The notes beneath the pieces are model-generated. The model made no database searches, was not told the DNA's origin, and saw nothing but the letters and a program-made list of their open reading frames with translations. The translations under genes were made by a program, and so were the position numbers. A DNA stretch of 64,000 nt from Candidatus Taylorbacteria bacterium RIFCSPLOWO2_12_FULL_43_20 (GTDB lineage: Bacteria; Patescibacteriota; Minisyncoccia; Phycocordibacterales; HO2-43-120): positions 31-64,030 of the forward strand of contig MHSK01000017.1 in NCBI GenBank assembly GCA_001821295.1, written 5' to 3'. Within the stretch, counting starts at the first letter, position 1. Every line of letters starts with the position of its first letter. Positions 1 through 64,000 of this stretch are shown here, piece after piece.

Positions 1-1
1 T

Positions 2-334
2 TCAGGAGGAGACCCTCGCATTTCAATAACAGGAGGAACAGCCGGCTCAACGGCAAACGACGGTTTTGCTTTAATAAAGGCAAGCAATAACAATGCCTTT
101 CTGTGGAATTATGAGCTCAGAAACATCATTTTTGGCATTGGACCCAATCCCGCTGCTGATGAAAAAATGAGAATTACTACGACAGGAGTGGGCATAGGAA
201 CAGCCGCGCCTGAAACGAAGCTGGAGGTGGTGGGCGGCCCAATCAAGGCAACCGGAGGACTTATTATTGAGACCAGGAATGACGACCCGGATTCGCCGGA
301 AACGGGAAGAATGTGGTTGAGGACGGATATATAA
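2..334 (+). CDS. C-terminal fragment of a Gly/Thr-rich hypothetical protein (5' end outside window)
   Basis: Frame 2 is open from the window edge to TAA at 332-334 and is missed by the track because it has no Met. Translation reads ...GGTAGSTANDGFALIKASNNNAFLWNYELRNIIFGIGPNPAADEKMRITTTGVGIGTAAPETKLEVVGGPIKATGGLIIETRNDDPDSPETGRMWLRTDI*. Confidence 0.35.
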   Translation, partial: SGGDPRISITGGTAGSTANDGFALIKASNNNAFLWNYELRNIIFGIGPNPAADEKMRITTTGVGIGTAAPETKLEVVGGPIKATGGLIIETRNDDPDSPETGRMWLRTDI

Positions 335-339
335 ATTAT

Positions 340-1359
340 ATGATGATTAAAAAGACTTTTCTACATATCTTTGCTCCGCTGAGTGTTTTAGAACAATTAA
401 AATATCCGAGGATTTGGACCTTGTTTTTTATTTTAATCATAGGGATATTGATTCCGTCTTCTTCTCTTAAGGCGGAGGAAGCAACTGCTGACATTTACCC
501 ATATTATAAGGTGGATGGACCGGTTTTATTTGATTCAACATCTGCCGTAACTATTTTATGGACTTCAACACAGGTTTCGTCCTGTATTGTAACGAGAAAT
601 ACTGATAATAACCGGTGGACAGGAACTTCAGGTTCTTTATATTATCTTGGTGAGGTGTTGGGCAGTATTACTCCTCGTGTTACCTATACACTAACGTGTA
701 CAACTTTAACTGGTGACACCATACGCGATAGTGCTACAGCAATCCCGGTAAAACAATCTTTTCCCGTTCTTGACGTAAAAGCGTTTCAAAGTGGTGTCGA
801 AAAAGAAGTATTATCCTGGAATAGAGTGCCTGATGCTATAGGTTATAGCGTATATAGAAATGATTATCAAGATAATACTGATGCTTATAGCACCGACCGT
901 AATTGGGAATTGAATGGAACGGTACCTCAACCACCTGAAAGCGACGACAGAGTTCGTTTTGAAGATTCCCTGGTTCCTTATGAATATGTTGATTATAGAA
1001 TTCATCCTATTTACAATGATGGAGAATTGCTTGACGTGAGGAATTCAAAATGTTGCATTTACATAAGCAGAGCAACATCCTTCCCTATAGACATCGGCCT
1101 TAGAGTAAATGAAGGGACACCGGCCAGTCCGAGAGTGGTGGTTATTGCCGCATATCCGGAAGGCGATAGTTCATATGGTGCTCGCACATCGCCCGTTCGC
1201 GTAGCTAAAGACGGCAAGATCTACACTTTGGTAGTGGCGAAACTGGATCACCCGTTAGCGTCTAATGTTTTTATCAAACTGGATGATGGTTCCGTAAAGG
1301 CATTGATGAGGTTAGGTGAACCTGACTTCCGATTTGCAGCACCACCCACTTTTCAATGA
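340..1359 (+). CDS. hypothetical secreted/membrane-anchored protein with conserved C-terminal DGKIY...KLDDGSVKAL module
   Basis: The track ORF is 313..1359 with a GTG start; the first ATG is at 340 (MMIKKTF...). It has an N-terminal hydrophobic segment LFFILIIGILIPSSSL. The C-terminus ...KDGKIYTLVVAKLDHPLASNVFIKLDDGSVKALMRLGEPDF is shared with the out-of-frame module at 3757-3868. Confidence 0.55.
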   Translation: MMIKKTFLHIFAPLSVLEQLKYPRIWTLFFILIIGILIPSSSLKAEEATADIYPYYKVDGPVLFDSTSAVTILWTSTQVSSCIVTRNTDNNRWTGTSGSLYYLGEVLGSITPRVTYTLTCTTLTGDTIRDSATAIPVKQSFPVLDVKAFQSGVEKEVLSWNRVPDAIGYSVYRNDYQDNTDAYSTDRNWELNGTVPQPPESDDRVRFEDSLVPYEYVDYRIHPIYNDGELLDVRNSKCCIYISRATSFPIDIGLRVNEGTPASPRVVVIAAYPEGDSSYGARTSPVRVAKDGKIYTLVVAKLDHPLASNVFIKLDDGSVKALMRLGEPDFRFAAPPTFQ

Positions 1360-1419
1360 CAGATGTGAAAGAATATGGGTATTTTAAGTGGACAAAAGGG
1401 GTGTGCGGAAGTCAGGAAA

Positions 1420-1461
1420 CTGGGTGATGGTTCCGTAAAGGCATTGATGAGGTTAGGTGAA
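1420..1461 (+). repeat. 42-bp direct duplicate of the 3' coding end of the upstream gene (copy of 1279..1320, 1 mismatch)
   Basis: ctgggtgatggttccgtaaaggcattgatgaggttaggtgaa matches ctggatgatggttccgtaaaggcattgatgaggttaggtgaa at 1279-1320. Confidence 0.8.
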
Positions 1462-1571
1462 GCAAGATGAAGTTATCCTCCATAGAATAGTATTTGCATA
1501 CCTAGCACGCACTCAGTCTTTGCTGTTAGGGATACTTGCTATTTTAGGTATATATATTGTATACTATACCT

Positions 1572-2696
1572 ATGAATTACGATAGAACAATATACAATAC
1601 CTTATTAAAAAATATAGGCAAAAAGCCCATCATAATACTTTATGGGGCAAGACAGGTTGGGAAAACAACCCTTATCAAGACAATATTAAGAATTTTTACC
1701 AAAACTCTCTATTTACAAGGAGATGATCCCAAAGATGCTCTACTCCTCCAACATAGGTCTGCGGATGAGCTTTCCGAATTAGTGTCAGGATATGATCTCG
1801 TTGTCATTGACGAAGCTCAGAGAATAGAGGACATAGGAATTTCACTCAAACTGATCGCTGATAATGTCGAAAACGCCAAAGTTATCGCTTCGGGTTCTTC
1901 CTCCTTCGAATTGGCAAACAAGCTGAATGAGCCTCTGACGGGCAGAAACCGAAAGTTCTATCTTTATCCGTTATCAATAGGAGAATTAGTTTTGGCTCAT
2001 GGGAAAATAAATATACAAAAAGAACTTGAAACCTACATGACTTTCGGCATGTACCCGAAAATAGTCTCCGCGGAATCAAGAGAAGAAAAAGCGCTTCTGG
2101 TGAAAGAACTGGCGGGCGATTATTTATTCAAGGATTTATTTATGTTCGGGGATATAAGAAACTTCTTTGCTTTTGAAAAACTCATAAAGCTTCTGGCTCT
2201 TTGTATCGGAAATGAGATTTCTTATTCAGAATTGGCAAAAGAGGTCGGTATAAGCAGAAGTACGGTGTTAAATTATGTAAATTTGCTTGAACAGGCCTTC
2301 ATAATATTTAGGATGACTCCTCTTTACACAAACAAAACTAAGGAAATCAATAAAAGCCACAAAATCTATTTTTTTGACCTGGGTATCAGAAACGCAATTA
2401 TCAATAATACCGATCCTATGGAACTTCGTCTGGATAAAGGCGCAATTTTTGAAAATTTCTTTATCGCAGAAAAGATAAAACAGCGAGAATATTCCGGAAG
2501 AACGAGCGAAATTCATTTTTGGAAAAGCAGAAACGGAGCTGAAGTGGATTTTGTGGAAGTTTCGAGTGGACAAGTCGAAGCATTTGAATGTAAATGGAAA
2601 GAAAAGGTCAACGCGCCAAAGGCCTGGTCGGAAACATACCCAACATCAGTTTTTAAGTCCGTGAACACAGAGAACGTTATTGACTACACTTCTTAG
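1572..2696 (+). CDS. AAA+ ATPase of the COG1373/DUF4143 type
   Basis: Walker A motif GARQVGKTTL, a DEAQ-like Walker B (VVIDEAQ), and a C-terminal region typical of DUF4143-containing ATPases. The track ORF starts at TTG 1557; the first ATG is at 1572. Confidence 0.6.
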   Translation: MNYDRTIYNTLLKNIGKKPIIILYGARQVGKTTLIKTILRIFTKTLYLQGDDPKDALLLQHRSADELSELVSGYDLVVIDEAQRIEDIGISLKLIADNVENAKVIASGSSSFELANKLNEPLTGRNRKFYLYPLSIGELVLAHGKINIQKELETYMTFGMYPKIVSAESREEKALLVKELAGDYLFKDLFMFGDIRNFFAFEKLIKLLALCIGNEISYSELAKEVGISRSTVLNYVNLLEQAFIIFRMTPLYTNKTKEINKSHKIYFFDLGIRNAIINNTDPMELRLDKGAIFENFFIAEKIKQREYSGRTSEIHFWKSRNGAEVDFVEVSSGQVEAFECKWKEKVNAPKAWSETYPTSVFKSVNTENVIDYTS

Positions 2697-2766
2697 CTGT
2701 GGAATAACAGGGACAGCCATCATTCTTTTGCCTGCGGTTTACTTGGAGTTTTTGCAACCTAATCTT

Positions 2767-3744
2767 ATGAAGAAAATAATATTTAGTTTGGTAATCATTG
2801 GCTTTTGGATTGTTTCTTATGGCGCCGTTAATTTCGCAAATGCTTCTAATATGATTGAAGTTTGTAGACTTAATGGCCAGGTGGTTAAAATCACCGATGA
2901 TTATGTTTTTCTTGAAATAAAAAAAGCGTCATATGATGATCCTTTATCATTGGGTGGAGAATATTTTGAAGAATGTAAGAATATAATGAGAAGTGGAGCT
3001 TTGTATCGTTTTTCCACACGAATAAATGAATCCGGCAATTCGTTCTTTAGAGGGGATTTTCGCAATAGTTCTGTCGGTCAATCTATCGTAATTACAAAAG
3101 ATATTGGGAATGCCATGGGTCCTGAAGGAGAGGTCAACTGGGAACAGTGGGTATTGAGGAGAATCGGAAATGTGGAGGGAATCAGATATATAGAACTTGA
3201 AAAAGATACTGGTTCAGAAATCTCAGCAGAACCGGTTTATACGAATGATCCTTTAGTTAAAAATATTTTAAGTGATTCTCTAGTTGAAAACCGCACATAC
3301 ACCATTGCAAAACTGAACAAAAATACCTCCATAGCCCCGAGAAAGTTTTTCACGGAGGCGTATGTTTCGTATATTTACATATGCCCACCGTGTGGCGGAG
3401 AAGCATTATGTATGCCGTGTCTCGACAATTCCTTTATCATTCTTTCGGAAGACTTTGGTTTTAAATATTCACCGGGAAGTGCTTTAGACAAGGAAATATT
3501 AGTTTACACTAAATCTCTTGATTCTGAAAAGCTTGTGGAAGACCAAAAATATCGTTTTGAAGTTTCAATTCAAAATACTAGCAACACAAATGTTCCCCAA
3601 AACGAATTCACACTGATTTCGGTGAAAAATATTGACGGTAGTGTTGTTGCCCCTGAAACTACAGCTCCGCCAATTACCGATCAACCACCAAAGAAATCTT
3701 TCTTTGGTCGCATCTGGAACTGGTTTGCGAGATTGTTTGAGTAA
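2767..3744 (+). CDS. hypothetical secreted protein (signal peptide MKKIIFSLVIIGFWIVSYGAVNFANA)
   Basis: The track ORF is 2680..3744. An internal Met at 2767 gives a canonical signal peptide and avoids overlap with the preceding gene. It contains a Cys cluster (CPPCGGEALCMPC). No recognised domain. Confidence 0.5.
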   Translation: MKKIIFSLVIIGFWIVSYGAVNFANASNMIEVCRLNGQVVKITDDYVFLEIKKASYDDPLSLGGEYFEECKNIMRSGALYRFSTRINESGNSFFRGDFRNSSVGQSIVITKDIGNAMGPEGEVNWEQWVLRRIGNVEGIRYIELEKDTGSEISAEPVYTNDPLVKNILSDSLVENRTYTIAKLNKNTSIAPRKFFTEAYVSYIYICPPCGGEALCMPCLDNSFIILSEDFGFKYSPGSALDKEILVYTKSLDSEKLVEDQKYRFEVSIQNTSNTNVPQNEFTLISVKNIDGSVVAPETTAPPITDQPPKKSFFGRIWNWFARLFE

Positions 3745-3756
3745 TAGAGGAAGTAC

Positions 3757-3868
3757 AGATGGCAAGATCTACGCTTTGGTGCTGGTAGAGCCGAATGATC
3801 CGAACGCGTCAGACGTCATTCTCAAACTCGGCGATGGGTCGCTCAAGGCGTTGAGGAAGTATCCTTAA
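3757..3868 (+). other. out-of-frame C-terminal module homologous to the C-terminus of the 340..1359 protein (possible +1 frameshift or pseudogenised tail)
   Basis: Frame 2 encodes ...STDGKIYALVLVEPNDPNASDVILKLGDGSLKALRKYP*, aligning with DGKIYTLVVAKLDHPLASNVFIKLDDGSVKAL of ORF 340..1359. Frame 1 of the upstream gene stops at TAA 3742-3744, so joining the two requires a +1 shift. Confidence 0.45.
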
Positions 3869-3877
3869 TAGGACTTC

Positions 3878-3962
3878 CCTTTTGATGTGATTCCCGCTTT
3901 CCCCCCTTCGCTCTAAGAAGAGCTACTGGAGGGCGCAGCGCGGGAATGATAGATGAGAAATG
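3878..3962. repeat. MITE-like palindromic repeat (CCCCTTCGCTCTAAGAAGAGCTAC / GCGGGAATGA family)
   Basis: The motif ccccttcgctctaagaagagctac..gcgcagcgcgggaatga recurs at 31700-31760 and 44590-44650. Confidence 0.5.
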
Positions 3963-4022
3963 ATTTGAATAAGCAGAAAAAAAACCGCTCGCTGGGAACG
4001 GTTGTGAAAACGCAAATTGAGA

Positions 4023-4895
4023 CTATTCCGAAGACCTGGCAACAACTGATAGCCATAAACGGGGAATGAATTTATTTTCAAGACCCACGGCGTATTTTTC
4101 AAAAATCCGCTTTACGGACGCCTGCAGCGCGTCGGCCGCGTCCTCTTTGCCAAAGCCATGCAACGCTCCGCTAGCGTAATCGTAATACCCGCAAATATCA
4201 AGCCAGAATTGAAGATCGGTCTCCACCAGAGTTTCTTTGACGGCAATAATATCAAAGCCCGAGTTTCTTGCCGTGTCAGTATAATGCTCTATGGGTAGAA
4301 AAGAGCTCGCTTCAGGTTTGTGTTTGTCTTTATCTCTCACCACTCCTTTGTCCTTGAGAATCTGCATGGCAACTTTTACTTTTTCCTTGTAGAAAGCCAT
4401 GGTTTCCTCCGGCCGCGAATTTCCATAGAATGTCGTGTTGAAACAGAACCACCCCCCTGGACGAAGAATATTCTTAATTCCCTTCATCGTGTCAAGCTGA
4501 GACTCGGGAGTCATGTAATGTATAGCATTGCCGCAAACCGCAACATCTATTACTTCACTTACGTTTAATTCGCTGGATAGCTTGTCCGCTTCCGAACGGA
4601 TAAAGCGCATTTGTGAAGAAGACTGCCCCACGTTGTCTTTGGCTTGTTGGATGACATCCTCCGACGCATCTGCACAAATCCACTTGGGCTGCCACGTGGC
4701 AGGCATTTTTCTTTGAAACGACTGGACCATTGTGCCTGTCCCAGACGCTATATCCAAAACGCAGGAAACGCGTAGTGTCCCATGTTTTACCATGATATCC
4801 AGCCAATCTTTCACGTTTTGTTCGTTGATATCAACATATTTGGGGTTTCTCGCAAATACCTCAAATGTTCCACTGTTTTTTTGCTCGTTTTGCAT
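4023..4895 (-). CDS. class I SAM-dependent methyltransferase
   Basis: Motif I VLDIASGTGTMV, overall Rossmann-fold methyltransferase pattern, 290 aa. Confidence 0.6.
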   Translation of the reverse strand: MQNEQKNSGTFEVFARNPKYVDINEQNVKDWLDIMVKHGTLRVSCVLDIASGTGTMVQSFQRKMPATWQPKWICADASEDVIQQAKDNVGQSSSQMRFIRSEADKLSSELNVSEVIDVAVCGNAIHYMTPESQLDTMKGIKNILRPGGWFCFNTTFYGNSRPEETMAFYKEKVKVAMQILKDKGVVRDKDKHKPEASSFLPIEHYTDTARNSGFDIIAVKETLVETDLQFWLDICGYYDYASGALHGFGKEDAADALQASVKRIFEKYAVGLENKFIPRLWLSVVARSSE

Positions 4896-5031
4896 TTTAT
4901 TTTTTTGTTAAGTTGCTCCCAAGCGAAACTATATCACAATTGAATGAAAAGAAATCAACTGGTATGGAGTGGGGTTATTGAAATTTTGACTTTCATTTTG
5001 ACTTTCATATTCTCTATGCTATTCTAATGTT

Positions 5032-5262
5032 ATGAACACATTTTCCGCGGTATTGCCATATATTCAGATCGCCTTATCAATTCTTCTCATTATTGGAATA
5101 TTACTCCAGCAATCAAGCGCCGGTTTAGGCGGCGCATTCGGTGAGGGCAACAATTTTAGCGGTTTCAACACCAAAAGAGGATTTGAAAGAACTTTATTCA
5201 TTGCAACAATAATATTGGCTGTTCTATTCGGCGCAAGCGCGTTTATCGCACTTATTATTTAA
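5032..5262 (+). CDS. secG: preprotein translocase subunit SecG
   Basis: 76 aa with two TM helices. The motif LLQQSSAGLGGAFGEGNNFSGFNTKRGFERTL matches the SecG signature LLQ..KG.G.G..FG...F..RG.E..L. Confidence 0.7.
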   Translation: MNTFSAVLPYIQIALSILLIIGILLQQSSAGLGGAFGEGNNFSGFNTKRGFERTLFIATIILAVLFGASAFIALII

Positions 5263-5384
5263 ATTATCTAATTAATTTATTCTTCGAAACTTTTGCCGGA
5301 AATACAGGTCAGTTTTTTCAATTGCCCGAGCAAACATGAGTAAGAGCCTATCTCAATCTAACCGTAAAATATGAAGAAAAATCA

Positions 5385-5530
5385 CTACTTGCCTGCCGAA
5401 ATGTCCAAAATTCTGCTGCAAATTGCGTATTTCTCGTCAGCGTACCTCGGTATGCTTCCTCAAAATCCGCAATTTTCGCAAAGAATTTTGAACATTTCAG
5501 TTAGCCATTAGATTGTAGATAGCCTCTAAA
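5385..5530 (+). repeat. conserved ~140-bp intergenic leader repeat (copy 1 of 3)
   Basis: ctgccgaaatgtccaaaattctgctgcaaattgcgtatttctcgtcagcgtacctcggtatgcttcctcaaaatccgcaattttcgcaaagaattttgaacatttc..ccattagat is near-identical to 29140-29265 and partially to 28313-28365, each immediately 5' of a plus-strand gene start. Confidence 0.7.
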
Positions 5531-5536
5531 GCATTT

Positions 5537-7267
5537 ATGGATTTAAACAGAAGGATCTTTGGAACCCGCCGTACCGGCTTTTCCGAGCATATAGTCTCGC
5601 GTTTTTCTCTTACTGAAAGAGTTATTTTTTATATCTGCGCCATAACCATAACCATAAGCTCTATTGTGCTGTTGTGGGGGGTAAATAATAACTTTCTGGT
5701 TCCTGTGCCCGCCAGAGGCGGTACGCTTGTTGAAGGCATTGTAGGATACCCGAGGTTTATAAACCCGATTTTATATTATTCATCAGCCGGTGACGACCTT
5801 GAAAAATTGATCTATTCGGGATTAGTGAAATCCATGCCAGACGGAACGCTGGTACCGGATTTGGCCAAGTCGTACGACATATCAGAGGACGAGCTCACAT
5901 ATACCTTCGTCTTGAAAGACAACGTCAAATTCCACGACGGCGAGCCGGTCACCGCCGAGGATGTTGAATTCACAATCAAAAGAGCGGCTGATCCTGGCAT
6001 AAAAAGCCCAGAACGTGTAAAATGGGAAGGTGTGAATGTTGAGATAGTTGATCCTAAAACGATAAGATTTACCCTGAAAAATCCTTATACTCCTTTTCTT
6101 GAGAACGCAACTCTTGGAATTTTGCCCAAACATATCTGGAAAAACGCCGATATTGAGCAATTTACGTTCAGTAAATTCAACGCCGAGCCCATTGGCACGG
6201 GTCCGTACTTCATTGACATTATCAAAAGAGACGTTGAGGGAATACCCCGGTATTACGAATTGAGATCATTCAAGGACTACGCTCTCGGCGAGCCAATGAT
6301 AGAAAAAATAGTAGTTAAATTTTATCCTACCGAAACAGCTGTGATTGAGGCGTATAATAAGGGCGAAGTTGAGAGCATCAACGCGGTGTCCGGCAAAAAT
6401 GTAGCGGATTTTGCCTCTGTGAATGGAGAGGTCAACAAAACTCCTTTGCCGAGAGTTTTCGGAGTATTCTTCAACCAGAATCAGCAAAAAATTCTTTCAA
6501 ACAAGGAAGTCAGAGAGGCGCTCAGAATGAGCGTAAACAAAAAAGAAATAATTGATACTGTGCTCCACGGTTACGGAACTCGGATTGCCGGTCCTTTGCC
6601 GCCCGGTTTCCCTCTTGTAACAGACGACGATGAGGATCGCGCCGAGGCGGATATTGATGGCGCCAGAGAGCTTCTTTCATCCAACGGGTGGACGCTTGAC
6701 GAGAACGGTTTCTTTGAAAAAAAATCCAAAACAGATTCAACTGCTTTGAAATTTACAATCTCAACATCCGATACTCCGGAACTTTCAGCCACGGCAAACC
6801 TGCTCAAGGAACAGTGGAGAAAGATCGGCGCGGACGTTGATGTAAAAGTGTTTGAATCGGGTGATTTCAACCAATCAGTGCTGAGGCCGAGAAAGTACGA
6901 TGCGCTCCTGTTTGGTGAAATCATAGGACGAGATCTGGATCTTTACGCTTTTTGGCATTCCGGAGAACGCAACGATCCCGGCTTAAACATAGCCATGTAT
7001 GCCAACACATCAGTTGACAAAGCGCTCTCATCAATTCGCTCCACATCTCTTGCCGATGAGAGGGCCGAACAATTATTAATTATTCAAAAAGAAATCAAAG
7101 AGGATATTCCCGCCATATTCATATACTCACCCGACTATATTTACGTTCTCCCTAAAAAAATCAAAAATTTCAAAATGGGAAAACTTATGGGACCATCAGA
7201 GAGATTCGCTTCTGTCAGTGACTGGTATATTAACGAGGATAAAGTCTGGAACATATTCGCAAAATAA
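5537..7267 (+). CDS. ABC transporter substrate-binding protein, family 5 (oligopeptide/nickel type)
   Basis: N-terminal TM anchor. LVPDLAKSYDISEDELTYTFVLKDNVKFHDGEPVTAEDVEFTIKRA is the SBP_bac_5 signature region. 576 aa. Confidence 0.7.
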   Translation: MDLNRRIFGTRRTGFSEHIVSRFSLTERVIFYICAITITISSIVLLWGVNNNFLVPVPARGGTLVEGIVGYPRFINPILYYSSAGDDLEKLIYSGLVKSMPDGTLVPDLAKSYDISEDELTYTFVLKDNVKFHDGEPVTAEDVEFTIKRAADPGIKSPERVKWEGVNVEIVDPKTIRFTLKNPYTPFLENATLGILPKHIWKNADIEQFTFSKFNAEPIGTGPYFIDIIKRDVEGIPRYYELRSFKDYALGEPMIEKIVVKFYPTETAVIEAYNKGEVESINAVSGKNVADFASVNGEVNKTPLPRVFGVFFNQNQQKILSNKEVREALRMSVNKKEIIDTVLHGYGTRIAGPLPPGFPLVTDDDEDRAEADIDGARELLSSNGWTLDENGFFEKKSKTDSTALKFTISTSDTPELSATANLLKEQWRKIGADVDVKVFESGDFNQSVLRPRKYDALLFGEIIGRDLDLYAFWHSGERNDPGLNIAMYANTSVDKALSSIRSTSLADERAEQLLIIQKEIKEDIPAIFIYSPDYIYVLPKKIKNFKMGKLMGPSERFASVSDWYINEDKVWNIFAK

Positions 7268-7269
7268 AA

Positions 7270-7402
7270 TTAACTTAGGACTTACGCAGTTGGATGCAGT
7301 TCGAGGCGCAAGCGAGTATTGCGACCAAAATGTATGGACTTATACATTGCGGGAGCAAACGGAGCTTGCAACGAAGAAATGCGCCGACTGCGTAAGTCAT
7401 AT
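7270..7402. mobile_element. MITE-like element with GGACTTACG...CGTAAGTCC terminal inverted repeats (family 1, copy 1)
   Basis: About 125 bp with perfect TIRs gacttacgcagt...actgcgtaagtc, about 93% identical to 25775-25897. A right-end fragment also occurs at 57225-57275. Confidence 0.65.
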
Positions 7403-7406
7403 AACT

Positions 7407-9290
7407 ATGGAAAAAAATTATATAAGTAGAGAGAGAAGCTCAGGGAACGCTGATAGAAACCGCGCCCCGAGACGAGGACGGCCTGCCCAAAAACGAAGTT
7501 CGGTGTTTGGAGCGGGTGCGGGCATGAGAAAGGACGGAATGAGCGCAGATAGAAAGTATCCGCGACCCCGCTCGAACATGCGGCATAACGATGATGACAT
7601 CATTCCTCCCGCCGGCGATGCCATAAGAATCGTGCCGCTTGGCGGCGTGGAAGAGGTGGGTAAAAACATGACCGTCGTTGAGTATAAGGACGACATTATC
7701 ATCCTTGACGCTGGGTTCCAGTTTAAGGAGGAGGCCACGCCGGGGATAGACTATATATTGCCCAACACCAAATACTTGGAGGAACGGAAGCATAAAATAA
7801 AAGCACTCATAATCACACACGGCCACTTGGATCACGTGGGCGGCATTCCATACATTATGGATAGAATAGGAAACCCTCCAATATTCACCAGAAACCTTAC
7901 GTCAATAATGATCCGTAAAAGACAGACGGAGTTCCCTCACCTCCCCGAACTGAATTTGAAAGTGGTTGAAAAGAAGGACAGAATAAAAATCGGCAATTTG
8001 TACGTGAGGTTTTTCTCGGTTACTCATACTATTCCCGACTCTATGGGTGTCATTATAGAAACGCCTTACGGCAATATAGTCAATCCGGGTGATTTCAAAT
8101 TGGATCACGTTGAAGGAGTGCCGACCGAAGAAGAGGCGGAGGAATACGGTATTTTTGAAAAGGAAAAAACGCTCTTTTTCATGACTGACTCCACCAATGT
8201 GGAAAACCCCGGCTTTTCCACGCCGGAAAGAATCGTCCACAAAAATCTGGACGATATTATCAAGAACATCAAAGGCCGCTTGATAATCGGTACCTTCGCT
8301 TCTCAACTGGAACGAATGATAAAAATTATAGAAATCGCTGAAAAATACAACAAAAAAATCGTCGTTGAGGGAAGGAGTATGAAGAATAACATTGAGATCG
8401 CCATCCAAGCCGGAATATTGAAGACAAAGAAAGATACGATCATCGGCTCTGAGCGCGCGGAGGAATTTCCACCTGATAGAATTATCGTTCTCGCCACGGG
8501 AGCGCAAGGAGAAGAATTTGCCGCGCTTATGAGAATTTCAACGCAGGGTCATAAACACATCAAATTTACCAAGAGAGACACGGTCCTCTTGTCGTCATCA
8601 ATTATTCCAGGCAATGAAAAAACAGTTCAAAAACTTAAAGACAATATTTCAAGGCAGGGCGCTAAGATAATTCACTACAGAACATCTGACGTTTACATAC
8701 ACTCCACCGGTCACGGCAACCGAGGCGAGATAGAATGGCTGCATAAAAAAGTCCGGCCGAAATTCTTCATGCCCATCCACGGCAATCATTATATGCTCCG
8801 GCTTCACGCCGAATTGGCGACTCATCTAGGCATGCCCGAACAGAATATAATCGTGCCGGATAACGGAACAATTGTGGAAATTAGGGACAAGGGTGAAAAA
8901 ATGATCCGCCTGGACGTCAAAGCGCCTTCCGGAATAGTTATGGTGGACGGCTTCGCGATCGGAGACATACAAGAAGTGGTTATTCGCGATCGACAAATGC
9001 TCGCGCAAGACGGCATGTTTGTAATTGTAGCGACAATTGACGCTTCCACAGGCCGTCTGAAGAAGTCTCCTGATCTAATATCAAGAGGTTTTGTGTATTT
9101 GAGAGAATCCCAAGAATTGCTGCGACAAGCCAGATTCGTCATAAAAAAAACAGTGGAAGAATCGACGGAGGGTCTGAACCCGATAAATTTTGATTACGTG
9201 AAATCAAACTTAACAGATGCTGTCAGTAAATTTTTGTTTCAGAAAACCGCAAAACGTCCGATTGTAATACCGGTGCTTTTAGCAGTGTAA
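7407..9290 (+). CDS. rnj: ribonuclease J (metallo-beta-lactamase/beta-CASP family)
   Basis: MBL motif HGHLDHVGG, beta-CASP and RNase J C-terminal region, Arg-rich N-terminal extension. The track ORF 7218..9290 starts at GTG inside the MITE; the first ATG after the MITE is at 7407. Confidence 0.8.
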   Translation: MEKNYISRERSSGNADRNRAPRRGRPAQKRSSVFGAGAGMRKDGMSADRKYPRPRSNMRHNDDDIIPPAGDAIRIVPLGGVEEVGKNMTVVEYKDDIIILDAGFQFKEEATPGIDYILPNTKYLEERKHKIKALIITHGHLDHVGGIPYIMDRIGNPPIFTRNLTSIMIRKRQTEFPHLPELNLKVVEKKDRIKIGNLYVRFFSVTHTIPDSMGVIIETPYGNIVNPGDFKLDHVEGVPTEEEAEEYGIFEKEKTLFFMTDSTNVENPGFSTPERIVHKNLDDIIKNIKGRLIIGTFASQLERMIKIIEIAEKYNKKIVVEGRSMKNNIEIAIQAGILKTKKDTIIGSERAEEFPPDRIIVLATGAQGEEFAALMRISTQGHKHIKFTKRDTVLLSSSIIPGNEKTVQKLKDNISRQGAKIIHYRTSDVYIHSTGHGNRGEIEWLHKKVRPKFFMPIHGNHYMLRLHAELATHLGMPEQNIIVPDNGTIVEIRDKGEKMIRLDVKAPSGIVMVDGFAIGDIQEVVIRDRQMLAQDGMFVIVATIDASTGRLKKSPDLISRGFVYLRESQELLRQARFVIKKTVEESTEGLNPINFDYVKSNLTDAVSKFLFQKTAKRPIVIPVLLAV

Positions 9291-9312
9291 TGACTATCGG
9301 CTATATTTAGCA

Positions 9313-10488
9313 ATGCCTTACAAGTCAACACAAGATGATAGCGTCCGCTCCAAATTTTTCCTCATTTATATTATTGGTTTTTTATTCCATTTGCATGTGG
9401 CTCTTCCCACATATGTTAATTCAACGTTTCTAGCGGGTTTCTCCGGTGAAAAATTCGTGGGGTTAATATATACCCTGTCTTCAATTTTTACCATAGCATT
9501 TTTTGTATACATCCCGCATGTCCTGGAAAAAATCGGTAATTACAGGGCGATAATATCGCTTATGTCCTTGCAATTTGTGGCATTAATGGGCTTAGCTTTC
9601 GGTAATAATTTGATTGTAGTGGCCTCAGCTTTTATCGTAAGTTTCGTAACCATCTCCTTGTCGGCATTCAGCATAGATGTTTTCATTGAAGAATTTTCAC
9701 CCAATGAATCAGTGGGGAAGATCAGGGGGTTTTTCCTAACTATTGTTAACCTTGCCTGGATTCTCTCTCCTCTCCTGGTCGGTGTTATTCTTACGAACGG
9801 TGATTATTATAAAGTGTATCTGGCCGCGGCAATTCTCTTATTACCGGCAATCGGCATAGTCCATAAGTTCAAAAAATTCCGCGATCCTTTTTACAACAAA
9901 ACTCCGTATCTGAAAACAATGCTAGCGACATGGAAAGACAAAGACGTGCTCGGGTCTCTTATTATAAATTTCCTGCTTAATTTTTTCTTCGCTTGGATGG
10001 TTATATATACTCCGATCTATCTTTACCAGCATATAGGTTTCAGTTGGAGCCAAATAGGTATAATATTCAGCATAATGCTTGTGCCATTTGCCATATTGGA
10101 AATTCCTCTTGGCAAACTTGCGGACTCTAAGTACGGAGAGAAAGAAATACTGTCTATAGGGTTTATAATTATGTCTATCTCAACCGCTCTGATCTCGTTC
10201 ATTTCTAGCAACAATTTCATCATCTGGACCTTAATTCTTTTCACTACGAGAACAGGTGCGGCAATGGTAGAGATAATGATTGAGACTTATTTTTTTAAGA
10301 AAGTCCCCGACACTGAAGTTAACATCCTTAGTTTATTCCGAACAATGAGGCCATGGGCCTATCTTATTAGCCCAGTAGCCGCTTCCTTCTTGTTTGTTTT
10401 CGTAGACATCAGATATATATTTATATTTCTTGGTCTCCTGATGTTCTACGGCCTGCGATTCACTTTAGCGCTTAAAGATACTAAATAA
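9313..10488 (+). CDS. major facilitator superfamily-like transporter (about 12 TM helices)
   Basis: 391 aa, hydrophobic throughout with a central loop, typical MFS topology. No specific substrate motif recognised. Confidence 0.55.
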   Translation: MPYKSTQDDSVRSKFFLIYIIGFLFHLHVALPTYVNSTFLAGFSGEKFVGLIYTLSSIFTIAFFVYIPHVLEKIGNYRAIISLMSLQFVALMGLAFGNNLIVVASAFIVSFVTISLSAFSIDVFIEEFSPNESVGKIRGFFLTIVNLAWILSPLLVGVILTNGDYYKVYLAAAILLLPAIGIVHKFKKFRDPFYNKTPYLKTMLATWKDKDVLGSLIINFLLNFFFAWMVIYTPIYLYQHIGFSWSQIGIIFSIMLVPFAILEIPLGKLADSKYGEKEILSIGFIIMSISTALISFISSNNFIIWTLILFTTRTGAAMVEIMIETYFFKKVPDTEVNILSLFRTMRPWAYLISPVAASFLFVFVDIRYIFIFLGLLMFYGLRFTLALKDTK

Positions 10489-10520
10489 TTGAAGTATAAA
10501 ATACGCATATCGTCCCCGAC

Positions 10521-10551
10521 AAGAATGTCAACGCTTAGCGTTGACATTCTT
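10521..10551 (+). terminator. perfect hairpin aagaatgtcaacgcttagcgttgacattctt downstream of the MFS gene
   Basis: 13-bp stem. A near-identical hairpin gaatgtcaacactaagtgttgacattc follows the ABC permease at 48279-48307. There is no strong T-run, so this may be a repeat rather than an intrinsic terminator. Confidence 0.4.
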
Positions 10552-10576
10552 GGGAGAAAAAATAACTTCAAGACGC

Positions 10577-11440
10577 TTATGCGTTTTGCGCCACGCATTC
10601 ATTATAAACCCGAACTGATTCATTGAACTCCTCAACAACTTCCCTCAGCGCTCTCAGTATTTCATTATACTGTGATACTAAAATATTATATTCGTCTATT
10701 TTCGCGTTGTATTCGGCTCCCCTCTTTGGTTTATAAGATTCTATACTTTCCTTTTTTTGCTTAATTTCCATTTCAATGACTTGGAGCTCTTTTTCCGTAC
10801 TCGCTATTTTTCTTTTTATTTCCTTGTCGGGCCTCGCGCAAGAAGACGAAGGATTGGCGAATATTTGTACTCCCAGCCACACTTGTTCACCTTCGAATTC
10901 CCCCTTTTTCACAGATATTCCGATTTCTTTATAATTCTGATTCATTATATTAGCGCGATGACCGGGACTATCCATCCAAGCCCGCACCAGTTCCGAATCA
11001 TCCTTAAAATTACCCTGAGCGAGATTCTCCCCAATTATTATATATTCATATCCGACCTTCTTCGCAAAATCCGAAACAGCTAACCCCTGAGGAGAAACGT
11101 GCGCGAAATACTTTCCTGCGAACATATCGTCAACTTTTTCCTCCGCCGCTACATCAAGGGGGCTCGATTGAGTCAGTTCATTCAGTCCCTCCTTCGCGCG
11201 TTCATTGTTCGTATACAACAAGACTCCTTCTTTCGTTAGACGAGAAGATGGATGAGCTTTGCCCAAATACCTAAGCGGCTCCGGGGTAATAATTCTCTCC
11301 GGCAAAATCCATGAAACAAATTCCTCCGTGTGGCTTTCAATATTTTTTAAACTGCCTTTGGATTCCCATAAGACAATAAAAATAACAACAAGCGCCGCTA
11401 CTGTTACAAACCGCCAAAATGTGTAATTTGTGGATCTCAT
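10577..11440 (-). CDS. CAP/SCP (YkwD-like) domain protein with N-terminal TM anchor and C-terminal coiled coil
   Basis: GENLAQG...WMDSPGHRANIMNQNYKEIGISV...WLGVQIF matches the CAP superfamily signature. The C-terminal region is rich in E/K heptads. Confidence 0.6.
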   Translation of the reverse strand: MRSTNYTFWRFVTVAALVVIFIVLWESKGSLKNIESHTEEFVSWILPERIITPEPLRYLGKAHPSSRLTKEGVLLYTNNERAKEGLNELTQSSPLDVAAEEKVDDMFAGKYFAHVSPQGLAVSDFAKKVGYEYIIIGENLAQGNFKDDSELVRAWMDSPGHRANIMNQNYKEIGISVKKGEFEGEQVWLGVQIFANPSSSCARPDKEIKRKIASTEKELQVIEMEIKQKKESIESYKPKRGAEYNAKIDEYNILVSQYNEILRALREVVEEFNESVRVYNECVAQNA

Positions 11441-11465
11441 TTATACCGATTATCGTGTGAAAAAC

Positions 11466-12413
11466 TTATGGCTGAAGAATATCTTCCGTCCTGCCATTAA
11501 TGGAAATGACAACACTGTCAACGGTTTGAAATTGCTTTAATGTTTCGGCAATTTGGCTTCTTACGGCGGCGACTCGGCAAGACCCTCCAACATTCTCGTC
11601 TAAAGACTCGTCGAAATCAATATAGGCCGTACCATCGGCTATGGTGAGACGCTGTATTTTAACTCCGGTATTTAGCGACGTGAAATAACCTTCACTCAAT
11701 TCATTTTCCGTCGGACCGGTCAAAAGTTCTTCAATCGCCGCTCGTGCTGGAGCGGCCGTCTTCGGAACTCTACGCTTGACCGCAAATACCTCATCGCACT
11801 CAACCTGTTGTCCTGACTGTGAATCTTTTGAAAAATACACTTCCACAACCATACTTTCTTCGTTTTGTTTGAATTTTATTGGAAGAGAATATTCTGCTTG
11901 ATTTTCAGGTAATCCAGACGGATTGGCTTTCTCGAATATTACCCTGCCATTATCCGTAAGAGGTGCTTCAAAAACAGCCGTCGCGCTAAACGGTACAAGC
12001 TCTTCCGTCATCCACTCTCCCTCTGCTTGCGCTATAAATTCTGAAATCGTCGCTCCATTAGAATCAACAACGCGCCCGCTAAATGACCCCTCAAAGAACC
12101 ACGTTCCCTTTGCTTTTCCTCTGATATCAAGCGGGCTTGATACTGTGCCGTTATATTTTGGATTATCAACCTCTATCACACCATCAAAACTGACATCATC
12201 CTCCACGATATCCTTAATTTCCTCAATAAACAGTCGCCCATCTTCAGTCCTGCACATTCGCGGATAACTTTCCATAACAAGATTGCCTTCGTCAACGCAT
12301 TCTTCAAAACTGGAAATTTTTTCCTTTTTGCTCGCATCATATTGGTAAATACCAATAGCGATTGCTACCGCCACAACTATAACTATAGCCGATATTGCGA
12401 CTTTTTTACTCAT
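11466..12413 (-). CDS. GerMN domain protein (N-terminal TM anchor, Gmad2-like middle region, C-terminal GerMN)
   Basis: The C-terminal AAIEELLTGPTENELSEGYFTSLNTGVKIQRLTIADGTAYIDFDESL...VDSVVISINGR is a typical GerMN (sporulation/germination-like) domain. Confidence 0.55.
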   Translation of the reverse strand: MSKKVAISAIVIVVAVAIAIGIYQYDASKKEKISSFEECVDEGNLVMESYPRMCRTEDGRLFIEEIKDIVEDDVSFDGVIEVDNPKYNGTVSSPLDIRGKAKGTWFFEGSFSGRVVDSNGATISEFIAQAEGEWMTEELVPFSATAVFEAPLTDNGRVIFEKANPSGLPENQAEYSLPIKFKQNEESMVVEVYFSKDSQSGQQVECDEVFAVKRRVPKTAAPARAAIEELLTGPTENELSEGYFTSLNTGVKIQRLTIADGTAYIDFDESLDENVGGSCRVAAVRSQIAETLKQFQTVDSVVISINGRTEDILQP

Positions 12414-12424
12414 AGTTCCTCAGT

Positions 12425-12530
12425 TATTTATTTCGGCTAGCGAGGAGCGTGTGAATGATTCATATCATTCACGACGTCCGAGCGAAGACGAAACAAAGGT
12501 TCAATATCTCGGTAACTTCGTCCCGATGAA
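12425..12530. repeat. palindromic repeat family 6 (inverted copy of the tandem units at 33590-33800)
   Basis: cggctagcgaggagcgtgtgaatgattcatatcattcacgacgtccgagcgaagacgaaacaaaggttc is the reverse complement of the unit upstream of ftsZ. Confidence 0.7.
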
Positions 12531-12533
12531 GCA

Positions 12534-12908
12534 TTATTTCTTTTTTGGGGAAGATTTTTCAGCGGCGCTTATGCTCTTCTTTATGTTTTTCCACTGATTT
12601 TTAAGCTCATTCACAAACACGGCTATTTCTTCCGGATCCGCCTGTTTTAATTTCTTGTACTTGTCAGACACTTCATGCACTATCTTGTTGTACAAATTTT
12701 CATTAACTTCTTTTAAGTTTTCAATACGGTCCAGAACATCCGCTTTCGCTCTTAATGACCAGCTTCTGATTTTCTTTCTTTTTTTCTTTCCGCCTTCCGT
12801 GCCATAAAGCAAATAAGCTCCAGCAGCAGCGACCACCGCGATAGCGGTAACACTCCCGGCTATAATCTTCTTCTTTTTATTTGAATTATTGTTGTTATTT
12901 TTTGCCAT
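12534..12908 (-). CDS. hypothetical Lys-rich single-pass membrane protein
   Basis: 124 aa with one TM helix (AGSVTAIAVVAAAGAYLLY) and K/N/E-rich low-complexity flanks. Support is weak. Confidence 0.35.
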   Translation of the reverse strand: MAKNNNNNSNKKKKIIAGSVTAIAVVAAAGAYLLYGTEGGKKKRKKIRSWSLRAKADVLDRIENLKEVNENLYNKIVHEVSDKYKKLKQADPEEIAVFVNELKNQWKNIKKSISAAEKSSPKKK

Positions 12909-12947
12909 AATAATTTATTTTAGGACTTCTATATTTAATGATAATTT

Positions 12948-13241
12948 TCACACTTGATGATCATCCTTGCCTCGTTTGGCATAAGATCTGCGCTTAAAAA
13001 CACCTTTGAAAAATTTGTAGACATGCGCCGCACGGAAACCTTCTTCTTTGACTCTACCTCTTAAAGCTGTAATGTCCTCTATAATGTTATCGCTTTCATT
13101 CTTAATCTTTTCCGATATATATTTCATATTCTTCAGTATTTTGATCACATAGTAGATGGCAACTACCAAACCCAACGCCACAATTACAACCACAATGGTC
13201 GTCACAAAGAAAAATATATCCGCTTTTACTAATGTCTCCAT
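12948..13241 (-). CDS. hypothetical small single-pass membrane protein
   Basis: 97 aa, N-terminal TM helix then a charged coiled region. Confidence 0.35.
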   Translation of the reverse strand: METLVKADIFFFVTTIVVVIVALGLVVAIYYVIKILKNMKYISEKIKNESDNIIEDITALRGRVKEEGFRAAHVYKFFKGVFKRRSYAKRGKDDHQV

Positions 13242-13276
13242 GTTATCATTATATCATATTGTACTCTGCAGTACCT

Positions 13277-13978
13277 CTATTTTTCATCTACCATAACACT
13301 GATAATTTTGACTTCCTCAAGAGGACGATCCGCATCTCCCGTATCCAACGCGCCTATCTTGTCCACCACATCTTGTCCTTTTACGACTTTGCCGAAAATT
13401 GTGTAACTCGGCGGCAAAGGGTAATCTTCAAGCATAATGAAAAATTGGCTGCCGTTCGTGTTCGGTCCTCTGTTCGCCATAGCCACTACACCTTTCTTAT
13501 ATCCCCTTTTATAAGATTCGGTTTCAGGATTGAGCTCATCATCAAAAACATATCCGGGCCCACCAGAGCCTGTACCCGTAGGGTCTCCACCTTGGATCAT
13601 GAATCCTGCGATTACGCGATGAAAGATAGTACCGTTATAGAACCCCTTGCGAGCCAGGTCGGTAAAATTTTTTGAGGCTGTTGGCGCGTCCGCGTCAAAG
13701 GTCTCAAAAACTATTTCCCCATGATTCGTTTGCAATGTAACCATATGCTTAAGATTAACAGCTTGTTTAATATTACTCAATGCCTCCCCTGAAGAGAGCG
13801 GTGTCTCTGAAAGCAAAACCTCCTCCGTCTGTAACACATCGGTTGTTTTTTCCCTCAAAGAATAGTAATAAATAGCCCCTACGGCTACAACACAAATAAT
13901 GACCGATATAATAATATTTCTCACATGCATATATATTAAATTATAAACTAACAACTGGGGTTTTTCTCTTACTGTCAA
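13277..13978 (-). CDS. cyclophilin-type peptidyl-prolyl cis-trans isomerase, membrane-anchored
   Basis: GFYNGTIFHRVIAGFMIQGGDPTGTGSGGPGY...GVVAMANRGPNTNGSQFFIML is the cyclophilin signature. The true start is probably the internal Met giving a TM anchor (about 13930). Confidence 0.8.
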   Translation of the reverse strand: MTVREKPQLLVYNLIYMHVRNIIISVIICVVAVGAIYYYSLREKTTDVLQTEEVLLSETPLSSGEALSNIKQAVNLKHMVTLQTNHGEIVFETFDADAPTASKNFTDLARKGFYNGTIFHRVIAGFMIQGGDPTGTGSGGPGYVFDDELNPETESYKRGYKKGVVAMANRGPNTNGSQFFIMLEDYPLPPSYTIFGKVVKGQDVVDKIGALDTGDADRPLEEVKIISVMVDEK

Positions 13979-13985
13979 CCTTAAT

Positions 13986-15221
13986 CTAAACAGTGAACAT
14001 CCCCTCTTTGTATATGATTTTTTTGTCCCCGTTTTTCATATAAGCGGTAACCGTGCGAGGAGCAGTGGAAATAATATCGGTATGTACTGACGAATCATTA
14101 TACCCCAAACGTTCCCAATCTTCAGGCGACAGCTCGCCGGGATCACCGATGTAGCAGTCGTGGTACGACTTTCCAAGCGCCAGATGCGTATTACCGTCGG
14201 GCCCTCCGATGTTCTCATCAAACAAAGTCTCCGCCATAAATTTAGTAATTCTGGAAAAACGCTTATCCGTGAGCGAATATTCCCCTATTTTGTCAGCGTG
14301 CTCCGTTTTTATCATCTCTCGGAGGACATTTTCATTCTTAGAGGCGTTGGCTTTCACCACTCGCCCGTTCTTAAACTCCAGACGTATTCCCTCTATCAAT
14401 ACTCCATAGCGGTAAAGCGGTTGGTTGAACTTGATCCAGCCCTCCGTCCCCCGCCAGTCGGGCGACGTAAAAAGCTCAAAACTCGGAATGTTTCTTCCAG
14501 ATCCGCCCATCCAAGCGCGCTTATCTCCCAGATTGACCCAAAGGTCGGCATCCGGACCTAGAACATGCAGTTTGTCTATCGGCATCCGGTTCAAACGACC
14601 TCTTATTTTCTCCAATCCTTTATACAGCTTTTTCCATTCAGAAATGGGATTTTTTTTATCAAGAAGACACGCTTTAATGATTTGATCCCAATACTCCTCG
14701 AGGCCAAGTCTCGCCTCTTTTGCCATTGCCTCTGTGCCATACAATCCCAACGTCCAGGTATATTTGCCTTTGTTTTCTTTCGCGTTCCTCCAGTCCATAT
14801 ACGGCTTCCAAGCCAATCCTCTTCGCATTATTTTTTTCGGATTTATGCCTTCCAATTCATGTTTATCAATCTCACTAAGTATAAAAATCGTATGATCAAT
14901 TTCATCCACTAAACCTCTGGCAAATTTCTCCGGAAAAAAATCCAGCTGATGATCTTTTGCGTGTTCAAAAAAATCTCTATCAAACGGAAACCTATCGCCG
15001 CTATCGGGGCGGTAATCCCCGATCACATGCCCACCCGCTTTTAATATCGCGACCTTAAGTTCCCTGTATAGCGGCTTGGCTGCCTCATAGGCCACAAGGT
15101 GCACCACTTCACCTTTCTTTACTCCCCTGCCTCCGCCGAGAGCGAAATTGACGAGCACGTCGGCGTATTTTTCCAAAATTTTTTTTGACAGCGTATAACT
15201 CATTAAATCATGATACAACAA
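13986..15221 (-). CDS. M29-family aminopeptidase (AmpS/PepS-like)
   Basis: 411 aa. LVNFALGGGRGVKKGEVVHLVAYEAAKPLYRELKVAILKAGGHV and overall similarity to thermophilic-metalloprotease M29 aminopeptidases. Confidence 0.6.
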   Translation of the reverse strand: MLYHDLMSYTLSKKILEKYADVLVNFALGGGRGVKKGEVVHLVAYEAAKPLYRELKVAILKAGGHVIGDYRPDSGDRFPFDRDFFEHAKDHQLDFFPEKFARGLVDEIDHTIFILSEIDKHELEGINPKKIMRRGLAWKPYMDWRNAKENKGKYTWTLGLYGTEAMAKEARLGLEEYWDQIIKACLLDKKNPISEWKKLYKGLEKIRGRLNRMPIDKLHVLGPDADLWVNLGDKRAWMGGSGRNIPSFELFTSPDWRGTEGWIKFNQPLYRYGVLIEGIRLEFKNGRVVKANASKNENVLREMIKTEHADKIGEYSLTDKRFSRITKFMAETLFDENIGGPDGNTHLALGKSYHDCYIGDPGELSPEDWERLGYNDSSVHTDIISTAPRTVTAYMKNGDKKIIYKEGMFTV

Positions 15222-15279
15222 ACACGAGCCGAAGCAACCACATCAAGGTTAAACCTTGATATTATATGTACCGAGAAAA

Positions 15280-15423
15280 GTAACTGCTCACAAGACCGAG
15301 TGGTGTCATTCCCGCGAAGGCGGGAATCTAGGCCATATTTTGATCTGGATTCCCGTTTTCACGGGAATGACAGAAGAAAAGAAGGCTGTGGTGTGGCCAT
15401 TACTCGGTCTTGTGAGGAGTTAC
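15280..15423. mobile_element. MITE-A, full copy (TIR GTAACTSCTCACAAGACCGAGT; 8-bp TSD CGAGAAAA)
   Basis: TIRs flank two inverted gtcattcccgcgaa(a/g)gcgggaat hairpins. The flanking 8-mers cgagaaaa at 15272-15279 and 15424-15431 are identical. Spurious track ORFs 15210..15497 and 15256..15438 are translations of this element. Confidence 0.75.
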
Positions 15424-15506
15424 CGAGAAAATCATTGACAACTTTGTTTTTCTTTGTTATTATAACTGCAGATTTTCAGAGACGATTGTTCGCATGAAGC
15501 GACGAT

Positions 15507-16751
15507 TTGATCTTTGACATGAAAGGAAAGATGCCAAAAGCAAACTATGTGATTGATGAGAGTGAAATGATATCGCCGTCGGTTTTTTTCATCTGGGTGA
15601 TAATTATTGATACGATACTGGTAATAACCGGCCTCATATTGTTGAGCCAGACCGTGTGGGTAATCAATGTCGGAAAATACATGTTAACACTGCTTGCCAT
15701 TTACCACCTAATAAGTATAGGCAAGCAGGACGCCGACAAGGTGGGTGTTAAATTATTCATGGGAAGGAGACTGTATCGCCTAGAACCCGGAATAGTTTTC
15801 GTGCCACGCCTGATCTGCAAACAAGTAACAGCTGCCAGGAGACAGATTCTTGTATTAGCAGGAACAGCCAAATCAGCTGAAGAGAAAGCTATACTTGAGT
15901 CGGAGATTAAAGAAGCAGAAAAAAGAAACGTCGAAGTCATCAGAATGCCCGAGCCGCAAAGAATTACCTTCGCTGAAGGACAAGATGACAAAAACACAGA
16001 CGAATTGGACAGGCGTATAACCTCTGACCCGATAGTGATCCTCATTTTTGTAGTTGAGGACATGTGGCCGTTTTGGGTGAAGATGGGCAACGTGTACAAC
16101 GCCGCATATATTCTTATTGAAACAGCAATAACGGTTCTGCAAGAAAAATGCGCAAAACTCACTGCGGCAAAAGCGCTTGAGAAAATTAATAGGCTGAATG
16201 AAGGCATTACGGAAAGAATCGAGGAGCTCATAGGAGAAAGAGAAACAAAAAACAAAGATGGCACACGTGATATGTGTCCATGGTGGGGCATAGACCTGGT
16301 AAGTGCCCGTGTAAAAAGCATGGGGTTTCCGAGACGAGTCAACGAAGCAATTGCAAACAAAAGGCAAACGATTATCGGCTCGCAAGGTCAAAAACTAAAA
16401 CTCATAAACGAAGGCACAGGTACAGCAGAGGCGCGCAAAAAATGGTTAAACGCCGAAGCTGATGGTCTTAAAAGGCAGGGGGAAATCGCCGAGAGTGAAG
16501 GGGGAAAAGTCGCTTATCAGGCACAAATCATGCGCGAAGCTTTGGAAAGATCAAACTACACGATATTTTCCGGACCCGCGGCTGAGAGCTTGATCAACAT
16601 GCAAGATATTGCAAAAGGGCTAGCGGTAGCGCGGCAAGAAGGAAAAAATATCACCGACAAAAAAACAGATGTTTCTTCCACTGATAAAAAGAAAAACCCC
16701 AAAACCTCGGGAAAGCCAAAAGAGGAAAAAAAAGGGGGGGAGGAGAACTAA
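15507..16751 (+). CDS. SPFH/band-7-like membrane protein with Lys-rich C-terminus
   Basis: N-terminal TM helices, then KLFMGRRLYRLEPGIVFVPRLICKQV and a long Ala/Glu/Lys-rich helical region resembling stomatin/HflK-type proteins. The start is uncertain. Confidence 0.4.
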   Translation: MIFDMKGKMPKANYVIDESEMISPSVFFIWVIIIDTILVITGLILLSQTVWVINVGKYMLTLLAIYHLISIGKQDADKVGVKLFMGRRLYRLEPGIVFVPRLICKQVTAARRQILVLAGTAKSAEEKAILESEIKEAEKRNVEVIRMPEPQRITFAEGQDDKNTDELDRRITSDPIVILIFVVEDMWPFWVKMGNVYNAAYILIETAITVLQEKCAKLTAAKALEKINRLNEGITERIEELIGERETKNKDGTRDMCPWWGIDLVSARVKSMGFPRRVNEAIANKRQTIIGSQGQKLKLINEGTGTAEARKKWLNAEADGLKRQGEIAESEGGKVAYQAQIMREALERSNYTIFSGPAAESLINMQDIAKGLAVARQEGKNITDKKTDVSSTDKKKNPKTSGKPKEEKKGGEEN

Positions 16752-16754
16752 ACT

Positions 16755-17414
16755 ATGGACTGGTCTATATTTTTAGCATTCCTAACTGCAGCCATCGCAT
16801 TCGCCGTATATATTGTAATCAAGAAGCCCTACGCCACGTCAAAACTCAAGAGTGTAAACGTGGCTCAAGGTGTTTCTATTGCAAAAAATACGGGAAAGAT
16901 TGTCGCGAAATTGCCGAGGATCATATTTTTGGCACTCGTTGGCATCTTCATCCTCACCATTCTCGGGGCTTTCACCATAGCCACAACGAGATGGTTATTC
17001 GGGAAGCCGTTTGGTCACTCTGAGGTCTATAGGACTGGCCCACTTGAAAATACGTGGTGGGCAATGTGGAAAAGTCCGCCGGGTGTGGTGAGCGTACCAT
17101 CGGAAATGGTTTTTCCGAACGTCACAGTGACGAAGTATGACAGTCGCAATCTGGTCTTTCAGATTCCGTCCGTCAATGACGACGGCACACAGATCATTGG
17201 AATGTACACCGGCCTGTCTGAAAAGCAGGACGGGCAATATGTCGGAATGTGGGCAGCCGTTACCAACTTCACTGCGTCAAGCGGCCCCATCTCAAGGTGG
17301 CACCTGTCCGGCTCTGCTGAGACAGGGTTCGCCGGCCAAATAGAAAACCCGGTAGAGACAAACTACTACTGGGCGGCATTCACACTAGTGCCGAAGTTCA
17401 AGATCAACAAATAG
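16755..17414 (+). CDS. hypothetical membrane-anchored protein
   Basis: 219 aa with two N-terminal TM segments; 4 bp after the preceding gene, so possibly an operon partner. Confidence 0.4.
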   Translation: MDWSIFLAFLTAAIAFAVYIVIKKPYATSKLKSVNVAQGVSIAKNTGKIVAKLPRIIFLALVGIFILTILGAFTIATTRWLFGKPFGHSEVYRTGPLENTWWAMWKSPPGVVSVPSEMVFPNVTVTKYDSRNLVFQIPSVNDDGTQIIGMYTGLSEKQDGQYVGMWAAVTNFTASSGPISRWHLSGSAETGFAGQIENPVETNYYWAAFTLVPKFKINK

Positions 17415-17467
17415 CACACGCGCGAGGATGAGTTTACTCTCCTCGCGCTTTTTTATTTTATGAAATT

Positions 17468-17615
17468 ATAGGACTTACGCGTTTCGTCATAATTTAAAAC
17501 ATTTCCCATCTATCATTCCCACTTTCTTCTGTCATTCCCGCGAAAGCGGGAATCCAGTGTATGCAGATAAAAACCTGGATTCCCGCTTTCGCGGGAATGA
17601 CACCACTCGGGGTTG
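17468..17615. mobile_element. chimeric MITE-like element (family-1 left TIR, double GTCATTCCCGCGAAAGCGGGAAT hairpin core, MITE-A-like right end)
   Basis: ataggacttacgcg...tgtcattcccgcgaaagcgggaatccag..ctggattcccgctttcgcgggaatgacaccactcgggg. Confidence 0.55.
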
Positions 17616-17627
17616 TGGACAGATGCT

Positions 17628-17990
17628 TTATTGCGGTTTTACTCTTGGTACACCTATGGTTTTATCGTCCGATATTCCAAAATCCTTCCTTATGAACTCT
17701 ACTATTCCCCATATTGAAACCATGATAAATAATGCTATTATACCCCCCGTCATTATTCTTTTACCTCTTGCTTTGGCCTCCTCGCTTCCCGACAAAAAAA
17801 TGTATTTAGCCACCCCCCAGAAAAAAACCAAGAGGGCAACTGCAAATACTATAGTGGTTAATTTACCAACAAGATTTCCGAATTGCGGAATCAGTGTGCC
17901 CAGTAAGGGCAGGTCGCGAGCATCATTCTGTGCGAAAACGAACACAGGAGATATTAGAGCAAGTGTAATTAATATACAAACTTTTTTCAT
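17628..17990 (-). CDS. TrbC/VirB2-like (T4SS-pilin-like) small secreted two-helix protein, paralog 1 of 7
   Basis: Signal peptide, then LLVFFWGVAKYIFLSGSEEAKARGKRIMTGGIIALFIMVSIWGIVEFI, which is the hairpin core shared by the array. Confidence 0.6.
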   Translation of the reverse strand: MKKVCILITLALISPVFVFAQNDARDLPLLGTLIPQFGNLVGKLTTIVFAVALLVFFWGVAKYIFLSGSEEAKARGKRIMTGGIIALFIMVSIWGIVEFIRKDFGISDDKTIGVPRVKPQ

Positions 17991-18044
17991 TTTTTGCGTA
18001 TTTTAACACAAAAACCGCGCAAGGCGGTTTTTGTTAGTTGTAAC

Positions 18045-18311
18045 CTAGAATCCCAGATAACTCGGCAAAGGAATTCCGAAGCTGTTCAAAACAATTCTGA
18101 TAAGAGCATAAACAACCATCATCACGAACAACCCTTTTATTCCCCAATCCATAGCCGACTTGCCTTTTTGCCGCCCCTCCTCGCTTGCCGAATGCGCAAT
18201 AAACTGCAAAATACCCCAGAAAAAAACCAGAAGAGCGACAGTGAACAGGAGAATTATTATCGGATTCAGTATATACTGATTAATCCGATTTAATAGCGGC
18301 TCTATGGTCAT
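18045..18311 (-). CDS. TrbC/VirB2-like pilin paralog 2 of 7 (short N-terminus)
   Basis: LLVFFWGILQFIAHSASEEGRQKGKSAMDWGIKGLFVMMVVYALIRIV. Confidence 0.55.
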   Translation of the reverse strand: MTIEPLLNRINQYILNPIIILLFTVALLVFFWGILQFIAHSASEEGRQKGKSAMDWGIKGLFVMMVVYALIRIVLNSFGIPLPSYLGF

Positions 18312-18327
18312 TAGTTAAAACGCAAAA

Positions 18328-18762
18328 CTATCTTATATTTACACCGGGAGCGTTCACATCTTGCGGATCTGTATCAATACCTGTTGCCTCTCCGATAAAT
18401 GTCACAATACCCCAGATTGCCGACATTATAAACAGAGCTATTATACCGCCAATCATTATTCTCCTGCCTTCCGCTTTAGCCTCTTCGCTTCCAGCGGCCA
18501 AAATGTATTTTGCGAGCCCCCAGAAAAAGACGAGAAGCGCGATAGCAAAGACGACAGGTATCAATGTGTCAACAATTTCTCCGAATGAAGTAGCCAACCG
18601 TTGTAAATTGGATAAATCCTGAGCCAATGCAAGCGCGGGCGTTAATAATACTGCACTCAATACAAGAACTTTTTTCATTAATATATTTATAGTTATTAAT
18701 AATATATATAGACCTTTTGTCTTAGGACTCGTCCAGAAATAAATTCCTCGGATTGTGTTCAA
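18328..18762 (-). CDS. TrbC/VirB2-like pilin paralog 3 of 7
   Basis: Signal peptide ending ALALAQ, then LLVFFWGLAKYILAAGSEEAKAEGRRIMIGGIIALFIMSAIWGIVTFI. The start may be the internal MKKVLVLSAV. Confidence 0.6.
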   Translation of the reverse strand: MNTIRGIYFWTSPKTKGLYILLITINILMKKVLVLSAVLLTPALALAQDLSNLQRLATSFGEIVDTLIPVVFAIALLVFFWGLAKYILAAGSEEAKAEGRRIMIGGIIALFIMSAIWGIVTFIGEATGIDTDPQDVNAPGVNIR

Positions 18763-19064
18763 TGCGCAGAGAATACGGTCTTCGCGATTGAGAAAAATCT
18801 TGAGGCGTACTCTAAGTACGATGAAAGATTTTGCGATTGAGCGGAGATTGTAGTCTATGATGCAGTGGACGCAAGGCGGGGGAGTTATTTATGAACGAGT
18901 CCTTAGTGTCAATTATACATAATGCCGAGTAGATATAACAAGCTAAACTGTGGATAATATCACGCATATCCCCTCACGGGGTAACTAGATCATTCATGGC
19001 TTTGAATATGGGTCAATAATTGCAATTACCCCATCAAGGGATACACGTGGATAATATAGCCGGA

Positions 19065-19502
19065 TCAATAATCAGCGCGGTAGCGAATGGGAAGATCTTG
19101 CCTGACCGGCTGACCGAAAATATCAGACTGAAGAAATTTAACAATCCCCCAGATTGAAGCCATGCAAAATAGAGCGATTACTCCCCATGTAAGAATTCTT
19201 CTGCCTTCCGCTTTTCCCTCATCGCTATCCGCGTGATAAAGATATCTCACCCCCCGCCAAAAGAAAAACAAGAGCCCCATGCTAAAAGCTATGGGTATCA
19301 AAAGGTCAACATTAAAAGCAGTGAAGAGCTTGATGAGATCCTGCAATGAATTCACGCCGAACGTCCCTTGGGCAAGCGCGACCGCAGGCACAACAAACGC
19401 CACGAGACCAGCCGCAAACCCCGCAAATTTAATTTTTTTATTCTTGTTACTTTTCATAAATTTTTCCGACCTACTCGGGTAAAAGCGGTAATCCGAAGTC
19501 AA
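19065..19502 (-). CDS. TrbC/VirB2-like pilin paralog 4 of 7
   Basis: Signal peptide AVALAQ, then LFFFWRGVRYLYHADSDEGKAEGRRILTWGVIALFCMASIWGIVKFL. Confidence 0.6.
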   Translation of the reverse strand: MTSDYRFYPSRSEKFMKSNKNKKIKFAGFAAGLVAFVVPAVALAQGTFGVNSLQDLIKLFTAFNVDLLIPIAFSMGLLFFFWRGVRYLYHADSDEGKAEGRRILTWGVIALFCMASIWGIVKFLQSDIFGQPVRQDLPIRYRADY

Positions 19503-19905
19503 AGCCGAATCCTCGAGCCAAAATTTCCATAATCGCCCAAATGGAAAACATAACGAAAAGCCCGATAATCCCCCATTTCATTATCATCTTGCCGTCAGCC
19601 ACTTTCTCCTCGCTGCCCGAGCCCATGATAAACATTGATAACCCCCATATGAAAGCCAAGAGAGCGCTCGTCGCCACGTATGGAATGGCCAAATCAACAA
19701 TCTCAACCGATATGCATATAAAGTCAACAAAATTCTGCGGCGGCTTGACACACGGTCCAAACACGGTCTGCGCTGAAGTGGCCGGCCCCGTTTGATAGGA
19801 AGGTCTATTGGCTACTTGGGCTCCTATATAGCCGGGCACGGCATATACGGCAAGCATAAGTGACAAAATGAATATTGGGAAAACCCTTTTGATTTTGAAA
19901 GTCAT
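19471..19905 (-). CDS. TrbC/VirB2-like pilin paralog 5 of 7
   Basis: LLAFIWGLSMFIMGSGSEEKVADGKMIMKWGIIGLFVMFSIWAIMEIL. Overlaps its neighbours by 32 and 4 nt (tight operon). Confidence 0.6.
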   Translation of the reverse strand: MTFKIKRVFPIFILSLMLAVYAVPGYIGAQVANRPSYQTGPATSAQTVFGPCVKPPQNFVDFICISVEIVDLAIPYVATSALLAFIWGLSMFIMGSGSEEKVADGKMIMKWGIIGLFVMFSIWAIMEILARGFGFDFGLPLLPE

Positions 19906-20333
19906 TTTTTTGCGATAGATTCCCGATCTATCATAATATTATATGCCGGTTTTGAAATCTGTTTTATTGTCCGTTCAATGCCCTCGGCGATAACCCAAGC
20001 GCCAAGCAAAATTGCCGTGCCTATCAAGGTATACAAAAACGTCGTTTTGGCCTTCTTCAACCGCTCCTCATTGCCCCCGGCTGTAACCATGAGAAAACCG
20101 GAGTAAATGACAAAAAAGACGGCCAGAACAGCGCCTATAGGCAAGACCACTTCATTTATAATGAGCTTAATGAGAGCGTAGAGATCGCATCCCCCTTTAA
20201 GCGGGTTGGGTATTCCTTCAGATCCCGCCGGAGGACACCCTGACGAACCTGAACCTTGAATGGCTTGCGCTCCCGAGACCAAAGGTATAGACAGAGCGGC
20301 AATCATCAAAAATATAAGCAAGGATTTTTTCAT
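19902..20333 (-). CDS. TrbC/VirB2-like pilin paralog 6 of 7 (canonical subtype)
   Basis: Signal peptide LVSGAQA, then AVFFVIYSGFLMVTAGGNEERLKKAKTTFLYTLIGTAILLGAWVIAEGI, matching the small-pilin pattern xGxxxxTAGGxxxxxxKAKxxIxxxxIGxxxxxxAW that I recall being annotated as T4SS pilin in CPR genomes. Confidence 0.65.
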   Translation of the reverse strand: MKKSLLIFLMIAALSIPLVSGAQAIQGSGSSGCPPAGSEGIPNPLKGGCDLYALIKLIINEVVLPIGAVLAVFFVIYSGFLMVTAGGNEERLKKAKTTFLYTLIGTAILLGAWVIAEGIERTIKQISKPAYNIMIDRESIAKK

Positions 20334-20394
20334 ATTTGATATTTCTAAAAATTATTTATTATATCTGGGACATGCGTGATTCGGCTTATTTAGA

Positions 20395-20455
20395 CCGTTC
20401 CCATCTGTCATTCCCGCGAAAGCGGGAATGACAGGGAGCGCGGGAATGACATCAT
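20395..20455. repeat. double-hairpin repeat fragment (GTCATTCCCGCGAAAGCGGGAATGACA x2)
   Basis: tgtcattcccgcgaaagcgggaatgacagggagcgcgggaatgacatc, lying between pilin paralogs 6 and 7. Confidence 0.6.
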
Positions 20456-20478
20456 GCGCATATGTCCTGTCAAAGTCA

Positions 20479-20871
20479 TTAATTAAGCAACATGAAGTCA
20501 TCAGCAGTACCCGGTTTCAACAGAGCATTAGTAATAGTATATACGATAAGCCACGCGCTTAAAATGAACAAGAAACCGATAAGAACTTTGCCGAGCATTT
20601 CCTTCGCTTTTTTTATCTGCCCCTCATTCCCTCCCGCGGTTAGCATCATGTAGCCAGACGCGGCAAAGACAAGCGCGGATATCGCTATTGAAATTTTAAT
20701 CAGAAAAGTGATGATGTTTTGTATAAGAATCACAGCTTGCTCAAAATCGCATTCTTCAGGCCCGTCACAAGGCACGAGCCCTGCTCCCAGGGCGCTTGAA
20801 GCAAGCAAGAAAAATAGTAAGCACGCCAATACTACGCTCGGCCATAATATTTTTTTTGTCTTTGCAAACAT
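20479..20871 (-). CDS. TrbC/VirB2-like pilin paralog 7 of 7 (canonical subtype)
   Basis: Signal peptide, then ALVFAASGYMMLTAGGNEGQIKKAKEMLGKVLIGFLFILSAWLIVYTI. Confidence 0.65.
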   Translation of the reverse strand: MFAKTKKILWPSVVLACLLFFLLASSALGAGLVPCDGPEECDFEQAVILIQNIITFLIKISIAISALVFAASGYMMLTAGGNEGQIKKAKEMLGKVLIGFLFILSAWLIVYTITNALLKPGTADDFMLLN

Positions 20872-20890
20872 ATGAGATAAATCCCCAAAA

Positions 20891-22198
20891 TTAATTCTGG
20901 AGCATTGCTCCTATCTCTTGAGACGCCCTCAAGACAGCATCTGATATTTTCGATCTGCCCGCCGAGACATCTTCTACCATGTTCTCGAAGACGGCGTTGG
21001 TCCTAAGCCCATCAGGATCAAGCCACGACTTGGAAATTATGGCGGAATCATAAAAAATGCTTAAGTCAGGATCATCCGGCTTGTCTCTGAGCAGATCACG
21101 ACGAAGAGGGGGCAAAGCGGCATTTTCTGAAAACATGGAAGCGAAGTCCTTTCCCGCTAAGACTACCAAAGTGCTGAAGGTGCCGGAAATATCAGAAGAA
21201 GATTTTAATATCGCCAGCGAATAGACACGTGCGCTCGTCACATTGACCTTGGCGTCTTGAAGCTGAGGAAAAACGGCAACATCAAAATTTAAATTCGGAT
21301 TTTTCAAACGTATTTCCGCTAATTCGCTCGCGTAACCGAAATAAACGGCAAGGTCTCCAGCTATAAATCGCTGTTGGGATTCAGGTAAGGATCTATTCCA
21401 AGAATAAGATGCTTTATTGGGGTTGGAAAAATCTGTAAAAAAAGCGATGACAGACTGAGCAGGGTCAACCCCTCCCTGTCTTCCTTTGTTCAAAACACTC
21501 CTGTACTCCCCTCCCACCTCTTCCACTATGGGCGTGCCGGCTTGAAAAAAAAGTGCTGAGAGAATACCTTTGGCATTGCGGACATTGGAAAATTCCCCCA
21601 GTGCCACAGCGCTTCTCGTAATATTGCCGACGCTATCTTTACGCGACAAGCTCTCGGACAATGTGAAAAATTCGGTCCAATAGCGCGGCGGCTCCGCTAT
21701 GCCCTCGCTGGCAAAAATGTCCTTATTCCAATACATGACCAAAGGATCGGCGTATAACGGAAAACCCAGCGATCCCTTTTCCACTAGAAATATTTCGGCG
21801 GCATCAGCGTAAAGATCTTTATAATCCCTTAGCGACAAGCTTTCGAAAGAAACAGGGTAAATTTTATCCGCGTGCTTCACGATAAAATCCTCGGGCAAAA
21901 TTACGGCATCAGGACCCTTACCGCTCGCCAGCGCCTCTATAAGATCGCTTTCAAACTCTCCTTTTCTTTTCTCCACATATGTTACGTTAAGCTGACCCTC
22001 CTTCTTCGTCCTCTGGAGGTTCAAAGCGCCGTAAGCGACATCAAAAGATCTTTTCGGAGCCGTTCCCCATATAGTTACTTCGGGAAAAATCACTTCGGAG
22101 CCCGACCTGACAGTGGAAAAAACTATAACGCCCACCACTATAAAAAAAGCAAATGCCCCCACCAGAATTATTTGAAAAGAGTTTGTTTTATTATCCAT
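20891..22198 (-). CDS. putative extracellular solute-binding protein (ABC-type, family-1-like), membrane-anchored
   Basis: 435 aa with an N-terminal TM helix and the size and aromatic-rich pattern of periplasmic binding proteins. Heads the same-strand block containing the pilin array. The assignment is tentative. Confidence 0.4.
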   Translation of the reverse strand: MDNKTNSFQIILVGAFAFFIVVGVIVFSTVRSGSEVIFPEVTIWGTAPKRSFDVAYGALNLQRTKKEGQLNVTYVEKRKGEFESDLIEALASGKGPDAVILPEDFIVKHADKIYPVSFESLSLRDYKDLYADAAEIFLVEKGSLGFPLYADPLVMYWNKDIFASEGIAEPPRYWTEFFTLSESLSRKDSVGNITRSAVALGEFSNVRNAKGILSALFFQAGTPIVEEVGGEYRSVLNKGRQGGVDPAQSVIAFFTDFSNPNKASYSWNRSLPESQQRFIAGDLAVYFGYASELAEIRLKNPNLNFDVAVFPQLQDAKVNVTSARVYSLAILKSSSDISGTFSTLVVLAGKDFASMFSENAALPPLRRDLLRDKPDDPDLSIFYDSAIISKSWLDPDGLRTNAVFENMVEDVSAGRSKISDAVLRASQEIGAMLQN

Positions 22199-22204
22199 AT
22201 CATT

Positions 22205-22330
22205 ATAGGACTTACGTGTTTGATGTCATTCCCGCGAATGCGGGAATCCAGAGTATGCAGATAGATCCTAGATTCCCGCTTTCGCGGGAATGACAGAAGA
22301 AAGCGGGAATGACATCAAACGCGTAAGTAC
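22205..22330. mobile_element. MITE-like element with GTACTTACGCGTTTGATGTCATTCCCGC TIRs and a double-hairpin core
   Basis: ataggacttacgtgtttgatgtcattcccgcgaatgcgggaatccag..tagattcccgctttcgcgggaatgacag..gggaatgacatcaaacgcgtaagtact. Confidence 0.65.
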
Positions 22331-22340
22331 TATTATTATC

Positions 22341-22865
22341 TCATTTTTTGAATATCAGTCCATAGTGATGAGCGCCTGCCTTGAAATCCCTCTCAAATGT
22401 AAAACCTTCTTTAACAGCGAGTTCACGCGCCTCGTCCTCTTTGATCACATGGTCAGCCATAGGTCCGATGCCTCCAAATGAATCTGACCAGTCCACCACG
22501 GCCAACTTCCCTCCGGTCTTGATTATCCTTTTGGCTTCGCGCAGAAAAGCTTCTTTCTCGGCGATTTGAAACAAGATATTGGCGGCAATAGCCACGTCAA
22601 CCGATCCATCCGCCAGCCGCGCTCCACCCACTTTCTCCAAATCACCGGGAATTACTTCAACATTGGGCAAATGAGACGCGTTAGCGGCGTTTTTCAGCTT
22701 GGCCAAAAGATCTTTCTGCACATCTATGGCATATACTTTTCCACCGTCACCCACAACGCGCGCGGCTTCCAATGAATAAAATCCTGAACCGGAACCAAGA
22801 TCGGCAATTTTCATTCCGTGTTCAAGCTGCATCTGTTCAATGTTTTTTTTAGGATCGGAAAACAT
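22341..22865 (-). CDS. class I SAM-dependent methyltransferase (type 11-like)
   Basis: Motif I KIADLGSGSGFYSLEAA, plus the acidic motif II and the motif III region. Confidence 0.6.
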   Translation of the reverse strand: MFSDPKKNIEQMQLEHGMKIADLGSGSGFYSLEAARVVGDGGKVYAIDVQKDLLAKLKNAANASHLPNVEVIPGDLEKVGGARLADGSVDVAIAANILFQIAEKEAFLREAKRIIKTGGKLAVVDWSDSFGGIGPMADHVIKEDEARELAVKEGFTFERDFKAGAHHYGLIFKK

Positions 22866-22964
22866 TACAAGTTAAATTCGAAAATCGAAATTCGAAATTC
22901 GAAAAATTAGCTTCAAATCAATAATCCTTTCTTTCGTGCTTCGGATTTTTAATTTCGTGCTTAT

Positions 22965-25433
22965 CTACAAGCATACTGCGCTCGCCAAATTGTCGCCGTC
23001 TCTCAATCTCATTATTCTAACACCTTGAGTCTGTCTGCCCAAGAGCGGAATCTCGGAGATTGATACCCTTATCACCTGACTCTTCTTTGATATAGCCACT
23101 AGCTCGTCCGTCTCTTCAAACACAACGACTTTTGACGTAATAATTTTACCAGTCTTTGACGTGACTTTCGCCGTCTTAATGCCTGACCCTCCTCTATGCT
23201 GGACCTTGTATTCTTTGAGTGATGTTTTTTTACCAAAACCATTTTCGGAAATTACAAGAAGGGTGGCTTCTTTATGTTCTCTTTTCATAACATCGGCCCC
23301 CACAAGAGCGTCTCCTTTCTTGAGCTTCATGGCGCGAACCCCGGAAGCCCCTCTTCCCATAGCCCTAATGTCCGATTCTTTGAATCTTATTGATTGGCCA
23401 AGCGCGCTCACGGCCACCACCTCGTCTCCTTTCTCAACGAAATTAACTGAAATAAGCTCATCGCCGCTGTTCAAGCCAATGGCAATTATGCCGTTCCGTC
23501 GGACATCGTGAAATGATTCACCCAGCACTTTTTTGCCCATTCCCTCCTTGGTCAACATAAAAAGACTAAGGCCGGATTTTTTCACCTCTTTCGGCATTGG
23601 CAGTATGGACGTGATTTTTTCTTCCTGAGACAGAGAAAGAAAATTCATAATGGATTTGCCTCGTGTTGCCCTTTTGCCTTCGGGCAACTCATACATTTTT
23701 ATTTGATACGCCTTGCCTTTGTCGGTAAAAAATAGCAAATCGCTGTGCGTGCTGGCGCGCAGAAAATAAGTGACGAAATCCTCCTCCTTGGCGTCCATAC
23801 CCACCACTCCCATGCCTCCCCTCTTCTGCTGTTTGTACTCTGCCGGTTCTGTGCGCTTTACATATCCTCCCGACGTAAGCACGAGTACGCTCTCCGTGTC
23901 CGGAATAACATCCTCGGGAGAAAAATCTTTCGGACTTGATTTAATTATTCTTGATACTCGCTCATCGCTGTATTTGTTCTTGATTTCCAATAACTCATCC
24001 TTCACAACTTCTCGGATTTTTTTCTCGCTTCCGAGTATCTCTTTGAGCTCGGAAATAAGAAGCTGTACCGCTTTCAAATCGTCCTCAATTTTTTTTCTCT
24101 CCAGACCGGCCAAACGCTGCAGCTTCATTTCCAATATCGCCGACGCCTGTCTGTCTGAGAACTTAAATTCTTTCATTAAACCTGCATGGGCTTCGGCAAC
24201 ATCTTTGGCCGCTCTGATGAGCTTGATAATACGGTCAATGTGATCAAGAGCTTTTTTCAAACCGAGAAGAATATGTTCTTTATCCTCCGCCTTTCTCAAG
24301 TCAAATTCCGTCCTTTTTTTGACCACCACCAAGCGATGAATAATAAATTCCTCCAAGATCGATTTGAGTGAAAGCGTTTTGGGTACCCCGTTCACGAGAG
24401 CGACGATGTTGAAATGGAACATTTCTTCGAGCTGTGTATGCTTGTACAGATAATTGAGTATTGACTGAGGATAAGCTCCCTGTTTAAGGTCAATGGCGAT
24501 TCTAACGTCAGCGGTTGACTCATCGCGCAAAGCCTTTATTCCTTCAATTTTTTTCTCTCTGACAAGATCGGCGATGCTCATAATTAAGTCAGCTTTGTTG
24601 ACCCTGTAAGGTATGGACGTGATTATTATGGATGATGAACTTGAGGAATTTTCCACAATCTCCGCCTCACCGCGCACCAAAACACCCCCTCTTCCGTTGG
24701 CGTATGCGTGATGCAAATCTTTCTCTCCGTAAATAATACCTCCCGTTGGGAAGTCCGGGCCTTTTATGTGCTCCAGGAGATCTTCCAAAGAAGCTTCTTT
24801 ATCTTTAATAAGATGAATGGTAGCGTCAATAACTTCAGCTAAGTTGTGCGGCGGAATATTCGTTGCCATACCGACAGCGATACCGAGCGTGCCGTTCAAA
24901 AGAAGATTCGGCACGGCGGAGGGAAGCACTGACGGCTCTTTGCGAGTATTGTCATAGTTGGTCCTCCAATCAACGGTTTCTTTTTCTATGTCGCGAAGAA
25001 GTTCGCTGGCAATCTTTGACATTCTGGCTTCAGTGTACCTCATGGCGGCGGCAGTGTCCCCGTCAACATTGCCGAAGTTTCCCTGTCCAGAAACAAGAGG
25101 GTACCTCATGGCGAAATTTTGCGCCATTTTCACCATAGCGTCGTAGACAGAAACATCTCCGTGCGGATGATAATTACCAAGGACATCTCCTACCACCACC
25201 GCGGACTTTCTAAACTTCGCGGCGGCAGTCAAACCCTTCTCATGCATAGCGAAAAGAATACGCCTATGCACCGGTTTCAGGCCGTCTCTCACGTCCGGTA
25301 AAGCTCTTGACGTAATGACAGACATGGCATAGTCAAGATAGGACTCCTTCATCTCCGCGATAATGTTCCTCGGAATCACGTTCTTCGCTATCTTATTATT
25401 CTCGTCGTCATTGGGTTTGTTTGTGTTTTTCAT
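22965..25433 (-). CDS. gyrA: DNA gyrase subunit A
   Basis: N-terminal [23 protein letters not shown], the catalytic Tyr region [10 protein letters not shown], and C-terminal beta-pinwheel repeats. 822 aa. Confidence 0.92.
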
Positions 25434-25478
25434 TTTATATTTGATCGGACATCTTAGCTTATTCCGCGAACGATTGTT

Positions 25479-25766
25479 TTAATCTTCAGTGTTGAATCCG
25501 CTGAAATCCAAAGTAATTCCGGAAAAAACTTCCTTAGTGGCGGCTAGTGCGGACGCCATGTTACTTTTCAAATTATTGAGCGGCGATACCTTGGCGTAAT
25601 TTTCCACTTTGTTTTCCAGCCGCGCCGGAAGTGACACGAACCAGATCATGAATATGAAGGAAGTAATAACGGCCGCGCCTACTACCGATATCCTTCTGCG
25701 CACACGCCTCGGTTTTCTATGCAATTTTTCCAATATATCGGTCATGTTCATTGAAAAATCTATCAA
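25479..25766 (-). CDS. hypothetical small membrane protein
   Basis: 95 aa, basic N-terminus then one TM helix. Confidence 0.35.
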   Translation of the reverse strand: MIDFSMNMTDILEKLHRKPRRVRRRISVVGAAVITSFIFMIWFVSLPARLENKVENYAKVSPLNNLKSNMASALAATKEVFSGITLDFSGFNTED

Positions 25767-25774
25767 ATGTCTAA

Positions 25775-25897
25775 ATTGTAGGACTTACGCAGTTGGATGC
25801 AGTTCGAGGCGCGAGCGAGGATTGCGACCAAAATGTATGCTTATACATTGCGGGAGCAAACGGGGCTTGCAGAGAAGAAATGCGCCGACTGCGTAAG
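25775..25897. mobile_element. MITE-like element family 1, copy 2 (GGACTTACGCAGT...ACTGCGTAAGT TIRs)
   Basis: About 93% identical to 7270-7402. Spurious track ORF 25797..26054 starts inside it. Confidence 0.65.
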
Positions 25898-25909
25898 TTC
25901 TATTAATGT

Positions 25910-26539
25910 TCAACTGTTCGCTTCTAACACCACTATCTCCCCTTCTTTTCCTTCCAAATCCTTTTTCTTGAGAGTCAATTTGCTTTCCGGAGTTTTCTTC
26001 TCTTCACCTCCTTCTTTAAGGAATTTTTTTAAAGCGTCGCTTTTCTCATCATAATGCATGGGTATGATAATTTTGGGCTCCAGCTCAACTGCCATTTTAT
26101 AAGCCGCGGACGGGTCTAGCACGCCCTCGCCTCCTATAGGCACAAACAGCACGTCAACATCATCTAAAAGTGAAAGAGTTTCCTTGTCAATACTTTCACC
26201 AAGCGCTCCGAGAAAACATATATTCATGCCGTCAACGGTAAGCATGTATACGGTATTGATCCTTCCTTTGTCGCCGTAATTTGAAACCGTAGCAAACGAT
26301 TTTATAAAAATGTTGTTTATTTCATATTCACCGGGTCCCCGGATGACAAAGGGTTTTTTGCCGCCAAACTCCGAGTTCTCCGCTCCGTTCATATCCTTAT
26401 CATTCAGGCTTACGAGCACAATTTCAGCCCCAAACTTAGATGATTTAAATTTTGATTCTTTGGAAACCGGATCAAACGCCAACACCATATCGCCGTGTTG
26501 AACCTTAAAATGCTGTATTCCGTGATATGTAATTATCAT
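25910..26539 (-). CDS. MBL-fold metal-dependent hydrolase (UPF0173/COG2220-like)
   Basis: MIITYHGIQHFKVQHGDMVLAFDP ... IIIPMHYD pattern, about 209 aa. Confidence 0.55.
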   Translation of the reverse strand: MIITYHGIQHFKVQHGDMVLAFDPVSKESKFKSSKFGAEIVLVSLNDKDMNGAENSEFGGKKPFVIRGPGEYEINNIFIKSFATVSNYGDKGRINTVYMLTVDGMNICFLGALGESIDKETLSLLDDVDVLFVPIGGEGVLDPSAAYKMAVELEPKIIIPMHYDEKSDALKKFLKEGGEEKKTPESKLTLKKKDLEGKEGEIVVLEANS

Positions 26540-26673
26540 TAACAGATGATATCAAATCTCGCCAAAAAAGAGAATAGTACTTTTAAAGATCAAAGGTAAA
26601 AATTTAGCTAAAATATCAAATTTTTACTTTCTAAATATAGCAAACTTACGCCGTTTTGTCAAGGATATTGGAG

Positions 26674-26790
26674 GTATCTACTCACAAACCCGAGTGATGT
26701 CATTCCCGTAAAAACAGGAATCCAGCAAGTATTTTGATCTGGATTCCAGCCTGCGCGAGAATGACGCCACTCAAACTTGTGAGTAAATAC
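26674..26790. mobile_element. MITE-A variant copy (TIR GTATCTACTCACAAACCCGAGTG / CACTCAAACTTGTGAGTAAATAC)
   Basis: Degenerate hairpins gtcattcccgtaaaaacaggaatccag..ctggattccagcctgcgcgagaatgac. No clean TSD. Confidence 0.5.
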
Positions 26791-26890
26791 GGGTCAGTGT
26801 CTCTTGCTTTCTTCTTACCAATCTTGTAGAATGTGAAAATTATTTATTAATACAGGGCAATGGATTAACCCTGGCCGCTTTCGTATAATC

Positions 26891-28255
26891 TTGGCCGCGG
26901 CCGGCACTCTTGCTCTTAACAATTACATGGGATTATTCAGAATATTGAAAAGATCGGATGAAGATAGCTCATCCGCCAAAATAGACGAAGAATCTACAAA
27001 AAATGAGGTTGACTCTGTAAGCGAAGAAAAAGACGAGAATGCAACAGAGAAGCCTCCGGAGGAAAACTCAAGCGCAAAAAATGAAGAGGTTAAGGAAATT
27101 CAAGTAAACACTAATGCAGAAGTAACTAAGACTAAAAAAGAGTCCGGGCGCTCGGCAAAAAAAACTTTGCCGCCAGCCGTAAAAAATGAGGGTCTAATGT
27201 CAAAGGTGGTCAACGATAGCGCCACACCTCCGGATGTTGGAGATATTATGGAAGGCAGAGTAATTTCCAACGATCCTAAAACCGGCGTTTTTGTGGATTT
27301 GTCCCCTCTTGGAACCGGCGTTATTTATGGCAGAGAATATATAAATGCCAGAGACGTTATAAAAAAAATCAACAGTGGAGACATCATTGCCGCCAAAGTG
27401 GTGGATGTGGAAAATAAAGACGGCTATATAGAGCTGTCTCTCAAGGAGGCGCGACAAGCGCTAGTATGGAGCGAAGTGGAAAATATTATCAGAGATAAAC
27501 AAGTACTTGAATTGCCAGTAAAGGAGGCCAATAAAGGAGGGCTAATTATAGAATGGCAAGGCATATCCGGATTTTTGCCCGCTTCACAGCTTAAAGCGGA
27601 TCACTATCCCCGCGTTACAGATGGCGATAAGGACAAGATATTGGAAGAGTTAAGAAAATTAGTTGGCCAAAGGATATCCGTTTCCATAATCTCTGCTTCC
27701 CCTAAAGAGGGAAAGCTCATCTTTTCAGAAAAGAATCCGCAAGAAAAAGACAAGGATAAAATTATTGAAAAATACGACATAGGCGATGAATTTGAAGGAG
27801 AGGTTACGGGAGTGGTTGATTTCGGAGTATTCGTGAAAATTGAAGAAGGGCTTGAAGGTTTGGTGCACATTTCCGAAATTGATTGGGCGCTCGTGGAAGA
27901 TACGAAACAGCTTTATAAAGTACGAGACAAAGTAAGGGTGAAAATTATTGAAATAAAAGATGGCAAGATTTCCCTTTCAATAAAAGCGTTAAAAGTTAAC
28001 CCGTGGGTTGAGGCCGGTAAAAAATTCAAAAAGGACGACATCGTAAGCGGAGTAGTTATCAAATTCAACAGGCACGGCGCTCTCGCCAGTATAGAGGAAG
28101 GTATCGCAGGATTGGTGCATATCTCGGAATTCGGTTCGGAAGAGAAACTTCGCGAAAAACTTGAACTCGGTAAATCCTATAGTTTTCGCATCACTCTTTT
28201 TGACACAAAGGAACAAAAGATGGCTTTGTCCTTTCTTGACAAAGAAAAAAAATAG
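26891..28255 (+). CDS. rpsA: 30S ribosomal protein S1-like (four S1 domains) with acidic N-terminal extension
   Basis: Four S1 OB-fold repeats (e.g. GDEFEGEVTGVVDFGVFVKIEEGLEGLVHISEI and DIVSGVVIKFNRHGALASIEEGIAGLVHISEF). The start is uncertain; internal Mets exist. Confidence 0.7.
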   Translation: MAAAGTLALNNYMGLFRILKRSDEDSSSAKIDEESTKNEVDSVSEEKDENATEKPPEENSSAKNEEVKEIQVNTNAEVTKTKKESGRSAKKTLPPAVKNEGLMSKVVNDSATPPDVGDIMEGRVISNDPKTGVFVDLSPLGTGVIYGREYINARDVIKKINSGDIIAAKVVDVENKDGYIELSLKEARQALVWSEVENIIRDKQVLELPVKEANKGGLIIEWQGISGFLPASQLKADHYPRVTDGDKDKILEELRKLVGQRISVSIISASPKEGKLIFSEKNPQEKDKDKIIEKYDIGDEFEGEVTGVVDFGVFVKIEEGLEGLVHISEIDWALVEDTKQLYKVRDKVRVKIIEIKDGKISLSIKALKVNPWVEAGKKFKKDDIVSGVVIKFNRHGALASIEEGIAGLVHISEFGSEEKLREKLELGKSYSFRITLFDTKEQKMALSFLDKEKK

Positions 28256-28361
28256 CTAGGCCAAAATACAGCCATAATTAAACACATTTCCGGCCAAAGG
28301 GAGGGTTTGGACGGAAAGAATTTTGAACATCTCGGCTAGCCATTAGATAATGGATGGGCTC

Positions 28362-28955
28362 TTAGTTGAAATCAGTCATCGCTTTTTCTTTTCCCTCCAT
28401 GATTATCGCGGCAACCGCCTCGGCGGATTTTTTTGCCTGTTTTTCCAAAAGTTTCAAATCATCGGCTTTAAGCTGTTTGAGAATATAGTTGTTTATTTTA
28501 TCTTCGCCATGCGGTTTTTTTGCCCTCCCCTTCTTGTCAGCTGGCGAGATGCCGACCCTTATTCTCATAAACTTTTCGGTGCCGAGTGCCCTCATGACGC
28601 TCTCTACGCCTTTGTGACCACCCGAGCTTTTATTGTAAGATACTTTGATCTTATCAAGGGATAAATCCAAATCATCGTGAATAATGACGGTTCTCTCCAG
28701 CTCTCCCGCGCTTGAAATTACTCCCTTCATGCTATTGCCGGATTTGTTCATGAAAGTTTCTGGCATAACGACAAGGACATCTTTGCCCTTAGCCAGCGAC
28801 CCTTTGGATATAAGCGCGTTCATTCTCTTATCGTATGCAAATGCGGCGAAATTATTTTTTTTTCTGAAAATTTCAGCGACTATCCTTCCCGCGTTATGTC
28901 TGGTTTTTTCATATTCAGGTCCTGGGTTTCCCAGCCCAACGATTATGTATTTCAT
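28362..28955 (-). CDS. pth: peptidyl-tRNA hydrolase
   Basis: MKYIIVGLGNPGPEYEKTRHNAGRIVAEIF is the Pth N-terminal signature. The track ORF extends to 28979, but the consensus start is the MKYIIVGLGNPG Met. Confidence 0.85.
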   Translation of the reverse strand: MKYIIVGLGNPGPEYEKTRHNAGRIVAEIFRKKNNFAAFAYDKRMNALISKGSLAKGKDVLVVMPETFMNKSGNSMKGVISSAGELERTVIIHDDLDLSLDKIKVSYNKSSGGHKGVESVMRALGTEKFMRIRVGISPADKKGRAKKPHGEDKINNYILKQLKADDLKLLEKQAKKSAEAVAAIIMEGKEKAMTDFN

Positions 28956-29139
28956 GTCAACAATATAACATAAACGCAAAAAATCAGCACAAACAAAACC
29001 ATTCTCTATCTCTGACTGCTTGTGCCGATAAGCAATCCATATTAATATTTAGTTGCGAAATTACCACACCTCTCCTAACAAGACTTGGAGCCCATCCACA
29101 ATCTAACCGCCAGATATAAAGCAAGACATGGCTTGCCTG

Positions 29140-29265
29140 CCGAAATGTCCAAAATTCTGCTGCAAATTGCATATTTCTCGTCAGCGTACCTCGGTATGCT
29201 TCCTCAAAATCCGCAATTTTCGCAAAGAATTTTGAACATTTCGGCTAGTCATTAGATCGTGGATG
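29140..29265 (+). repeat. conserved ~140-bp intergenic leader repeat (copy 2 of 3), overlapping the lepB start
   Basis: Near-identical to 5385-5530. A partial copy at 28313-28365 follows rpsA. Confidence 0.7.
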
Positions 29266-29918
29266 GGCTCTTAAAAAATCATATGAATTTTTTTTCAGAG
29301 AATTCTTCGGCAGAAAACGAAGTTAACGCGGAAGCCGCGGCATTCAAGGAAAAACGAACCCAAAAGAAAGGCGAATCATGGGCAGATCTATTAAAATTCG
29401 CAGTTATCGCTCTCATTATAGTTGTGCCCATAAGAATGTTTATCGCCAAACCGTTTGTCGTAAGCGGCTCTTCAATGGTGCCTACTTTTGAAAACGGCGA
29501 TTATTTGATAGTTGACCAGCTTACATACAAATTTGAAGATCCTGCGCGCGGAGATGTTGTAATTTTCAGATATCCTAATGACAGAACCAAATTTTATATA
29601 AAAAGGATAATAGGATTGCCCGGAGACACGATTAAATCGGAAGATGGCAAAGTAATAATATACAACAAGCATTATCCGGACGGTTTGTTTTTGGACGAGC
29701 CGTACTTGGAAAATATATCGTTAGATAATTTTACAGTCACCTTGCGCGAAAAGTACTTCGTGATGGGCGACAACAGACCGCAAAGCTCCGATTCAAGAGA
29801 ATGGGGTCCGTTGGAAGAGAGTTATATTATAGGCAGACCGGTTTTGCGTCTGCACCCCGTGCAAAATATAAACTTTTTTCCCGGCGAATATCACTTCATA
29901 GATTCACCACAGCAATAA
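29259..29918 (+). CDS. lepB: signal peptidase I
   Basis: VVSGSSMVPTFENGDYLIVD (catalytic Ser region), K of the dyad in YIKRIIGLPGD, and GDNRPQSSDSREWGP (S26 box E). Confidence 0.85.
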   Translation: MDGLLKNHMNFFSENSSAENEVNAEAAAFKEKRTQKKGESWADLLKFAVIALIIVVPIRMFIAKPFVVSGSSMVPTFENGDYLIVDQLTYKFEDPARGDVVIFRYPNDRTKFYIKRIIGLPGDTIKSEDGKVIIYNKHYPDGLFLDEPYLENISLDNFTVTLREKYFVMGDNRPQSSDSREWGPLEESYIIGRPVLRLHPVQNINFFPGEYHFIDSPQQ

Positions 29919-29920
29919 GC

Positions 29921-31150
29921 ATGGAAATCAAGACGCCAAAAAAAGAAAAGGAATCTGCATTAAAACTTAACGCTGTTTTGGAATATAGCGCCAAAAAACC
30001 CGCAGAAATTGCTTGTTATTATGGTTTCAGCCCGATAGGTACAGTCAAGGTTGAACAAGAAGATACCCTCAAAGTTAAAGAGCTGCTGAATTTAGAAATT
30101 GATCGACAGACTCGAAAACATGTAGAAATATATCCGGAAGAAAAAATCGCTCTATTAAGGAACTATATAGAAAGAAATGGGTCAAGAATTAAGCTGGAGA
30201 TGCTGTATGAAGATGGCGACACCGGCGCTGGACGCAGGCACATGAGCAATGAAATATCTTTCCACCTTGATATTATCGGTACAACCCGAAGCATCGCAGA
30301 AGCAACAATAATAAAAACCTGTCTGCAGATATTAAATGAGGAAGGGTATGAAAATTTGCTTGTGGAGATTAATACGATTGGAGATAAAGATTCAATTGCA
30401 AGATTCACCCGCGAATTGACTGTTTTCTTCAAAAAAAATATCTCTCTTCTTTCTCCACATTGCCGAGCCAAGATGAAGACTGACCCCTTTGACGTGCTAC
30501 TGTGTGAAAATCGAAAGTGCTTAAAAATAAAAAAGGAGGAGGGTCCTGATCCCATATCCTGTCTTTCTGAAAACGCCAGAAAACATTTTTCGGAAATACT
30601 GGAATACTTTGAAGAACTGGGGGTTCCGTACAGAATCAATTCCAAGGTCGTCGCGTCAAAGAAAATCTGCACCGGAGCCGTATTTGAGATCAAAGACAGT
30701 TCTAGCGAGACCGTACTGGCGAGAGGAATACGATACAACGGCCTATCAAAGAAATTGGGGTACAAAAAAGACATTGGCGCTGTGGGAATATTCGCTTGCT
30801 TCAAAAAAACAGAAACCGGGACTCGCGGTCGCGCGAGCAAAATTTCGCCAGCGCTTATAAAGACACCCAAAATTTATTTCATACAGCTCGGAGTCGTGGC
30901 GAAGCAAAAAAGTCTGGAAATAATTGAAACATTGCGCAAGGTGAAAATCCCGGTGCTTCAAAGTATTTCTGACGACAAGCTGGCGCCACAACTTGAACAG
31001 GCGGAAAATATGCACGCGACATTCGTAATCATCATGGGTCAGAAGGAAGCCATGGAAAATTCCATTATCGTAAGGAACATGCTGACCAGATCTCAAGAAA
31101 CCATAGAAATATCGAAACTTGGAGAATACCTGAAAAAGATCAAATTTTAA
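29921..31150 (+). CDS. histidine--tRNA ligase-like protein (divergent; HisS/HisZ family)
   Basis: A motif-3-like RGIRYNGLSKKLGYKKDIGAVGIFA, and a C-terminal HisRS anticodon-binding domain (KIYFIQLGVVAKQKSLEIIETLRKVKIP...TFVIIMGQKE). Class II motifs 1 and 2 are poorly conserved. The track ORF 29801.. overlaps lepB; the start is taken as the Met at 29921. Confidence 0.5.
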   Translation: MEIKTPKKEKESALKLNAVLEYSAKKPAEIACYYGFSPIGTVKVEQEDTLKVKELLNLEIDRQTRKHVEIYPEEKIALLRNYIERNGSRIKLEMLYEDGDTGAGRRHMSNEISFHLDIIGTTRSIAEATIIKTCLQILNEEGYENLLVEINTIGDKDSIARFTRELTVFFKKNISLLSPHCRAKMKTDPFDVLLCENRKCLKIKKEEGPDPISCLSENARKHFSEILEYFEELGVPYRINSKVVASKKICTGAVFEIKDSSSETVLARGIRYNGLSKKLGYKKDIGAVGIFACFKKTETGTRGRASKISPALIKTPKIYFIQLGVVAKQKSLEIIETLRKVKIPVLQSISDDKLAPQLEQAENMHATFVIIMGQKEAMENSIIVRNMLTRSQETIEISKLGEYLKKIKF

Positions 31151-31189
31151 ACAACCTTCGTTGTCCTCCCTTCTTCTCCCCATTCGTAT

Positions 31190-31245
31190 TCATCCCCGAC
31201 GTTTCGGTTGGGGCTCCGACCGAAACGTCGGAGTCGTATATTCGT
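31190..31245. repeat. perfect palindrome family 2 (CCGACG(C/T)TTCGGTYGG-N4-CCGACCGAA(A/G)CGTCGG)
   Basis: ccccgacgtttcggttggggctccgaccgaaacgtcggag. Further copies at 56762, 58982, 61778 and 63388. Confidence 0.7.
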
Positions 31246-31354
31246 ATAATTAGTATGCATTAGTACCGTGTCCCGCCGTAGCTTCTTGGCGAAGGGGGGT
31301 ATCGGCATCGCTATAGCCCTTGTTCAGACCGCGCTCATGTGCTATATTGCAAAT

Positions 31355-31594
31355 ATGAAAAACATCCAAGTTGAAAAGAACGCAAGTGAAACAAATGTAA
31401 ATCTTTTACGCAGGTTCACAAAACGTGTTCAAGGTTCAGGCGTCTTGAGCAAAGTCCGGTCATTGAGGTACGCGACCAGAAAGCAATCGCCTTATAACGT
31501 TAAGAAAAAAGCGCTGAAGAATTTGCGGCGAAAAGAAGAAATCGCGGAACTGATAAAACAAGGAAAAATGTCTGAGAAACCTGGCAGGAGATAA
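31355..31594 (+). CDS. rpsU: 30S ribosomal protein S21
   Basis: MKNIQVEKNASETNVNLLRRFTKRVQGSGVLSKVRSLRYATRK matches the S21 pattern IKV.ENE...ALRRFKR...G+L.EVR.R.FYEKP. The track ORF 31268.. begins inside a repeat. Confidence 0.6.
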   Translation: MKNIQVEKNASETNVNLLRRFTKRVQGSGVLSKVRSLRYATRKQSPYNVKKKALKNLRRKEEIAELIKQGKMSEKPGRR

Positions 31595-31649
31595 AAATCT
31601 TCTAGTTTAACACTAGGCCTAATTGTCATGCACTTTGGTTTGTAAAGTA

Positions 31650-31795
31650 CATAGGACTTATCCGTTTGATGCCGTTTGGCGCCTGCCAAACCATGGATTC
31701 CCGCTTTCCCTCCTTCGCTCTAAGAAGAGCTACGGGAGGGCGTAGCGCGGGAATGACAGATGGAGAATAGTTTAAATAAACGGTATTACGTAAGT
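31650..31795. mobile_element. MITE-like element (GGACTTATCCG...TACGTAAGTCC ends with CCTTCGCTCTAAGAAGAGCTAC core)
   Basis: ataggacttatccgtttgatgccg...ggattcccgctttccctccttcgctctaagaagagctacgggagggcgtagcgcgggaatgacag...attacgtaagtcctgg. Confidence 0.55.
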
Positions 31796-31805
31796 CCTGG
31801 AACAA

Positions 31806-32198
31806 ATGTCTCCATTTTCTGATAATTTTCAAGTGACAAATACAACAAAAGGCAAGCTGCCACGCTTGCCTTTCTTACAAATGAAAAACGCCGTGCTGGG
31901 AAAAAAATATTCATTGAGTTTAGTTTTCACCGACAACAAACTTTCGCGAAAGTTAAATCTAAAATTCAGAAACAAAAATAAGCCGGCGAATATCTTGAGT
32001 TTCGCCCTTGAAAAGAATCTCGGCGAAATTTTTCTTGACTTGACTCAAGTTAGATGCGAAGCGCCTGAATTTGAAAGATCATATACAAATTTCGCCGCGT
32101 TTCTCTTTATCCACGGTCTCATGCATTTGAAAGGTTTCGTGCATAGTAGTAAAATGGAAGATGAAGAAAAGAAAATCCGTTCAAAATTTGGAGTCTGA
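31806..32198 (+). CDS. ybeY: endoribonuclease YbeY (rRNA maturation factor)
   Basis: LVFTDNKLSRKLNLKFRNKNKPANILSFAL and the zinc-binding FLFIHGLMHLKGFVH (HGxLHLxGYDH-type). Confidence 0.75.
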   Translation: MSPFSDNFQVTNTTKGKLPRLPFLQMKNAVLGKKYSLSLVFTDNKLSRKLNLKFRNKNKPANILSFALEKNLGEIFLDLTQVRCEAPEFERSYTNFAAFLFIHGLMHLKGFVHSSKMEDEEKKIRSKFGV

Positions 32199-32277
32199 AC
32201 TATTTTGTTAAACTCATTACTTATCGGTTTGCGTTTTTATCTCTCAAGGAGCATCTTAAAATTTAAATGTACACACA

Positions 32278-33462
32278 ATGTCTAAAAGCGTCTCGGTAGG
32301 AATAGATGTAGGCACGCATGAGGTTAAAGTGGCCGTAGCCGAATCAACCGAAACAAAGGACAAAATTTTGCCCAAGATATTGGGGGTGGGTGTTGCTGAA
32401 GCAAAAGGTATCCGAAGAGGATATATTGTCAACTCAGATGATGTGACACGAAGTATCGCGCAAGCGGTAAGAAAATGCGAGAAGAGTTCAGGTGTAAAAA
32501 TAAAGAGGGCTTACTTATCTGTAGGCGGCATTGGCCTGCAGAGCGTAATGTCCACGGGTAGCATTATTATTTCCAGAGCCGACAGCGAAATAACTGACCT
32601 AGATGTGTCAAAGGCCATAGCAAACAGCGAGAAGGATATTCCGAAACAATTATCAATCAATAAGAAGGTCATCCACACTATCCCTGTCCAATACAGAATT
32701 GACGGTAAACTTGTCTTCGGTCGTCCGCACGGAATGAAGGCCATGAAGTTGGAAGTCAAGACGCTTTTTATTATTTGCACTGAACAACATATAAACGATC
32801 TCATCCAATGCGTTGAAGAGCTGGGCATTGAAGTGGAGGATGTTATAGCTTCACCTATAGCTGCCAGTCTTGTGGCGCTTAATAAACTTCAAAAAGTGGC
32901 GGGGTGCGTATTGGCCAATATAGGATCGGAGACGGTCTCAATAGTGGTTTTTGAAAACAATATTCCAATTTCACTTGAAGTCTTCCCGATCGGCAGCACT
33001 GACATAACGAACGATATCGCTCTTGGGTTGAAGACTTCACTGGAAGAGGCGGAGGATATCAAAAGACAGAAAATATCCGAATACCCTTATTCAAAGAAAA
33101 AAATTGATGAAATAATAGAAGCGCGGCTTTCGGATATTTTTGAATTGATTGATTCTCATTTGAAAAAAATCGGAAGAAGCCAGCTGTTGCCCGCGGGGAT
33201 CGTTCTCATCGGAGGAGGTTCACTTGAGAAAGACATGGAGGACTTTGCCAAATCTGAACTTAAGCTTCCGTCAAAAATCGGAAAGGTTGAAAACGGGGGT
33301 AACACGCCTGTAAATGATTTAAGTTTTGCCGTAGCTTACGGACTTTGTCTCGTCGGCTATACCAATACCGAGGAAAATGAGATGGGGCTTAAGCGCGGCT
33401 TGCGATTCGCGAAGACCGGCGGACGCCGCGTTATTTCATGGATAAAACAATTTTTGCCATAA
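32278..33462 (+). CDS. ftsA: cell division protein FtsA
   Basis: Actin-fold ATPase with N-terminal VSVGIDVGTHEVKVAVAE. Sits immediately upstream of ftsZ. Confidence 0.8.
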   Translation: MSKSVSVGIDVGTHEVKVAVAESTETKDKILPKILGVGVAEAKGIRRGYIVNSDDVTRSIAQAVRKCEKSSGVKIKRAYLSVGGIGLQSVMSTGSIIISRADSEITDLDVSKAIANSEKDIPKQLSINKKVIHTIPVQYRIDGKLVFGRPHGMKAMKLEVKTLFIICTEQHINDLIQCVEELGIEVEDVIASPIAASLVALNKLQKVAGCVLANIGSETVSIVVFENNIPISLEVFPIGSTDITNDIALGLKTSLEEAEDIKRQKISEYPYSKKKIDEIIEARLSDIFELIDSHLKKIGRSQLLPAGIVLIGGGSLEKDMEDFAKSELKLPSKIGKVENGGNTPVNDLSFAVAYGLCLVGYTNTEENEMGLKRGLRFAKTGGRRVISWIKQFLP

Positions 33463-33589
33463 CGCCGATTTCGCCCTATTAAATGCAGTACACTCGCCCT
33501 TTTCTTTTTCTGAGCATCTGATAACATATAGGTTAATTATTCCATAATTTATTGACAACCGGCGGAATCAAAAATGGCTTAAATAAAGG

Positions 33590-33800
33590 ACCATCGGGGC
33601 TAGCCCGGAGATATTGAACCTTTGTTTCGTCTTCGCTCGGACGTCGTGAATGATATGAATCATTCACACGCTCCTCGCTAGCCGAAATAAAGGTTCCTCG
33701 GGACGAAGTTACCGAGATATTGAACCTTTGTTTCGTCTTCGCTCGGACGTCGTGAATGATAAGAATCATTCACACGCTCCTCGCTAGCCGAAATAAACGT
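33590..33800 (+). repeat. tandem duplication (2 x ~105 bp) of palindromic repeat family 6 upstream of ftsZ
   Basis: The unit ...accgagatattgaacctttgtttcgtcttcgctcggacgtcgtgaatgatatgaatcattcacacgctcctcgctagccgaaataaaggttc occurs twice head-to-tail. An inverted third copy lies at 12425-12530. Confidence 0.75.
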
Positions 33801-33827
33801 TATTTAGTTATTACAAATATAAAAATG

Positions 33828-35030
33828 CCGACGGTTGCAAAAAAAATAATGCCAAACATATCACCAGAAGTAGAGGCTTTCGCTCGTATCAAGGTTATCG
33901 GTATTGGGGGATCAGGCAAGAATGCCGTTAATCACATGGTAAGTTCAAAGGTGAGAGGGGTGGAATTCATAGCCATCAATACAGACGCTCAGGATTTGCA
34001 CAATTCACAGGCAAAACGAAAAATCCACATAGGAAAAAATCTAACGCGAGGCCTTGGAACAGGAATGAACCCGGAGCTTGGAAAACGAGCGGCCGAAGAA
34101 ACCAAAGAAGAAATCCAAGAAGCCATCAAAGGGGCCGACATGGTATTTATCGCGGGAGGTGAAGGCGGCGGCACCGGTACCGGTGCAAGTCCGATAGTCG
34201 CGAAGGTAGCAAAAGAAATGAACATATTAACTGTAGCTGTTGTTACGAAACCTTTTTTCTTTGAAGGTCAACAGAGAATGAAATTTGCAGAGCAAGGATT
34301 GGACGAGCTTCGCAAATCCGTAGACGCTCTCATTGTGATCCCAAACGACAGAATTTTAAATATTGTGGACAAAGAAACAACAGCCAAGGCGGCATTCGCG
34401 ATGTCCGATGAAATCTTGAAACAGGCGGTAGAGGGTATCTCGGATTTGATCACTCATCCGGGCATCATAAATGTGGACTTCGCCGATGTGAGATCAATAC
34501 TGGACAATGCCGGATCAGCGCTTATGGGAATTGGCAGTGCTACCGGAGAAAAAAGAGCCGAAGAAGCGGCTAAAATGGCTATCAACTCTCCCCTTCTGGA
34601 TCTTTCAATTCATGGAGCTAAGGGAGTTCTTTTCTCTATTGCGGGCGGAGACGATCTTACCATGTTTGAGATTCAAGACGCCGCGAAAATTATTACTGAG
34701 TCCATTGATCCCAATTCCAAAGTCATATTCGGAACCGTCAGAGATGATAAATTGCGTAAGAATGAAATTAAAGTTACAGTGATTGCTTCCGGATTTCCCG
34801 ACACCATGTTCAAGAAATCATTATTTCCTCAGTCTCAAACTCAAACAGGAGCCGAAGAAAAGGAAGATAAAAAAGGGAAAATTTATAACATGATACCCGG
34901 CAACAGCGTGAACACGGTAAATTTGAAAGACCAGAAGATTGATGAAAAGAAGTCAGAACCGGCTGTAGACGACAGTGATGATGACTGGGGAGCAGTTCCG
35001 GCATTCTTGAGGAGGTCAAAACTTAAATAA
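33828..35030 (+). CDS. ftsZ: cell division GTPase FtsZ
   Basis: Tubulin signature GGGTGTGASPIVA, with IKVIGIGGSGKNAVNHM at the N-terminus. The track ORF 33756.. starts inside the repeat; the start is taken as MPTVAKK. Confidence 0.9.
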   Translation, partial: PTVAKKIMPNISPEVEAFARIKVIGIGGSGKNAVNHMVSSKVRGVEFIAINTDAQDLHNSQAKRKIHIGKNLTRGLGTGMNPELGKRAAEETKEEIQEAIKGADMVFIAGGEGGGTGTGASPIVAKVAKEMNILTVAVVTKPFFFEGQQRMKFAEQGLDELRKSVDALIVIPNDRILNIVDKETTAKAAFAMSDEILKQAVEGISDLITHPGIINVDFADVRSILDNAGSALMGIGSATGEKRAEEAAKMAINSPLLDLSIHGAKGVLFSIAGGDDLTMFEIQDAAKIITESIDPNSKVIFGTVRDDKLRKNEIKVTVIASGFPDTMFKKSLFPQSQTQTGAEEKEDKKGKIYNMIPGNSVNTVNLKDQKIDEKKSEPAVDDSDDDWGAVPAFLRRSKLK

Positions 35031-35100
35031 TTTTGAATTACAAGCAAATTAAAGCCCTTCAAGAACGGAAACGTTTTTAGTCTACTAATTTTTTCACTTA

Positions 35101-36024
35101 ATGATTTATGATCTCGCGATTATAGGCGGCGGCCCAGCGGCGGTAGCGGCTGGAGTATACGCATCCAGAAAAAAACTAAAAACAGTTTTTGTTACAAAAG
35201 ACTTTCAAAGCCAAAGCGCTGTATCGTCCGATATTCAAAACTGGATAGGAACTATAAGTATAACCGGCCAGGATTTTGCAAAAAATCTTGAAGGTCACCT
35301 CCGCGCCTATGCCAGCGACACCTTAGACATTATAACCGGCGAGGAAATAGTTTCCGTTGAAAGAAAAGATTTCGGGTTTACAGTTGTTTCAAAAAATAAT
35401 TCGTATGATGCTAATACATTACTCATAGCTACCGGCAGCAAGAGAAAAAAACTGAATGTACCGGGAGCGGATCTGTTTGAAAACAAAGGTATTACTTACT
35501 GCGCCTCGTGCGACGGTCCGCTTTTTGGCGGTCAGGATGTCGCAATAATAGGAGGGGGTAATTCCGGATTTGAATCGGCGGCCCAGCTATTGGCATACGC
35601 GAAAAGTGTGACATTACTATCCAGAAGCGAACTGTTAAAAGCCGATCCGGAAACAGTGGAAAAAATCGTCGCGGATCCCAAATTCATTTTAATAAAAAAC
35701 GTAAATATACGAGAGATAAAAGGGGACAAATTCGTGTCGTCACTAATATATGAGAAAAAAAATACCGGTGGAAGCCATGAAATTTTTGTATCGGGTGTTT
35801 TTGTGGAAATAGGATCAGTACCGGCAACTGAATTCGTAAAGGATTTGGTTGACATAGACGATTGGGGTCAGGTCATGGTGGACCCAAAAACGCAACGGAC
35901 TTCCCTTCCTGGTGTTTGGGCTGCCGGCGATTGCACGGACGGTCTATATCACCAGAACAACATTGCTGCGGGAGACGCCGTAAAAGCTTTGGAAGATATC
36001 TATGTAAAACTGCGCGCAAGCTGA
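35101..36024 (+). CDS. trxB: thioredoxin-disulfide reductase
   Basis: FAD motif DLAIIGGGPAA, redox-active CASCDG, NADPH motif GGGNSG. 307 aa. Confidence 0.85.
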   Translation: MIYDLAIIGGGPAAVAAGVYASRKKLKTVFVTKDFQSQSAVSSDIQNWIGTISITGQDFAKNLEGHLRAYASDTLDIITGEEIVSVERKDFGFTVVSKNNSYDANTLLIATGSKRKKLNVPGADLFENKGITYCASCDGPLFGGQDVAIIGGGNSGFESAAQLLAYAKSVTLLSRSELLKADPETVEKIVADPKFILIKNVNIREIKGDKFVSSLIYEKKNTGGSHEIFVSGVFVEIGSVPATEFVKDLVDIDDWGQVMVDPKTQRTSLPGVWAAGDCTDGLYHQNNIAAGDAVKALEDIYVKLRAS

Positions 36025-36350
36025 TAATCGTAATTCATCTTTATTTAATGCTTTCACCGCATACTTACAGTTAAGCGGTGTTTTTTTGCGCAGCCATTAA
36101 TAAGTCAATTAAAGCTAAAGAAATTATGGTGAAAAAAATGCCCATAATGTCGCGGTTTTGTTGCTGGCAAATTGTGAAATACATTGCGGCGCATGGATAT
36201 TTTCAAACCATATATTGATGTAAGTTTTATTGTGGAAAAGTGTCTATAGCAACGGAGGCGCAATAAACAGTAGGTCGAATGCGTTTGAACATTCATACCA
36301 TAAAAATAATTGTGGGTAGCAAATTATAAAGTATATAAAAATTAATTATC

Positions 36351-38477
36351 ATGAACATTATAAGTAATAAATCGGAAAAAAGTTTAAGTAAACGATTAAC
36401 GGTAGTAGTGCTCGGTCTCGCGCTTATAGCATCCGGTTTTGTTGTTCCAGCGAACACTGAAGCTCAAAGTGCTACAAGCGTTCTTGTACAATTTAACCGA
36501 GATTTGACCATGGGCAGTACGGGCACTGACGTAGCCGCCTTACAGACAATCCTGATCGAAAAAGGTTTTCTTAATATTCCTCCAGGTGTGGCGAAGGGAT
36601 ATTTCGGACCTCTTACCAGAAGCGCGCTAGCGAGGTACCAGGCCTCTGTAGGCATTATGCCGTCAGTAGGATATTTCGGACCGATTACCAAAGCGCACTT
36701 TAACTCTATGGCGGGAGTTACTCCCCAGGTCCCAGGATGTCCTCCGGGAGCAATATTCAATTTCTTGACAGGCGCGCGATGCGACGCTGTTCAAGTTCCG
36801 GGTTGCCCGCCGGGAGCGATATTCAACTTCCTGACGGGTGTAAGATGCGACTTGGCAAGTCCGTCCCCTTCCCCTTCGCCAACGCCTGATGGTGATGGTG
36901 ATGATGATGATGAGTTAAGTGGCGGTGCGGGATCAATATCCAGCTATAAACTTATCTCTGCCCTAAACAACGAAAGAGTCGGGGAAGATGAAAAAGATGT
37001 AAATATCGCCGGCTTAGAGATTGAAGCATCCCAAGGATCAGATATTGAAATTAGCGCGATACGACTCGTATTTGATGGGGGCACAGCAACAAGCGATTTT
37101 GACAGATATGCGGATGACGTTTCAATCTGGCTTGACGGTGAAGAAGTGGCTAGAGTAGATGCCAGTGAATTTGACGACGACAATGACTGGAGCTCTACCG
37201 TGACATTAGACAGAGGAGCAATTATCCGTAGAGGCGATAAAGGAGAAGTCATTGTGGCAATTTCAGGCATCAGGAATCTAGACTCGGCAGATGAAGGAGA
37301 CACCTGGACGGTAGATTTCAGAAGTGTGAGATTCAGAGACGCTCAAGGAGCAACCATCAGTGAAGATCCGGGTACCGCAGTAAGAACATTGTCTTTTGAG
37401 TCGTTCGCGGCGGCGCGTAACGCGGAGCTAAGAATCAGAGCCGATGATGATAGTATTAATCAAGAAAGAGTGATTGACGTGCACGCGACAGACGACACGG
37501 ACAACGTAGCCATAACATCCTTTACTCTTGAGGCAAGAGGAAATTCTGACTTAGAGATCACAAAATTCGGAGTGAACGTTGATGTTACAGGTGCGGCTCA
37601 CGTAGATGATGCTATCTCTGCAATATACCTTTGGATAGACGGTGAAAGAGTGGCTACAGGAGTCGCGTTTGACGATGCCGACGGGGTAAATGTGGGACAG
37701 GATGAAGATTACCTATTTGACGACATTGACTTCATCATAGAAGCCGGCGATACGGTTAACGCTGAAATAAGAGTGGACTTTAATTCAACAGCCGGCGATC
37801 TTGATGAAGGCGATACTATTATGGTAACTCTTGGGGAGACCGAAACGGACCAGGCAAATCTGGTAGACGTGGAGGATGAGTCGGGTACGCAACTTCAAGA
37901 TGCCGATATAAGCGGACAAGTTACCGCGGGACCGCATTCACTGTTTGCCGCCGGTATAAATGTTACGTTTGTAAGCTCAAACGCGACAACAGACGGAGCG
38001 TCCGCGGGAACGGCAACCGGAGATGATACGGGAATCTATGAAATTGTCTTTGACGTAACATCATTCGGTGACGATGTCTTCATTGACGGAGACGTAATTG
38101 CTTCCACCACCGCAAATGCCATAGTAGCCGGAGCGGACGGTATAATCTGGGGAACAACCACAAATTCCAGCGCTACGACGACATTTGACAGCATAGTATC
38201 CTTTGCGATTCTTGAAGCGGAAGGGTTTGAAGGATCCAGTAGTTCAGCTCCCGACGTGACAACAACCGGCGCTCTATCTTACGGAGTTCCGGAGGGAGAA
38301 ACCCGCAGATTCAAACTCAAGATAAATCTCGGTCCTGTTACGGGAGACGTCCAAGCGGGCATAAGGTTGCGTGGCATCAGCTGGGACACAGACAGCGGTG
38401 ATACTCATGACAATCTATACAACTTTAATCTTGGACGATTCAGGACAGATACAATATTCTTGAATCAACAAGATTAA
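36351..38477 (+). CDS. large secreted acidic surface protein with peptidoglycan-binding (PG_binding_1-like) domain and tandem PGCPPGAIFNFLTGxRCD repeats
   Basis: Signal peptide, then GSTGTDVAALQTILIEKGF...GYFGPLTRSALARYQ (PGBD-like). Two 63-bp tandem units at 36727-36852 encode VPGCPPGAIFNFLTG(A/V)RCD. An SPSPSPSPTPDGDGDDDDE linker precedes an approximately 500-aa D/E/T/G-rich domain. Confidence 0.6.
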   Translation: MNIISNKSEKSLSKRLTVVVLGLALIASGFVVPANTEAQSATSVLVQFNRDLTMGSTGTDVAALQTILIEKGFLNIPPGVAKGYFGPLTRSALARYQASVGIMPSVGYFGPITKAHFNSMAGVTPQVPGCPPGAIFNFLTGARCDAVQVPGCPPGAIFNFLTGVRCDLASPSPSPSPTPDGDGDDDDELSGGAGSISSYKLISALNNERVGEDEKDVNIAGLEIEASQGSDIEISAIRLVFDGGTATSDFDRYADDVSIWLDGEEVARVDASEFDDDNDWSSTVTLDRGAIIRRGDKGEVIVAISGIRNLDSADEGDTWTVDFRSVRFRDAQGATISEDPGTAVRTLSFESFAAARNAELRIRADDDSINQERVIDVHATDDTDNVAITSFTLEARGNSDLEITKFGVNVDVTGAAHVDDAISAIYLWIDGERVATGVAFDDADGVNVGQDEDYLFDDIDFIIEAGDTVNAEIRVDFNSTAGDLDEGDTIMVTLGETETDQANLVDVEDESGTQLQDADISGQVTAGPHSLFAAGINVTFVSSNATTDGASAGTATGDDTGIYEIVFDVTSFGDDVFIDGDVIASTTANAIVAGADGIIWGTTTNSSATTTFDSIVSFAILEAEGFEGSSSSAPDVTTTGALSYGVPEGETRRFKLKINLGPVTGDVQAGIRLRGISWDTDSGDTHDNLYNFNLGRFRTDTIFLNQQD

Positions 38478-38521
38478 ACGATCAGCTAAGGCAAAAAAGA
38501 ACAGCAAGATAGAAAAACACA

Positions 38522-38556
38522 AAGAACCCCCTCAAGGGGGTTCTTTGTGTTTTTCT
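38522..38556 (+). terminator. rho-independent terminator (agaaccccctcaagggggttct + T-run)
   Basis: 9-bp G/C-rich stem followed by ttgtgtttttc, 45 bp after the stop of the 36351..38477 gene. Confidence 0.75.
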
Positions 38557-38756
38557 ATTCTCAGTTAACTTTAATAACTGTGTCGCAAAACATTACACCC
38601 CGCAGTCCCGTCCCTATTCAAACTGTGAAAAGCAAGACCTCCGCCCAACTGACAAAAAAAACAGCGCGTTTGCGCCGTTTGTAAATTTTAAGAGCGGCAC
38701 CACAGACCGTTCCCCATTCGTGTGCGCTTTTCGTTAAGCGGTATCTACTATGATCG

Positions 38757-39401
38757 CTACCTCTCAACGAACATACGTCCAATCCCCCTCCTGACACGAT
38801 TATCGGATGCATATTCCAAAATACACCGTCTTGCATTTCTATATTCAGACGATTGCTGGGATGATAGCGTTCGGCCAAATTCTTCTTCTGCCAACACTAC
38901 GGATTGGATATTGTAAAATTTGCACCAATAGTATACCCACCGGCAAGTAAGGGATATATCCCATCCCGACACAAAATAGACAACATCAGGCCTGAGCCGT
39001 GCTAGTATATTTTGGTAAAAATGCCTCAGAACAGGCATGCAACGAGGACGGTCATGCCGTTTCGTCAATGATTCCTCGTAGCTTCTTATCCACTGAGCGA
39101 ACTCAGCCAGCGGCACCACAGATTCATTGCGTTCCAGCAGTCTATCCGTAAAATGCTTGGCAGACGGTAATTTCAAATCATAATTGGTATATTCGGCTTC
39201 ACTTACTCCCATGACCATGCATAAAGGTCTTCCGACTCGCTTTGCCACTATTTCTGCTATCTTGTACAACTGTCCCGGTTGTTTGGCCCGCTTCAGCATA
39301 ATTCTCTCTTGCTCCGTCCAATTTTGCTTGTGCATAATTAAGCGTGTGTATGATGTAAAGATCTGGACAAATACTACTACAGCTTGTTGCCGAGTCAACA
39401 C
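38757..39401 (-). CDS. hypothetical protein (possibly a degraded or foreign gene)
   Basis: 214-aa ORF with no recognisable domain, in a compositionally atypical stretch (38.56-39.41 kb) between a terminator and a MITE. Competing short ORFs lie on the plus strand. Confidence 0.25.
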   Translation of the reverse strand: MLTRQQAVVVFVQIFTSYTRLIMHKQNWTEQERIMLKRAKQPGQLYKIAEIVAKRVGRPLCMVMGVSEAEYTNYDLKLPSAKHFTDRLLERNESVVPLAEFAQWIRSYEESLTKRHDRPRCMPVLRHFYQNILARLRPDVVYFVSGWDISLTCRWVYYWCKFYNIQSVVLAEEEFGRTLSSQQSSEYRNARRCILEYASDNRVRRGIGRMFVER

Positions 39402-39409
39402 ACTTACTT

Positions 39410-39512
39410 GTATCTGCTCACAAGACTGAGTAATCTGCTAACTACAGCCTTCTTTTCTTCTGTCATACCCGCGAAAGCGGGAATGACACCACTCGGCCTT
39501 ATGAGCAGATAC
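39410..39512. mobile_element. MITE-A, short single-hairpin copy (TIR GTATCTGCTCACAAGACTGAGT; 8-bp TSD ACTTACTT)
   Basis: Identical 8-mers acttactt at 39402-39409 and 39513-39520 flank the element. Confidence 0.75.
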
Positions 39513-39720
39513 ACTTACTTCGCGTAAACGAACACACATAAGGATTGCAATCTCCTAACACGCCTACATACGCTCTGTCAAGCACCACCGAGGCTTTGCG
39601 AGGTGAGAAGCGAATACATGGAGCTTCGCAAGACCTTGAGCATTTTGTCTTCAAAATGCGAAAGGTTTACCGCGTCTGTAAGACGGCAGGCGGGGCGTTC
39701 ATCCGTTCCGTTTCCGTTCG

Positions 39721-40065
39721 TGTAAAATTCGAGCGAATGATATAATTAGTTCACCAAGAGAAACATTGGTCGGAAGTAAGAAAGCGGAGCGATTTTGCGG
39801 AAGCCGTTAAGTTCTGTATTGGTGAACTAATTATATCATTCGCTCGAATTTTACACGAGAAAAAAGGATAGCCAACGCGCCAAGCGCGTGGTAACTTGAA
39901 ACTTAATCGTACGCTCCGATTAAACGCCACCGGCCGCCGAGTACGGCGGCTTTGCCTCGCAGAAAATTTTCCTTGCATTTCTGATTTTGCGCGCGCCCGT
40001 CTTTTTTAAAATATGGAAAGGAAATTTTCTGCTCGGCTTCCGCGAAACGTGGTGGCGGCTACATA
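39721..40065. repeat. left boundary repeat of tRNA-Glu-associated cassette (direct-repeat unit A + inverted unit B')
   Basis: 39721-39830 (35-bp IR + 68-bp core, ending TGGTGA) is a direct copy of 42006-42112. 39826-40065 is the reverse complement of 41803-42040. Spurious track ORF 39751..39978 lies inside. Confidence 0.8.
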
Positions 40066-40128
40066 CAATATAGAAAATAGAAAACCCGTGACCATATTTC
40101 AGATCACGGGCGAGATTTTTCTCTCGGA

Positions 40129-40710
40129 TTAGACTTGCAGCTCACCAGTCCAAGGACTCTTGCGCGAAATTACGGCAAACAAGGTACCCGGCGGAAATCC
40201 TTTCTCCTTTGACCCAGGAATGCGCTCGATCTCATGCCTCTGTAATTTCGCCCTCCCATCACCGTCGAGGACGATAGCTAGTGTCCAACCAGGTTTGTCG
40301 CTAGCTTTCGAATGACCTCCAATGGCGACTATTGGGTACTGACAGTGACATTGTTCGTGTACCTTTGTATGCCATTTAGCTGCCCATTGCGCGTATAGTG
40401 CGTTTATCCAAGCATCTGACGCGGGCTTTCCTAGGCCAATGAGTCGGTCATGAGCTTCCTCTTCCTCAACCCAGGAGTTTTGAGAAAAACACAGGAATTG
40501 CACATACCCCATTTCTTTATTACTAACACCGACCCACAATCCCGTTTCCGTGTAGGTTTGCACCTTGTCGATAACTGAGCAGAGTAACTCTTTGGAGTGA
40601 GGTTGAACCAGCGCTTTCCAGAAGCGCTCGTTGGCTCCGTGTTTCCTGGCCAACATTATTAATTGGTGAATGAGACCGATCTCTTTACCGAATTCAGACT
40701 CGCCATTCAT
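40129..40710 (-). CDS. hypothetical protein (cassette cargo; Trp/His/Cys-rich, higher GC than surroundings)
   Basis: 193-aa ORF, divergently oriented from the toxin-antitoxin pair, with no recognisable domain and a codon composition visibly more GC-rich than flanking genes. Confidence 0.5.
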   Translation of the reverse strand: MNGESEFGKEIGLIHQLIMLARKHGANERFWKALVQPHSKELLCSVIDKVQTYTETGLWVGVSNKEMGYVQFLCFSQNSWVEEEEAHDRLIGLGKPASDAWINALYAQWAAKWHTKVHEQCHCQYPIVAIGGHSKASDKPGWTLAIVLDGDGRAKLQRHEIERIPGSKEKGFPPGTLFAVISRKSPWTGELQV

Positions 40711-40905
40711 GGCATGTCCTTTCTCGTTTGTGCCTCGTCGTTTAAGACATGGCGTTTAACTTTTTGCTAGATGACTTGGCCAAAGGTTTCGTCATAGCAG
40801 AGAATTACCAAAGATTTAGCAACTCTCTACTATGACAAAACAGTAAGTGGTTTCAAGGTGCTTTTACTGCCGACAGTGTACACTATATGACTATATATGT
40901 CAAGC

Positions 40906-40935
40906 TTGAATTTTTTCATCGTTTAACCGTTATAT
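40906..40935 (+). promoter_or_regulatory. candidate sigma70-like promoter (TTGAAT-18 nt-TTATAT) and AT-rich palindrome upstream of the antitoxin gene
   Basis: ttgaat tttttcatcgtttaaccg ttatat lies 16 nt before ATG 40952. An upstream imperfect palindrome cactatatgactatatatgtca is a possible operator. Confidence 0.3.
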
Positions 40936-40951
40936 GGTAATATAAACAACA

Positions 40952-41449
40952 ATGGCTAGGATAAACCAAAAAAAATACAAAAACGCCGTTCTTTTCTTTG
41001 CAAGAAAAATTCAGAACGGCACTTTGGGTAAGCTCAAAATGATGAAGCTTCTCTATTTTCTTGATTTTGATTTCTTTGAAAAATTCGGCCGTTCAATCAC
41101 CGGCGATGAATATCTCCGATTTGAAAATGGACCCGTGCCACATATGGGAGAAAAAATCCTCAAGGAGATGAACGGAAAAGAAATCAAAATCACCAAGCGA
41201 AAAGTTGGCGAGGGTTACAATGACCAAATGCATATTGAAGCGTTGGCTGATTTTGACGTAAATGTTTTTGAGAAAGAGGAGCTGCTCATGCTTGAAGAAA
41301 TTGCGAGCAAGTGGGAGAAATTTACTGGATCAGAAATGAAAAATGCCAGTCATGGCGAAGCCCCGTGGATTGCCACGAAACCGGATGATGTAATTGATTA
41401 TAATCTCGCGCTCTATCGGAACAAATACGGAGAGATGGCGAAAGTATGA
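40952..41449 (+). CDS. Panacea-domain (DUF4065, GepA/SocA-like) antitoxin-type protein
   Basis: LGKLKMMKLLYFLDFDFFEKFGRSITGDEYLRFENGPVPHMGEKILKEMNG matches the DUF4065 core pattern (L.KL.KLLYY.....L...G.PLF.E...AW.HGPV). Confidence 0.6.
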   Translation: MARINQKKYKNAVLFFARKIQNGTLGKLKMMKLLYFLDFDFFEKFGRSITGDEYLRFENGPVPHMGEKILKEMNGKEIKITKRKVGEGYNDQMHIEALADFDVNVFEKEELLMLEEIASKWEKFTGSEMKNASHGEAPWIATKPDDVIDYNLALYRNKYGEMAKV

Positions 41450-41459
41450 TTAACTCGCT

Positions 41460-41801
41460 ATGGAACTTTCTCGGCATGACGATCTTGAAAAAGATCTACG
41501 AAATCTAAAACGCTTTCCAACTCCACGAGAATCTTTAGAGGCATGGGAACGCCTCTTTAGTCTGAAAGGACTCCGAGAAACTCCGGGTGTTGACCCATTC
41601 CGAGGATTTGGTAATGCGAAAATTTACAAAGGGCGAGTCGTGCCGTTGAAAGAGAACATGGGAAAGTCAAAAGGTTATCGGGTCATCGTCCAAATAATTT
41701 CCCATGATTGTTTTAAGATTCTCGTATTTTCTCGTCACGGAATTTATCACGACGAGCAAGATTTGATTGATATTGTCAAAGCTCGTTTGATTATTTGTTA
41801 G
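41460..41801 (+). CDS. HigB-like / RelE-ParE superfamily toxin
   Basis: 113 aa. GKSKGYRVIVQIISHDCFKILVFSRHGIYHDE matches the HigB/RelE core (GK..GGYRIIY......I.LL.I..K.E). Starts 11 bp after the Panacea gene. Confidence 0.6.
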   Translation: MELSRHDDLEKDLRNLKRFPTPRESLEAWERLFSLKGLRETPGVDPFRGFGNAKIYKGRVVPLKENMGKSKGYRVIVQIISHDCFKILVFSRHGIYHDEQDLIDIVKARLIIC

Positions 41802-41802
41802 C

Positions 41803-42112
41803 CTCCACCGCGCTTTCGCGCGGAAGCCGAGCAGAAAATTTCCTTTCCATATTTTAAAAAAGACGGGCGCGCGCAAAATCAGAAATGCAAGGAAAATTTT
41901 CTGCGAGGCAAAGCCGCCGTACTCGGCGGCCGGTGGCGTTTAATCGGAGCGTACGATTAAGTTTCAAGTTACCACGCGCTTGGCGCGTTGGCTATCCTTT
42001 TTTCTCGTGTAAAATTCGAGCGAATGATATGATTAGTTCACCAAGAGAAACATTGGTCGGAAGTAAGAAAGCGGAGCGATTTTGCGGAAGCCGTTAAGTT
42101 CTGTATTGGTGA
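41803..42112. repeat. right boundary repeat of cassette (inverted unit B + direct-repeat unit A ending in the tRNA-Glu 3' tail)
   Basis: B begins at the toxin stop codon. Unit A ends tggtga at 42107-42112, which is the reverse complement of the tRNA CCA end plus discriminator. Spurious track ORF 41885..42097 lies inside. Confidence 0.8.
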
Positions 42113-42181
42113 CCCTACCGGGAATCGAACCCGGATTACCGGCTTGAAAAGCCGATGTCCTAACCGTTAGACGATAGGGCC
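42107..42181 (-). tRNA. tRNA-Glu (anticodon UUC), CCA encoded
   Basis: The reverse complement GGCCCTATCGTCTAACGGTTAGGACATCGGCTTTTCAAGCCGGTAATCCGGGTTCGATTCCCGGTAGGGTCACCA folds as a cloverleaf with anticodon loop TTTTCAA. Confidence 0.85.
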
Positions 42182-42292
42182 TTGCGCAGAACGCGGAATT
42201 TCTAATTTCTAATTTTTAGAAAATTGAAAAGGTAAAAAAATACTAGCATTTATTGGAAAATTGGCAAAAAAATCTTTTTCATCCACTGACTC

Positions 42293-42505
42293 TTATTTTT
42301 TTGCATCCGGTCCAAATTTTCCTTCAAACTGATCTGCGTATTTTTCTTGTTTCCCCTCATGGCTGTCTATCCAGCCGCCGCTTTTGTCATCCGGCTTTTT
42401 ACCTTGCGCTTCCATGTCATATTTCCGTGTATTTTTTATCTCTCCCTCCCCCGCATCCACGGCGCGGCGCATCATTTCAAAAGGATTTTCTTTTTCTATT
42501 GACAT
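42293..42505 (-). CDS. hypothetical small acidic Lys/Gly/Asp-rich protein
   Basis: 70 aa, a low-complexity hydrophilic protein reminiscent of small stress proteins, with no clear RBS. The plus-strand alternative 42253..42528 looks non-coding. Confidence 0.25.
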   Translation of the reverse strand: MSIEKENPFEMMRRAVDAGEGEIKNTRKYDMEAQGKKPDDKSGGWIDSHEGKQEKYADQFEGKFGPDAKK

Positions 42506-42730
42506 GTATTGATCATACTATTTTTTGAAGAAAACGCAAAGAATGCTAGGATTGTATATACAACAACCCAAGGGTTGCCTTCCCCACCCACTACGCTCCT
42601 CATTCGCCAAAGGATACGGAAGGACAAGCACCTACTTCGCTAAAGCTACGAAGGTCAAGGAAAGCTACGCGGGTCAAGAAGAGCTACGGCAACCCGATGG
42701 GTGCCTGCGCGTAAAGCTACAGCAACCCAA

Positions 42731-42818
42731 GGGAGGAGTGCCAGAGTGGTCGAATGGGCCGCACTCGAAATGCGGTGTGCTCGTAAGGGTACCGTGAGTT
42801 CGAATCTCACCTCCTCCG
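42731..42818 (+). tRNA. tRNA-Ser (anticodon CGA), long variable arm, no encoded CCA
   Basis: GGAGGAGTGCCAGAGTGGTCGAATGGGCCGCACTCGAAATGCGGTGTGCTCGTAAGGGTACCGTGAGTTCGAATCTCACCTCCTCCG, anticodon loop CTCGAAA. Confidence 0.85.
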
Positions 42819-42994
42819 TAATTCAGGATTTTGCAAGTGGAAAGACGATGCCTCGCGGCGCGAAACGCGCCGCTCGGCTAGGATGTGAAAGGGGTTTTTT
42901 GAGTAAAAACGAAAAGGATTTATCAATGAAGGGCAAAAGAAATTTTTTCATCAATTTTATAAAATCGAAATAATTAACCGTCAATTTTAATATT

Positions 42995-43315
42995 ATGAAC
43001 TCGAAAGGATTTTCTAAAAATGGATTAATTTTGATAATCGTTGGAGTTTTAATTGTAGTCGGTGGAATTTATTGGTGGCAGAAAGAAACAATAAACGCAA
43101 TAATTTTTGATAGTAGTAATATCAATCACGCCCCCGAGTATTGTAATTGGCGACCAGAAAAAGCAGACTACGGTCCATGTGCTGTAGAATGGGGAGCATA
43201 TTTTGACGGAGAAAGATGTATTGGCATAGGTGGTTGCGGTCCGGTACCAGAAGTTCCTTTTACTTCAGTAGAAAATTGTAATAACATATGCGAAGTGAAG
43301 ACCGACAGATTTTGA
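42995..43315 (+). CDS. small secreted six-Cys protein with Kunitz/BPTI-like cysteine pattern
   Basis: TM/signal segment LILIIVGVLIVVGGIYWW, then C-x11-GPC-A-x5-YF-x4-C-x5-C-x13-C-x3-C (EYCNWRPEKADYGPCAVEWGAYFDGERCIGIGGCGPVPEVPFTSVENCNNIC). Compare BPTI: C..P..GPCKA...RYFY.....C..F.YGGC...NNF.S.EDC...C. Confidence 0.5.
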   Translation: MNSKGFSKNGLILIIVGVLIVVGGIYWWQKETINAIIFDSSNINHAPEYCNWRPEKADYGPCAVEWGAYFDGERCIGIGGCGPVPEVPFTSVENCNNICEVKTDRF

Positions 43316-43584
43316 AGTAATTTTCCGCCAAGAAAAATTCGGCAAAATATCTTTTGTCTTTTTTATAAAAAACCCTGCCGTAAGGACGACAGGGTATTTC
43401 TCTCTTTATATTTTGTGAGCAAACGTCACAGCAAATTCTTTAACACAGCGTAGATACCCCCTTTTTCTTCGACAGAAGATCAAGCTGAGACATCCGTCGC
43501 CTGATTGCATCCGGAAATCTTCTCTCCACTCGCCCTCGATCAGCAGCTTCCATCTTTGGCGACAGATTCTCTCTCTTTGAATTC

Positions 43585-43626
43585 AGAAAAAGAAAGTGGC
43601 CGTCATTCAATTAAGGATTGACGGCC
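43585..43626 (-). terminator. rho-independent terminator for the minus-strand gene 43654..43947
   Basis: Hairpin ggccgtca-N13-tgacggcc with an A-run on the plus strand (a T-run on the minus strand). Confidence 0.55.
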
Positions 43627-43653
43627 ATGATGATGGAAGTTAGCGGCAATGAG

Positions 43654-43947
43654 TCAACGACGTTGTTTCCGTCCCCACCATATAAAAAAGGTCTCGATGT
43701 TTGGAAGACCAAGGTCGTCCAGTACCATCGAAATGAATACGATGGCGTAAACGAATTTATAGCCAAGATCTATACCGACGAAGTTCGTGATCTTCTGCGC
43801 CACTTCGTCACCAACAATGAACGTAACTGGGATCATGGCGAAGACAAAGGCAATCGCAAGGATGAAGTAGAAAATCAGGGCGACAAAGATAGCGAAGAAT
43901 CCGTTCCTTACAACTATCATAAAGAACTCAGAAGCTTTCCCACGCAT
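43654..43947 (-). CDS. hypothetical small multi-pass membrane protein
   Basis: 97 aa, strongly hydrophobic, with a good RBS (AAAGGAGAGAAACC-ATG on the minus strand). Preferred over the overlapping plus-strand ORF 43618..43965, which is hydrophilic and lacks an RBS. Confidence 0.5.
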   Translation of the reverse strand: MRGKASEFFMIVVRNGFFAIFVALIFYFILAIAFVFAMIPVTFIVGDEVAQKITNFVGIDLGYKFVYAIVFISMVLDDLGLPNIETFFIWWGRKQRR

Positions 43948-44146
43948 GGTTTCTCTCCTTTCTAGGAACTGTTTGAGTACTTCTGAACGTCATGTTCAGA
44001 CTGCCGTATATTCTAATATAACTTAACAAATACGTCAAAAGTACCTAGTCGTACGTACCATCTCGCCACTTGGTTTATGCGCTTGATTTAAGGTTCAGTA
44101 GGTATAAAATCTGTATCAGAGATCACAATCAACAAAACTTTACAAA

Positions 44147-44467
44147 ATGCACACTCGAGCAGTCATATATGTGGTAAAGGCAGAAAACACCTTTGACAAA
44201 CTTAGGCGCGTAGCGTTAACGGACCAATGTCAGTATTGTATTCAGCAGACACAAATGCTTATTTCTCACATCCGGTCATTAGCGCAAGCAGTTGAAGCGT
44301 ACGGAGATGACAACAGAAGATACGCGGCACTCCGCCTTGAATGTCCGGTATCGGACGTCACCGAGGAACAAGCCATGGCACATTATATTGAAAAGGGAGG
44401 CGCCGAGGGTTTCCGCAAAAGACAAGAAGAGGCAAAAAAGGAACAACAAACGGCTCAATTTGGATGA
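44147..44467 (+). CDS. hypothetical protein
   Basis: 106 aa with no recognised domain. Followed immediately by a strong terminator. Divergent from the 43654..43947 gene. Confidence 0.4.
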   Translation: MHTRAVIYVVKAENTFDKLRRVALTDQCQYCIQQTQMLISHIRSLAQAVEAYGDDNRRYAALRLECPVSDVTEEQAMAHYIEKGGAEGFRKRQEEAKKEQQTAQFG

Positions 44468-44493
44468 CAAGACATACGTCTTGTCTTTTTTTA
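44466..44493 (+). terminator. rho-independent terminator (gacaagacatacgtcttgtc + TTTTTTT)
   Basis: 8-bp stem followed by a 7-T run, directly after stop 44467. Confidence 0.8.
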
Positions 44494-44778
44494 TGGTAGA
44501 TACCGCTTAACGAAAAGCGCACACGAATGAGAAACACCCCATCCCCAGCATCTTCTTTTACCCGATAAAAGAAGATGCTGGGACTTCCCCTCTAACTCCC
44601 CTTCGCTCTAAGAAGAGCTTCGGCGGAGCATGAGAGGGGAAGAGTGGGGGCACCTATTCCTCTCCTCGCTAGCTGAAACAAACGCGCCGGACGAGTGGCG
44701 TATTTATAAATATGTAAGATTATTAAAGGGGTTTACTTTATTTAGATAATGTGTTAATATAGCATTAAATCACAAATT

Positions 44779-46317
44779 ATGCTTAAAACAAAGAAAAAGA
44801 GAATTTTCGTCATCATAGCCGCGCTCAGCATCATCGCGCTCGCCGTTTTCTTCGTATCCAGAGAGGAGGATCCTCTATCGCGCTATGAACTGGAGAACGC
44901 GCAACGTGGCGATATTGTTGAAGTCGTGAGCATAACCGGCACAGTGAAGCCCTCAAAGGAAGTTTCGCTCGGGTTTGTAAGGGCAGGCAAAATCAACGCG
45001 ATCAGCGTCAAAGTCGGCGATAAGGTCAACAAAGGTAAAGTGTTGGTCTCTATGGATGACTCTGATATTCGCGCCGAATTGTCACGCGCCAAAATCGCAT
45101 TAGAGGCGGAGAAAATCAACCTGGAAAATATAAAAAGGGCGGGAGCCAGAATAGCGAAAAACGGCAATAACATCTCACCCGATGAAGCCGCCGTTTTGAG
45201 CGCGCTCAATCAATACACAGAAAGTTTGAAGGAAGCGTATACGAAAACCGATAATACTGTAAGAACATACGTTGACAAGTTTTTCGGTGACTCGCGACAA
45301 TCCCCACATTTTGGCATAGAAATCCATGACGGAAACGCTAAATATTTTGTCAGTGGCTTACCTGATCAGCAGATCAGCATCAACCGCGAAAAGAGAATGC
45401 TCAACTCCGATTTAAAAATCTGGCGCGAAAGCACAGCGGAAAATTTTTCTTCCGATGTTGACGAAGTATTCGACATCGCTGAAACAACACTGATGAATGC
45501 CGATAGTATGGTCCAAGGCATCGGTGACATTTTGGATTCCAAAACATACACTTCCGCGACTGAAGAAAGCATATATAAAGGACTGCGGTCGGATTTGCAC
45601 ACCGCCCGCTCTGCCATAGTAAACGAATTATCGGCAATACGTCTCACAAAAAATAATTATCTTAAAACGTCGGCAAATTCAAGCCCGGAGGAAATCCGCC
45701 TTGCTGATCTCCAGGTGAAATCCGCTCTAGCAAACATCGCTAGCATTGAAGACCGCCTGAGCGAAACATGGATAGCATCGCCATTTAGCGGTACGGTGGT
45801 TGCCGTAAACGCCGAAACTGGAGAGATAGCTTCAACAAATTCCCCTATCGTAAAAATGATATCATCAGGGCAATACGAGATTGAAGCATTTGTTCCTGAA
45901 TCCGACATCGCAAAAGTCAAAGTAAAAGACACCGCCGAAGTTACACTTGACGCTTATGGAGAAGATGAGATTTTTGAAGCTTTTGTGGCAAGCATTGATC
46001 CTGCCGAAACCGCTCAAGAAGGCATTTCTACATATAAAATCAAATTGGTATTCGTCTCCGATGACTCAAGAATCTTATCCGGAATGACGGCCAACATAGA
46101 CATCTCCACGGAAAAGAAAGAAGACGTTATCAAGATTCCCGAGCGGGCTGTAATACGAGAAAAAGGGGAATATTTCGTAAGAGTTGTAACAGCGTCGGGA
46201 ACCGATGTGGAAAAAAAGAAAGTTGTTCCCGGTATAAGAGGCGCGGACAGTTATAGAGAGATCATTTCCGGAATCAAAGAAGGAGAACAGATTGTCGTGT
46301 TTGATAAACAAGAATAA
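44779..46317 (+). CDS. efflux periplasmic adaptor (membrane fusion protein, MacA/HlyD family) with long coiled-coil insertion
   Basis: N-terminal TM helix, a biotinyl/lipoyl-like hairpin VKPSKEVSLGFVRAGKINAISVKVGDKVNKGKVLVSMDD, and C-terminal beta-barrel/MP domains. 512 aa. Confidence 0.7.
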   Translation: MLKTKKKRIFVIIAALSIIALAVFFVSREEDPLSRYELENAQRGDIVEVVSITGTVKPSKEVSLGFVRAGKINAISVKVGDKVNKGKVLVSMDDSDIRAELSRAKIALEAEKINLENIKRAGARIAKNGNNISPDEAAVLSALNQYTESLKEAYTKTDNTVRTYVDKFFGDSRQSPHFGIEIHDGNAKYFVSGLPDQQISINREKRMLNSDLKIWRESTAENFSSDVDEVFDIAETTLMNADSMVQGIGDILDSKTYTSATEESIYKGLRSDLHTARSAIVNELSAIRLTKNNYLKTSANSSPEEIRLADLQVKSALANIASIEDRLSETWIASPFSGTVVAVNAETGEIASTNSPIVKMISSGQYEIEAFVPESDIAKVKVKDTAEVTLDAYGEDEIFEAFVASIDPAETAQEGISTYKIKLVFVSDDSRILSGMTANIDISTEKKEDVIKIPERAVIREKGEYFVRVVTASGTDVEKKKVVPGIRGADSYREIISGIKEGEQIVVFDKQE

Positions 46318-46318
46318 T

Positions 46319-47038
46319 ATGCCCCCGCTGATTGAGACAAGAAATATCTGTAAAGAGTACAGAGACGGGCAAACAGTTACGCCTGTTCTTGATAACATAT
46401 CACTTCAGATAAGGAAAGGAGAATTTGTGGCAATCATGGGTCCGTCAGGATCAGGCAAATCAACACTGCTTCATATTCTCGGTTTCCTTGACGCGTACTC
46501 GTCCGGAGATTATCTTTTTGAAGGAAAAGAGACATCATCTTACACGGAAGAAGAATCGGCAAAAGTGCGAAACCGGAAAATCGGCTTTGTTTTCCAGGCC
46601 TTCAATCTTCTTGCGCGCGCGAGCGTACTGGACAATGTTAAACTGCCCTTGCTCTATTCAGAAATAGACGAGAAAGAATGGGATGAACGGGCGAGAAAAT
46701 CATTGGAGTCCGTAGGGCTTTCGCATAGGATAAACCACGAACCGAACGAATTATCGGGAGGTGAAAAACAAAGAGCGGCAATCGCAAGAGCTTTGGTCGC
46801 AAACCCTGAAGTGATATTCGCCGATGAGCCGACAGGAAACCTTGATTCCAAATCGGGACAAATGGTCATGGAAACCCTCGAACAGGTCCACCAGAAAGAA
46901 GGGCGGACAATTATCCTCATTACACATGAGACAGAAACGGCGGAACACGCGGAAAGAATTATCAATATCAGAGACGGCAAGATTGAAAAAGACGAAAAAA
47001 TCGCGACGAGACGACTCGCCAAGACTTTCATAAAGTAA
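46319..47038 (+). CDS. ABC transporter ATP-binding protein (MacB/LolD-type)
   Basis: Walker A GPSGSGKST, signature LSGGEKQRAAIARAL, Walker B VIFADEPTGNLD. The track ORF 46292.. overlaps the adaptor gene; ATG 46319 follows its stop. Confidence 0.85.
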   Translation: MPPLIETRNICKEYRDGQTVTPVLDNISLQIRKGEFVAIMGPSGSGKSTLLHILGFLDAYSSGDYLFEGKETSSYTEEESAKVRNRKIGFVFQAFNLLARASVLDNVKLPLLYSEIDEKEWDERARKSLESVGLSHRINHEPNELSGGEKQRAAIARALVANPEVIFADEPTGNLDSKSGQMVMETLEQVHQKEGRTIILITHETETAEHAERIINIRDGKIEKDEKIATRRLAKTFIK

Positions 47039-47043
47039 CACGC

Positions 47044-48279
47044 ATGAGAACAGCCCATACATTCAAATCAGCGTTTAAATCCTTGAGGGCCAATAAAACC
47101 AGATCGGCCCTTACCATACTCGGTATCGTTATCGGAATAACGGCTATCATAATAGTGGTCTCAGTAAGCGAGGGAGCAAAAGGACTGATATTGAGCCAGA
47201 TCAAAGGGCTGGGCGCTAACATAATTTTTATTGAACCCGGCAGAGAACCCGAGGGACCTTCCGATTTCACTCAGATATTGTCAGACTCATTGAAAGATCG
47301 CGAGCTGAAAGCCCTGAACAAAAGAAACATACCCGATCTCAAAGATCTGGCTCCGGCCGTCATGGTGCCTGCCATATTGAGCCGCGGCGGAGAAACAAAA
47401 AACACAAACGTGCTCGGCACTTCTCCGCTTTATGCGGAAATGCTGTCCATTTTCCCGGAACAAGGCGTCTTTTTATCAGATGATGATGTTTTATCAGGAT
47501 CCAACTCCGTGGTTATCGGCTACAATGTCAAAGAAGAGCTTTTCGGCCCGTCCGACGCGCTAGGTGAGAATATAAAAATCAAAAATAAAAATTTCAGGGT
47601 CATCGGCGTCTTTCCGAAGAAAGGGCAAGTGGCTTTTTTTGACGTAGACAACGTGGCAATTATTCCATACACAACAGCCCTGAACTACATATCGGGTTCG
47701 CGGCATTACAATCTGATCATGGCCGAGATCAGCACCGACGAGGCAGTACCCAGAGCCGCCAAGGACATTGAAATAACACTCCGCAATCTGCACTCTATCA
47801 CCGATCCTGAAAAAGACGATTTTCACATTACGACGCAGGAAGATATAGTAGACAGAGTAGGCACGATCACGGGCGTATTGCAGACTCTTCTCGGATCGGT
47901 AGCGGCAATTTCTCTCATAGTGGGAGGTATAGGAATAATGAACATCATGCTCGTGTCTGTAACTGAAAGAACCAGAGAAATAGGACTGAGAAAGGCCCTA
48001 GGCGCTAGACCGGCTGACATACTTTATCAATTTCTTCTTGAAGCAGTGATGCTTACGATCATAGGCGGAGTCATAGGAATTATCTTGGGCGCTTTGTTTT
48101 CATTTACGGTATCCATTGTCTTGAGCAAAACACTTAACCTTGACTGGTCATTTGTTTTTTCCACGAAAGCCGCGGCTCTAGGAATAGCAGTGTCCGGAGG
48201 AATCGGCCTCATTTTCGGAATTTTCCCCGCCCGACGCGCATCCAAGAAAAGCCCTATTGAGGCGCTTAGATACGAATAG
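47044..48279 (+). CDS. ABC transporter permease, FtsX/MacB family
   Basis: Four TM helices with a large periplasmic domain between TM1 and TM2, C-terminal FtsX-like region. 411 aa. Confidence 0.8.
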   Translation: MRTAHTFKSAFKSLRANKTRSALTILGIVIGITAIIIVVSVSEGAKGLILSQIKGLGANIIFIEPGREPEGPSDFTQILSDSLKDRELKALNKRNIPDLKDLAPAVMVPAILSRGGETKNTNVLGTSPLYAEMLSIFPEQGVFLSDDDVLSGSNSVVIGYNVKEELFGPSDALGENIKIKNKNFRVIGVFPKKGQVAFFDVDNVAIIPYTTALNYISGSRHYNLIMAEISTDEAVPRAAKDIEITLRNLHSITDPEKDDFHITTQEDIVDRVGTITGVLQTLLGSVAAISLIVGGIGIMNIMLVSVTERTREIGLRKALGARPADILYQFLLEAVMLTIIGGVIGIILGALFSFTVSIVLSKTLNLDWSFVFSTKAAALGIAVSGGIGLIFGIFPARRASKKSPIEALRYE

Positions 48280-48566
48280 AATGTCAACACTAAGTGTTGA
48301 CATTCTTGCACGCTCCGGGACTTTCAAGTCCCTACGCAAGCAAAGCAGTTTGCTTGCTCAGCGCTTCAAATTTCGCAGACTCAATTTGTGCGCGCTGAGG
48401 GACTTGGTCACCTCAAAAACTTGCCGCCGCAAGTTTTTTCCTCGACCCCGGATTTTTGGTTTTTTCTGCTGAAAAAACATCAAAAATCCCTTCAAGTCCC
48501 TCGCGCAAAGCACGCAGGTGCTTTGCTAGCGCGTCACAAAATATATTCGCTCCGCTCATTATTTTG

Positions 48567-48639
48567 TGCGCGCTGAGGGACTTGAACCCCCGGCCCTCTC
48601 AACGTCAATGAGATGCTCTACCAACTGAGCTAAGCGCGC
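48567..48639 (-). tRNA. tRNA-Val (anticodon GAC)
   Basis: The reverse complement GCGCGCTTAGCTCAGTTGGTAGAGCATCTCATTGACGTTGAGAGGGCCGGGGGTTCAAGTCCCTCAGCGCGCA has anticodon loop TTGACGT. No CCA encoded. Confidence 0.8.
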
Positions 48640-48916
48640 ATCAATACTATTCCGAATACCTACAATCTACCAAAAAACGAAACGGTTTACCACCTCGCCG
48701 TACGCGATGACGCCAGCAACGCCCTCAAGGTCTGGATTTATATAACAGACTACGAAGATCGGTTTAAAATTATAATTTTCCAGTCTGAATAATTTTCAAT
48801 ATTTCATTGTGAAGTATACCGTTGGAAACTAAACACCCCCCTCAGGCTCGAACGAGGTGAGGTGGATTCTCTCATACTGAGTCTGGGTAGGAATTCCGCC
48901 CACCGAGCCCAGCCAG

Positions 48917-50218
48917 TTATCGCTTTTTCCATGCCGCGTCTTGGCGCACGAGAATTTTTTCCTTATCTCGGGGAAAAGCCATTATCTCCTCCACTATTTT
49001 TTCAAGCCGCGCCGTCTGCGAACCCTTCACTAATACGATATCCCCTTCCCCTATGATTCCATCCATGTACTTAGCCGCCTGCATGACATTATCAAACTGC
49101 AATATGTTTTTTTCACTCATACCGCCGGAAAGAGCGCCACTCGCGATATCCCTGGCCCTCAAACCGACTGTAATCAAAGTATGGCATATCGCTGAAGTCA
49201 TTTTTCCCGCGTTTACGTGAGCCTCCTTTGAATACGCTCCGAGCTCCATCATGTCTCCGAACACGGCAATTTTCCTCTTCTTTACGGAAATATCCCGCAG
49301 GGTTTTAAGCGCCTCTTCAAGAGCTACAGGCGATGAGTTGTAGGAGTCATCAATAATTATTGAATTTCTTATTCCGGGTACAAGACGCATTCTCCCCGGC
49401 GCGGCGGTGAATTTACTGAATGAATCGCACACGGAAAGCACGCTTAATCCGGATGAAATTCCAGTGGCAATGCCAAAAAGCGCGGGATAGATATGCTGCG
49501 CGCCCAGTACCCCGGTAAGAGATACAGGGATGCTATTGCCTAAAAAATTTGCTTTAAAATTCAATCCTACCGGACACTCCTCGCCCTTATCGTCTTTCCT
49601 ATAACTCATCATCGCGTGAGACGCCGTAATATCGCTTTGATTTTCTATGCCGACTGTCAATTTGCCATTGAATTCGGAACCGAGCTTTCGGGCGTCCGGA
49701 TCATCATTGTTCACAATCAAAACTCCTTCTTTTTTTAATGCCCATACCAAATAACTTTTTTCCTCTATTAATTGTTTTTTTGAATTGAAAAACTCAATGT
49801 GAACCGGCAGGTCGCCGAAACGCGTGATAATGGCAATATCGGGCTTAATCCATCTTGTTATATTCTTTATGTCATTCGGACGATCCGCGCCAATCTCTAA
49901 TATAAGCCATGTTGGATAGTCCATCGGTAATAAAACAAGCGCGGCTCCTCTCACGATATTACCCAACCAGACAAAAGGGTTGTTCCAGCCGTTCGGTAAT
50001 CCCAACACGGTAAGCGGGACACCTATTTCGCTATTGAAACTTTTCGCGCTTTTACGGACGAAATATTGCCTTGCCAGCACCTGATAAACTGCGTCTTTCG
50101 CCGATGTCTTCCCCACACTGCCGGTTATACCGATTATTTTCGGCTTATATTTTTTAATAGCAAGCTTCGCTTCAAAAGTCAGAATGTTTATTATGGTTTC
50201 TTTTAGAATGTTTTTCAT
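48917..50218 (-). CDS. murF: UDP-N-acetylmuramoyl-tripeptide--D-alanyl-D-alanine ligase
   Basis: ATP-binding loop KIIGITGSVGKTS, Mur ligase middle and C-terminal domains. 433 aa. Sits at the end of the dcw block. Confidence 0.8.
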   Translation of the reverse strand: MKNILKETIINILTFEAKLAIKKYKPKIIGITGSVGKTSAKDAVYQVLARQYFVRKSAKSFNSEIGVPLTVLGLPNGWNNPFVWLGNIVRGAALVLLPMDYPTWLILEIGADRPNDIKNITRWIKPDIAIITRFGDLPVHIEFFNSKKQLIEEKSYLVWALKKEGVLIVNNDDPDARKLGSEFNGKLTVGIENQSDITASHAMMSYRKDDKGEECPVGLNFKANFLGNSIPVSLTGVLGAQHIYPALFGIATGISSGLSVLSVCDSFSKFTAAPGRMRLVPGIRNSIIIDDSYNSSPVALEEALKTLRDISVKKRKIAVFGDMMELGAYSKEAHVNAGKMTSAICHTLITVGLRARDIASGALSGGMSEKNILQFDNVMQAAKYMDGIIGEGDIVLVKGSQTARLEKIVEEIMAFPRDKEKILVRQDAAWKKR

Positions 50219-50282
50219 ACCTATTGACTTTGAATTACAAAACTCGTCGAAGGCAGAGCTTTTGCGAAAATCTCCAACGAAA

Positions 50283-50425
50283 TAGGGAGCACCCCATCGC
50301 CTCGGAAACCTCCCCCTTCGCTAATAAGCTACGGCGGGACACAGTCGGCACTTCCTCTTTAATGAACACCCCATCGCCTCGGAAACCTCGGCACTTCCCC
50401 TCTAAAGAGGGGAAGAGGAGGGCAC
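50283..50425. repeat. palindromic repeat family 3 (~140 bp; CACCCCATCGCCTCGGAAACCTC...CCCCTCTAAAGAGGGGAAGAGG), nested inside the dcw cluster
   Basis: An inverted near-copy lies at 61620-61760 and a partial copy at 63243-63300. Flanked by family-8 arms (ttgaattacaaaactcgtcgaaggcagagcttttgcg / gcaatgttccgc). Confidence 0.7.
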
Positions 50426-50487
50426 ACATTGTCTGACGCAATGTTCCGCTAAAGTCCGGCCAAGATAAAGAGTTTTGTAATTCATGA

Positions 50488-52209
50488 TTATTGATTATAT
50501 TCTTGCCGGTCCGGGGGTATTTCATAATAATTAATCAAAAAGTCCGTAATGTCAAAGAACGGATGGGTAAGCGTTTCTGAAGAGTACCTCGCTCCGATCG
50601 GATTCACTGTATACAAAAAGACCATAAACTTCGGATCGTAGGCCGGAAAATAGCCAAAGAAAGAATGCAGAAAGCGGTTATCATAGTAACCTTTGGTAAT
50701 TTTGTCCGGAATTTGCGCCGTTCCCGTCTTTGCCGCTACGCTATAATTGTCCAGCTTTACGGTACCTTCAAGGAGAGATGTATCAACCACTTCAACAAGC
50801 ATTCTTGTTATCTCTTCAGCTGTTTCTTTTTTTAAAACTCTGTTGCTGTTTTCCGCGGATAATTTTTTGGAAAAACCGATTTTATAATCAATTTCACTGA
50901 CGACGCGAGGCCGCGGCAAGATACCGCCATTGGCCAACGCTGACAGAGCTCTGGCTGTAGCAATAGGTGTCATGGCAATGCCTTGGCCGAACGAGGCATT
51001 AGCATATTCAATATCCCTGGGGCTGTGCAAATTTTCCACAAGACCGGAAGACTCGTTGGGCAAATCTATACCCGTTCTTTCGCCAAGACCGTAATTGAAC
51101 ATGTACTCGGCAAATTTCTCTTTTCCCATCTTTTTTACGACAAAAGCGACTCCCGTGTTGAGTGATTGATTCAATACTTCTTGCATGGAAACCCACCCGC
51201 GGCCAACTCCGTCATAGTTTGAAAATCTGGTGTTGTTTAAGATACCGAATCCAGTGTCTTCATAAAACGTGTCGGCGGTAACAGCTCCGGAGTCCAGACC
51301 GGCCGCCATGGTTAAGGGCTTAATTATTGATCCCATTTCGTAGACATTTTCCACTATTGGATTTGAGAATATGTCCGAGGTTTTTTCGTTTTGAAAAGCG
51401 TTGGGATCAAAAGTCGGATATACAGCCATGGCGTAAATTTCTCCGGTTTGTGGATTCATGATAATTCCGCCGGTGATTTCGGAATGCCATTTTTCTGAAA
51501 TTTTTTCCAGTTGCCGTTCCAGAGTTATTTCAACATTGGGCTCGATTGACGTCACGATATTACCTTCAAGATCATCGTGTTTAACTATTGCTTTGTTTAC
51601 ATTTGAAAATATCTCCGCAAAAAAATTCACGTACAGATTCTCATTCCTTCTCCTCAATATATTTTCGTAGTGACTTTCCAAACCATACCGCCCCGCGAGT
51701 TCATCGCCTTTATATCCCACAATGCCCAAAACATGGGCGGCAAGTCTGTCTCCCGGATAAATGCGCCATTTATCTTTGTGCAAATATACCCCATCAATAC
51801 CAAAATCGGCTATGTCGAGCCCCTTCTCTTCCTCAACCTTCTTCGCGATTATTTCGTAGGGATCGTTTTCTATGGATGCTCGAGCGATGAAATTGTCATA
51901 GCCAATCGGTAATATTGAATTTATTTTTTGATACGCATCCTCTGCGTTTTCAAGCAAACTCGGATTTATCGCCAGCGTAAAACCGACTCTCTGCGTCGCG
52001 GCAGATACCAGTTTTCCTTCCTTGTCAGTGAAATATATATTTCCCCTATCGGAAAGATTTCTCTCAGGATTATAGTATTGCCTCTCGGCGCTTTCGCTGT
52101 ACATTTCGCCCCGTACTACCTGCACCATATAAAGTTTTGAACTCAAAACCAGCGCAAACAGTACAATTCCTATTGAGAGAATCCTGATCCTTACAAGTGA
52201 AGTTCCCAT
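50488..52209 (-). CDS. ftsI: peptidoglycan D,D-transpeptidase FtsI (class B PBP, divisome)
   Basis: N-terminal TM helix, SxxK (GSIIKP), SxN and KTGTAQ motifs. Lies between ftsL and murF. Confidence 0.8.
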   Translation of the reverse strand: MGTSLVRIRILSIGIVLFALVLSSKLYMVQVVRGEMYSESAERQYYNPERNLSDRGNIYFTDKEGKLVSAATQRVGFTLAINPSLLENAEDAYQKINSILPIGYDNFIARASIENDPYEIIAKKVEEEKGLDIADFGIDGVYLHKDKWRIYPGDRLAAHVLGIVGYKGDELAGRYGLESHYENILRRRNENLYVNFFAEIFSNVNKAIVKHDDLEGNIVTSIEPNVEITLERQLEKISEKWHSEITGGIIMNPQTGEIYAMAVYPTFDPNAFQNEKTSDIFSNPIVENVYEMGSIIKPLTMAAGLDSGAVTADTFYEDTGFGILNNTRFSNYDGVGRGWVSMQEVLNQSLNTGVAFVVKKMGKEKFAEYMFNYGLGERTGIDLPNESSGLVENLHSPRDIEYANASFGQGIAMTPIATARALSALANGGILPRPRVVSEIDYKIGFSKKLSAENSNRVLKKETAEEITRMLVEVVDTSLLEGTVKLDNYSVAAKTGTAQIPDKITKGYYDNRFLHSFFGYFPAYDPKFMVFLYTVNPIGARYSSETLTHPFFDITDFLINYYEIPPDRQEYNQ

Positions 52210-52221
52210 AATCCGTACCGG

Positions 52222-52542
52222 CTACCGGCCGGTTTTCAAAGACAGCTCATCAGCATTGTCTTTCTTAGATATGAAATTTTGGTTCTTTACATCATGAAAA
52301 CCCAAGGAATAGGCATATTCGGGACTGATTTCGTTCTTGAGAGCTATATATTTGAATTCTATCTCACCCAGTTTTGAGTTTAACGCGCTGATTTTGGTTT
52401 CAATTTTCTCGCGTTCCGCCACTGCATAAACGGCCTGATTTACAAAATAGGCATACGTAGAAACGGCAACGACTATCGCCATGAGGAGATACCAAAAAAG
52501 TTTTTTATTGTTTTGAAATTTTTTTAATCCGGCGTTTGTCAT
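52222..52542 (-). CDS. ftsL: cell division protein FtsL-like (septum formation initiator)
   Basis: 106 aa, one TM helix plus coiled coil, canonical position between rsmH and ftsI. Confidence 0.6.
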   Translation of the reverse strand: MTNAGLKKFQNNKKLFWYLLMAIVVAVSTYAYFVNQAVYAVAEREKIETKISALNSKLGEIEFKYIALKNEISPEYAYSLGFHDVKNQNFISKKDNADELSLKTGR

Positions 52543-53441
52543 AAATGCTTTTCTATGATTCTTAATTTTGCGCTTCGCGCCCTTCGATTTGACTTGACTT
52601 CTTGAACGGAGGGCGTAATCGGTTTTTTGTTGACCAAGACATGCTTTCGGTCCGAAGATAACTCTTTGAAAAATCTTTTTACCACGCGGTCTTCCGAGCT
52701 ATGAAATGAAATTACCGCTAACCTGCCCTCCGGCCTTAGTACTTCAAACGCCCCGCTCAGGGCTTCCTTCAGAGCCGGCAGTTCATCATTGACCGCCATA
52801 CGCAGTGCCTGAAAGGTTTTTGTGGCAAAATGTATTTTCCCCCCGCGGTAAGCCGCAGGTATTGCTCGGTAAATAATCTCTACGAACTCAAATGTGGTGT
52901 TTATGGGGTTTCTCTGCCTCTCCTCGGCTATGGCTTTGGCTATCCTTTTGGCGTAACGCTCTTCGCCAAAACCGTAAATTATGTCAGCGATATTTTCTTC
53001 ATCCCAACTGTTCAGTATTTCCCGAGCCGTGACCGCTTCGCCATCGCTCTCCTTTGAGTATGTCATCCGAAGCGGCTCATCCTTTTGGAATGAAAACCCG
53101 CGACCTGATTCCATTTGATCTGAACTCCATCCGAGATCAAACAATATCTTATCCGGCGCTGATCCGATTTCGCCGACAACCGTGCGTATATCTCGGAAAT
53201 TTGCTCTCTTCAGCATAAAATCAGCTCCACCGGCTTCGAGCCGTTTCCCGGCGCGTTCCAGAGCGTCACCATCCAGATCAATGCCGATAATTTTTACCGA
53301 TCCGGCAAATCTTCTGGCCACCTCGGCGCTATGCCCGCCTCCGTTTATGGTCGCGTCCAGAAAGACCTCCCCCACTTTGAGCCGAAGTCCGTCTATTGAT
53401 TCGTTTAAAAGAACTGTTTTGTGAATGGTCTCGGCGTTCAT
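52539..53441 (-). CDS. rsmH: 16S rRNA (cytosine1402-N4)-methyltransferase
   Basis: SAM-binding region with DATINGGGHS. Lies downstream of mraZ. 300 aa. Confidence 0.85.
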   Translation of the reverse strand: MNAETIHKTVLLNESIDGLRLKVGEVFLDATINGGGHSAEVARRFAGSVKIIGIDLDGDALERAGKRLEAGGADFMLKRANFRDIRTVVGEIGSAPDKILFDLGWSSDQMESGRGFSFQKDEPLRMTYSKESDGEAVTAREILNSWDEENIADIIYGFGEERYAKRIAKAIAEERQRNPINTTFEFVEIIYRAIPAAYRGGKIHFATKTFQALRMAVNDELPALKEALSGAFEVLRPEGRLAVISFHSSEDRVVKRFFKELSSDRKHVLVNKKPITPSVQEVKSNRRARSAKLRIIEKHL

Positions 53442-53465
53442 GCTTGTGTTTTTTCACCATACGGC

Positions 53466-53903
53466 TCACAATACACTGCCGAAACTTCCCAGCTTTTCCG
53501 CCAATGAGTCAGCCTGCTTTTCTACCATTTTTTTGTATTCCTTCCACGCGTCCTCGTTCCAAATTTCAACTCTGTCCTGCACTCCGATAATGATCACTTT
53601 TTCTCCCAAACCCGCCCTGTCCTTTAAAAAATCCGGCACGAGCACTCTGCCAATTGAATCAATTTCAGCTTCCACCGCTCCTCCAAACATAAACCTGTTG
53701 AAACTTCTGGAGTCTGACTGCAAGAAACTGCCTTGGGAAAGTTTGCCAGAAATGTGTTCCCATTGTTTGGCCGTAAAAACGAACAGACATCCGTCAAGAC
53801 CGGGGGTTAAAACTACATTTTTCCCCATTTCTTTTCTGAATTTCGAAGGCATTGATAGACGATTCTTGCCATCAATGCTGTGTGTGTACTCTCCTATGAG
53901 CAT
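53466..53903 (-). CDS. mraZ: transcriptional regulator MraZ
   Basis: Duplicated DGKNRLSMP / IDSIGRVLVP motifs. 145 aa. First gene of the dcw block. Confidence 0.85.
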   Translation of the reverse strand: MLIGEYTHSIDGKNRLSMPSKFRKEMGKNVVLTPGLDGCLFVFTAKQWEHISGKLSQGSFLQSDSRSFNRFMFGGAVEAEIDSIGRVLVPDFLKDRAGLGEKVIIIGVQDRVEIWNEDAWKEYKKMVEKQADSLAEKLGSFGSVL

Positions 53904-54194
53904 GCTTCCTCCTCCCCTTTTTGACGATTATTCGCCTTAGCGGGAAGTTCATTGTTGACTATAGGCACACGTACAAGCTCTCTGACTTTCAAGTCAGAGA
54001 GCAAGATTTCTAATTCATAAGAAAGATTCCCGCAAATTACATGGTATTTTTCTAGATATATTTTCATATTTTTTCTTCTATGCCACTTTTTCCCACTTGT
54101 ATACATTTTATAACACTTTATACCACTTGCAAGCACAAAAACCCGATTTTTGACAGTAGAATATAAAAAAACAAAATTGTCCAGCAAAACAAAA

Positions 54195-54338
54195 GTAACT
54201 CCTCACAAGACCGAGTAATGGCCACACCACAGCCTTCTTTTCTTCTGTCATTCCCGTGAAAACGGGAATCCAGATCAAAATATGGCCTAGATTCCCGCCT
54301 TCGCGGGAATGACACCACTCGGTCTTGTGAGCAGTTAC
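54195..54338. mobile_element. MITE-A, full copy in inverse orientation (8-bp TSD AAACAAAA)
   Basis: TIRs gtaactcctcacaagaccgagt / actcggtcttgtgagcagttac. Identical 8-mers aaacaaaa at 54187-54194 and 54339-54346. Spurious track ORFs 54108..54356 and 54118..54318 translate it. Confidence 0.8.
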
Positions 54339-54394
54339 AAACAAAAAACCAAACACTGGTGTTTGGCTTTTTTCAGGAAAAACCGCTTACTCGT

Positions 54395-55858
54395 TCATCC
54401 TTTGGGCTTGAGCGTGGGGAAAAGGATCACCTCCTTGATATTTTTTACATCGGTTAACAGCATGGCAAATCTATCCAAGCCGATTCCTATACCCCCGTTT
54501 GGAGGCATACCATGTTCCATTGCCTCCAAATAATCGGCATCAGATGGAGAAATCTCCGGCTCACCTTCCCTTTTCTTCCTTTCCTCATCCTCATACCTTT
54601 CTTTCTGATCAATTGGATTGTTGAGCTCTGAAAAAGCGTTGACTAGCTCAAGTCCTCCCGCGATAAGCTGGAATCTGTCTATGAGTGACGGGTTATCGTG
54701 CTTACGCTTTGCGAAAGGGTTGAACTCCACGGGATAATCAATAATAAAAGTCGGCTGAATCAATTTTGGCCGAACTGCTTTCTTATAAATGCCGTCCAAA
54801 AACGCCTGGCGAGTATTCCGGTTTTCCATCTTAACTCCCATGTTTAAAGCTTCCGCTTTGAGCTCATCGTTGCTTGCTTGCTCCGGATTGTTGAGTCCCG
54901 AATGCTCTCTAATAAGGCCGAAAAAAGTTTTGACCGCGAACGGCTTGTCAAAATTCACCGTATTGCCACCATAGACAACCTCCGGCTTGCCGATCACATT
55001 TCGCGTCACTTCGCGAAACAACTCCTCTATGAATTTCATCTGTCCCGCGGCGTCCGCGTACGCCTCATTGGACTCCAGCATAGTAAACTCCGGATTATGC
55101 GTAACGTCTATTCCCTCGTTGCGGAATTTTCTGCCTATTTCGTACACCTTGTTAAATCCCGCGACAATGAGCTTTTTAAGATATAGCTCTTGGGCGATAG
55201 TCAAATAAAAATCTGTTTCCAGAGCGTTGTGACGAGTCTTAAAAGGCAGAGCGGTAGCGCCGCCAGCAAGCGGCTGGAGAACAGGAGTCTCAACTTCCAT
55301 ATATCCCGCCCGGTCGTAAAACTCTCTGATACGCTTAACCATCAATGATCGTATTTCAAATCTTCGACGGACATCGGGGCTGGAAAGTATGTCTAGATAT
55401 CGCTTACGAAACCTTTCCTCCACGTCTTTCAGACCGTGCCATTTCTCAGGCAAAGGCATCAAGCTTTTGGCGAGCATCTTCCATTCTTTCACCTTAAGAG
55501 TTTTTTCCTCTCGTTTAGTGAGAAACAAATCTCCTTTTATTTCCACAAAATCACCTATGTCCGCCGTTTTTATAAACAAATCAAACGAAGCTTCCTCAAT
55601 TTCATCTTTTTTTATCAATGCTTGAAAGGAAGATGTGCCGTCATAAATATTGAAAAAAACCAGACCGCCCTGCGCCCTTTCCGACATTATCCTCCCTGCC
55701 AGAATAATTTCTTTTCCGGCAAGTTTATCAAAATCATCAATCGCTTTTATATTGGACGTATTTCTTTCTGTTGAGGAGGGATACGGTTGAATACCCTGAC
55801 TTTTTAAATACTCAAGTTTTTCAAGCCGAGTTTTTCTTATTTCTTCTATGGATGCCAT
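54395..55858 (-). CDS. lysS: lysine--tRNA ligase (class II)
   Basis: N-terminal OB anticodon-binding domain and class II catalytic core with motifs 1-3 (e.g. FRNEGIDVTHNPEFT, GGIGIGLDR). 487 aa. Confidence 0.88.
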   Translation of the reverse strand: MASIEEIRKTRLEKLEYLKSQGIQPYPSSTERNTSNIKAIDDFDKLAGKEIILAGRIMSERAQGGLVFFNIYDGTSSFQALIKKDEIEEASFDLFIKTADIGDFVEIKGDLFLTKREEKTLKVKEWKMLAKSLMPLPEKWHGLKDVEERFRKRYLDILSSPDVRRRFEIRSLMVKRIREFYDRAGYMEVETPVLQPLAGGATALPFKTRHNALETDFYLTIAQELYLKKLIVAGFNKVYEIGRKFRNEGIDVTHNPEFTMLESNEAYADAAGQMKFIEELFREVTRNVIGKPEVVYGGNTVNFDKPFAVKTFFGLIREHSGLNNPEQASNDELKAEALNMGVKMENRNTRQAFLDGIYKKAVRPKLIQPTFIIDYPVEFNPFAKRKHDNPSLIDRFQLIAGGLELVNAFSELNNPIDQKERYEDEERKKREGEPEISPSDADYLEAMEHGMPPNGGIGIGLDRFAMLLTDVKNIKEVILFPTLKPKG

Positions 55859-55904
55859 GTGGTATGTAGAGACGACCTAGCGTTTAATTTACAAGACTTG
55901 CGAG

Positions 55905-55985
55905 TTTTATGTCATTCCCGCGAAAGCGGGAATCCAGGGTTTTATCTGCATACTCTGGATTCCCGCTTTCGCGGGAATGACAGAT
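55905..55985. repeat. double-hairpin MITE-B element (TGTCATTCCCGCGAAAGCGGGAATCCAG - spacer - CTGGATTCCCGCTTTCGCGGGAATGACA)
   Basis: Perfect inverted pair. The spacer ggttttatctgcatactc is the reverse complement of the spacer in the 17.55-kb copy. Confidence 0.75.
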
Positions 55986-56019
55986 AAGGAATGGTTTGAA
56001 TAAGTCGAAACGCGTGGTC

Positions 56020-56490
56020 TTATTCTATTTCCAATATTTTATAATTCATTTTGCCTTTTGGCGATACGAAAGAAAACATGTCTCCTTTTTTCCTTCCTAT
56101 CATCGCTTCACCCATGGGAGAATGCACGGAAAGCCGGCCGGCAGAAATGTCCGACTCCTCGGAACCGACCATTTCAAACTTAAACGGTTTTTTTTCCTCG
56201 CCCTCTTTCGCCACTGTCACCGTAGATCCAATTCCCGCGATTTCCGTGTGATGCAAAGTCATGATCACCGCGGTGCTTAAAATATTTTCAAGCTTCAGTA
56301 TTCTGTCTTCTATACTCGCCTGAAGCTCTCTCGCCTCATGATATTCCGCGTTCTCGGACAAATCACCCAGGGATTTGGCATACTCAAGGTCTTCCGCCAC
56401 CTCTTTCCTTTTGACCTTTTTTAAATGCTCCAGCTCTTCGCGTAACTCTTGAAATTTCTGCTTTGATAAGTATTCTTTTTGATCTGGCAT
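56020..56490 (-). CDS. greA: transcription elongation factor GreA
   Basis: The N-terminal coiled coil carries the acidic tip LGDLSENAEYHEARE. A C-terminal FKBP-like domain follows. Confidence 0.85.
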   Translation of the reverse strand: MPDQKEYLSKQKFQELREELEHLKKVKRKEVAEDLEYAKSLGDLSENAEYHEARELQASIEDRILKLENILSTAVIMTLHHTEIAGIGSTVTVAKEGEEKKPFKFEMVGSEESDISAGRLSVHSPMGEAMIGRKKGDMFSFVSPKGKMNYKILEIE

Positions 56491-56909
56491 GTTTATATAA
56501 AAGCTATTAATGACAACAGAACGTTTTAACTTCGTTTCCGCTTTTCGTTAAGCGATATCTACTATAAACGGCTAAACTCCACCCATTTTGGAGAAGTCAA
56601 TAAATATACCCCACAGCAGAACTGTGGGGAATTCTGCGTAATTATAAAACAATAACAGCTTAATACTATATTTATAAACCGGAAGAGTCAATGCAACCAC
56701 AGGGTTACAACCCTACGGTAAGCACCAAGCACCAAATAACAATACCAATATACGAATTAATACGAATATACAACTCCGACGCTTCGGTCGGAGCCCCGAC
56801 CGAAGCGTCGGGGATGGATACGAATCACCCCATCCCTCGTACCCCTACGCTCGAAGCGAGCTTCGGCGGAGCAAGGGAGGGGAAGAGGAAGTCGTGTAAA
56901 ATTTTAGCC

Positions 56910-56946
56910 GCGATCACCAGAGGTGACCGCGGCATTTTTCGCAGCC
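56910..56946 (+). terminator. strong hairpin + T-run (gccgcgatcacc aga ggtgaccgcggc atttttc) in GC-rich noncoding segment
   Basis: 12-bp stem with 1 mismatch, oriented for plus-strand termination although no plus-strand CDS lies upstream. Possibly the 3' end of an ncRNA or a bidirectional element. Confidence 0.4.
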
Positions 56947-57276
56947 CAGAACACTAGTCGGAGGCTGGGCAACGGGGTTGACGGTTAAGGCGAACAGAGG
57001 CGCGAATACTCCGATAGGAGCTTGCATCCACAACTCTGGCCTGTTCCTTCGCTTCACTGATCACGACCGGACCAGCTCTGTTTTGTTTCATACTGCGCCT
57101 TTCGATTTGCGCCACCTTAATGCGTGCCGTTGTGTAGCCACACACAACTTAACATTTATAAGCACACACAGGTCTAGCACTTCTGTTGTATATATTAAAC
57201 ATCCGGCATAATTTCGCAACCAGAGCTGTGGATAACCAAAGCAACGAAGAAATGCGCCGACTACGTAAGTCCTATA

Positions 57277-58968
57277 TTATTCAAACAGGTCAGGGCGGTA
57301 TATTGAAGCCCAGTCAAAAAATCTGCGAGCGACCGCCGAGGCGCCTACCGTATTGGCTCTCGGCCCTTTTTCCATAATAACGACAAATGCGTATTTCGGC
57401 TCATCATAAGGAAAAAAACCGGTAACCCACGAATTGACATACTGTTTTGCCGCGCCCAACTCAGCCGTTCCCGTCTTTCCCGCGAACTTCACATATGGAA
57501 CATTCAGAGCGGACGCGGTGCCAATGACGACAGACAACCGCATTCCATCTTTCGCCACTTCAAAATAACTTTTATCCAGATCAATTTGGCCGGATTCACC
57601 CGACGTTACGCCTTTTAAAATCTCGGGATAAACAATCCTTCCGTTATTGGCAACGGCGGCGGTAGCCACAAGCGCCTGCATGGGAGTAACAAGAAAACCG
57701 TACTGTCCAATAGATGTGTGATACGTATTCCCCACCGTCCACTCCTCTCCCTCAAAATTTTCCGCTTTCCACTTTGGGTTGGGAATGGTTCCTGCCATTC
57801 CGCCGAAATACGGAACGGGCAGTTCCCTGCCGAAACCGAACAGGCGCATGTATTTATCAATCAAGGTAATGCCGAGACCTTTTTGTTCTTCATACCCCCC
57901 GCCAATTTCGTAGAAATACACGTCGGAAGACACGGCTATCGCCTCTCTCATATCAACCGCCCCATGAGCTTTCCAGTCTCTAAACACAGTGCTTTTGGTC
58001 TCGTCGTAGATATTGGGCAAGGTTATAGATCCGGTGCTTACGATCTTCTTTGAAGGGTCTATGACCCCCTCCGCAAGCGCGGCTATGGCGATAAAGGGCT
58101 TAATGATGGAACCAGGTGTGTATAGCCCGCGGCTAAGCCGATCCAAAAAGGGATTATTGCCGTCATTAATAAAACTTTCTATTGTTTTCTTGTCCTTACC
58201 TTGCGACAAGACATCGGAAGAATATTCAGGATAACTGGTCATAGCGACAACTTCCCCGTTGGTTATGTCCATAATGGCGGCGGCCCCGCCTTTGAATCCT
58301 ATTTCCAGAGCCAATTTCTCAATCTCCACAAAAAAGGCCTCACTCAACTCTGAATCTATGGAGAGGTGGAGTGTTTTGCCGGAGACCGGAGGATCAATAA
58401 TATTCTCGGAGACAACTCGTCCCACCGCGTCTGTCTCAATGATTTTCAAGCCATTTTTGCCTGAAAGCTCCGCGTTGAAATATTTCTCAACCCCATCCTT
58501 GCCGTCATATTGATCGCTGTAATAAAACCCGGCGCTGTCCTTGCCTGGATATTTCACATAGCCCAATAATAAGGAAACACCAGCCGCGTCCGTATATTGT
58601 CGGATGGAAAACTGCTCACCTTCCGGATGACTGGCATTCCACGCCATAAGTTTGTCCCGCCTGTCATAAACCACCCCCCTTTCCGCGAAAATATAACTGT
58701 GGCGCAACCTGTTATTCTCAGACAAAGACCTTAGAATTTCACCCTTGTTTATTTGAAGATAAACCAGTCTAGATAGAAAAACCAGGGCTATCAATAAGAA
58801 AACCGCGCCGATAAAAACATGCATGCGAGTGGAAATAGGCCGCTCTATTCTTCCTTCAAATTGGTAAGTGTCAAACTCGGGTAAATTTCTAGAGTCCAAA
58901 AAAATCTCATCCGGATGAATTTCGGTTTCTTGTTTTCTGAAATGCTTTTTTATTTTTTTCCAAAACAT
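57277..58968 (-). CDS. mrdA: peptidoglycan D,D-transpeptidase MrdA (class B PBP2, elongasome)
   Basis: N-terminal TM helix, SxxK (GSIIKP), KTGTAE. Lies downstream of mreBCD on the same strand. Confidence 0.75.
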   Translation of the reverse strand: MFWKKIKKHFRKQETEIHPDEIFLDSRNLPEFDTYQFEGRIERPISTRMHVFIGAVFLLIALVFLSRLVYLQINKGEILRSLSENNRLRHSYIFAERGVVYDRRDKLMAWNASHPEGEQFSIRQYTDAAGVSLLLGYVKYPGKDSAGFYYSDQYDGKDGVEKYFNAELSGKNGLKIIETDAVGRVVSENIIDPPVSGKTLHLSIDSELSEAFFVEIEKLALEIGFKGGAAAIMDITNGEVVAMTSYPEYSSDVLSQGKDKKTIESFINDGNNPFLDRLSRGLYTPGSIIKPFIAIAALAEGVIDPSKKIVSTGSITLPNIYDETKSTVFRDWKAHGAVDMREAIAVSSDVYFYEIGGGYEEQKGLGITLIDKYMRLFGFGRELPVPYFGGMAGTIPNPKWKAENFEGEEWTVGNTYHTSIGQYGFLVTPMQALVATAAVANNGRIVYPEILKGVTSGESGQIDLDKSYFEVAKDGMRLSVVIGTASALNVPYVKFAGKTGTAELGAAKQYVNSWVTGFFPYDEPKYAFVVIMEKGPRANTVGASAVARRFFDWASIYRPDLFE

Positions 58969-59059
58969 AAATACTAATATACGACTCCGACGCTTCGGTC
59001 GGAGCCCCGACCGAAGCGTCGAGGATGAATACGAATAGGCGCAATGCTAATATATTGTG

Positions 59060-59200
59060 AATTACGAAACTCTTTTCTCGGCAGGGCTTTTGCGGAACAC
59101 GGGTATTTTTTTGCTAAAAAATCCCTATGCTCGCCCGTCGGCTTGCGCAATGTTCCGCAAAAGCCCTGCCTGCGACGAGTTTCGTAATTCAAAGTAATAT
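59060..59200. repeat. long inverted repeat (family 8; ~45-bp arms ttgaattacgaaactc(g/t)t..ggcagggcttttgcggaaca) between mreD and mrdA
   Basis: 59060-59107 and 59150-59200 are reverse complements. Related arms flank the family-3 repeat at 50220-50487. A family-2 palindrome lies adjacent at 58982-59030. Confidence 0.65.
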
Positions 59201-59429
59201 ACGAATGCATACTAATTATACAAATGGGGAGAAGAAGAGAAGACACCTCATCTTTAGATAAGCACGAAGCACGAAATCCTGGTTCGACCCCTTCGACTTC
59301 GCTCAGGGTAAAAAGCTCACCATCCTGAAGAATTTGAAGGAGAAATACGAAAAAATCGTAAATTCAAAAAAGGAGAAAAAGGGGGAGAAGAGGAAACCTT
59401 CCGGTCTATGACAAAGTACGCGTGTAAAT

Positions 59430-59714
59430 CTAATCATAAAAGACAAGCCGATTTTTGACTACAGCAACCAAAGCAAAGGCCAGAGCCGCGATAACTGATA
59501 TCACATAGCCCATTCCGTAATAAGCGGAAACAGGAGCGCCGTATAAAAGATCCAAAAGAAAACCGAAAATCAGAATTTCAAAATAATTTTTAAAATAAAA
59601 AAGAAATAAAACGGCCACAGACATGACAATCCACCAAGGCGCGATAAACAACAGAGCGAGAAGAATCAAATTCGCGGCTACTCGTTTCTTTATTTTATTC
59701 TTCTTATTCCTCAT
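59430..59714 (-). CDS. mreD: rod shape-determining protein MreD-like
   Basis: 94-aa polytopic membrane protein immediately downstream of mreC (11-nt overlap). Confidence 0.5.
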   Translation of the reverse strand: MRNKKNKIKKRVAANLILLALLFIAPWWIVMSVAVLFLFYFKNYFEILIFGFLLDLLYGAPVSAYYGMGYVISVIAALAFALVAVVKNRLVFYD

Positions 59715-60516
59715 CTTTTATGGAGATGAACACTTTGTCTATCTCCTGCACGTTAACCAAGCTTCTGATAACAGCCAGCTGAAGCGACTGGGTGATATCT
59801 GAATCAACGGTACCTACGGCCCCAAGAATGGGATTGCCATATCCGGGTAAGCCGACCAGATCACCGGCGGCCACGCGAACATTCTTTGGCAGTTTAACTT
59901 CAAAATTACCTCCGCCTCTGCCTTCCAGAGTCACGATCAGATTGGCAGAAATAAGCTCCGCCTCCATCTTTTCACCGGGCGAAGAGTATAACCGCGCCAA
60001 GGATGTGCCAAAAAAAACCTCCTCAATATATCCGAGCGCCGCGTTTGACCCCCATAGATAAACTTTATCGCCTTTTTTCACTCCGTGTTTTTCACCGGTA
60101 TCCAGAATGAAAGTATCATACGGCGAATGACCGGGAGATTTCAAAACGTAAGCGAGTATCCTTTTTCCCGACTTTTCTCTTCCGAACTCTTCTTTCAACG
60201 CCAAATTTTCTTCCTTAAGTGTTTCCAATTCCGCGAAATTCAAATAAATCCTTTCCAAGTCGCGCTTCAATTTTATGTTTTCGGAAGCAAGTTTGCGCTT
60301 TGAAGCCATATAGTGTCCGAATCCCTGAAACAGCTTCGCTGTTTTATTTTTCAAAACCAAAAAAGGTTTGGCCGCCGTCTGGGCCGCGGGACGCAATAGA
60401 TTGGGCGCTGTAAAATTCAGTACCGCGACAAAGACCAAAAATAAAACGGCAATAAAAAGCGAGTATCCGGCTTTCGGTCTTTTTTCTTTACTTTTGAGGG
60501 GGTAACTCATCTTCAT
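59704..60516 (-). CDS. mreC: rod shape-determining protein MreC
   Basis: N-terminal TM helix, coiled coil (NIKLKRDLERIYLNFAELETLKEENLALKEE), and a C-terminal beta-domain. Overlaps the mreB end. Confidence 0.75.
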   Translation of the reverse strand: MKMSYPLKSKEKRPKAGYSLFIAVLFLVFVAVLNFTAPNLLRPAAQTAAKPFLVLKNKTAKLFQGFGHYMASKRKLASENIKLKRDLERIYLNFAELETLKEENLALKEEFGREKSGKRILAYVLKSPGHSPYDTFILDTGEKHGVKKGDKVYLWGSNAALGYIEEVFFGTSLARLYSSPGEKMEAELISANLIVTLEGRGGGNFEVKLPKNVRVAAGDLVGLPGYGNPILGAVGTVDSDITQSLQLAVIRSLVNVQEIDKVFISIKDEE

Positions 60517-61543
60517 CTTGTATTAGAGCGTCTTTGTAAACTTCCATGTTTTCGAGAATTATACCGGTGCCAATCGCAACAGCAGTCAACGGATCTTCGG
60601 CTATGTGGATGGGAATTTTGACATTTTCAACCAAAAGCTCCTTCATACCGGGAAATTTCGCTCCTCCGCCGACTATATGTATCCCTCTTTGCATTATGTC
60701 AGAGACGATTTCAGGCGGTGTAATTTCCAAAACTTCCTTAACCGCGTCAATAATCGTCTCTATGGACTGCGATATCGCTTCCCTGACATCTGAATCGGTT
60801 ATCACCACCTCTCTCGGAAGGCCTGTCACCAGATCGCGCCCTTTAATAGTCATTTCTTGATGCTCCTCCGGGGGAACAACGGAACCAATAGTGACTTTAA
60901 TCATTTCAGCAGTTTTCTCCCCTATCAAAATTTTAAACTCTCCTCGTATGTATGAAATAATATCGGCGTTCATTTTCTCACCCGCGACTTTCAAAGTCTT
61001 TGCTCTTACAATTCCGCCTAGTGATATGACGGCGATATCCGCCGTTCCTCCCCCTATATCAATAATCATATTGCCGACCGGCTCCATCACGGGCAATCTT
61101 ATGCCTACCGCGGCCGCCATCGGCTCTTCCACAATATATACTTCCCGCGCCCCGCTGTTTTTCGTGGCGTCTTTGACAGCTCTCGTCTCCACATTGGTAA
61201 TGCCATAAGGAACACCCACCACTACTCTCGGCCCGAGAAATTTTCTGGAGCTTTTGCCCGCCTTATTCAGAAGATAAAGTATCATTTCCTCCGCGATCTC
61301 AAAATCGGAGATAACCCCTTCCACCAAGGGTTTGACCGCTTGAATATGAGCGGGAGTACGGCCCAGCATGGCCTTGGCAGGCCCGCCCACTGCCACGACT
61401 TGCCCTGTTTTCTGATTGACAGCGACCACCGACGGTTCGTTCAATACCACACCCTGTCCTCGCAAATAGACCAGCGTATTGGTCGTGCCTAAATCTATCC
61501 CCACATCATGCGATAGCCAATTGTAAATTTTTTCTTTATTCAT
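60488..61543 (-). CDS. mreB: rod shape-determining protein MreB
   Basis: Actin-fold motif VGIDLGTTNTLVY, 351 aa. First gene of the mreBCD block. Confidence 0.9.
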   Translation of the reverse strand: MNKEKIYNWLSHDVGIDLGTTNTLVYLRGQGVVLNEPSVVAVNQKTGQVVAVGGPAKAMLGRTPAHIQAVKPLVEGVISDFEIAEEMILYLLNKAGKSSRKFLGPRVVVGVPYGITNVETRAVKDATKNSGAREVYIVEEPMAAAVGIRLPVMEPVGNMIIDIGGGTADIAVISLGGIVRAKTLKVAGEKMNADIISYIRGEFKILIGEKTAEMIKVTIGSVVPPEEHQEMTIKGRDLVTGLPREVVITDSDVREAISQSIETIIDAVKEVLEITPPEIVSDIMQRGIHIVGGGAKFPGMKELLVENVKIPIHIAEDPLTAVAIGTGIILENMEVYKDALIQDEDELPPQK

Positions 61544-61619
61544 TTTGAATTTACAATTTTCTGTAATTTGTTATTTGGCGCTTCTCTAATGATGAGGTGT
61601 CCCTTCTTCCATTAGAAAT

Positions 61620-61760
61620 TTTTTAATCCCCTCTTCCCCTCTTTAGAGGGGAAGTGCCGAGGTTTCCGAGGCGATGGGGTGTTCATTAAAGAGGAAGTGC
61701 CGACTGTGTCCCGCCGTAGCTTCTTAGCGAAGGGGGAGGTTTCCAAGGCGATGGGGTGTC
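61620..61760. repeat. palindromic repeat family 3, inverted copy of 50283-50425
   Basis: cccctcttcccctctttagaggggaagtgccgaggtttccgaggcgatggggtgttcattaaagaggaagtgccgactgtgtcccgccgtagcttcttagcgaagggggaggtttccaaggcgatggggtg. It is followed by a family-2 palindrome at 61778-61830. Confidence 0.7.
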
Positions 61761-61905
61761 TTCTCTTATTCGTATTCATCCCCGACGCTTCGGTCGGGAC
61801 TCCGACCGAAGCGTCGGAGTAGTACCATTCGTACTGTGTCCCTCCGAAGTTTCTTAGCGAAGGGGGATATTGGTATCGATCATTAGCATCGCACTAGAGT
61901 AGTTC

Positions 61906-63156
61906 TTACGCGTTGTTTAAAAACTCCGCCAACGCCAATCTTTTTATTTCACCGCTTGTCCTATCTTTCGTCTCAACAATTTTTTGGCTCTCTGTTTTTT
62001 CGCTTACCACAACCCTCATAGGGATACCAATGAGATCGCTTTCCATAAATTTCTCTCCCGCTCGGAGGTCCCTGTCATCGTATAGAACTTCAACTCCCCT
62101 GTCGACTAGCTTTTTATATATTTCTTCGGCATAGTTTGTGACTTTTTGATCTTTGCCGATAAGCGCGACCAGATGAACTGAAAATGGGGCTATTTCCTTG
62201 GGCCATATTAAGCCGTTTTTATCGGATTTTACCTCGGCCACAGCGCCCATCAATCTGCTCACACCTATGCCGTAACTGCCCATAACGACGGGGCAATCTC
62301 TGCCATCTTTATCTTTATACATGAGGCCGAGCGGGACGGAATAAAAAGTGCCTAATTTATAAATATTGGCAATTTCTATTGATTTTTCTTCCACCAGATC
62401 TTCTTTTGTCACACCCAGTCTATTTAAAGCTTCGTCATTATAAATTTCCTTATTAATCGCTATTTTTTTCTGCTTATGAAGATAAATCGTGTCTTCGCCC
62501 GATGATGTTAGTGTCTGAAATTCGTGGGAATATTGAGTGCCGAAAGTCCCTCCGCTGGCCAGCGTCAAAAAAGTCATATCGCCTATTTCAATCCTGTTAA
62601 ATATCCGATTGTAGGCAAGTATCATTTTTTCATAAAATTCGCCAAGCTCCTCCTCGTTTTTGGAAAAAGAATAAAGGTCCTTCATGGGAAACTCGCGTCC
62701 TCTGAAAAGCCCGCTCTTGGCCCTGAGCTCATTTCTAAATTTTGTCTGAAATTGATAAGCGTAGAAAGGCAAATTTTGGTAGGAAGAAACATATTCTTTC
62801 ATCATTGAAGCGATTGCCGGCTCATGAGTATATGCCAGCCCCAGCTCTACATCATTCTTAAGTTTGGTCTTGAACCAATTATCAACCGCTTCATCCGACC
62901 ATCTGCCAGTCTTTTCCCACGCTTCTTTTTCCTGAAGAGCAGTCAATAACAATTCCTGTCCGCCGACAGCGTCCATCTCCTCACGAATTATTTTCTGAAT
63001 TTTATTGAGCACCCTGAAACCGAGAGGCAAATAGGAGTACACTCCGGCCATCTCCTTGTGGATATATCCGGCGCGTATCAAAAGAGAAGCGTTTACTGAT
63101 ATCTCATCGCGAGGAGCCTCCTTTCTGCTTTTTGTAAATAATATTGACTGTCTCAT
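61906..63156 (-). CDS. proS: proline--tRNA ligase (archaeal/eukaryotic-type class II)
   Basis: 416 aa with class II motifs and a short architecture lacking the bacterial-type editing insertion. The C-terminal end is characteristic of ProRS. Confidence 0.8.
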   Translation of the reverse strand: MRQSILFTKSRKEAPRDEISVNASLLIRAGYIHKEMAGVYSYLPLGFRVLNKIQKIIREEMDAVGGQELLLTALQEKEAWEKTGRWSDEAVDNWFKTKLKNDVELGLAYTHEPAIASMMKEYVSSYQNLPFYAYQFQTKFRNELRAKSGLFRGREFPMKDLYSFSKNEEELGEFYEKMILAYNRIFNRIEIGDMTFLTLASGGTFGTQYSHEFQTLTSSGEDTIYLHKQKKIAINKEIYNDEALNRLGVTKEDLVEEKSIEIANIYKLGTFYSVPLGLMYKDKDGRDCPVVMGSYGIGVSRLMGAVAEVKSDKNGLIWPKEIAPFSVHLVALIGKDQKVTNYAEEIYKKLVDRGVEVLYDDRDLRAGEKFMESDLIGIPMRVVVSEKTESQKIVETKDRTSGEIKRLALAEFLNNA

Positions 63157-63242
63157 TTTATTTTAGTTTTTAGAAGGCCTTAGAGAATGTTCATAATCTA
63201 ACCGTAATATTATTAGTAAATTTTAAGTGTGGCACCGCAGGG

Positions 63243-63440
63243 CGTCCCCCCTCTTCCCCTCTTTAGAGGGGAAGTGCCGAGTCTACGAGGCGATGGGGTG
63301 TCTTCTCTTCTTCATCTTCCTCTTTTTCGAATTTGTAATTTGGTACTTAGTGCTTATCTAAAGATGGGGTGTTCCCCATTCGTATCTATCCCCGACGCTT
63401 CGGTCGGGGCTCCGACCGAAGCGTCGGAGTCGTTAAGCGG
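63243..63440. repeat. cluster of family-3 partial copy (63243-63300) and family-2 palindrome (63388-63433)
   Basis: cccctcttcccctctttagaggggaagtgccgag... and ccccgacgcttcggtcggggctccgaccgaagcgtcgg. Spurious track ORF 63229..63483 translates them. Confidence 0.65.
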
Positions 63441-63466
63441 TATTGCTATCAAACGCGTATACACCC

Positions 63467-64000
63467 CTAGAAAAGCCGAATAATATCTCTATACGTTACC
63501 ACCAACATTAAAAGAAGCAAAAGGGCAAAGCCGACAGAATTAACGAGATGCATCACCTTGGGGTTGACAGGTCTTCTTATTACGGCTTCAATGAGCACAA
63601 ATAGGAGTCTGCCTCCATCCAAAGCCGGAAAAGGTATGAGGTTCAAAACCGCTAGATTGAGAGAAATAAAGGCGGTAAAAGACATGAGATAAACTATTCC
63701 AAGTTTGGACGCGTCACCGACAAGACCGGCGATCCCCACCGGACCGGTAACATCCGACAATTTCGCCTGACCTGTAACGGCGCTAGCGATAAAATCAGCC
63801 ACTCCTACGGTTATAGCTTTTAAGAGCCCGCCCGTAAGCTTGGCGCCTTCATAGAAAGCAAGATGAGGAGGAAGAGTCATAATTCCCACCATGTCCATTG
63901 ATATGCCGAGAGCCGGTTTACCCTCAACTATGCCAAATTCGGGCATAGCGGATATCACCTCCTCAACATCTCCCCTTTTGACCCTCGCCTCTATTTCAGT
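63467..64000 (-). CDS. rseP: site-2 protease RseP-like zinc metalloprotease, C-terminal part (N-terminus beyond window)
   Basis: The C-terminal membrane region ...GGRLLFVLIEAVIRRPVNPKVMHLVNSVGFALLLLLMLVVTYRDIIRLF is typical of RseP family ends. The frame stays open to the window edge. Confidence 0.55.
   Translation of the reverse strand, partial: TEIEARVKRGDVEEVISAMPEFGIVEGKPALGISMDMVGIMTLPPHLAFYEGAKLTGGLLKAITVGVADFIASAVTGQAKLSDVTGPVGIAGLVGDASKLGIVYLMSFTAFISLNLAVLNLIPFPALDGGRLLFVLIEAVIRRPVNPKVMHLVNSVGFALLLLLMLVVTYRDIIRLF

Follow-up and report, generated by a model that had tools for sequence, protein, structure and literature searches.

A recombinase-less gene cassette at the 3′ end of tRNA-Glu, probably a non-autonomous relative of LSR-bearing integrative elements of CPR bacteria

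The 64,000-nt stretch of DNA analysed here (the window), from a genome of Candidatus Taylorbacteria within the candidate phyla radiation (CPR), contains three genes enclosed by long repeats, in a cassette that abuts the CCA end of a tRNA-Glu gene. This arrangement raises the question of whether the segment is a mobile element and, if so, what moves it; as the initial annotation had stated, no recombinase or transposase was found within the cassette. That annotation proposed a non-autonomous insertion at the tRNA end, an interpretation which is partly supported by the present analysis. In our judgement, the 2287-bp cassette is rather probably a non-autonomous, recombinase-less integrative element of the large serine recombinase (LSR) type from CPR bacteria, integrated via a 7-nt core. 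The parts of the cassette and its immediate surroundings are as follows:

39718..39757, plus strand: arm a, left copy (A allele), with a promoter-like TGATATAAT inside
39751-39757: unit T, TCACCAA, terminus of the left arm a, mimicking a tRNA 3′ end
39758..39818, plus strand: core C, left copy, a putative miniature recombinase-less derivative of an LSR unit
39819..39858, minus strand: arm a', the reverse complement of a, 100% complementary to 39718-39757
39819-39825: proposed attL, TTGGTGA, the first 7 nt of a' and candidate left recombination core
39859..40061, no strand: segment B, structured spacer containing several hairpins; as an inverted repeat it is perfect as far as 40044, then imperfect up to 40061
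40084..40111, minus strand: terminator-like hairpin (intrinsic type) of the orphan gene
40129..40710, minus strand: 193-aa orphan cargo gene, no family match
40711..40951, no strand: divergent promoter region, AT-rich (GC 0.373), separating the orphan gene from PanA
40952..41449, plus strand: PanA-type antitoxin (Panacea/SocA domain, Pfam PF13274), 165 aa
41460..41801, plus strand: putative toxin, 113 aa, with a predicted RelE/HigB-like fold
41799..42004, no strand: segment B', the inverted copy of B, as RNA a series of hairpins 3′ of the toxin stop
42005..42044, plus strand: arm a, right copy (G allele at 42031), in which the TATAAT-like box is weakened to TATGAT
42045..42105, plus strand: core C, right copy, identical to the left C
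42106..42112, no strand: proposed attR, TTGGTGA, also the TC-A-CCA 3′ end of tRNA-Glu
42107..42181, minus strand: tRNA-Glu(UUC), the presumed integration target (ARAGORN and Rfam, 65.5 bits)

The direct repeat described in the initial annotation, with arms around a core, is real. It occupies 39718-39825 and 42005-42112, is 108 nt long with 107/108 positions identical (39744 A vs 42031 G), and includes an arm of 40 nt and a core of 61 nt. The inverted repeats of segment B are equally real (39819-40044 and 41819-42044; 226 nt, 225/226 identical) and extend imperfectly inward to 40061 and 41799, with a 3-nt indel and a few mismatches; on the right, the imperfect inner end begins at the stop codon of the putative toxin (41799-41801), as had been observed. 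The order of segments in the cassette is a'-B-[193-aa gene, PanA, toxin]-B'-a-C. The left core is flanked by both arms, a(40 nt)-C(61 nt)-a'(40 nt), which form a perfect 40-bp palindromic pair; as DNA, this a-C-a' stretch is predicted to fold into a 40-bp stem (dG −51 kcal/mol, z = −10.6). The number of core or arm matches expected in a shuffled window is 0, and a 30-nt piece of the left arm has an exact match in three other species. B-like sequences are found alongside a-like arms in L044, L045, L057, L061, L099 and L126, a diverged copy of B (86%) in L008, and the inner ~75 nt of B' alone behind the toxin in L042. The hairpin series of B' closes with the hairpin ACGCGCTTGGCGCGT, followed by T6. 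The terminator suggested at GCGCGCGCCCGTC+T6 was not among the terminators called by the scan; it lies within the loop of a larger hairpin.

The right repeat terminates in TTGGTGA, which is the reverse complement of the tRNA TC-A-CCA end plus one base and confirms that the repeat reaches into the tRNA tail. Of the three tRNA genes in the window, tRNA-Glu alone encodes its CCA; across loci, CCA is encoded in 45 of 47 repeat-adjacent tRNAs vs 27 of 67 other tRNAs. It had been supposed that the direct repeat as a whole is a classical att site. The 108 nt are probably not att, as the comparative data point to the short TTGGTGA/TGGTG of the tRNA 3′ end as the att core. The corresponding junction of T' with a' beside plain chromosomal DNA is also found in L050, where the distal end reads from a chromosomal terminator into TGGTG-a'.

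As comparison with metagenomes shows, a-C is the conserved end of an LSR-bearing unit, and it is not private to the window locus. The first 48 nt of C (C48, 39758-39805) correspond to the opening 48 nt of the terminal inverted repeat of that unit and align to sequence upstream of LSR genes in L031, L044, L045 and L065; the 28-nt C48/D junction was found in more than 120 metagenome stretches. Directly upstream of LSR genes, a-C48 stands in L031/L065 (frameshifted), L044 (B'-a-C48-LSR) and L045/L114. The search for a cognate recombinase elsewhere, which the initial annotation had proposed, was rewarded with an LSR directly beside the same a-C in related genomes (L031, L044 and L045); the 64-kb window holds no homologue of this related LSR. 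The order in L045/L114, a-[repeat-LSR-repeat']-tRNA-Glu(UUC)-tRNA-Ser(CGA), is syntenic with the right flank of the window. All full-length LSR copies seen in the Glu subfamily are pseudogenes, with a nonsense mutation in L045/L114 and a frameshift in L031/L065; intact LSR ORFs of 519-538 aa are present in L057, L059, L061, L062, L086, L107, L113, L122 and L126.

The autonomous unit is about 1.75 kb long and consists of an LSR gene between terminal inverted repeats, the outermost 6-7 nt of which copy the tRNA 3′ end (..CACCA). Among 76 non-redundant cases in metagenomes, the outer end of the repeat abuts the ...CACCA 3′ end of a tRNA, at a fixed distance, in 47 and an a-like arm in 20. The adjoining tRNAs are those for Leu, Arg, Ala, Glu, Lys and Tyr, and the terminal hexamer of the repeat co-varies with the tRNA type. 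The LSR has Resolvase (catalytic, with the YxRxS motif), Recombinase and zinc ribbon domains. Its best matches in NCBIfam, XisF and CcrA/B/C, are sub-threshold, its nearest solved relative is SPbeta YokA, and it resembles characterised LSRs only distantly (E about 1e-6 to 1e-12). Known LSR elements comprise those with the phage and ICE integrases phiC31, Bxb1 and SPbeta SprA/YokA, SCCmec with Ccr, and the LSR transposons Tn4451 (TnpX) and Tn5397 (TndX). The recombinase linked to a-C shares their full architecture (520-538 aa) and, as with the LSR transposons, the elements here are small, some containing little beyond the recombinase. Unlike the known elements, these target the 3′ CCA end of tRNA genes, have nearly perfect inverted repeats of about 135 nt that overlap the LSR start codon, the right one encoding the last ~45 aa, and carry an ORF without a stop inside the element, which reads into the tRNA or the a' arm.

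By its sequence, the 61-nt core C is to be taken as a miniature, LSR-deleted copy of this unit. Its final 13-16 nt (about 39803-39818) resemble the start of the inverted repeat; since the end facing the tRNA and a' matches the canonical repeat start at only ~10/16 nt, the proposed attL and attR arms would be degenerate. Other LSR-less miniatures lie between a and a', or between a and a tRNA, in L099 (87 nt), L091 (86 nt) and L053 (about 165 nt). Like MITEs, C and these miniatures are internal deletions of 61-165 nt that keep both parental termini; unlike MITEs, they descend from a unit with a serine recombinase instead of a DDE transposase and lack a target-site duplication, and the right end of C is only weakly repeat-like.

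The a'-B...B'-a architecture recurs with other cargo in L054, L055, L050, L100 and L053, with inverted repeats of 189 nt (perfect) in L054, where repeat ends face outward on both sides, and of 178 nt in L055. In the layout of the family, one side reads B'-a-[unit]-a'-B and the opposite side B'-a-[unit]-tRNA (L126, L061, L099, L091, L045). The orientation of the core relative to B had been taken as a sign of past inversion; no inversion is required, as this standard layout gives the same arrangement. The initial annotation had also set against the idea of an insertion the case that its units are ubiquitous around tRNA genes. In CPR metagenomes a and C are indeed very common there, but as mobile-element ends, so the idea is refined rather than refuted, and the cassette can be placed, as had been suggested, as a non-autonomous relative of recombinase-bearing elements.

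To the left, the cassette adjoins a further segment that may have a similar history:

38379..39717, no strand: older neighbouring block with the 3′ end of a 708-aa gene and the three parts below
38757-39335, minus strand: 192-aa gene
39459-39488: REP-like palindrome
about 39548-39717: B'-like structured stretch

Elsewhere (L031, L036, L037), this block recurs in a different genomic context at 99.8-99.9% identity along with a and C48, while the identity of the adjoining orthologous gene falls to about 70% at a sharp boundary at 38379. The block probably represents what is left, cargo included, of a related element that arrived earlier. The 192-aa protein has no match in Pfam, NCBIfam or PADLOC, and a search for the distal end of the presumed older element did not find it.

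The explanation put forward builds on the anatomy, the empty site described below, the recurring architecture, the linkage to LSR genes and the adjacency to tRNA ends, all of which are observed. The attachment site would be the junction of the a arm with the repeat end, which would recombine with the 3′ end of a tRNA gene within the shared core (TCACCAA/TTGGTGA). Recombination would place the unit beside the tRNA with the CCA end restored, cargo between a'-B and B'-a would end up on the distal side of the unit, and the far end of the element would be marked by a further core copy. In the window, the LSR would have been deleted from the unit, leaving the miniature C in its place, and integration would have taken place beside the older related remnant (192-aa gene ... 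a-C) by tandem accretion. The 7-nt core repeat would appear 108 nt long because the a-C of the older remnant was already at the site. We infer from the comparisons the position of the crossover, the directionality and a mobilisation in trans; loss and flipping of the cassette may be due to an LSR supplied in trans or, alternatively, to recombination by RecA across the 108-nt direct and the 226-nt inverted repeats. It counts against an LSR-based explanation that recombination by LSRs normally takes place between attP and attB, with no long repeats left behind. The lack of an LSR in the 64-kb window, the pseudogene state of the full-length Glu-subfamily copies and the degenerate end of C count against it too, as does the absence of this cargo from the 80 LSR loci fetched. 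A further observation counted against it is that it accounts neither for the second inverted repeat nor for the two inverted sites at which a meets the repeat.

In the same aquifer population, one contig (L021/L028) matches the window except that exactly 2287 bp are absent. Its two alignments overlap by exactly the 108-nt repeat, with flanks 99.97-100% identical, and this precise empty site bears out a discrete insertion at the tRNA-Glu 3′ end. It carries the A (left-type) allele, which fits site-specific and homologous recombination alike. Varying orientation was also seen: in some other assemblies the cargo is joined to the tRNA flank in the opposite orientation. Among the assemblies compared, inverted cargo was not seen on any left-flank contig, and the inverted-orientation contigs come from short-read assemblies, for which the 226-nt inverted repeat is beyond phasing.

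RecA-driven deletion and inversion are a live alternative as the source of this polymorphism. Taken further, homologous recombination could be the whole story, with ordinary genes lying between abundant structured repeats, RecA deleting across the 108-nt and flipping across the 226-nt repeats, and no mobile unit involved. The repeats are long and nearly identical, an ideal RecA substrate, the window lacks a recombinase and is crowded with other repeat families, including a perfect 144-nt inverted pair 38.7 kb apart, and the single allele in the empty site is compatible with this. Within the inverted repeat, moreover, the outer 226 nt are homogenised and the inner 17-20 nt diverged, as from gene conversion. 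We nevertheless regard this account as rather unlikely, since it leaves the origin of the a-C-a'-B...B'-a-C layout unaccounted for and gives no reason why that layout recurs with unrelated cargo beside LSR units in many genomes or why the repeat stops exactly at the tRNA CCA end. Nor does it give one for L008, in which the same three cargo genes adjoin the LSR C-terminus, repeat end and a' of a different subfamily.

It is more doubtful still that only the LSR unit and its miniatures transpose, in the manner of IS elements and MITEs, with C inserted twice independently beside a arms that were already there (between a and a', and between a and the tRNA), the cargo outside any element, and the empty site produced by recombination between the two C copies. 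These copies are identical, the miniatures (L091, L099, L053, C) keep both repeat termini like MITEs, L046 and the distal a' of L050 show that arm a can stand alone with no unit beside it, and the unit in L052 sits between two convergent tRNA-Leu genes. However, in the a...tRNA loci the unit has no directly repeated dinucleotide at its flanks and its ends are inverted, and a serine-recombinase crossover at inverted sites gives inversion rather than excision. The core T is instead directly repeated at the ends of the whole cassette (in the window and L050), as expected if cassette plus unit integrates. The a-like arms also co-vary with the unit subfamily, terminal hexamer included, which is unexpected for an independent target, and a'...a consistently delimits cargo modules.

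That the repeats, the empty site or the inverted form were created by short-read assemblers collapsing or mis-joining repeats is very improbable. Many contigs do break within repeats (40-140 nt into B; 82 nt into the direct repeat), graphs with k = 141 cannot phase the 226-nt inverted repeat, and the empty-site sample also yields a separate 2.1-kb cassette contig, L009. Against this, at least four independent assemblies from different pipelines (NCBI MAG, JGI and two ENA sets; among them GCA_001820825.1) agree on the full structure with 100% identity, so that it is not a one-off assembly error, and the same architecture occurs in unrelated genomes; the empty-site contig needs k-mers or reads across left flank, repeat and tRNA, and has the left-type allele with flanks otherwise identical. 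Least probable of all is a remnant of a tyrosine-integrase island, an integron-type cassette or a Xer-dependent (pdif/IMEX-like) module, for although tRNA 3′ ends are classical targets of tyrosine integrases, the a-C-a' hairpin superficially resembles attC sites and inverted-site modules with toxin-antitoxin genes recall Acinetobacter pdif modules, no tyrosine recombinase was found in the Pfam-annotated region of the window or at the related loci, a-C is physically linked to a recombinase of the serine type, inspection of a by eye gave no dif-like 11-6-11 motif or attC R''/R' (RYYYAAC/GTTRRRY), and the direct repeat takes in 6-7 nt of the tRNA and not a 3′ segment of 17-50 nt.

The pdif modules of Acinetobacter have 28-bp XerC/D sites and are located on plasmids. 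Like the cassette, they are short and recombinase-less, often carry toxin-antitoxin genes and have inverse sites and either orientation; the sites here differ in being junctions of a with the repeat, beside tRNA genes and linked to an LSR. CIMEs and IMEs, with tandem accretion at tRNA att sites (e.g. ICESt1/CIME in Streptococcus), are similar in their att-like bounding repeats, the lack of a recombinase of their own, a tandem remnant at the same tRNA and a precise empty site, and the cassette would likewise depend on the recombinase of a related element. It differs from them in the serine instead of tyrosine recombinase that we infer, the lack of conjugation or mobilisation genes, a size of only 2.3 kb, and cargo flanked by palindromic a/a' arms and inverted B segments. 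The tycheposons of Prochlorococcus are also small cargo elements at specific tRNA genes of a streamlined genome, with partial tRNA repeats, tandem arrays or remnants, and presence/absence heterogeneity within a population; 910 of 937 use a tyrosine recombinase, and they have 40-nt tRNA fragments as att sites and often replication genes (bioRxiv 10.1101/2020.12.28.424599). Here, unlike in tycheposons, an LSR, a 6-7-nt core from the tRNA end, long inverted repeats and CPR hosts are found.

As regards the cargo, the 193-aa protein is the sole member of its own cluster among 5.8 billion clusters and has ten distant homologues among 1.8 billion representatives (25-60% identity, mostly 31-39% over about 190-200 aa). 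The higher GC noted for this gene amounts to 0.49. Among windows of equal size this is only the 95th percentile, and taken over the whole cassette GC equals the window mean (0.442 vs 0.437). The terminator-like hairpin of the orphan gene is found in L167 upstream of a PanA-toxin pair without the orphan gene, and the divergent region has several sigma-70-like matches on the minus strand (40829-40919). The cargo of the window is absent from all 80 LSR loci fetched.

PanA matches PF13274 with E = 8.4e-19 and 69 bits (cut-off 25.7). The 113-aa putative toxin, which the initial annotation had called HigB, has no sequence match in Pfam, NCBIfam or PDB; the label is a weak one, supported by similarity of fold and not by sequence family. 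Its AlphaFold2 model (pLDDT 81.6) has as top PDB fold matches the HigB toxins 6af4 and 7awk (probability 0.98-1.0, TM 0.49-0.59, E about 0.01). There are 439 homologues, all of about 110 aa, with PanA adjoining in every context examined. Pairs of this kind with a Panacea-domain PanA, named PanAT, were reportedly described by Kurata et al. in 2022. As in PanAT, a Panacea/SocA gene stands 10 nt upstream of a small toxin-like gene, and the pair is conserved in other contexts; the putative partner toxin differs in matching no Pfam or NCBIfam family, its link to HigB/RelE being by predicted fold. The pair is probably an addiction module that would stabilise the cassette. The units and cassettes compared here apparently represent a widespread and so far undescribed family of small mobile elements that use an LSR at the 3′ ends of tRNA genes.

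The cassette described in the initial annotation, a repeat-bounded insertion at the 3' end of a tRNA-Glu gene, was confirmed at 39718-42181 of the window with slightly shifted borders. Its parts, together with the flanking copy of the repeat and the tRNA gene, are the following:

Components of the cassette and its borders (window positions)
39718-39757: arm a, left copy, 40 nt
39758-39818: core C, left copy, 61 nt
39819-39858: arm a', the exact reverse complement of a
39859-40044: structured segment B, with an imperfect continuation to 40061
between B and B': three cargo genes
41819-42004: B', the inverted counterpart of B, imperfect from 41799
42005-42044: arm a, right copy
42045-42105: core C, right copy
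42107-42181, minus strand: tRNA-Glu(UUC) gene, intact, 65.5 bits

The direct repeat a-C-TTGGTGA is 108 nt long (107/108 identical) and the inverted repeat a'B / B'a is 226 nt long (225/226 identical); no such matches are expected in shuffled sequence. The sole mismatch in both is A at 39744 versus G at 42031. This is also the only difference between the two copies of a, and it changes a promoter-like TGATATAAT to TGATATGAT beside the tRNA-proximal C. The TTGGTGA closing the right repeat is the reverse complement of the TC-A-CCA end of tRNA-Glu plus one base, and it also opens a', giving direct copies at 39819-39825 and 42106-42112. Because the identity runs over 108 nt, beyond TTGGTGA, the crossover point cannot be placed within the repeat. 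The cassette abuts the CCA end and leaves the tRNA intact, as in tRNA-targeted insertions that restore their target, and tRNA-Glu is the only tRNA in the window with an encoded CCA. The entire structure is 100% identical in GCA_001820825.1 and in JGI and ENA contigs.

Rfam searches (gathering thresholds over the whole window; E-value mode over 39300-42900) returned only tRNAs and no RNA family over a, B or C. A T6 hairpin in B had been read as a terminator, for which a terminator scan gave no support. The proposed higher GC content was not confirmed: the 193-aa orphan gene (0.49) reaches only the 95th percentile, and the value of 0.442 for the cassette equals the window mean of 0.437. The absence of a recombinase was borne out, as no large serine recombinase (LSR) gene lies in the cassette or elsewhere in the 64-kb window. 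Neither a nor B is present in the viral contigs of IMG/VR, so nothing points to a phage or satellite.

The 165-aa cargo protein, PanA, has a Panacea/SocA antitoxin domain (Pfam PF13274, E = 8.4e-19, above the gathering score); since it scores 15.6 against the 190-bit cut-off of the NCBIfam SocA equivalog, it is not SocA itself. The 113-aa gene starts 10 nt downstream, and its product, which has 439 homologues of equal size, gave no match in Pfam, NCBIfam, PADLOC or PDB sequences, even at lenient E-values. The earlier label HigB is reasonable at the level of fold and not of family. An AlphaFold2 model (pLDDT 81.6, confident) has HigB chains as its top four PDB matches (6af4 and 7awk best) with probabilities of 0.98-1.0, but TM is only 0.49-0.59 and E ~0.01-0.04, and no family HMM of the HigB / RelE-ParE superfamily (HigB-like_toxin, ParE_toxin, YafQ or similar) matched; "HigB-like" would thus describe the predicted fold. 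One source calls a 68%-identical homologue "RelE". PanA and the 113-aa gene, a putative toxin, are adjacent and co-conserved in the window and in the loci L042, L167 and L169-171 from other assemblies, and these quite different contexts indicate that the pair is itself a travelling module. In L169 (6394-6760; also in L170 and L171), the homologous pair (80% nucleotide identity) is followed after 55 nt by a tRNA-Glu(CUC) gene, and downstream of this gene stand one direct and one inverted copy of the tRNA 3' end (CAAATCCCGGTGAGG). The arrangement resembles the scar of a further small insertion at a tRNA-Glu gene.

Relatives of the 193-aa gene are so few that it is almost an ORFan: of 5.8 billion clusters, its own has no other member, and 1.8 billion representatives include ten distant homologues. 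Decay from a recombinase C-terminus was considered for it and discarded, as BLASTP against the LSR of the related contig L031 gave nothing (E = 1.7). The terminator scan placed a terminator-like hairpin belonging to this gene at 40084-40111. The same hairpin (window 40077-40119) occurs directly upstream of PanA in L167 (5341-5381), a genome without the orphan gene, which suggests an older module of hairpin, PanA and toxin that either gained the orphan gene by insertion or lost it. PADLOC returned no defence-system match for the cargo or for the 192-aa protein encoded to the left of the cassette.

Other repeats were also observed in the window. REP-like palindromic intergenic repeats (GTCATTCCCGCGAAAGCGGGAATGAC and relatives) are present in at least 13 copies, often paired (among them 15302-15331, 17528-17602, 20404-20451, 22222-22295, 26696-26725, 39459-39488, 54244-54314 and 55908-55982), alongside several further intergenic families (e.g. 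56756-56825, 58967-59036, 61762-61831 and 63372-63441). A fully complementary (100%) 144-nt inverted pair at 15280-15423 and 54195-54338, 38.7 kb apart, brackets most of the window including the cassette and could serve as substrate for the inversion of a large chromosomal segment. Upstream of ftsZ, two tandem 88-nt repeats (33608-33695 and 33714-33801) are 98% identical, and an inverted copy lies 21 kb off at 12427-12540 (96-100% identical).

An empty site, the check proposed for the insertion, was reached through look-ups with the flanking 70-aa and 192-aa proteins. The 30.9-kb JGI contig L021/L028 equals the window minus exactly 2287 bp; its flanks are 99.97-100% identical to the window, its two alignments overlap by exactly the 108-nt repeat, and it carries the left (A) allele of a. 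The cassette is hence polymorphic for presence and absence, with precise boundaries. A candidate for the short core that attL and attR sites would share is TTGGTGA, present twice in the window, where it lies within the 108-nt identity, and once in the empty L021; a TGGTG core stands at the distal end of the related locus L050. Further contigs differ in the cargo end joined to the tRNA flank: it is the orphan end, via B'-a-C, in L013, L007 and L009, and the toxin end in L001, L002, L004, L023 and L041. This is suggestive only of both cargo orientations in one population, since De Bruijn short-read assemblers are unable to phase the 226-nt inverted repeat and since every left-flank contig examined has the window orientation, with no inverted left junction. 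No invertase is present. The same empty and flipped forms would also result from RecA action on the 108-nt and 226-nt repeats, and the A/G allele at 39744/42031 fits site-specific and homologous recombination alike. RecA is the main rival explanation for the present-day polymorphism, though not for how the architecture arose.

A block that runs from the end of the 708-aa gene through the 192-aa gene and arm a into C, of which it includes the first 48 nt (C48), lies left of the cassette, in what is presumed to be an older related element, and recurs in other genomes with 99.8-99.9% identity:

Copies of the recurring 1.4-kb block
window, 38379-39805
contig L031, 4532-5957
contig L037, 1-1390
contig L036, 4694-5944

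The orthologous gene adjoining the block shows only ~70% nucleotide and 63% amino acid identity, with a sharp switch at 38379, a boundary that carries the apparent signature of recent inter-species transfer or recombination. In L031 (GCA_001822535.1), a 70-nt leader D comes after C48 and precedes a frameshifted LSR gene (Resolvase, Recombinase and Zn-ribbon domains), the frame of which continues into a tRNA-Glu(CUC) gene. When a was searched for as an exact 30-nt match, with one genome per species, three further species emerged (L044, L045 and L046). The order is B'-a-C48-D-LSR in L044. In L045 it is a, then the unit TCACCAA-C48-D-LSR-D'-C48'-TTGGTGA, then tRNA-Glu(UUC) and tRNA-Ser(CGA); inverted repeats of ~130 nt frame the LSR gene where the window has C, and the tRNA neighbours are as in the window. 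L046 (VMES01000075.1) has a beside tRNA-Glu(CUC), with a 44-nt perfect hairpin between them in place of the C/LSR unit. This hairpin (reverse of 2984-3027) reads CGACTTCAAAA.TCCCGCTC ACCA GAGCGGGA.TTTTGAAGTCG, with a tRNA-end-like CACCA at its centre. Whereas the cassette itself encodes no LSR, relatives sharing a and C do (L031, L045, L062 and others), and the window element can therefore be only a non-autonomous derivative of an LSR integrative element.

A scan of metagenomes with the 28-nt C48/D junction returned more than 120 stretches from many environments, a lower bound. The matches listed comprise 76 non-redundant repeat ends. For 47 of them the neighbour is the ...CACCA end of a tRNA, at a fixed distance, and for 20 it is an a-like arm, made up of an A-run, GTTCGMGCAAA, a TATAAT-like box and then the same terminal hexamer; the remaining 9 border degenerate versions of either. 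The terminal hexamer and the repeat subfamily co-vary with the tRNA in the same matches:

Terminal hexamers and adjacent tRNAs (among the matches listed)
TCACCA: Glu
GCACCA: Leu, Arg, Tyr, Lys
CCACCA: Ala, Lys

CCA is encoded in 45 of the 47 repeat-adjacent tRNAs, as against 27 of 67 other tRNAs at the same loci (again among the matches listed). Intact LSR ORFs of 519-538 aa were found at nine of the loci listed; one has all three LSR domains and is a distant relative of SPbeta YokA/SprA. The Glu-type full-length copies found are pseudogenes. The inverted repeats of the LSR units are nearly perfect and 133-144 nt long, reaching 285 nt, through a and B, in L126. The last ~45 LSR residues are encoded by the right inverted repeat, and the ORFs (L062 253-1845, L122, L126, L061, L113 and others) have no stop inside the element and end variably in the flanking tRNA or a', so that the C-terminus depends on the location of the element. 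In L052 (2687-4640), a pseudogene unit lies between two convergent tRNA-Leu genes, one inverted repeat abutting each, which is the layout to be expected from recombination between the second site of the element and a second tRNA, with a rearranged chromosome as the outcome.

L008 also contains the three cargo genes of the cassette, joined on their orphan side to B in diverged form, a' from a different subfamily, a repeat end and an LSR C-terminus. The partial gene in L008 was at first a candidate for part of a full-length recombinase and was rejected: all its homologues (P0001-P0017) are ORFs with lengths of ~50-120 aa, and they read into tRNA genes. Carried in public databases as "hypothetical proteins" with the motif WGELWDFTAKTKADFALRSAAYSPRGAVNSEQVSFG (e.g. 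L043 8001-8333, by tRNA-Leu 8312-8398), they are relics or spurious ORFs that cover repeat ends and do not represent intact genes.

With B'-a as a probe within loci, cargo modules bounded by inverted a'-B...B'-a were located beside the LSR unit in five cases. Miniatures retaining both repeat termini without a recombinase occur in three loci:

Cargo modules and miniatures
module in L054: 189-nt perfect inverted repeats, repeat ends outward on both sides; ASCH/NUDIX-like protein, two unknown proteins, XRE regulator
module in L055: 178-nt repeats; kinase-like protein and XRE
module in L100: a'-B...B'-a
module in L050: distal end is a chromosomal terminator, then TGGTG-a'
module in L053: ABC-transporter cargo, then B'-a-mini-unit-tRNA-Leu
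miniature in L099: 87 nt, between a and a'
miniature in L091: 86-nt palindrome, between a and a'
miniature in L053: ~165 nt, between a and a tRNA

The first 48 nt of the window C are the parent repeat, with one indel and one mismatch relative to L031, and its last 13-16 nt match the start of the inverted repeat weakly (only ~10/16). In sequence, C would fit the class of recombinase-less miniatures. In L055 (reverse orientation, 2613-3725), a further serine recombinase gene, which is unrelated and ~25% identical to the family LSR, ends exactly at the distal TGGTGG-a' junction of a cassette; more than one recombinase lineage may use a arms.

Integration of the cassette through the core by an LSR of this family is the explanation that we moderately favour. 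A site consisting of a and a repeat end would recombine with a tRNA 3' end and its downstream flank inside the shared 6-7-nt core, and a circle a'-B-cargo-B'-a-unit would integrate as flank-core-a'-B-cargo-B'-a-unit-core-tRNA. In the window, the a-C end of the older, related remnant would take the place of the flank; the observed sequence is then reproduced exactly, and the apparent 108-nt length of the core repeat is accounted for. Recombination of this kind would explain all the configurations found, namely a...tRNA, a...a', tRNA...tRNA (L052), cargo between a' and a, and a distal TGGTG-a' beside ordinary DNA. The inversion of C relative to B, from which a past inversion had been proposed, would also follow from such integration, with no inversion needed. 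The interpretation in the initial annotation was partly supported and has been sharpened. No LSR is encoded in the 64-kb window, and around 38460-38780 no TGGTG-a' was found that would mark the distal end of the presumed older element. A simple LSR transposon, with the LSR unit having inserted on its own between a and the tRNA, is an unlikely reading, as the two ends of the unit are inverted and no directly repeated dinucleotide was found around it. An integron gene cassette was rejected, since the Pfam-annotated flanking 20 kb contain no tyrosine recombinase and the arms, on inspection, are perfect 40-bp repeats without attC core motifs; no convincing dif-like or attC-like motif was seen by eye in a.

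Among known systems, the window cassette resembles CIMEs and IMEs: it is non-autonomous, integrative at a tRNA gene and shows tandem accretion, with a PanA-type toxin-antitoxin pair. Among elements of streamlined genomes, tycheposons come closest in concept; they almost always employ a tyrosine recombinase (bioRxiv 10.1101/2020.12.28.424599), and here it would be an LSR. According to a systematic survey, tRNA genes were not known as targets of serine integrases, and the survey found only 14 of 297 candidates (PMC7192596). Literature searches returned no description of an LSR family targeting tRNA genes or tRNA 3' ends in CPR/Patescibacteria. The unusual part of the element is thus its recombinase family; the window cassette is a decayed, ordinary-sized member, and the interest lies in the family that it reveals.

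CPR bacteria have tiny genomes, are mostly uncultured and nearly genetically intractable, and their mobile elements are poorly known. The wider reading, on which our confidence is evenly divided, is that an undescribed and widespread family of modular mobile elements exists in these bacteria. Its LSR would target tRNA 3' CCA ends (with Glu, Leu/Arg/Tyr/Lys and Ala subfamilies), the ~135-nt inverted repeats would supply the CCA and the LSR C-terminus, and the promoter-bearing, tRNA-end-mimicking a arms would serve as partner sites. Exchangeable cargo (toxin-antitoxin, XRE-linked, NUDIX/ASCH, ABC transporter) would lie between palindromic a'-B...B'-a segments, and MITE-like miniatures without a recombinase would keep cassettes mobilisable in trans. 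What the locus itself teaches is more modest: a natural population is polymorphic for a toxin-antitoxin cassette without a recombinase. If real, the family would overturn the working rule whereby tyrosine and not serine integrases use tRNA genes as targets (PMC7192596). It would also account for many assembly breaks, and for spurious "hypothetical proteins", beside tRNA genes in CPR metagenome-assembled genomes, and would offer LSRs with short, conserved and predictable targets (tRNA 3' ends) for genome engineering as well as a native integration tool for CPR genetics. For the biology of these bacteria, it would show how streamlined genomes shuffle accessory genes such as toxin-antitoxin and defence-like modules, in parallel to the tycheposons of Prochlorococcus but with a serine recombinase.

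Follow-up and report, generated by a model that had tools for sequence, protein, structure and literature searches.

A probable Panacea antitoxin and RelE/HigB-2-like toxin module on a losable segment beside tRNA-Glu in a Candidatus Taylorbacteria genome

Panacea domains serve as antitoxins for many unrelated toxins. Kurata et al. (2022) described Panacea proteins paired with MqsR-like, PemK, ParE, Fic/Doc and toxSAS toxins (PMC8832971), and stand-alone Panacea domains neutralise their partners directly (Ernits et al. 2023, PMC10440598; also PMC8832971). Dataset S1 of Kurata et al. further contains PanA-toxin clusters, antitoxin gene first, whose toxin received the HHpred annotation ‘Toxin HigB-2 (99.7%)’, RelE, YoeB or ParE; these pairs carry the mark ‘notest’, that is, no experimental validation (PMC8832971). 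Cluster T14, annotated by HHpred as ‘Toxin HigB-2’, includes Ca. Saccharimonas aalborgensis, other Saccharibacteria and archaea (PMC8832971). Since Dataset S1 lists such pairs, including one in a CPR genome, the pairing of a Panacea protein with a HigB-2/RelE-like toxin is already known. For the toxin side, the reference is Vibrio cholerae HigB-2 (VcHigB2), whose active site is formed by Arg51, Arg64, Tyr82 and Lys84 together with a beta2-beta3 loop rich in Lys; among the catalytic residues, Tyr82 ranks second in importance (PMC5416850).

Here we analyse a 64,000-nucleotide stretch of DNA (hereafter the window) from Candidatus Taylorbacteria, a CPR/Patescibacteria genome from Rifle groundwater. 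An original prediction, made from this sequence, had described a 165-amino acid (aa) Panacea/DUF4065 antitoxin followed just downstream by a 113-aa HigB/RelE-like toxin. Both predicted genes are present at the coordinates and on the strand given, in antitoxin-first order:

40952–41449, plus strand: panA, stand-alone Panacea-domain antitoxin candidate, 165 aa; Pfam PF13274, with an identical (100%) protein annotated in Ca. Taylorbacteria RIFCSPLOWO2_12_FULL.
41460–41801, plus strand: panT, RelE/HigB-2-like toxin candidate, 113 aa; assigned from its homologues, its AlphaFold (AF2) fold, Foldseek and a family profile (A3) searched against the PDB.

The panA stop codon and the panT ATG are 10 nt apart, and the peptides from which the two families were first recognised lie at PanA residues 25–63 and toxin residues 68–99. 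Judged by conservation, both are genuine genes and not chance open reading frames, since the toxin has at least 439 homologues, PanA at least 522, and both alignments contain many invariant columns. We consider it probable that the locus is a type II PanAT toxin–antitoxin (TA) module, in which a Panacea antitoxin is combined with a candidate RelE/HigB-2-type toxin on a losable segment adjoining tRNA-Glu.

The assignment of the antitoxin candidate is straightforward. An HMM search with the Pfam model SocA_Panacea (PF13274) matched PanA at E=8.4e-19, its 69 bits lying above the gathering score of 25.7, bearing out its identification as a Panacea/DUF4065 protein; the match runs from residue 31 to 139 and covers profile positions 2–112 of 113. 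Searches with curated models detected the Panacea domain alone, with no helix-turn-helix (HTH) and no other domain. The AF2 model of PanA, built from an alignment of 27 homologues, is of moderate confidence (pLDDT 66). It consists of helices and a beta-hairpin, in broad agreement with the published Panacea architecture (alpha1–alpha7 plus beta1–beta2), and DSSP assigns just six helices of four or more residues.

The C-terminal end of PanA is less conventional. The original prediction had raised the possibility of an extra C-terminal domain, to be checked by structure prediction, and this we rule out: the protein is 165 residues long, the Pfam domain reaches residue 139, and the roughly 26 conserved residues that follow model as one short helix at low confidence. 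Residues 124–165 have pLDDT values below 50 in the model, yet they are almost invariant in sequence. Because it is conserved while being predicted to be disordered when alone, the tail is a candidate for an element that folds onto the toxin.

The toxin candidate required more sensitive methods. Even with a limit of E≤10, none of Pfam, NCBIfam and PADLOC yields a match for the 113-aa protein, and its only two matches among PHROGs are weak (E=0.011 and 0.058), both to families of unknown function. PDB searches by phmmer and with a narrow family profile (A1) returned only noise (QCR8, Par-6, RecQ1) and were discarded. We found no relative of the toxin in collections of phages and plasmids. When 1.84 billion representatives were searched exhaustively by HMM, 39 cluster representatives were recovered, and the family comprises at least 439 clusters at 90% identity. 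Its invariant residues include R5, H6, K57, R59, E65, N66, G68, K69, G72, Y73, R74, S91, R92, H93, G94 and Y96.

Widening the profile with distant representatives (profile A3) connected this family to solved toxins. Against PDB sequences, profile A3 matched V. cholerae HigB-2 at E=1.5e-5 (28 bits) and Escherichia coli RelE at E=0.011; PfiT, the one ParE-like solved protein listed, followed at E=1.4. Distant relatives of the toxin also match PF06296 RelE (1e-4; 23 bits against a threshold of 27) and PF05016 ParE_toxin (1e-3; 20.2 against 23) below threshold, with further sub-threshold matches to Gp49 and YafQ, and most such Pfam matches are to PF05016. IMG labels two members of the family ‘RelE of RelBE’; a cluster look-up of distant relatives returned one such name only.

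Predicted structure points in the same direction. The AF2 model of the toxin (pLDDT 87.7, pTM 0.82) begins with helices at the N terminus, followed by a sheet of four main antiparallel strands and a helix at the C terminus, the order of the RelE fold. Its best Foldseek matches in the PDB are Streptococcus pneumoniae HigB (6af4), Mycobacterium tuberculosis HigB1 (7awk), Helicobacter pylori HP0892 and V. cholerae HigB2 (5jaa), with probabilities of 0.82–1.0, TM-scores of 0.51–0.59 and weak E-values of 0.02–0.25. HigB toxins stand at the top (probability 0.98–1.0), and sequence identity to the matched RelE-superfamily toxins is about 12–16%. Together, profile and model support membership of the RelE superfamily, with the toxin predicted to be HigB-2/RelE-like, a placement that rests on remote homology because no curated model matched. 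The HigB/RelE reading put forward originally thus stands by fold, by profile A3 and by alignment of the core motif to HigB-2; the curated HigB, RelE and ParE models, by contrast, are silent on the window protein itself, and it is the family profile that reaches HigB-2 and RelE.

Is the active site preserved? We read residue correspondences with VcHigB2 manually off the profile A3 alignment:

VcHigB2 Arg51: toxin R59, invariant in the clade.
VcHigB2 Arg64: toxin R74, invariant in the clade.
VcHigB2 Lys84: toxin H93, invariant in the clade.
VcHigB2 Tyr82: toxin S91, invariant in the clade.
VcHigB2 Lys-rich beta2-beta3 loop: toxin KENMGKSKG, a low-confidence loop in the model.

Two of the four catalytic positions are identical, one is a Lys-to-His and one a Tyr-to-Ser replacement. 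The wider toxin family has Tyr at the Tyr82 position, whereas the clade of the window toxin has Ser there, with invariant R92 and Y96 close by. By this alignment the active site appears largely retained, although not in full.

These data bear directly on the identity of the toxin's target. RelE and ParE share one fold and are not safely separable by sequence, so the small protein might be a ParE-type poison of DNA gyrase instead of an mRNA endonuclease, with PanA still its antitoxin. The predominance of ParE_toxin among the sub-threshold Pfam matches and the loss of the Tyr82-equivalent residue would suit such an activity, and ParE-type partners of PanA are also on record (Kurata et al., PMC8832971). 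We nevertheless give this alternative only a slim chance: the best profile matches are HigB-2 and RelE, with PfiT far behind; Foldseek places HigB toxins first and ParE2 16th, at a probability of 0.21; and the basic residues with which HigB-2 binds mRNA phosphates are invariant in the toxin clade. On alignment and model, a RelE/HigB-2-like, ribosome-dependent mRNase remains the most likely activity, with a ParE-like gyrase poison as its main rival.

We then asked how consistently the two genes occur together. A scan limited to one genome per species gave 53 toxin loci, and in 52 of them a PanA gene lies directly upstream; the sole exception is a toxin gene at a contig edge. Likewise, all homologous loci retrieved by an exact protein look-up have the Panacea gene immediately 5' of the toxin gene. 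The spacer in 44 complete pairs is 1–19 nt (median 6), and lengths are near-constant at 165–167 aa for PanA and 110–116 aa for the toxin, apart from one 130-aa toxin. Even remote toxin relatives (27–33% identity) adjoin a Panacea gene, in one case co-directional and overlapping (P0135) and in two convergent, tail to tail (P0136 and P0142).

The surroundings of the pair, unlike the pair itself, are not conserved. Neighbourhoods are unrelated and of at least seven kinds, among them ATP synthase, Fic/RhuM, ribosomal protein L25, Mur ligase, a copper ATPase and a Y1 transposase. Carriers include the CPR lineages Giovannonibacteria, Kaiserbacteria, Sungbacteria, Uhrbacteria, Komeilibacteria, Kuenenbacteria, Zambryskibacteria, Niyogibacteria and Paceibacterota and the DPANN archaea Pacearchaeota, Nanoarchaeota and Aenigmatarchaeota. 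A few of the 53 loci bear the submitter's label Gammaproteobacteria. As far as gene linkage can tell, the pair behaves as a horizontally mobile two-gene TA unit in CPR bacteria and DPANN archaea.

Two loci hold decayed toxin genes beside a PanA that aligns at 82–88% identity, over its full length in one (L094) and over residues 1–97 only in the other (L096). Loss of the toxin alone beside a recognisable PanA is what one would predict of a toxin that does harm when left without its antitoxin. This pattern argues against a third account, in which the genes are no TA pair at all and are co-conserved for some other joint function, the RelE-like fold being catalytically dead. That account could draw on the silence of curated toxin models, on the replacement of the key catalytic Tyr by Ser, and on the ten NetFlax candidates of Ernits et al. 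that proved non-toxic in E. coli (PMC10440598). Against it also stand the invariance of the basic face and of R92-H93...Y96 and the strict linkage to a known antitoxin domain, and we judge it very improbable.

One property of the pair runs counter to expectation. Antitoxins as a rule evolve faster than toxins. Here, PanA averages 78.2% identity to its window counterpart and the toxin 65.1%, PanA being higher in 43 of 44 pairs, and all-against-all identities are 75.6% and 64.7%, respectively. Because this is opposite to the usual TA pattern, the sequences hint at a role of PanA beyond neutralisation, a pattern that would fit, without proving, a constrained sensory role.

Such a role is the core of a different interpretation, in which the pair is mainly a sensor-effector defence of the abortive-infection type and not a plain addiction module, Panacea acting as a constrained trigger sensor and the RelE-like protein as effector. 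Beyond the greater conservation of PanA, this interpretation is favoured by the sensory role that Ernits et al. (2023) proposed for Panacea (PMC10440598), by horizontal spread over CPR and DPANN lineages with siting in variable regions, and by matches of PanA to two phage protein families, phrog_1281 and phrog_10390, in a PHROG search. However, neither protein has a PADLOC match, no trigger is known, and the pair is absent from catalogued phages and plasmids. We regard it as improbable as the main function; it is, moreover, compatible with a PanAT module and not exclusive of it.

Several observations sit uneasily with the module we favour, and the reader should weigh them together: the curated RelE, HigB and ParE models are silent on the toxin, the Foldseek E-values are weak and its TM-scores reach only 0.51–0.59, Tyr82 is replaced by Ser, and the conservation pattern is inverted. 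The lack of a PADLOC match and of counterparts in known phages or plasmids belongs to the same list.

The original prediction had also cast the pair as cargo of a tRNA-linked cassette. At the window locus this is upheld, and the cassette comprises the following elements:

39718–39825, plus strand: left direct repeat, 108 nt, identical to the right copy at 107 of 108 positions.
39819–40044, no strand assigned: left inverted-repeat arm, 226 nt, arms identical at 225 of 226 positions; imperfect extension to 40061.
39826–42112, no strand assigned: polymorphic segment of 2,287 bp, defined by empty-site contigs and containing ORF193, panA, panT, both inverted-repeat arms and one direct-repeat copy.
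40129–40710, minus strand: ORF193, an ORFan divergent to panA in the same cassette, whose sole database match is itself.
41819–42044, no strand assigned: right inverted-repeat arm, 226 nt, the native 3' region of the module; imperfect extension to 41799.
42005–42112, plus strand: right direct repeat, 108 nt, its last 6 nt overlapping the tRNA-Glu 3' end.
42107–42181, minus strand: tRNA-Glu(UUC) abutting the cassette (ARAGORN; Rfam tRNA 65.5 bits).

The tRNA gene lies 305 nt past the toxin stop codon. The decisive observation is an exact empty site on a 30.9-kb contig (L027/L034), in which window positions 36708–39825 are joined to 42005–47315 via a single 108-nt repeat. Identity of the empty-site contig to the window is 100% and 99.96%, and three further similar places occur, all from the same groundwater system. 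These exact empty-site contigs demonstrate a presence/absence polymorphism of the 2,287-bp segment. Direct repeats, the right copy of which overlaps the tRNA 3' end, together with an exact empty site are the marks of a tRNA-associated element. The simplest route to loss of the segment would be recombination between the 108-nt direct repeats.

Linkage to tRNA genes does not extend to the family. Only six of the 53 loci have a tRNA no more than 500 nt from the pair, which by a rough estimate is about chance level, and we reject tRNA linkage as a family trait; the tRNA-linked cassette is a property of the window locus. In the closest relative (L008–L011, 84% DNA identity), the right inverted-repeat arm is present in single copy at 83–88% identity; 12 nt matching the 3' end of tRNA-Glu come next, and a Y1 (IS200/IS605-type) transposase gene occupies the place of ORF193.

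How the segment might move is less apparent, because its only genes are ORF193, panA and panT, and no integrase or recombinase is encoded in its 2,287 bp. We considered ORF193 as a recombinase and rejected it, as it has no homologue but itself and no match in Pfam, NCBIfam, PADLOC or PHROG; a terminator-like hairpin (40111–40084) lies downstream of it. An Rfam search of positions 37500–45000 found two tRNAs only and nothing within the inverted repeat, and for the inverted-repeat arm, RNA folding of each strand gives z near −1.8, too small a deviation to be decisive.

The cassette occurs in the assemblies in both orientations. In four contigs the right flank is joined to the toxin end, as in the window (L018, L028, L029 and L033), and in three it is joined to the ORF193 end (L019, L023 and L025). 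The reciprocal junction of the second orientation, left flank to toxin, is absent among left-flank contigs; metagenome DNA scans did not find the filled-left junction, and a repeat-core scan gave contigs of the L008 type only. The two orientations could reflect a real inversion or assembler path ambiguity, which look alike here because a perfect repeat of 212 nt exceeds the assembly k of 141. A bolder proposal would make the 2.3-kb unit a minimal non-autonomous mobile cassette of ultra-small CPR bacteria (panAT, an ORFan, terminal inverted repeats and direct repeats at tRNA-Glu) that excises, flips and re-inserts without a recombinase of its own and is stabilised by its TA pair, with Panacea having a second, sensor-like function. 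We think this unlikely.

Two elements upstream of panA bear on its expression:

40881–40902, no strand assigned: ‘imperfect palindrome’ with 4-bp arms, overlapping a minus-strand promoter-like site facing ORF193.
40935–40943, plus strand: extended −10-like box TGgTAATAT, 8 nt 5' of the panA ATG and the sole upstream block conserved in relatives (alignment A2).

The first, cactatatgactatatatgtca, had been suggested, along with a TTGAAT-N18-TTATAT promoter, as a candidate for autoregulation. Both strings exist, the latter at 40906–40935, but little else speaks for them. The palindrome consists of an alternating AT run flanked by arms of just TGAC/GTCA (4 bp) and is better read as an ACTATAT direct repeat; it is partly kept in one relative (L003) and not in five others (L008, L012, L015, L001 and L005). 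A promoter consensus scan did not call TTGAAT-N18-TTATAT; instead it called a stronger promoter-like site, TTGACA-17-TACACT (10/12), on the opposite strand at 40903–40875, overlapping the palindrome and pointing to ORF193. We dropped the palindrome as an operator in view of its short arms, its partial conservation in L003 only and the lack of an HTH in PanA. Ernits et al. (2023) argued that Panacea itself is probably not a transcriptional autoregulator (PMC10440598). With this argument, a marginal palindrome and no recognised DNA-binding domain in PanA, autoregulation of the PanAT pair is unsupported.

The conserved TGgTAATAT box is the candidate for a panA promoter. Its position only 8 nt from the ATG suggests a leaderless mRNA or one with a very short leader, and we saw no Shine-Dalgarno sequence upstream of panA or panT.

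From these elements we can sketch how the module would operate. With only 10 nt and no terminator between them, panA and panT are probably carried on one transcript from a promoter just 5' of panA. Judged by fold and homology, the likeliest action of the toxin is to enter the A site of the ribosome and cut mRNA there, for which it would use the basic face of its beta-sheet (K57, R59, K69, R74, R92, H93 and Y96). By analogy with other stand-alone PanAs, PanA most likely binds the toxin directly and so neutralises it, and its conserved tail may fold onto the toxin. Cells would lose the whole segment next to tRNA-Glu, as the observed empty site suggests, by recombination between the direct repeats.

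The present analysis contributes an unannotated toxin family of CPR bacteria and DPANN archaea, an inverted conservation pattern and a local cassette polymorphism. The Panacea network thereby gains a toxin family without Pfam annotation, found in 53 species genomes and spread over lineages in which TA biology is almost unexplored. That the antitoxin is more conserved than the toxin bears on whether Panacea acts as neutraliser or sensor, and filled and empty (possibly flipped) alleles in one groundwater population constitute a natural experiment on TA-mediated DNA retention. Neither the conservation pattern nor the allele polymorphism alters the basic classification.

Comparison with known systems places the locus among the PanATs. 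It shares with Caulobacter SocAB, the type VI TA system that includes the founding Panacea protein, the common Panacea domain PF13274. The resemblance ends there: PanA scores 15.6 bits on the NCBIfam SocA equivalog NF047745, against a cut-off of 190, and its partner is RelE-like and not a DnaN binder of the SocB type. For both reasons, a ClpXP-adaptor mechanism is not expected for this PanAT.

V. cholerae HigBA2 and E. coli RelBE resemble the locus through the toxin, which has the same fold order, Arg on beta2 and beta3 (R59–R51 and R74–R64) and a basic beta2-beta3 loop. Relative to HigB-2, the window toxin has His for Lys84 and Ser for Tyr82, and three to five residues further on it has an invariant Tyr. 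The antitoxin in those systems is HigA2 or RelB, whereas here it is the unrelated Panacea, and the window pair, unlike higBA, is antitoxin first.

The closest described systems are PanATs of Kurata et al. (T14/pT15, T28 and the ParE_toxin cluster T59). The family described here derives from metagenome-assembled genomes of Parcubacteria and DPANN archaea; the terms ‘Parcubacteria’ and ‘Patescibacteria’ are absent from the available part of the Dataset S1 text, and several T14 PanAs have an N-terminal HTH that the window PanA lacks. The PanATs of Kurata et al. share with the window pair a Panacea gene 5' of a small RelE-superfamily toxin across a tiny spacer or overlap, and T14, compared here by its annotation, is labelled HigB-2, which is also the best solved match of the window toxin.

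The toxin-antitoxin (TA) cassette adjoining tRNA-Glu is a presence/absence polymorphism, because empty-site contigs (L027 and L034) occur in the same groundwater population. These contigs carry a single copy of a direct repeat that is present twice in the window. The repeats of the window and the third gene of the cassette are as follows:

39718-39825 and 42005-42112: direct repeats of 108 nt, 107/108 identical, flanking a 2,287-bp unit
39819-40044 and 41819-42044: inverted repeat of 226 nt, 225/226 identical, bracketing ORF193, panA and panT
40129-40710, minus strand: ORF193, an ORFan with its own promoter-like and terminator-like sites
39410-39513: short dispersed repeat containing a hairpin, core gtcatacccgcgaaagcgggaatgac
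near 15280-15423, 54195-54339, 17523-17624, 22272-22302, 20404-20433, 55907-55984 and 26674-26708: copies of the gtcatacccgcgaaagcgggaatgac-core repeat
38699-38751, 44490-44535 and 56513-56568: second dispersed repeat, 40-55 nt

Two further contigs, L024 (2108-2423) and L026, hold a cassette copy 99.3% identical to the window that departs from it within the left repeat arm, at ~39925. Past this break the sequence is unrelated to the window, which suggests another genomic context or a variant of the cassette. The assemblies show the segment bracketed by the inverted repeat in two apparent orientations: the right flank joins one end of it in four independent contigs (L018, L028, L029, L033) and the opposite end in three others (L019, L023, L025). 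Either flip-flop inversion or assembler ambiguity would account for the two arrangements.

Sequence to the left of the cassette is likewise a recombination hot spot, since a 1.4-kb stretch with ORF192/214 (window 38379-39805) recurs between different flanks. It is 99.8% identical in contigs L037, L042 and L043, where it is flanked by a resolvase fragment or by different large surface-protein genes. Two copies of the 40-55-nt repeat form a 43-nt inverted pair (93%) around the entire 5.7-kb variable region, both tRNAs included, and the gtcatacccgcgaaagcgggaatgac-core repeat, scattered across the window, resembles REP or MITE elements.

A fragment of a tRNA end seems to move together with the panAT module. 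The ~240 nt downstream of the toxin, which form the right repeat arm, are 83–88% conserved in the closest relative (L008 3040-3400 versus window 41799-42117), and the L008 copy ends in 12 nt, TTGGTGACCCTA, that match the tRNA-Glu 3' end. Despite this match, tRNA-Glu is absent at this site in L008, and tRNA-Val is next. At the relative position of ORF193, the closest relative (L008/L009) has a Y1_Tnp (IS200/IS605-type) gene. A search for family matches to ORF193 found none, and its sole match among 5.8 billion clusters was itself.

Many CPR bacterial lineages carry the module, and so do MAGs bearing DPANN archaeal labels (Pacearchaeota, Nanoarchaeota and Aenigmatarchaeota; L053, L076, L089, L091, L092, L095 and others), whose toxins are 57–68% identical. 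Taking the MAG labels as given, this distribution suggests that ultra-small groundwater organisms have exchanged the module across domains.

Across 53 loci, one genome per species (L044-L096), identity to the window was 78% for PanA versus 65% for the toxin, and PanA was the more similar partner in 43 of 44 pairs. Decayed or truncated toxin genes lie beside PanA genes in two Giovannonibacteria/'Saccharibacteria' MAGs (L094, L096), where PanA aligns at 82–88% identity, over its full length in L094 and over residues 1-97 only in L096. An antitoxin more conserved than its toxin reverses the usual TA pattern. Beside the remote toxin relatives P0142 and P0136 (L098, L101, L102), the Panacea gene is not co-directional with the toxin gene; the two converge, their 3' ends either 1 nt apart or overlapping by 22 nt, an unusual architecture for a TA system.
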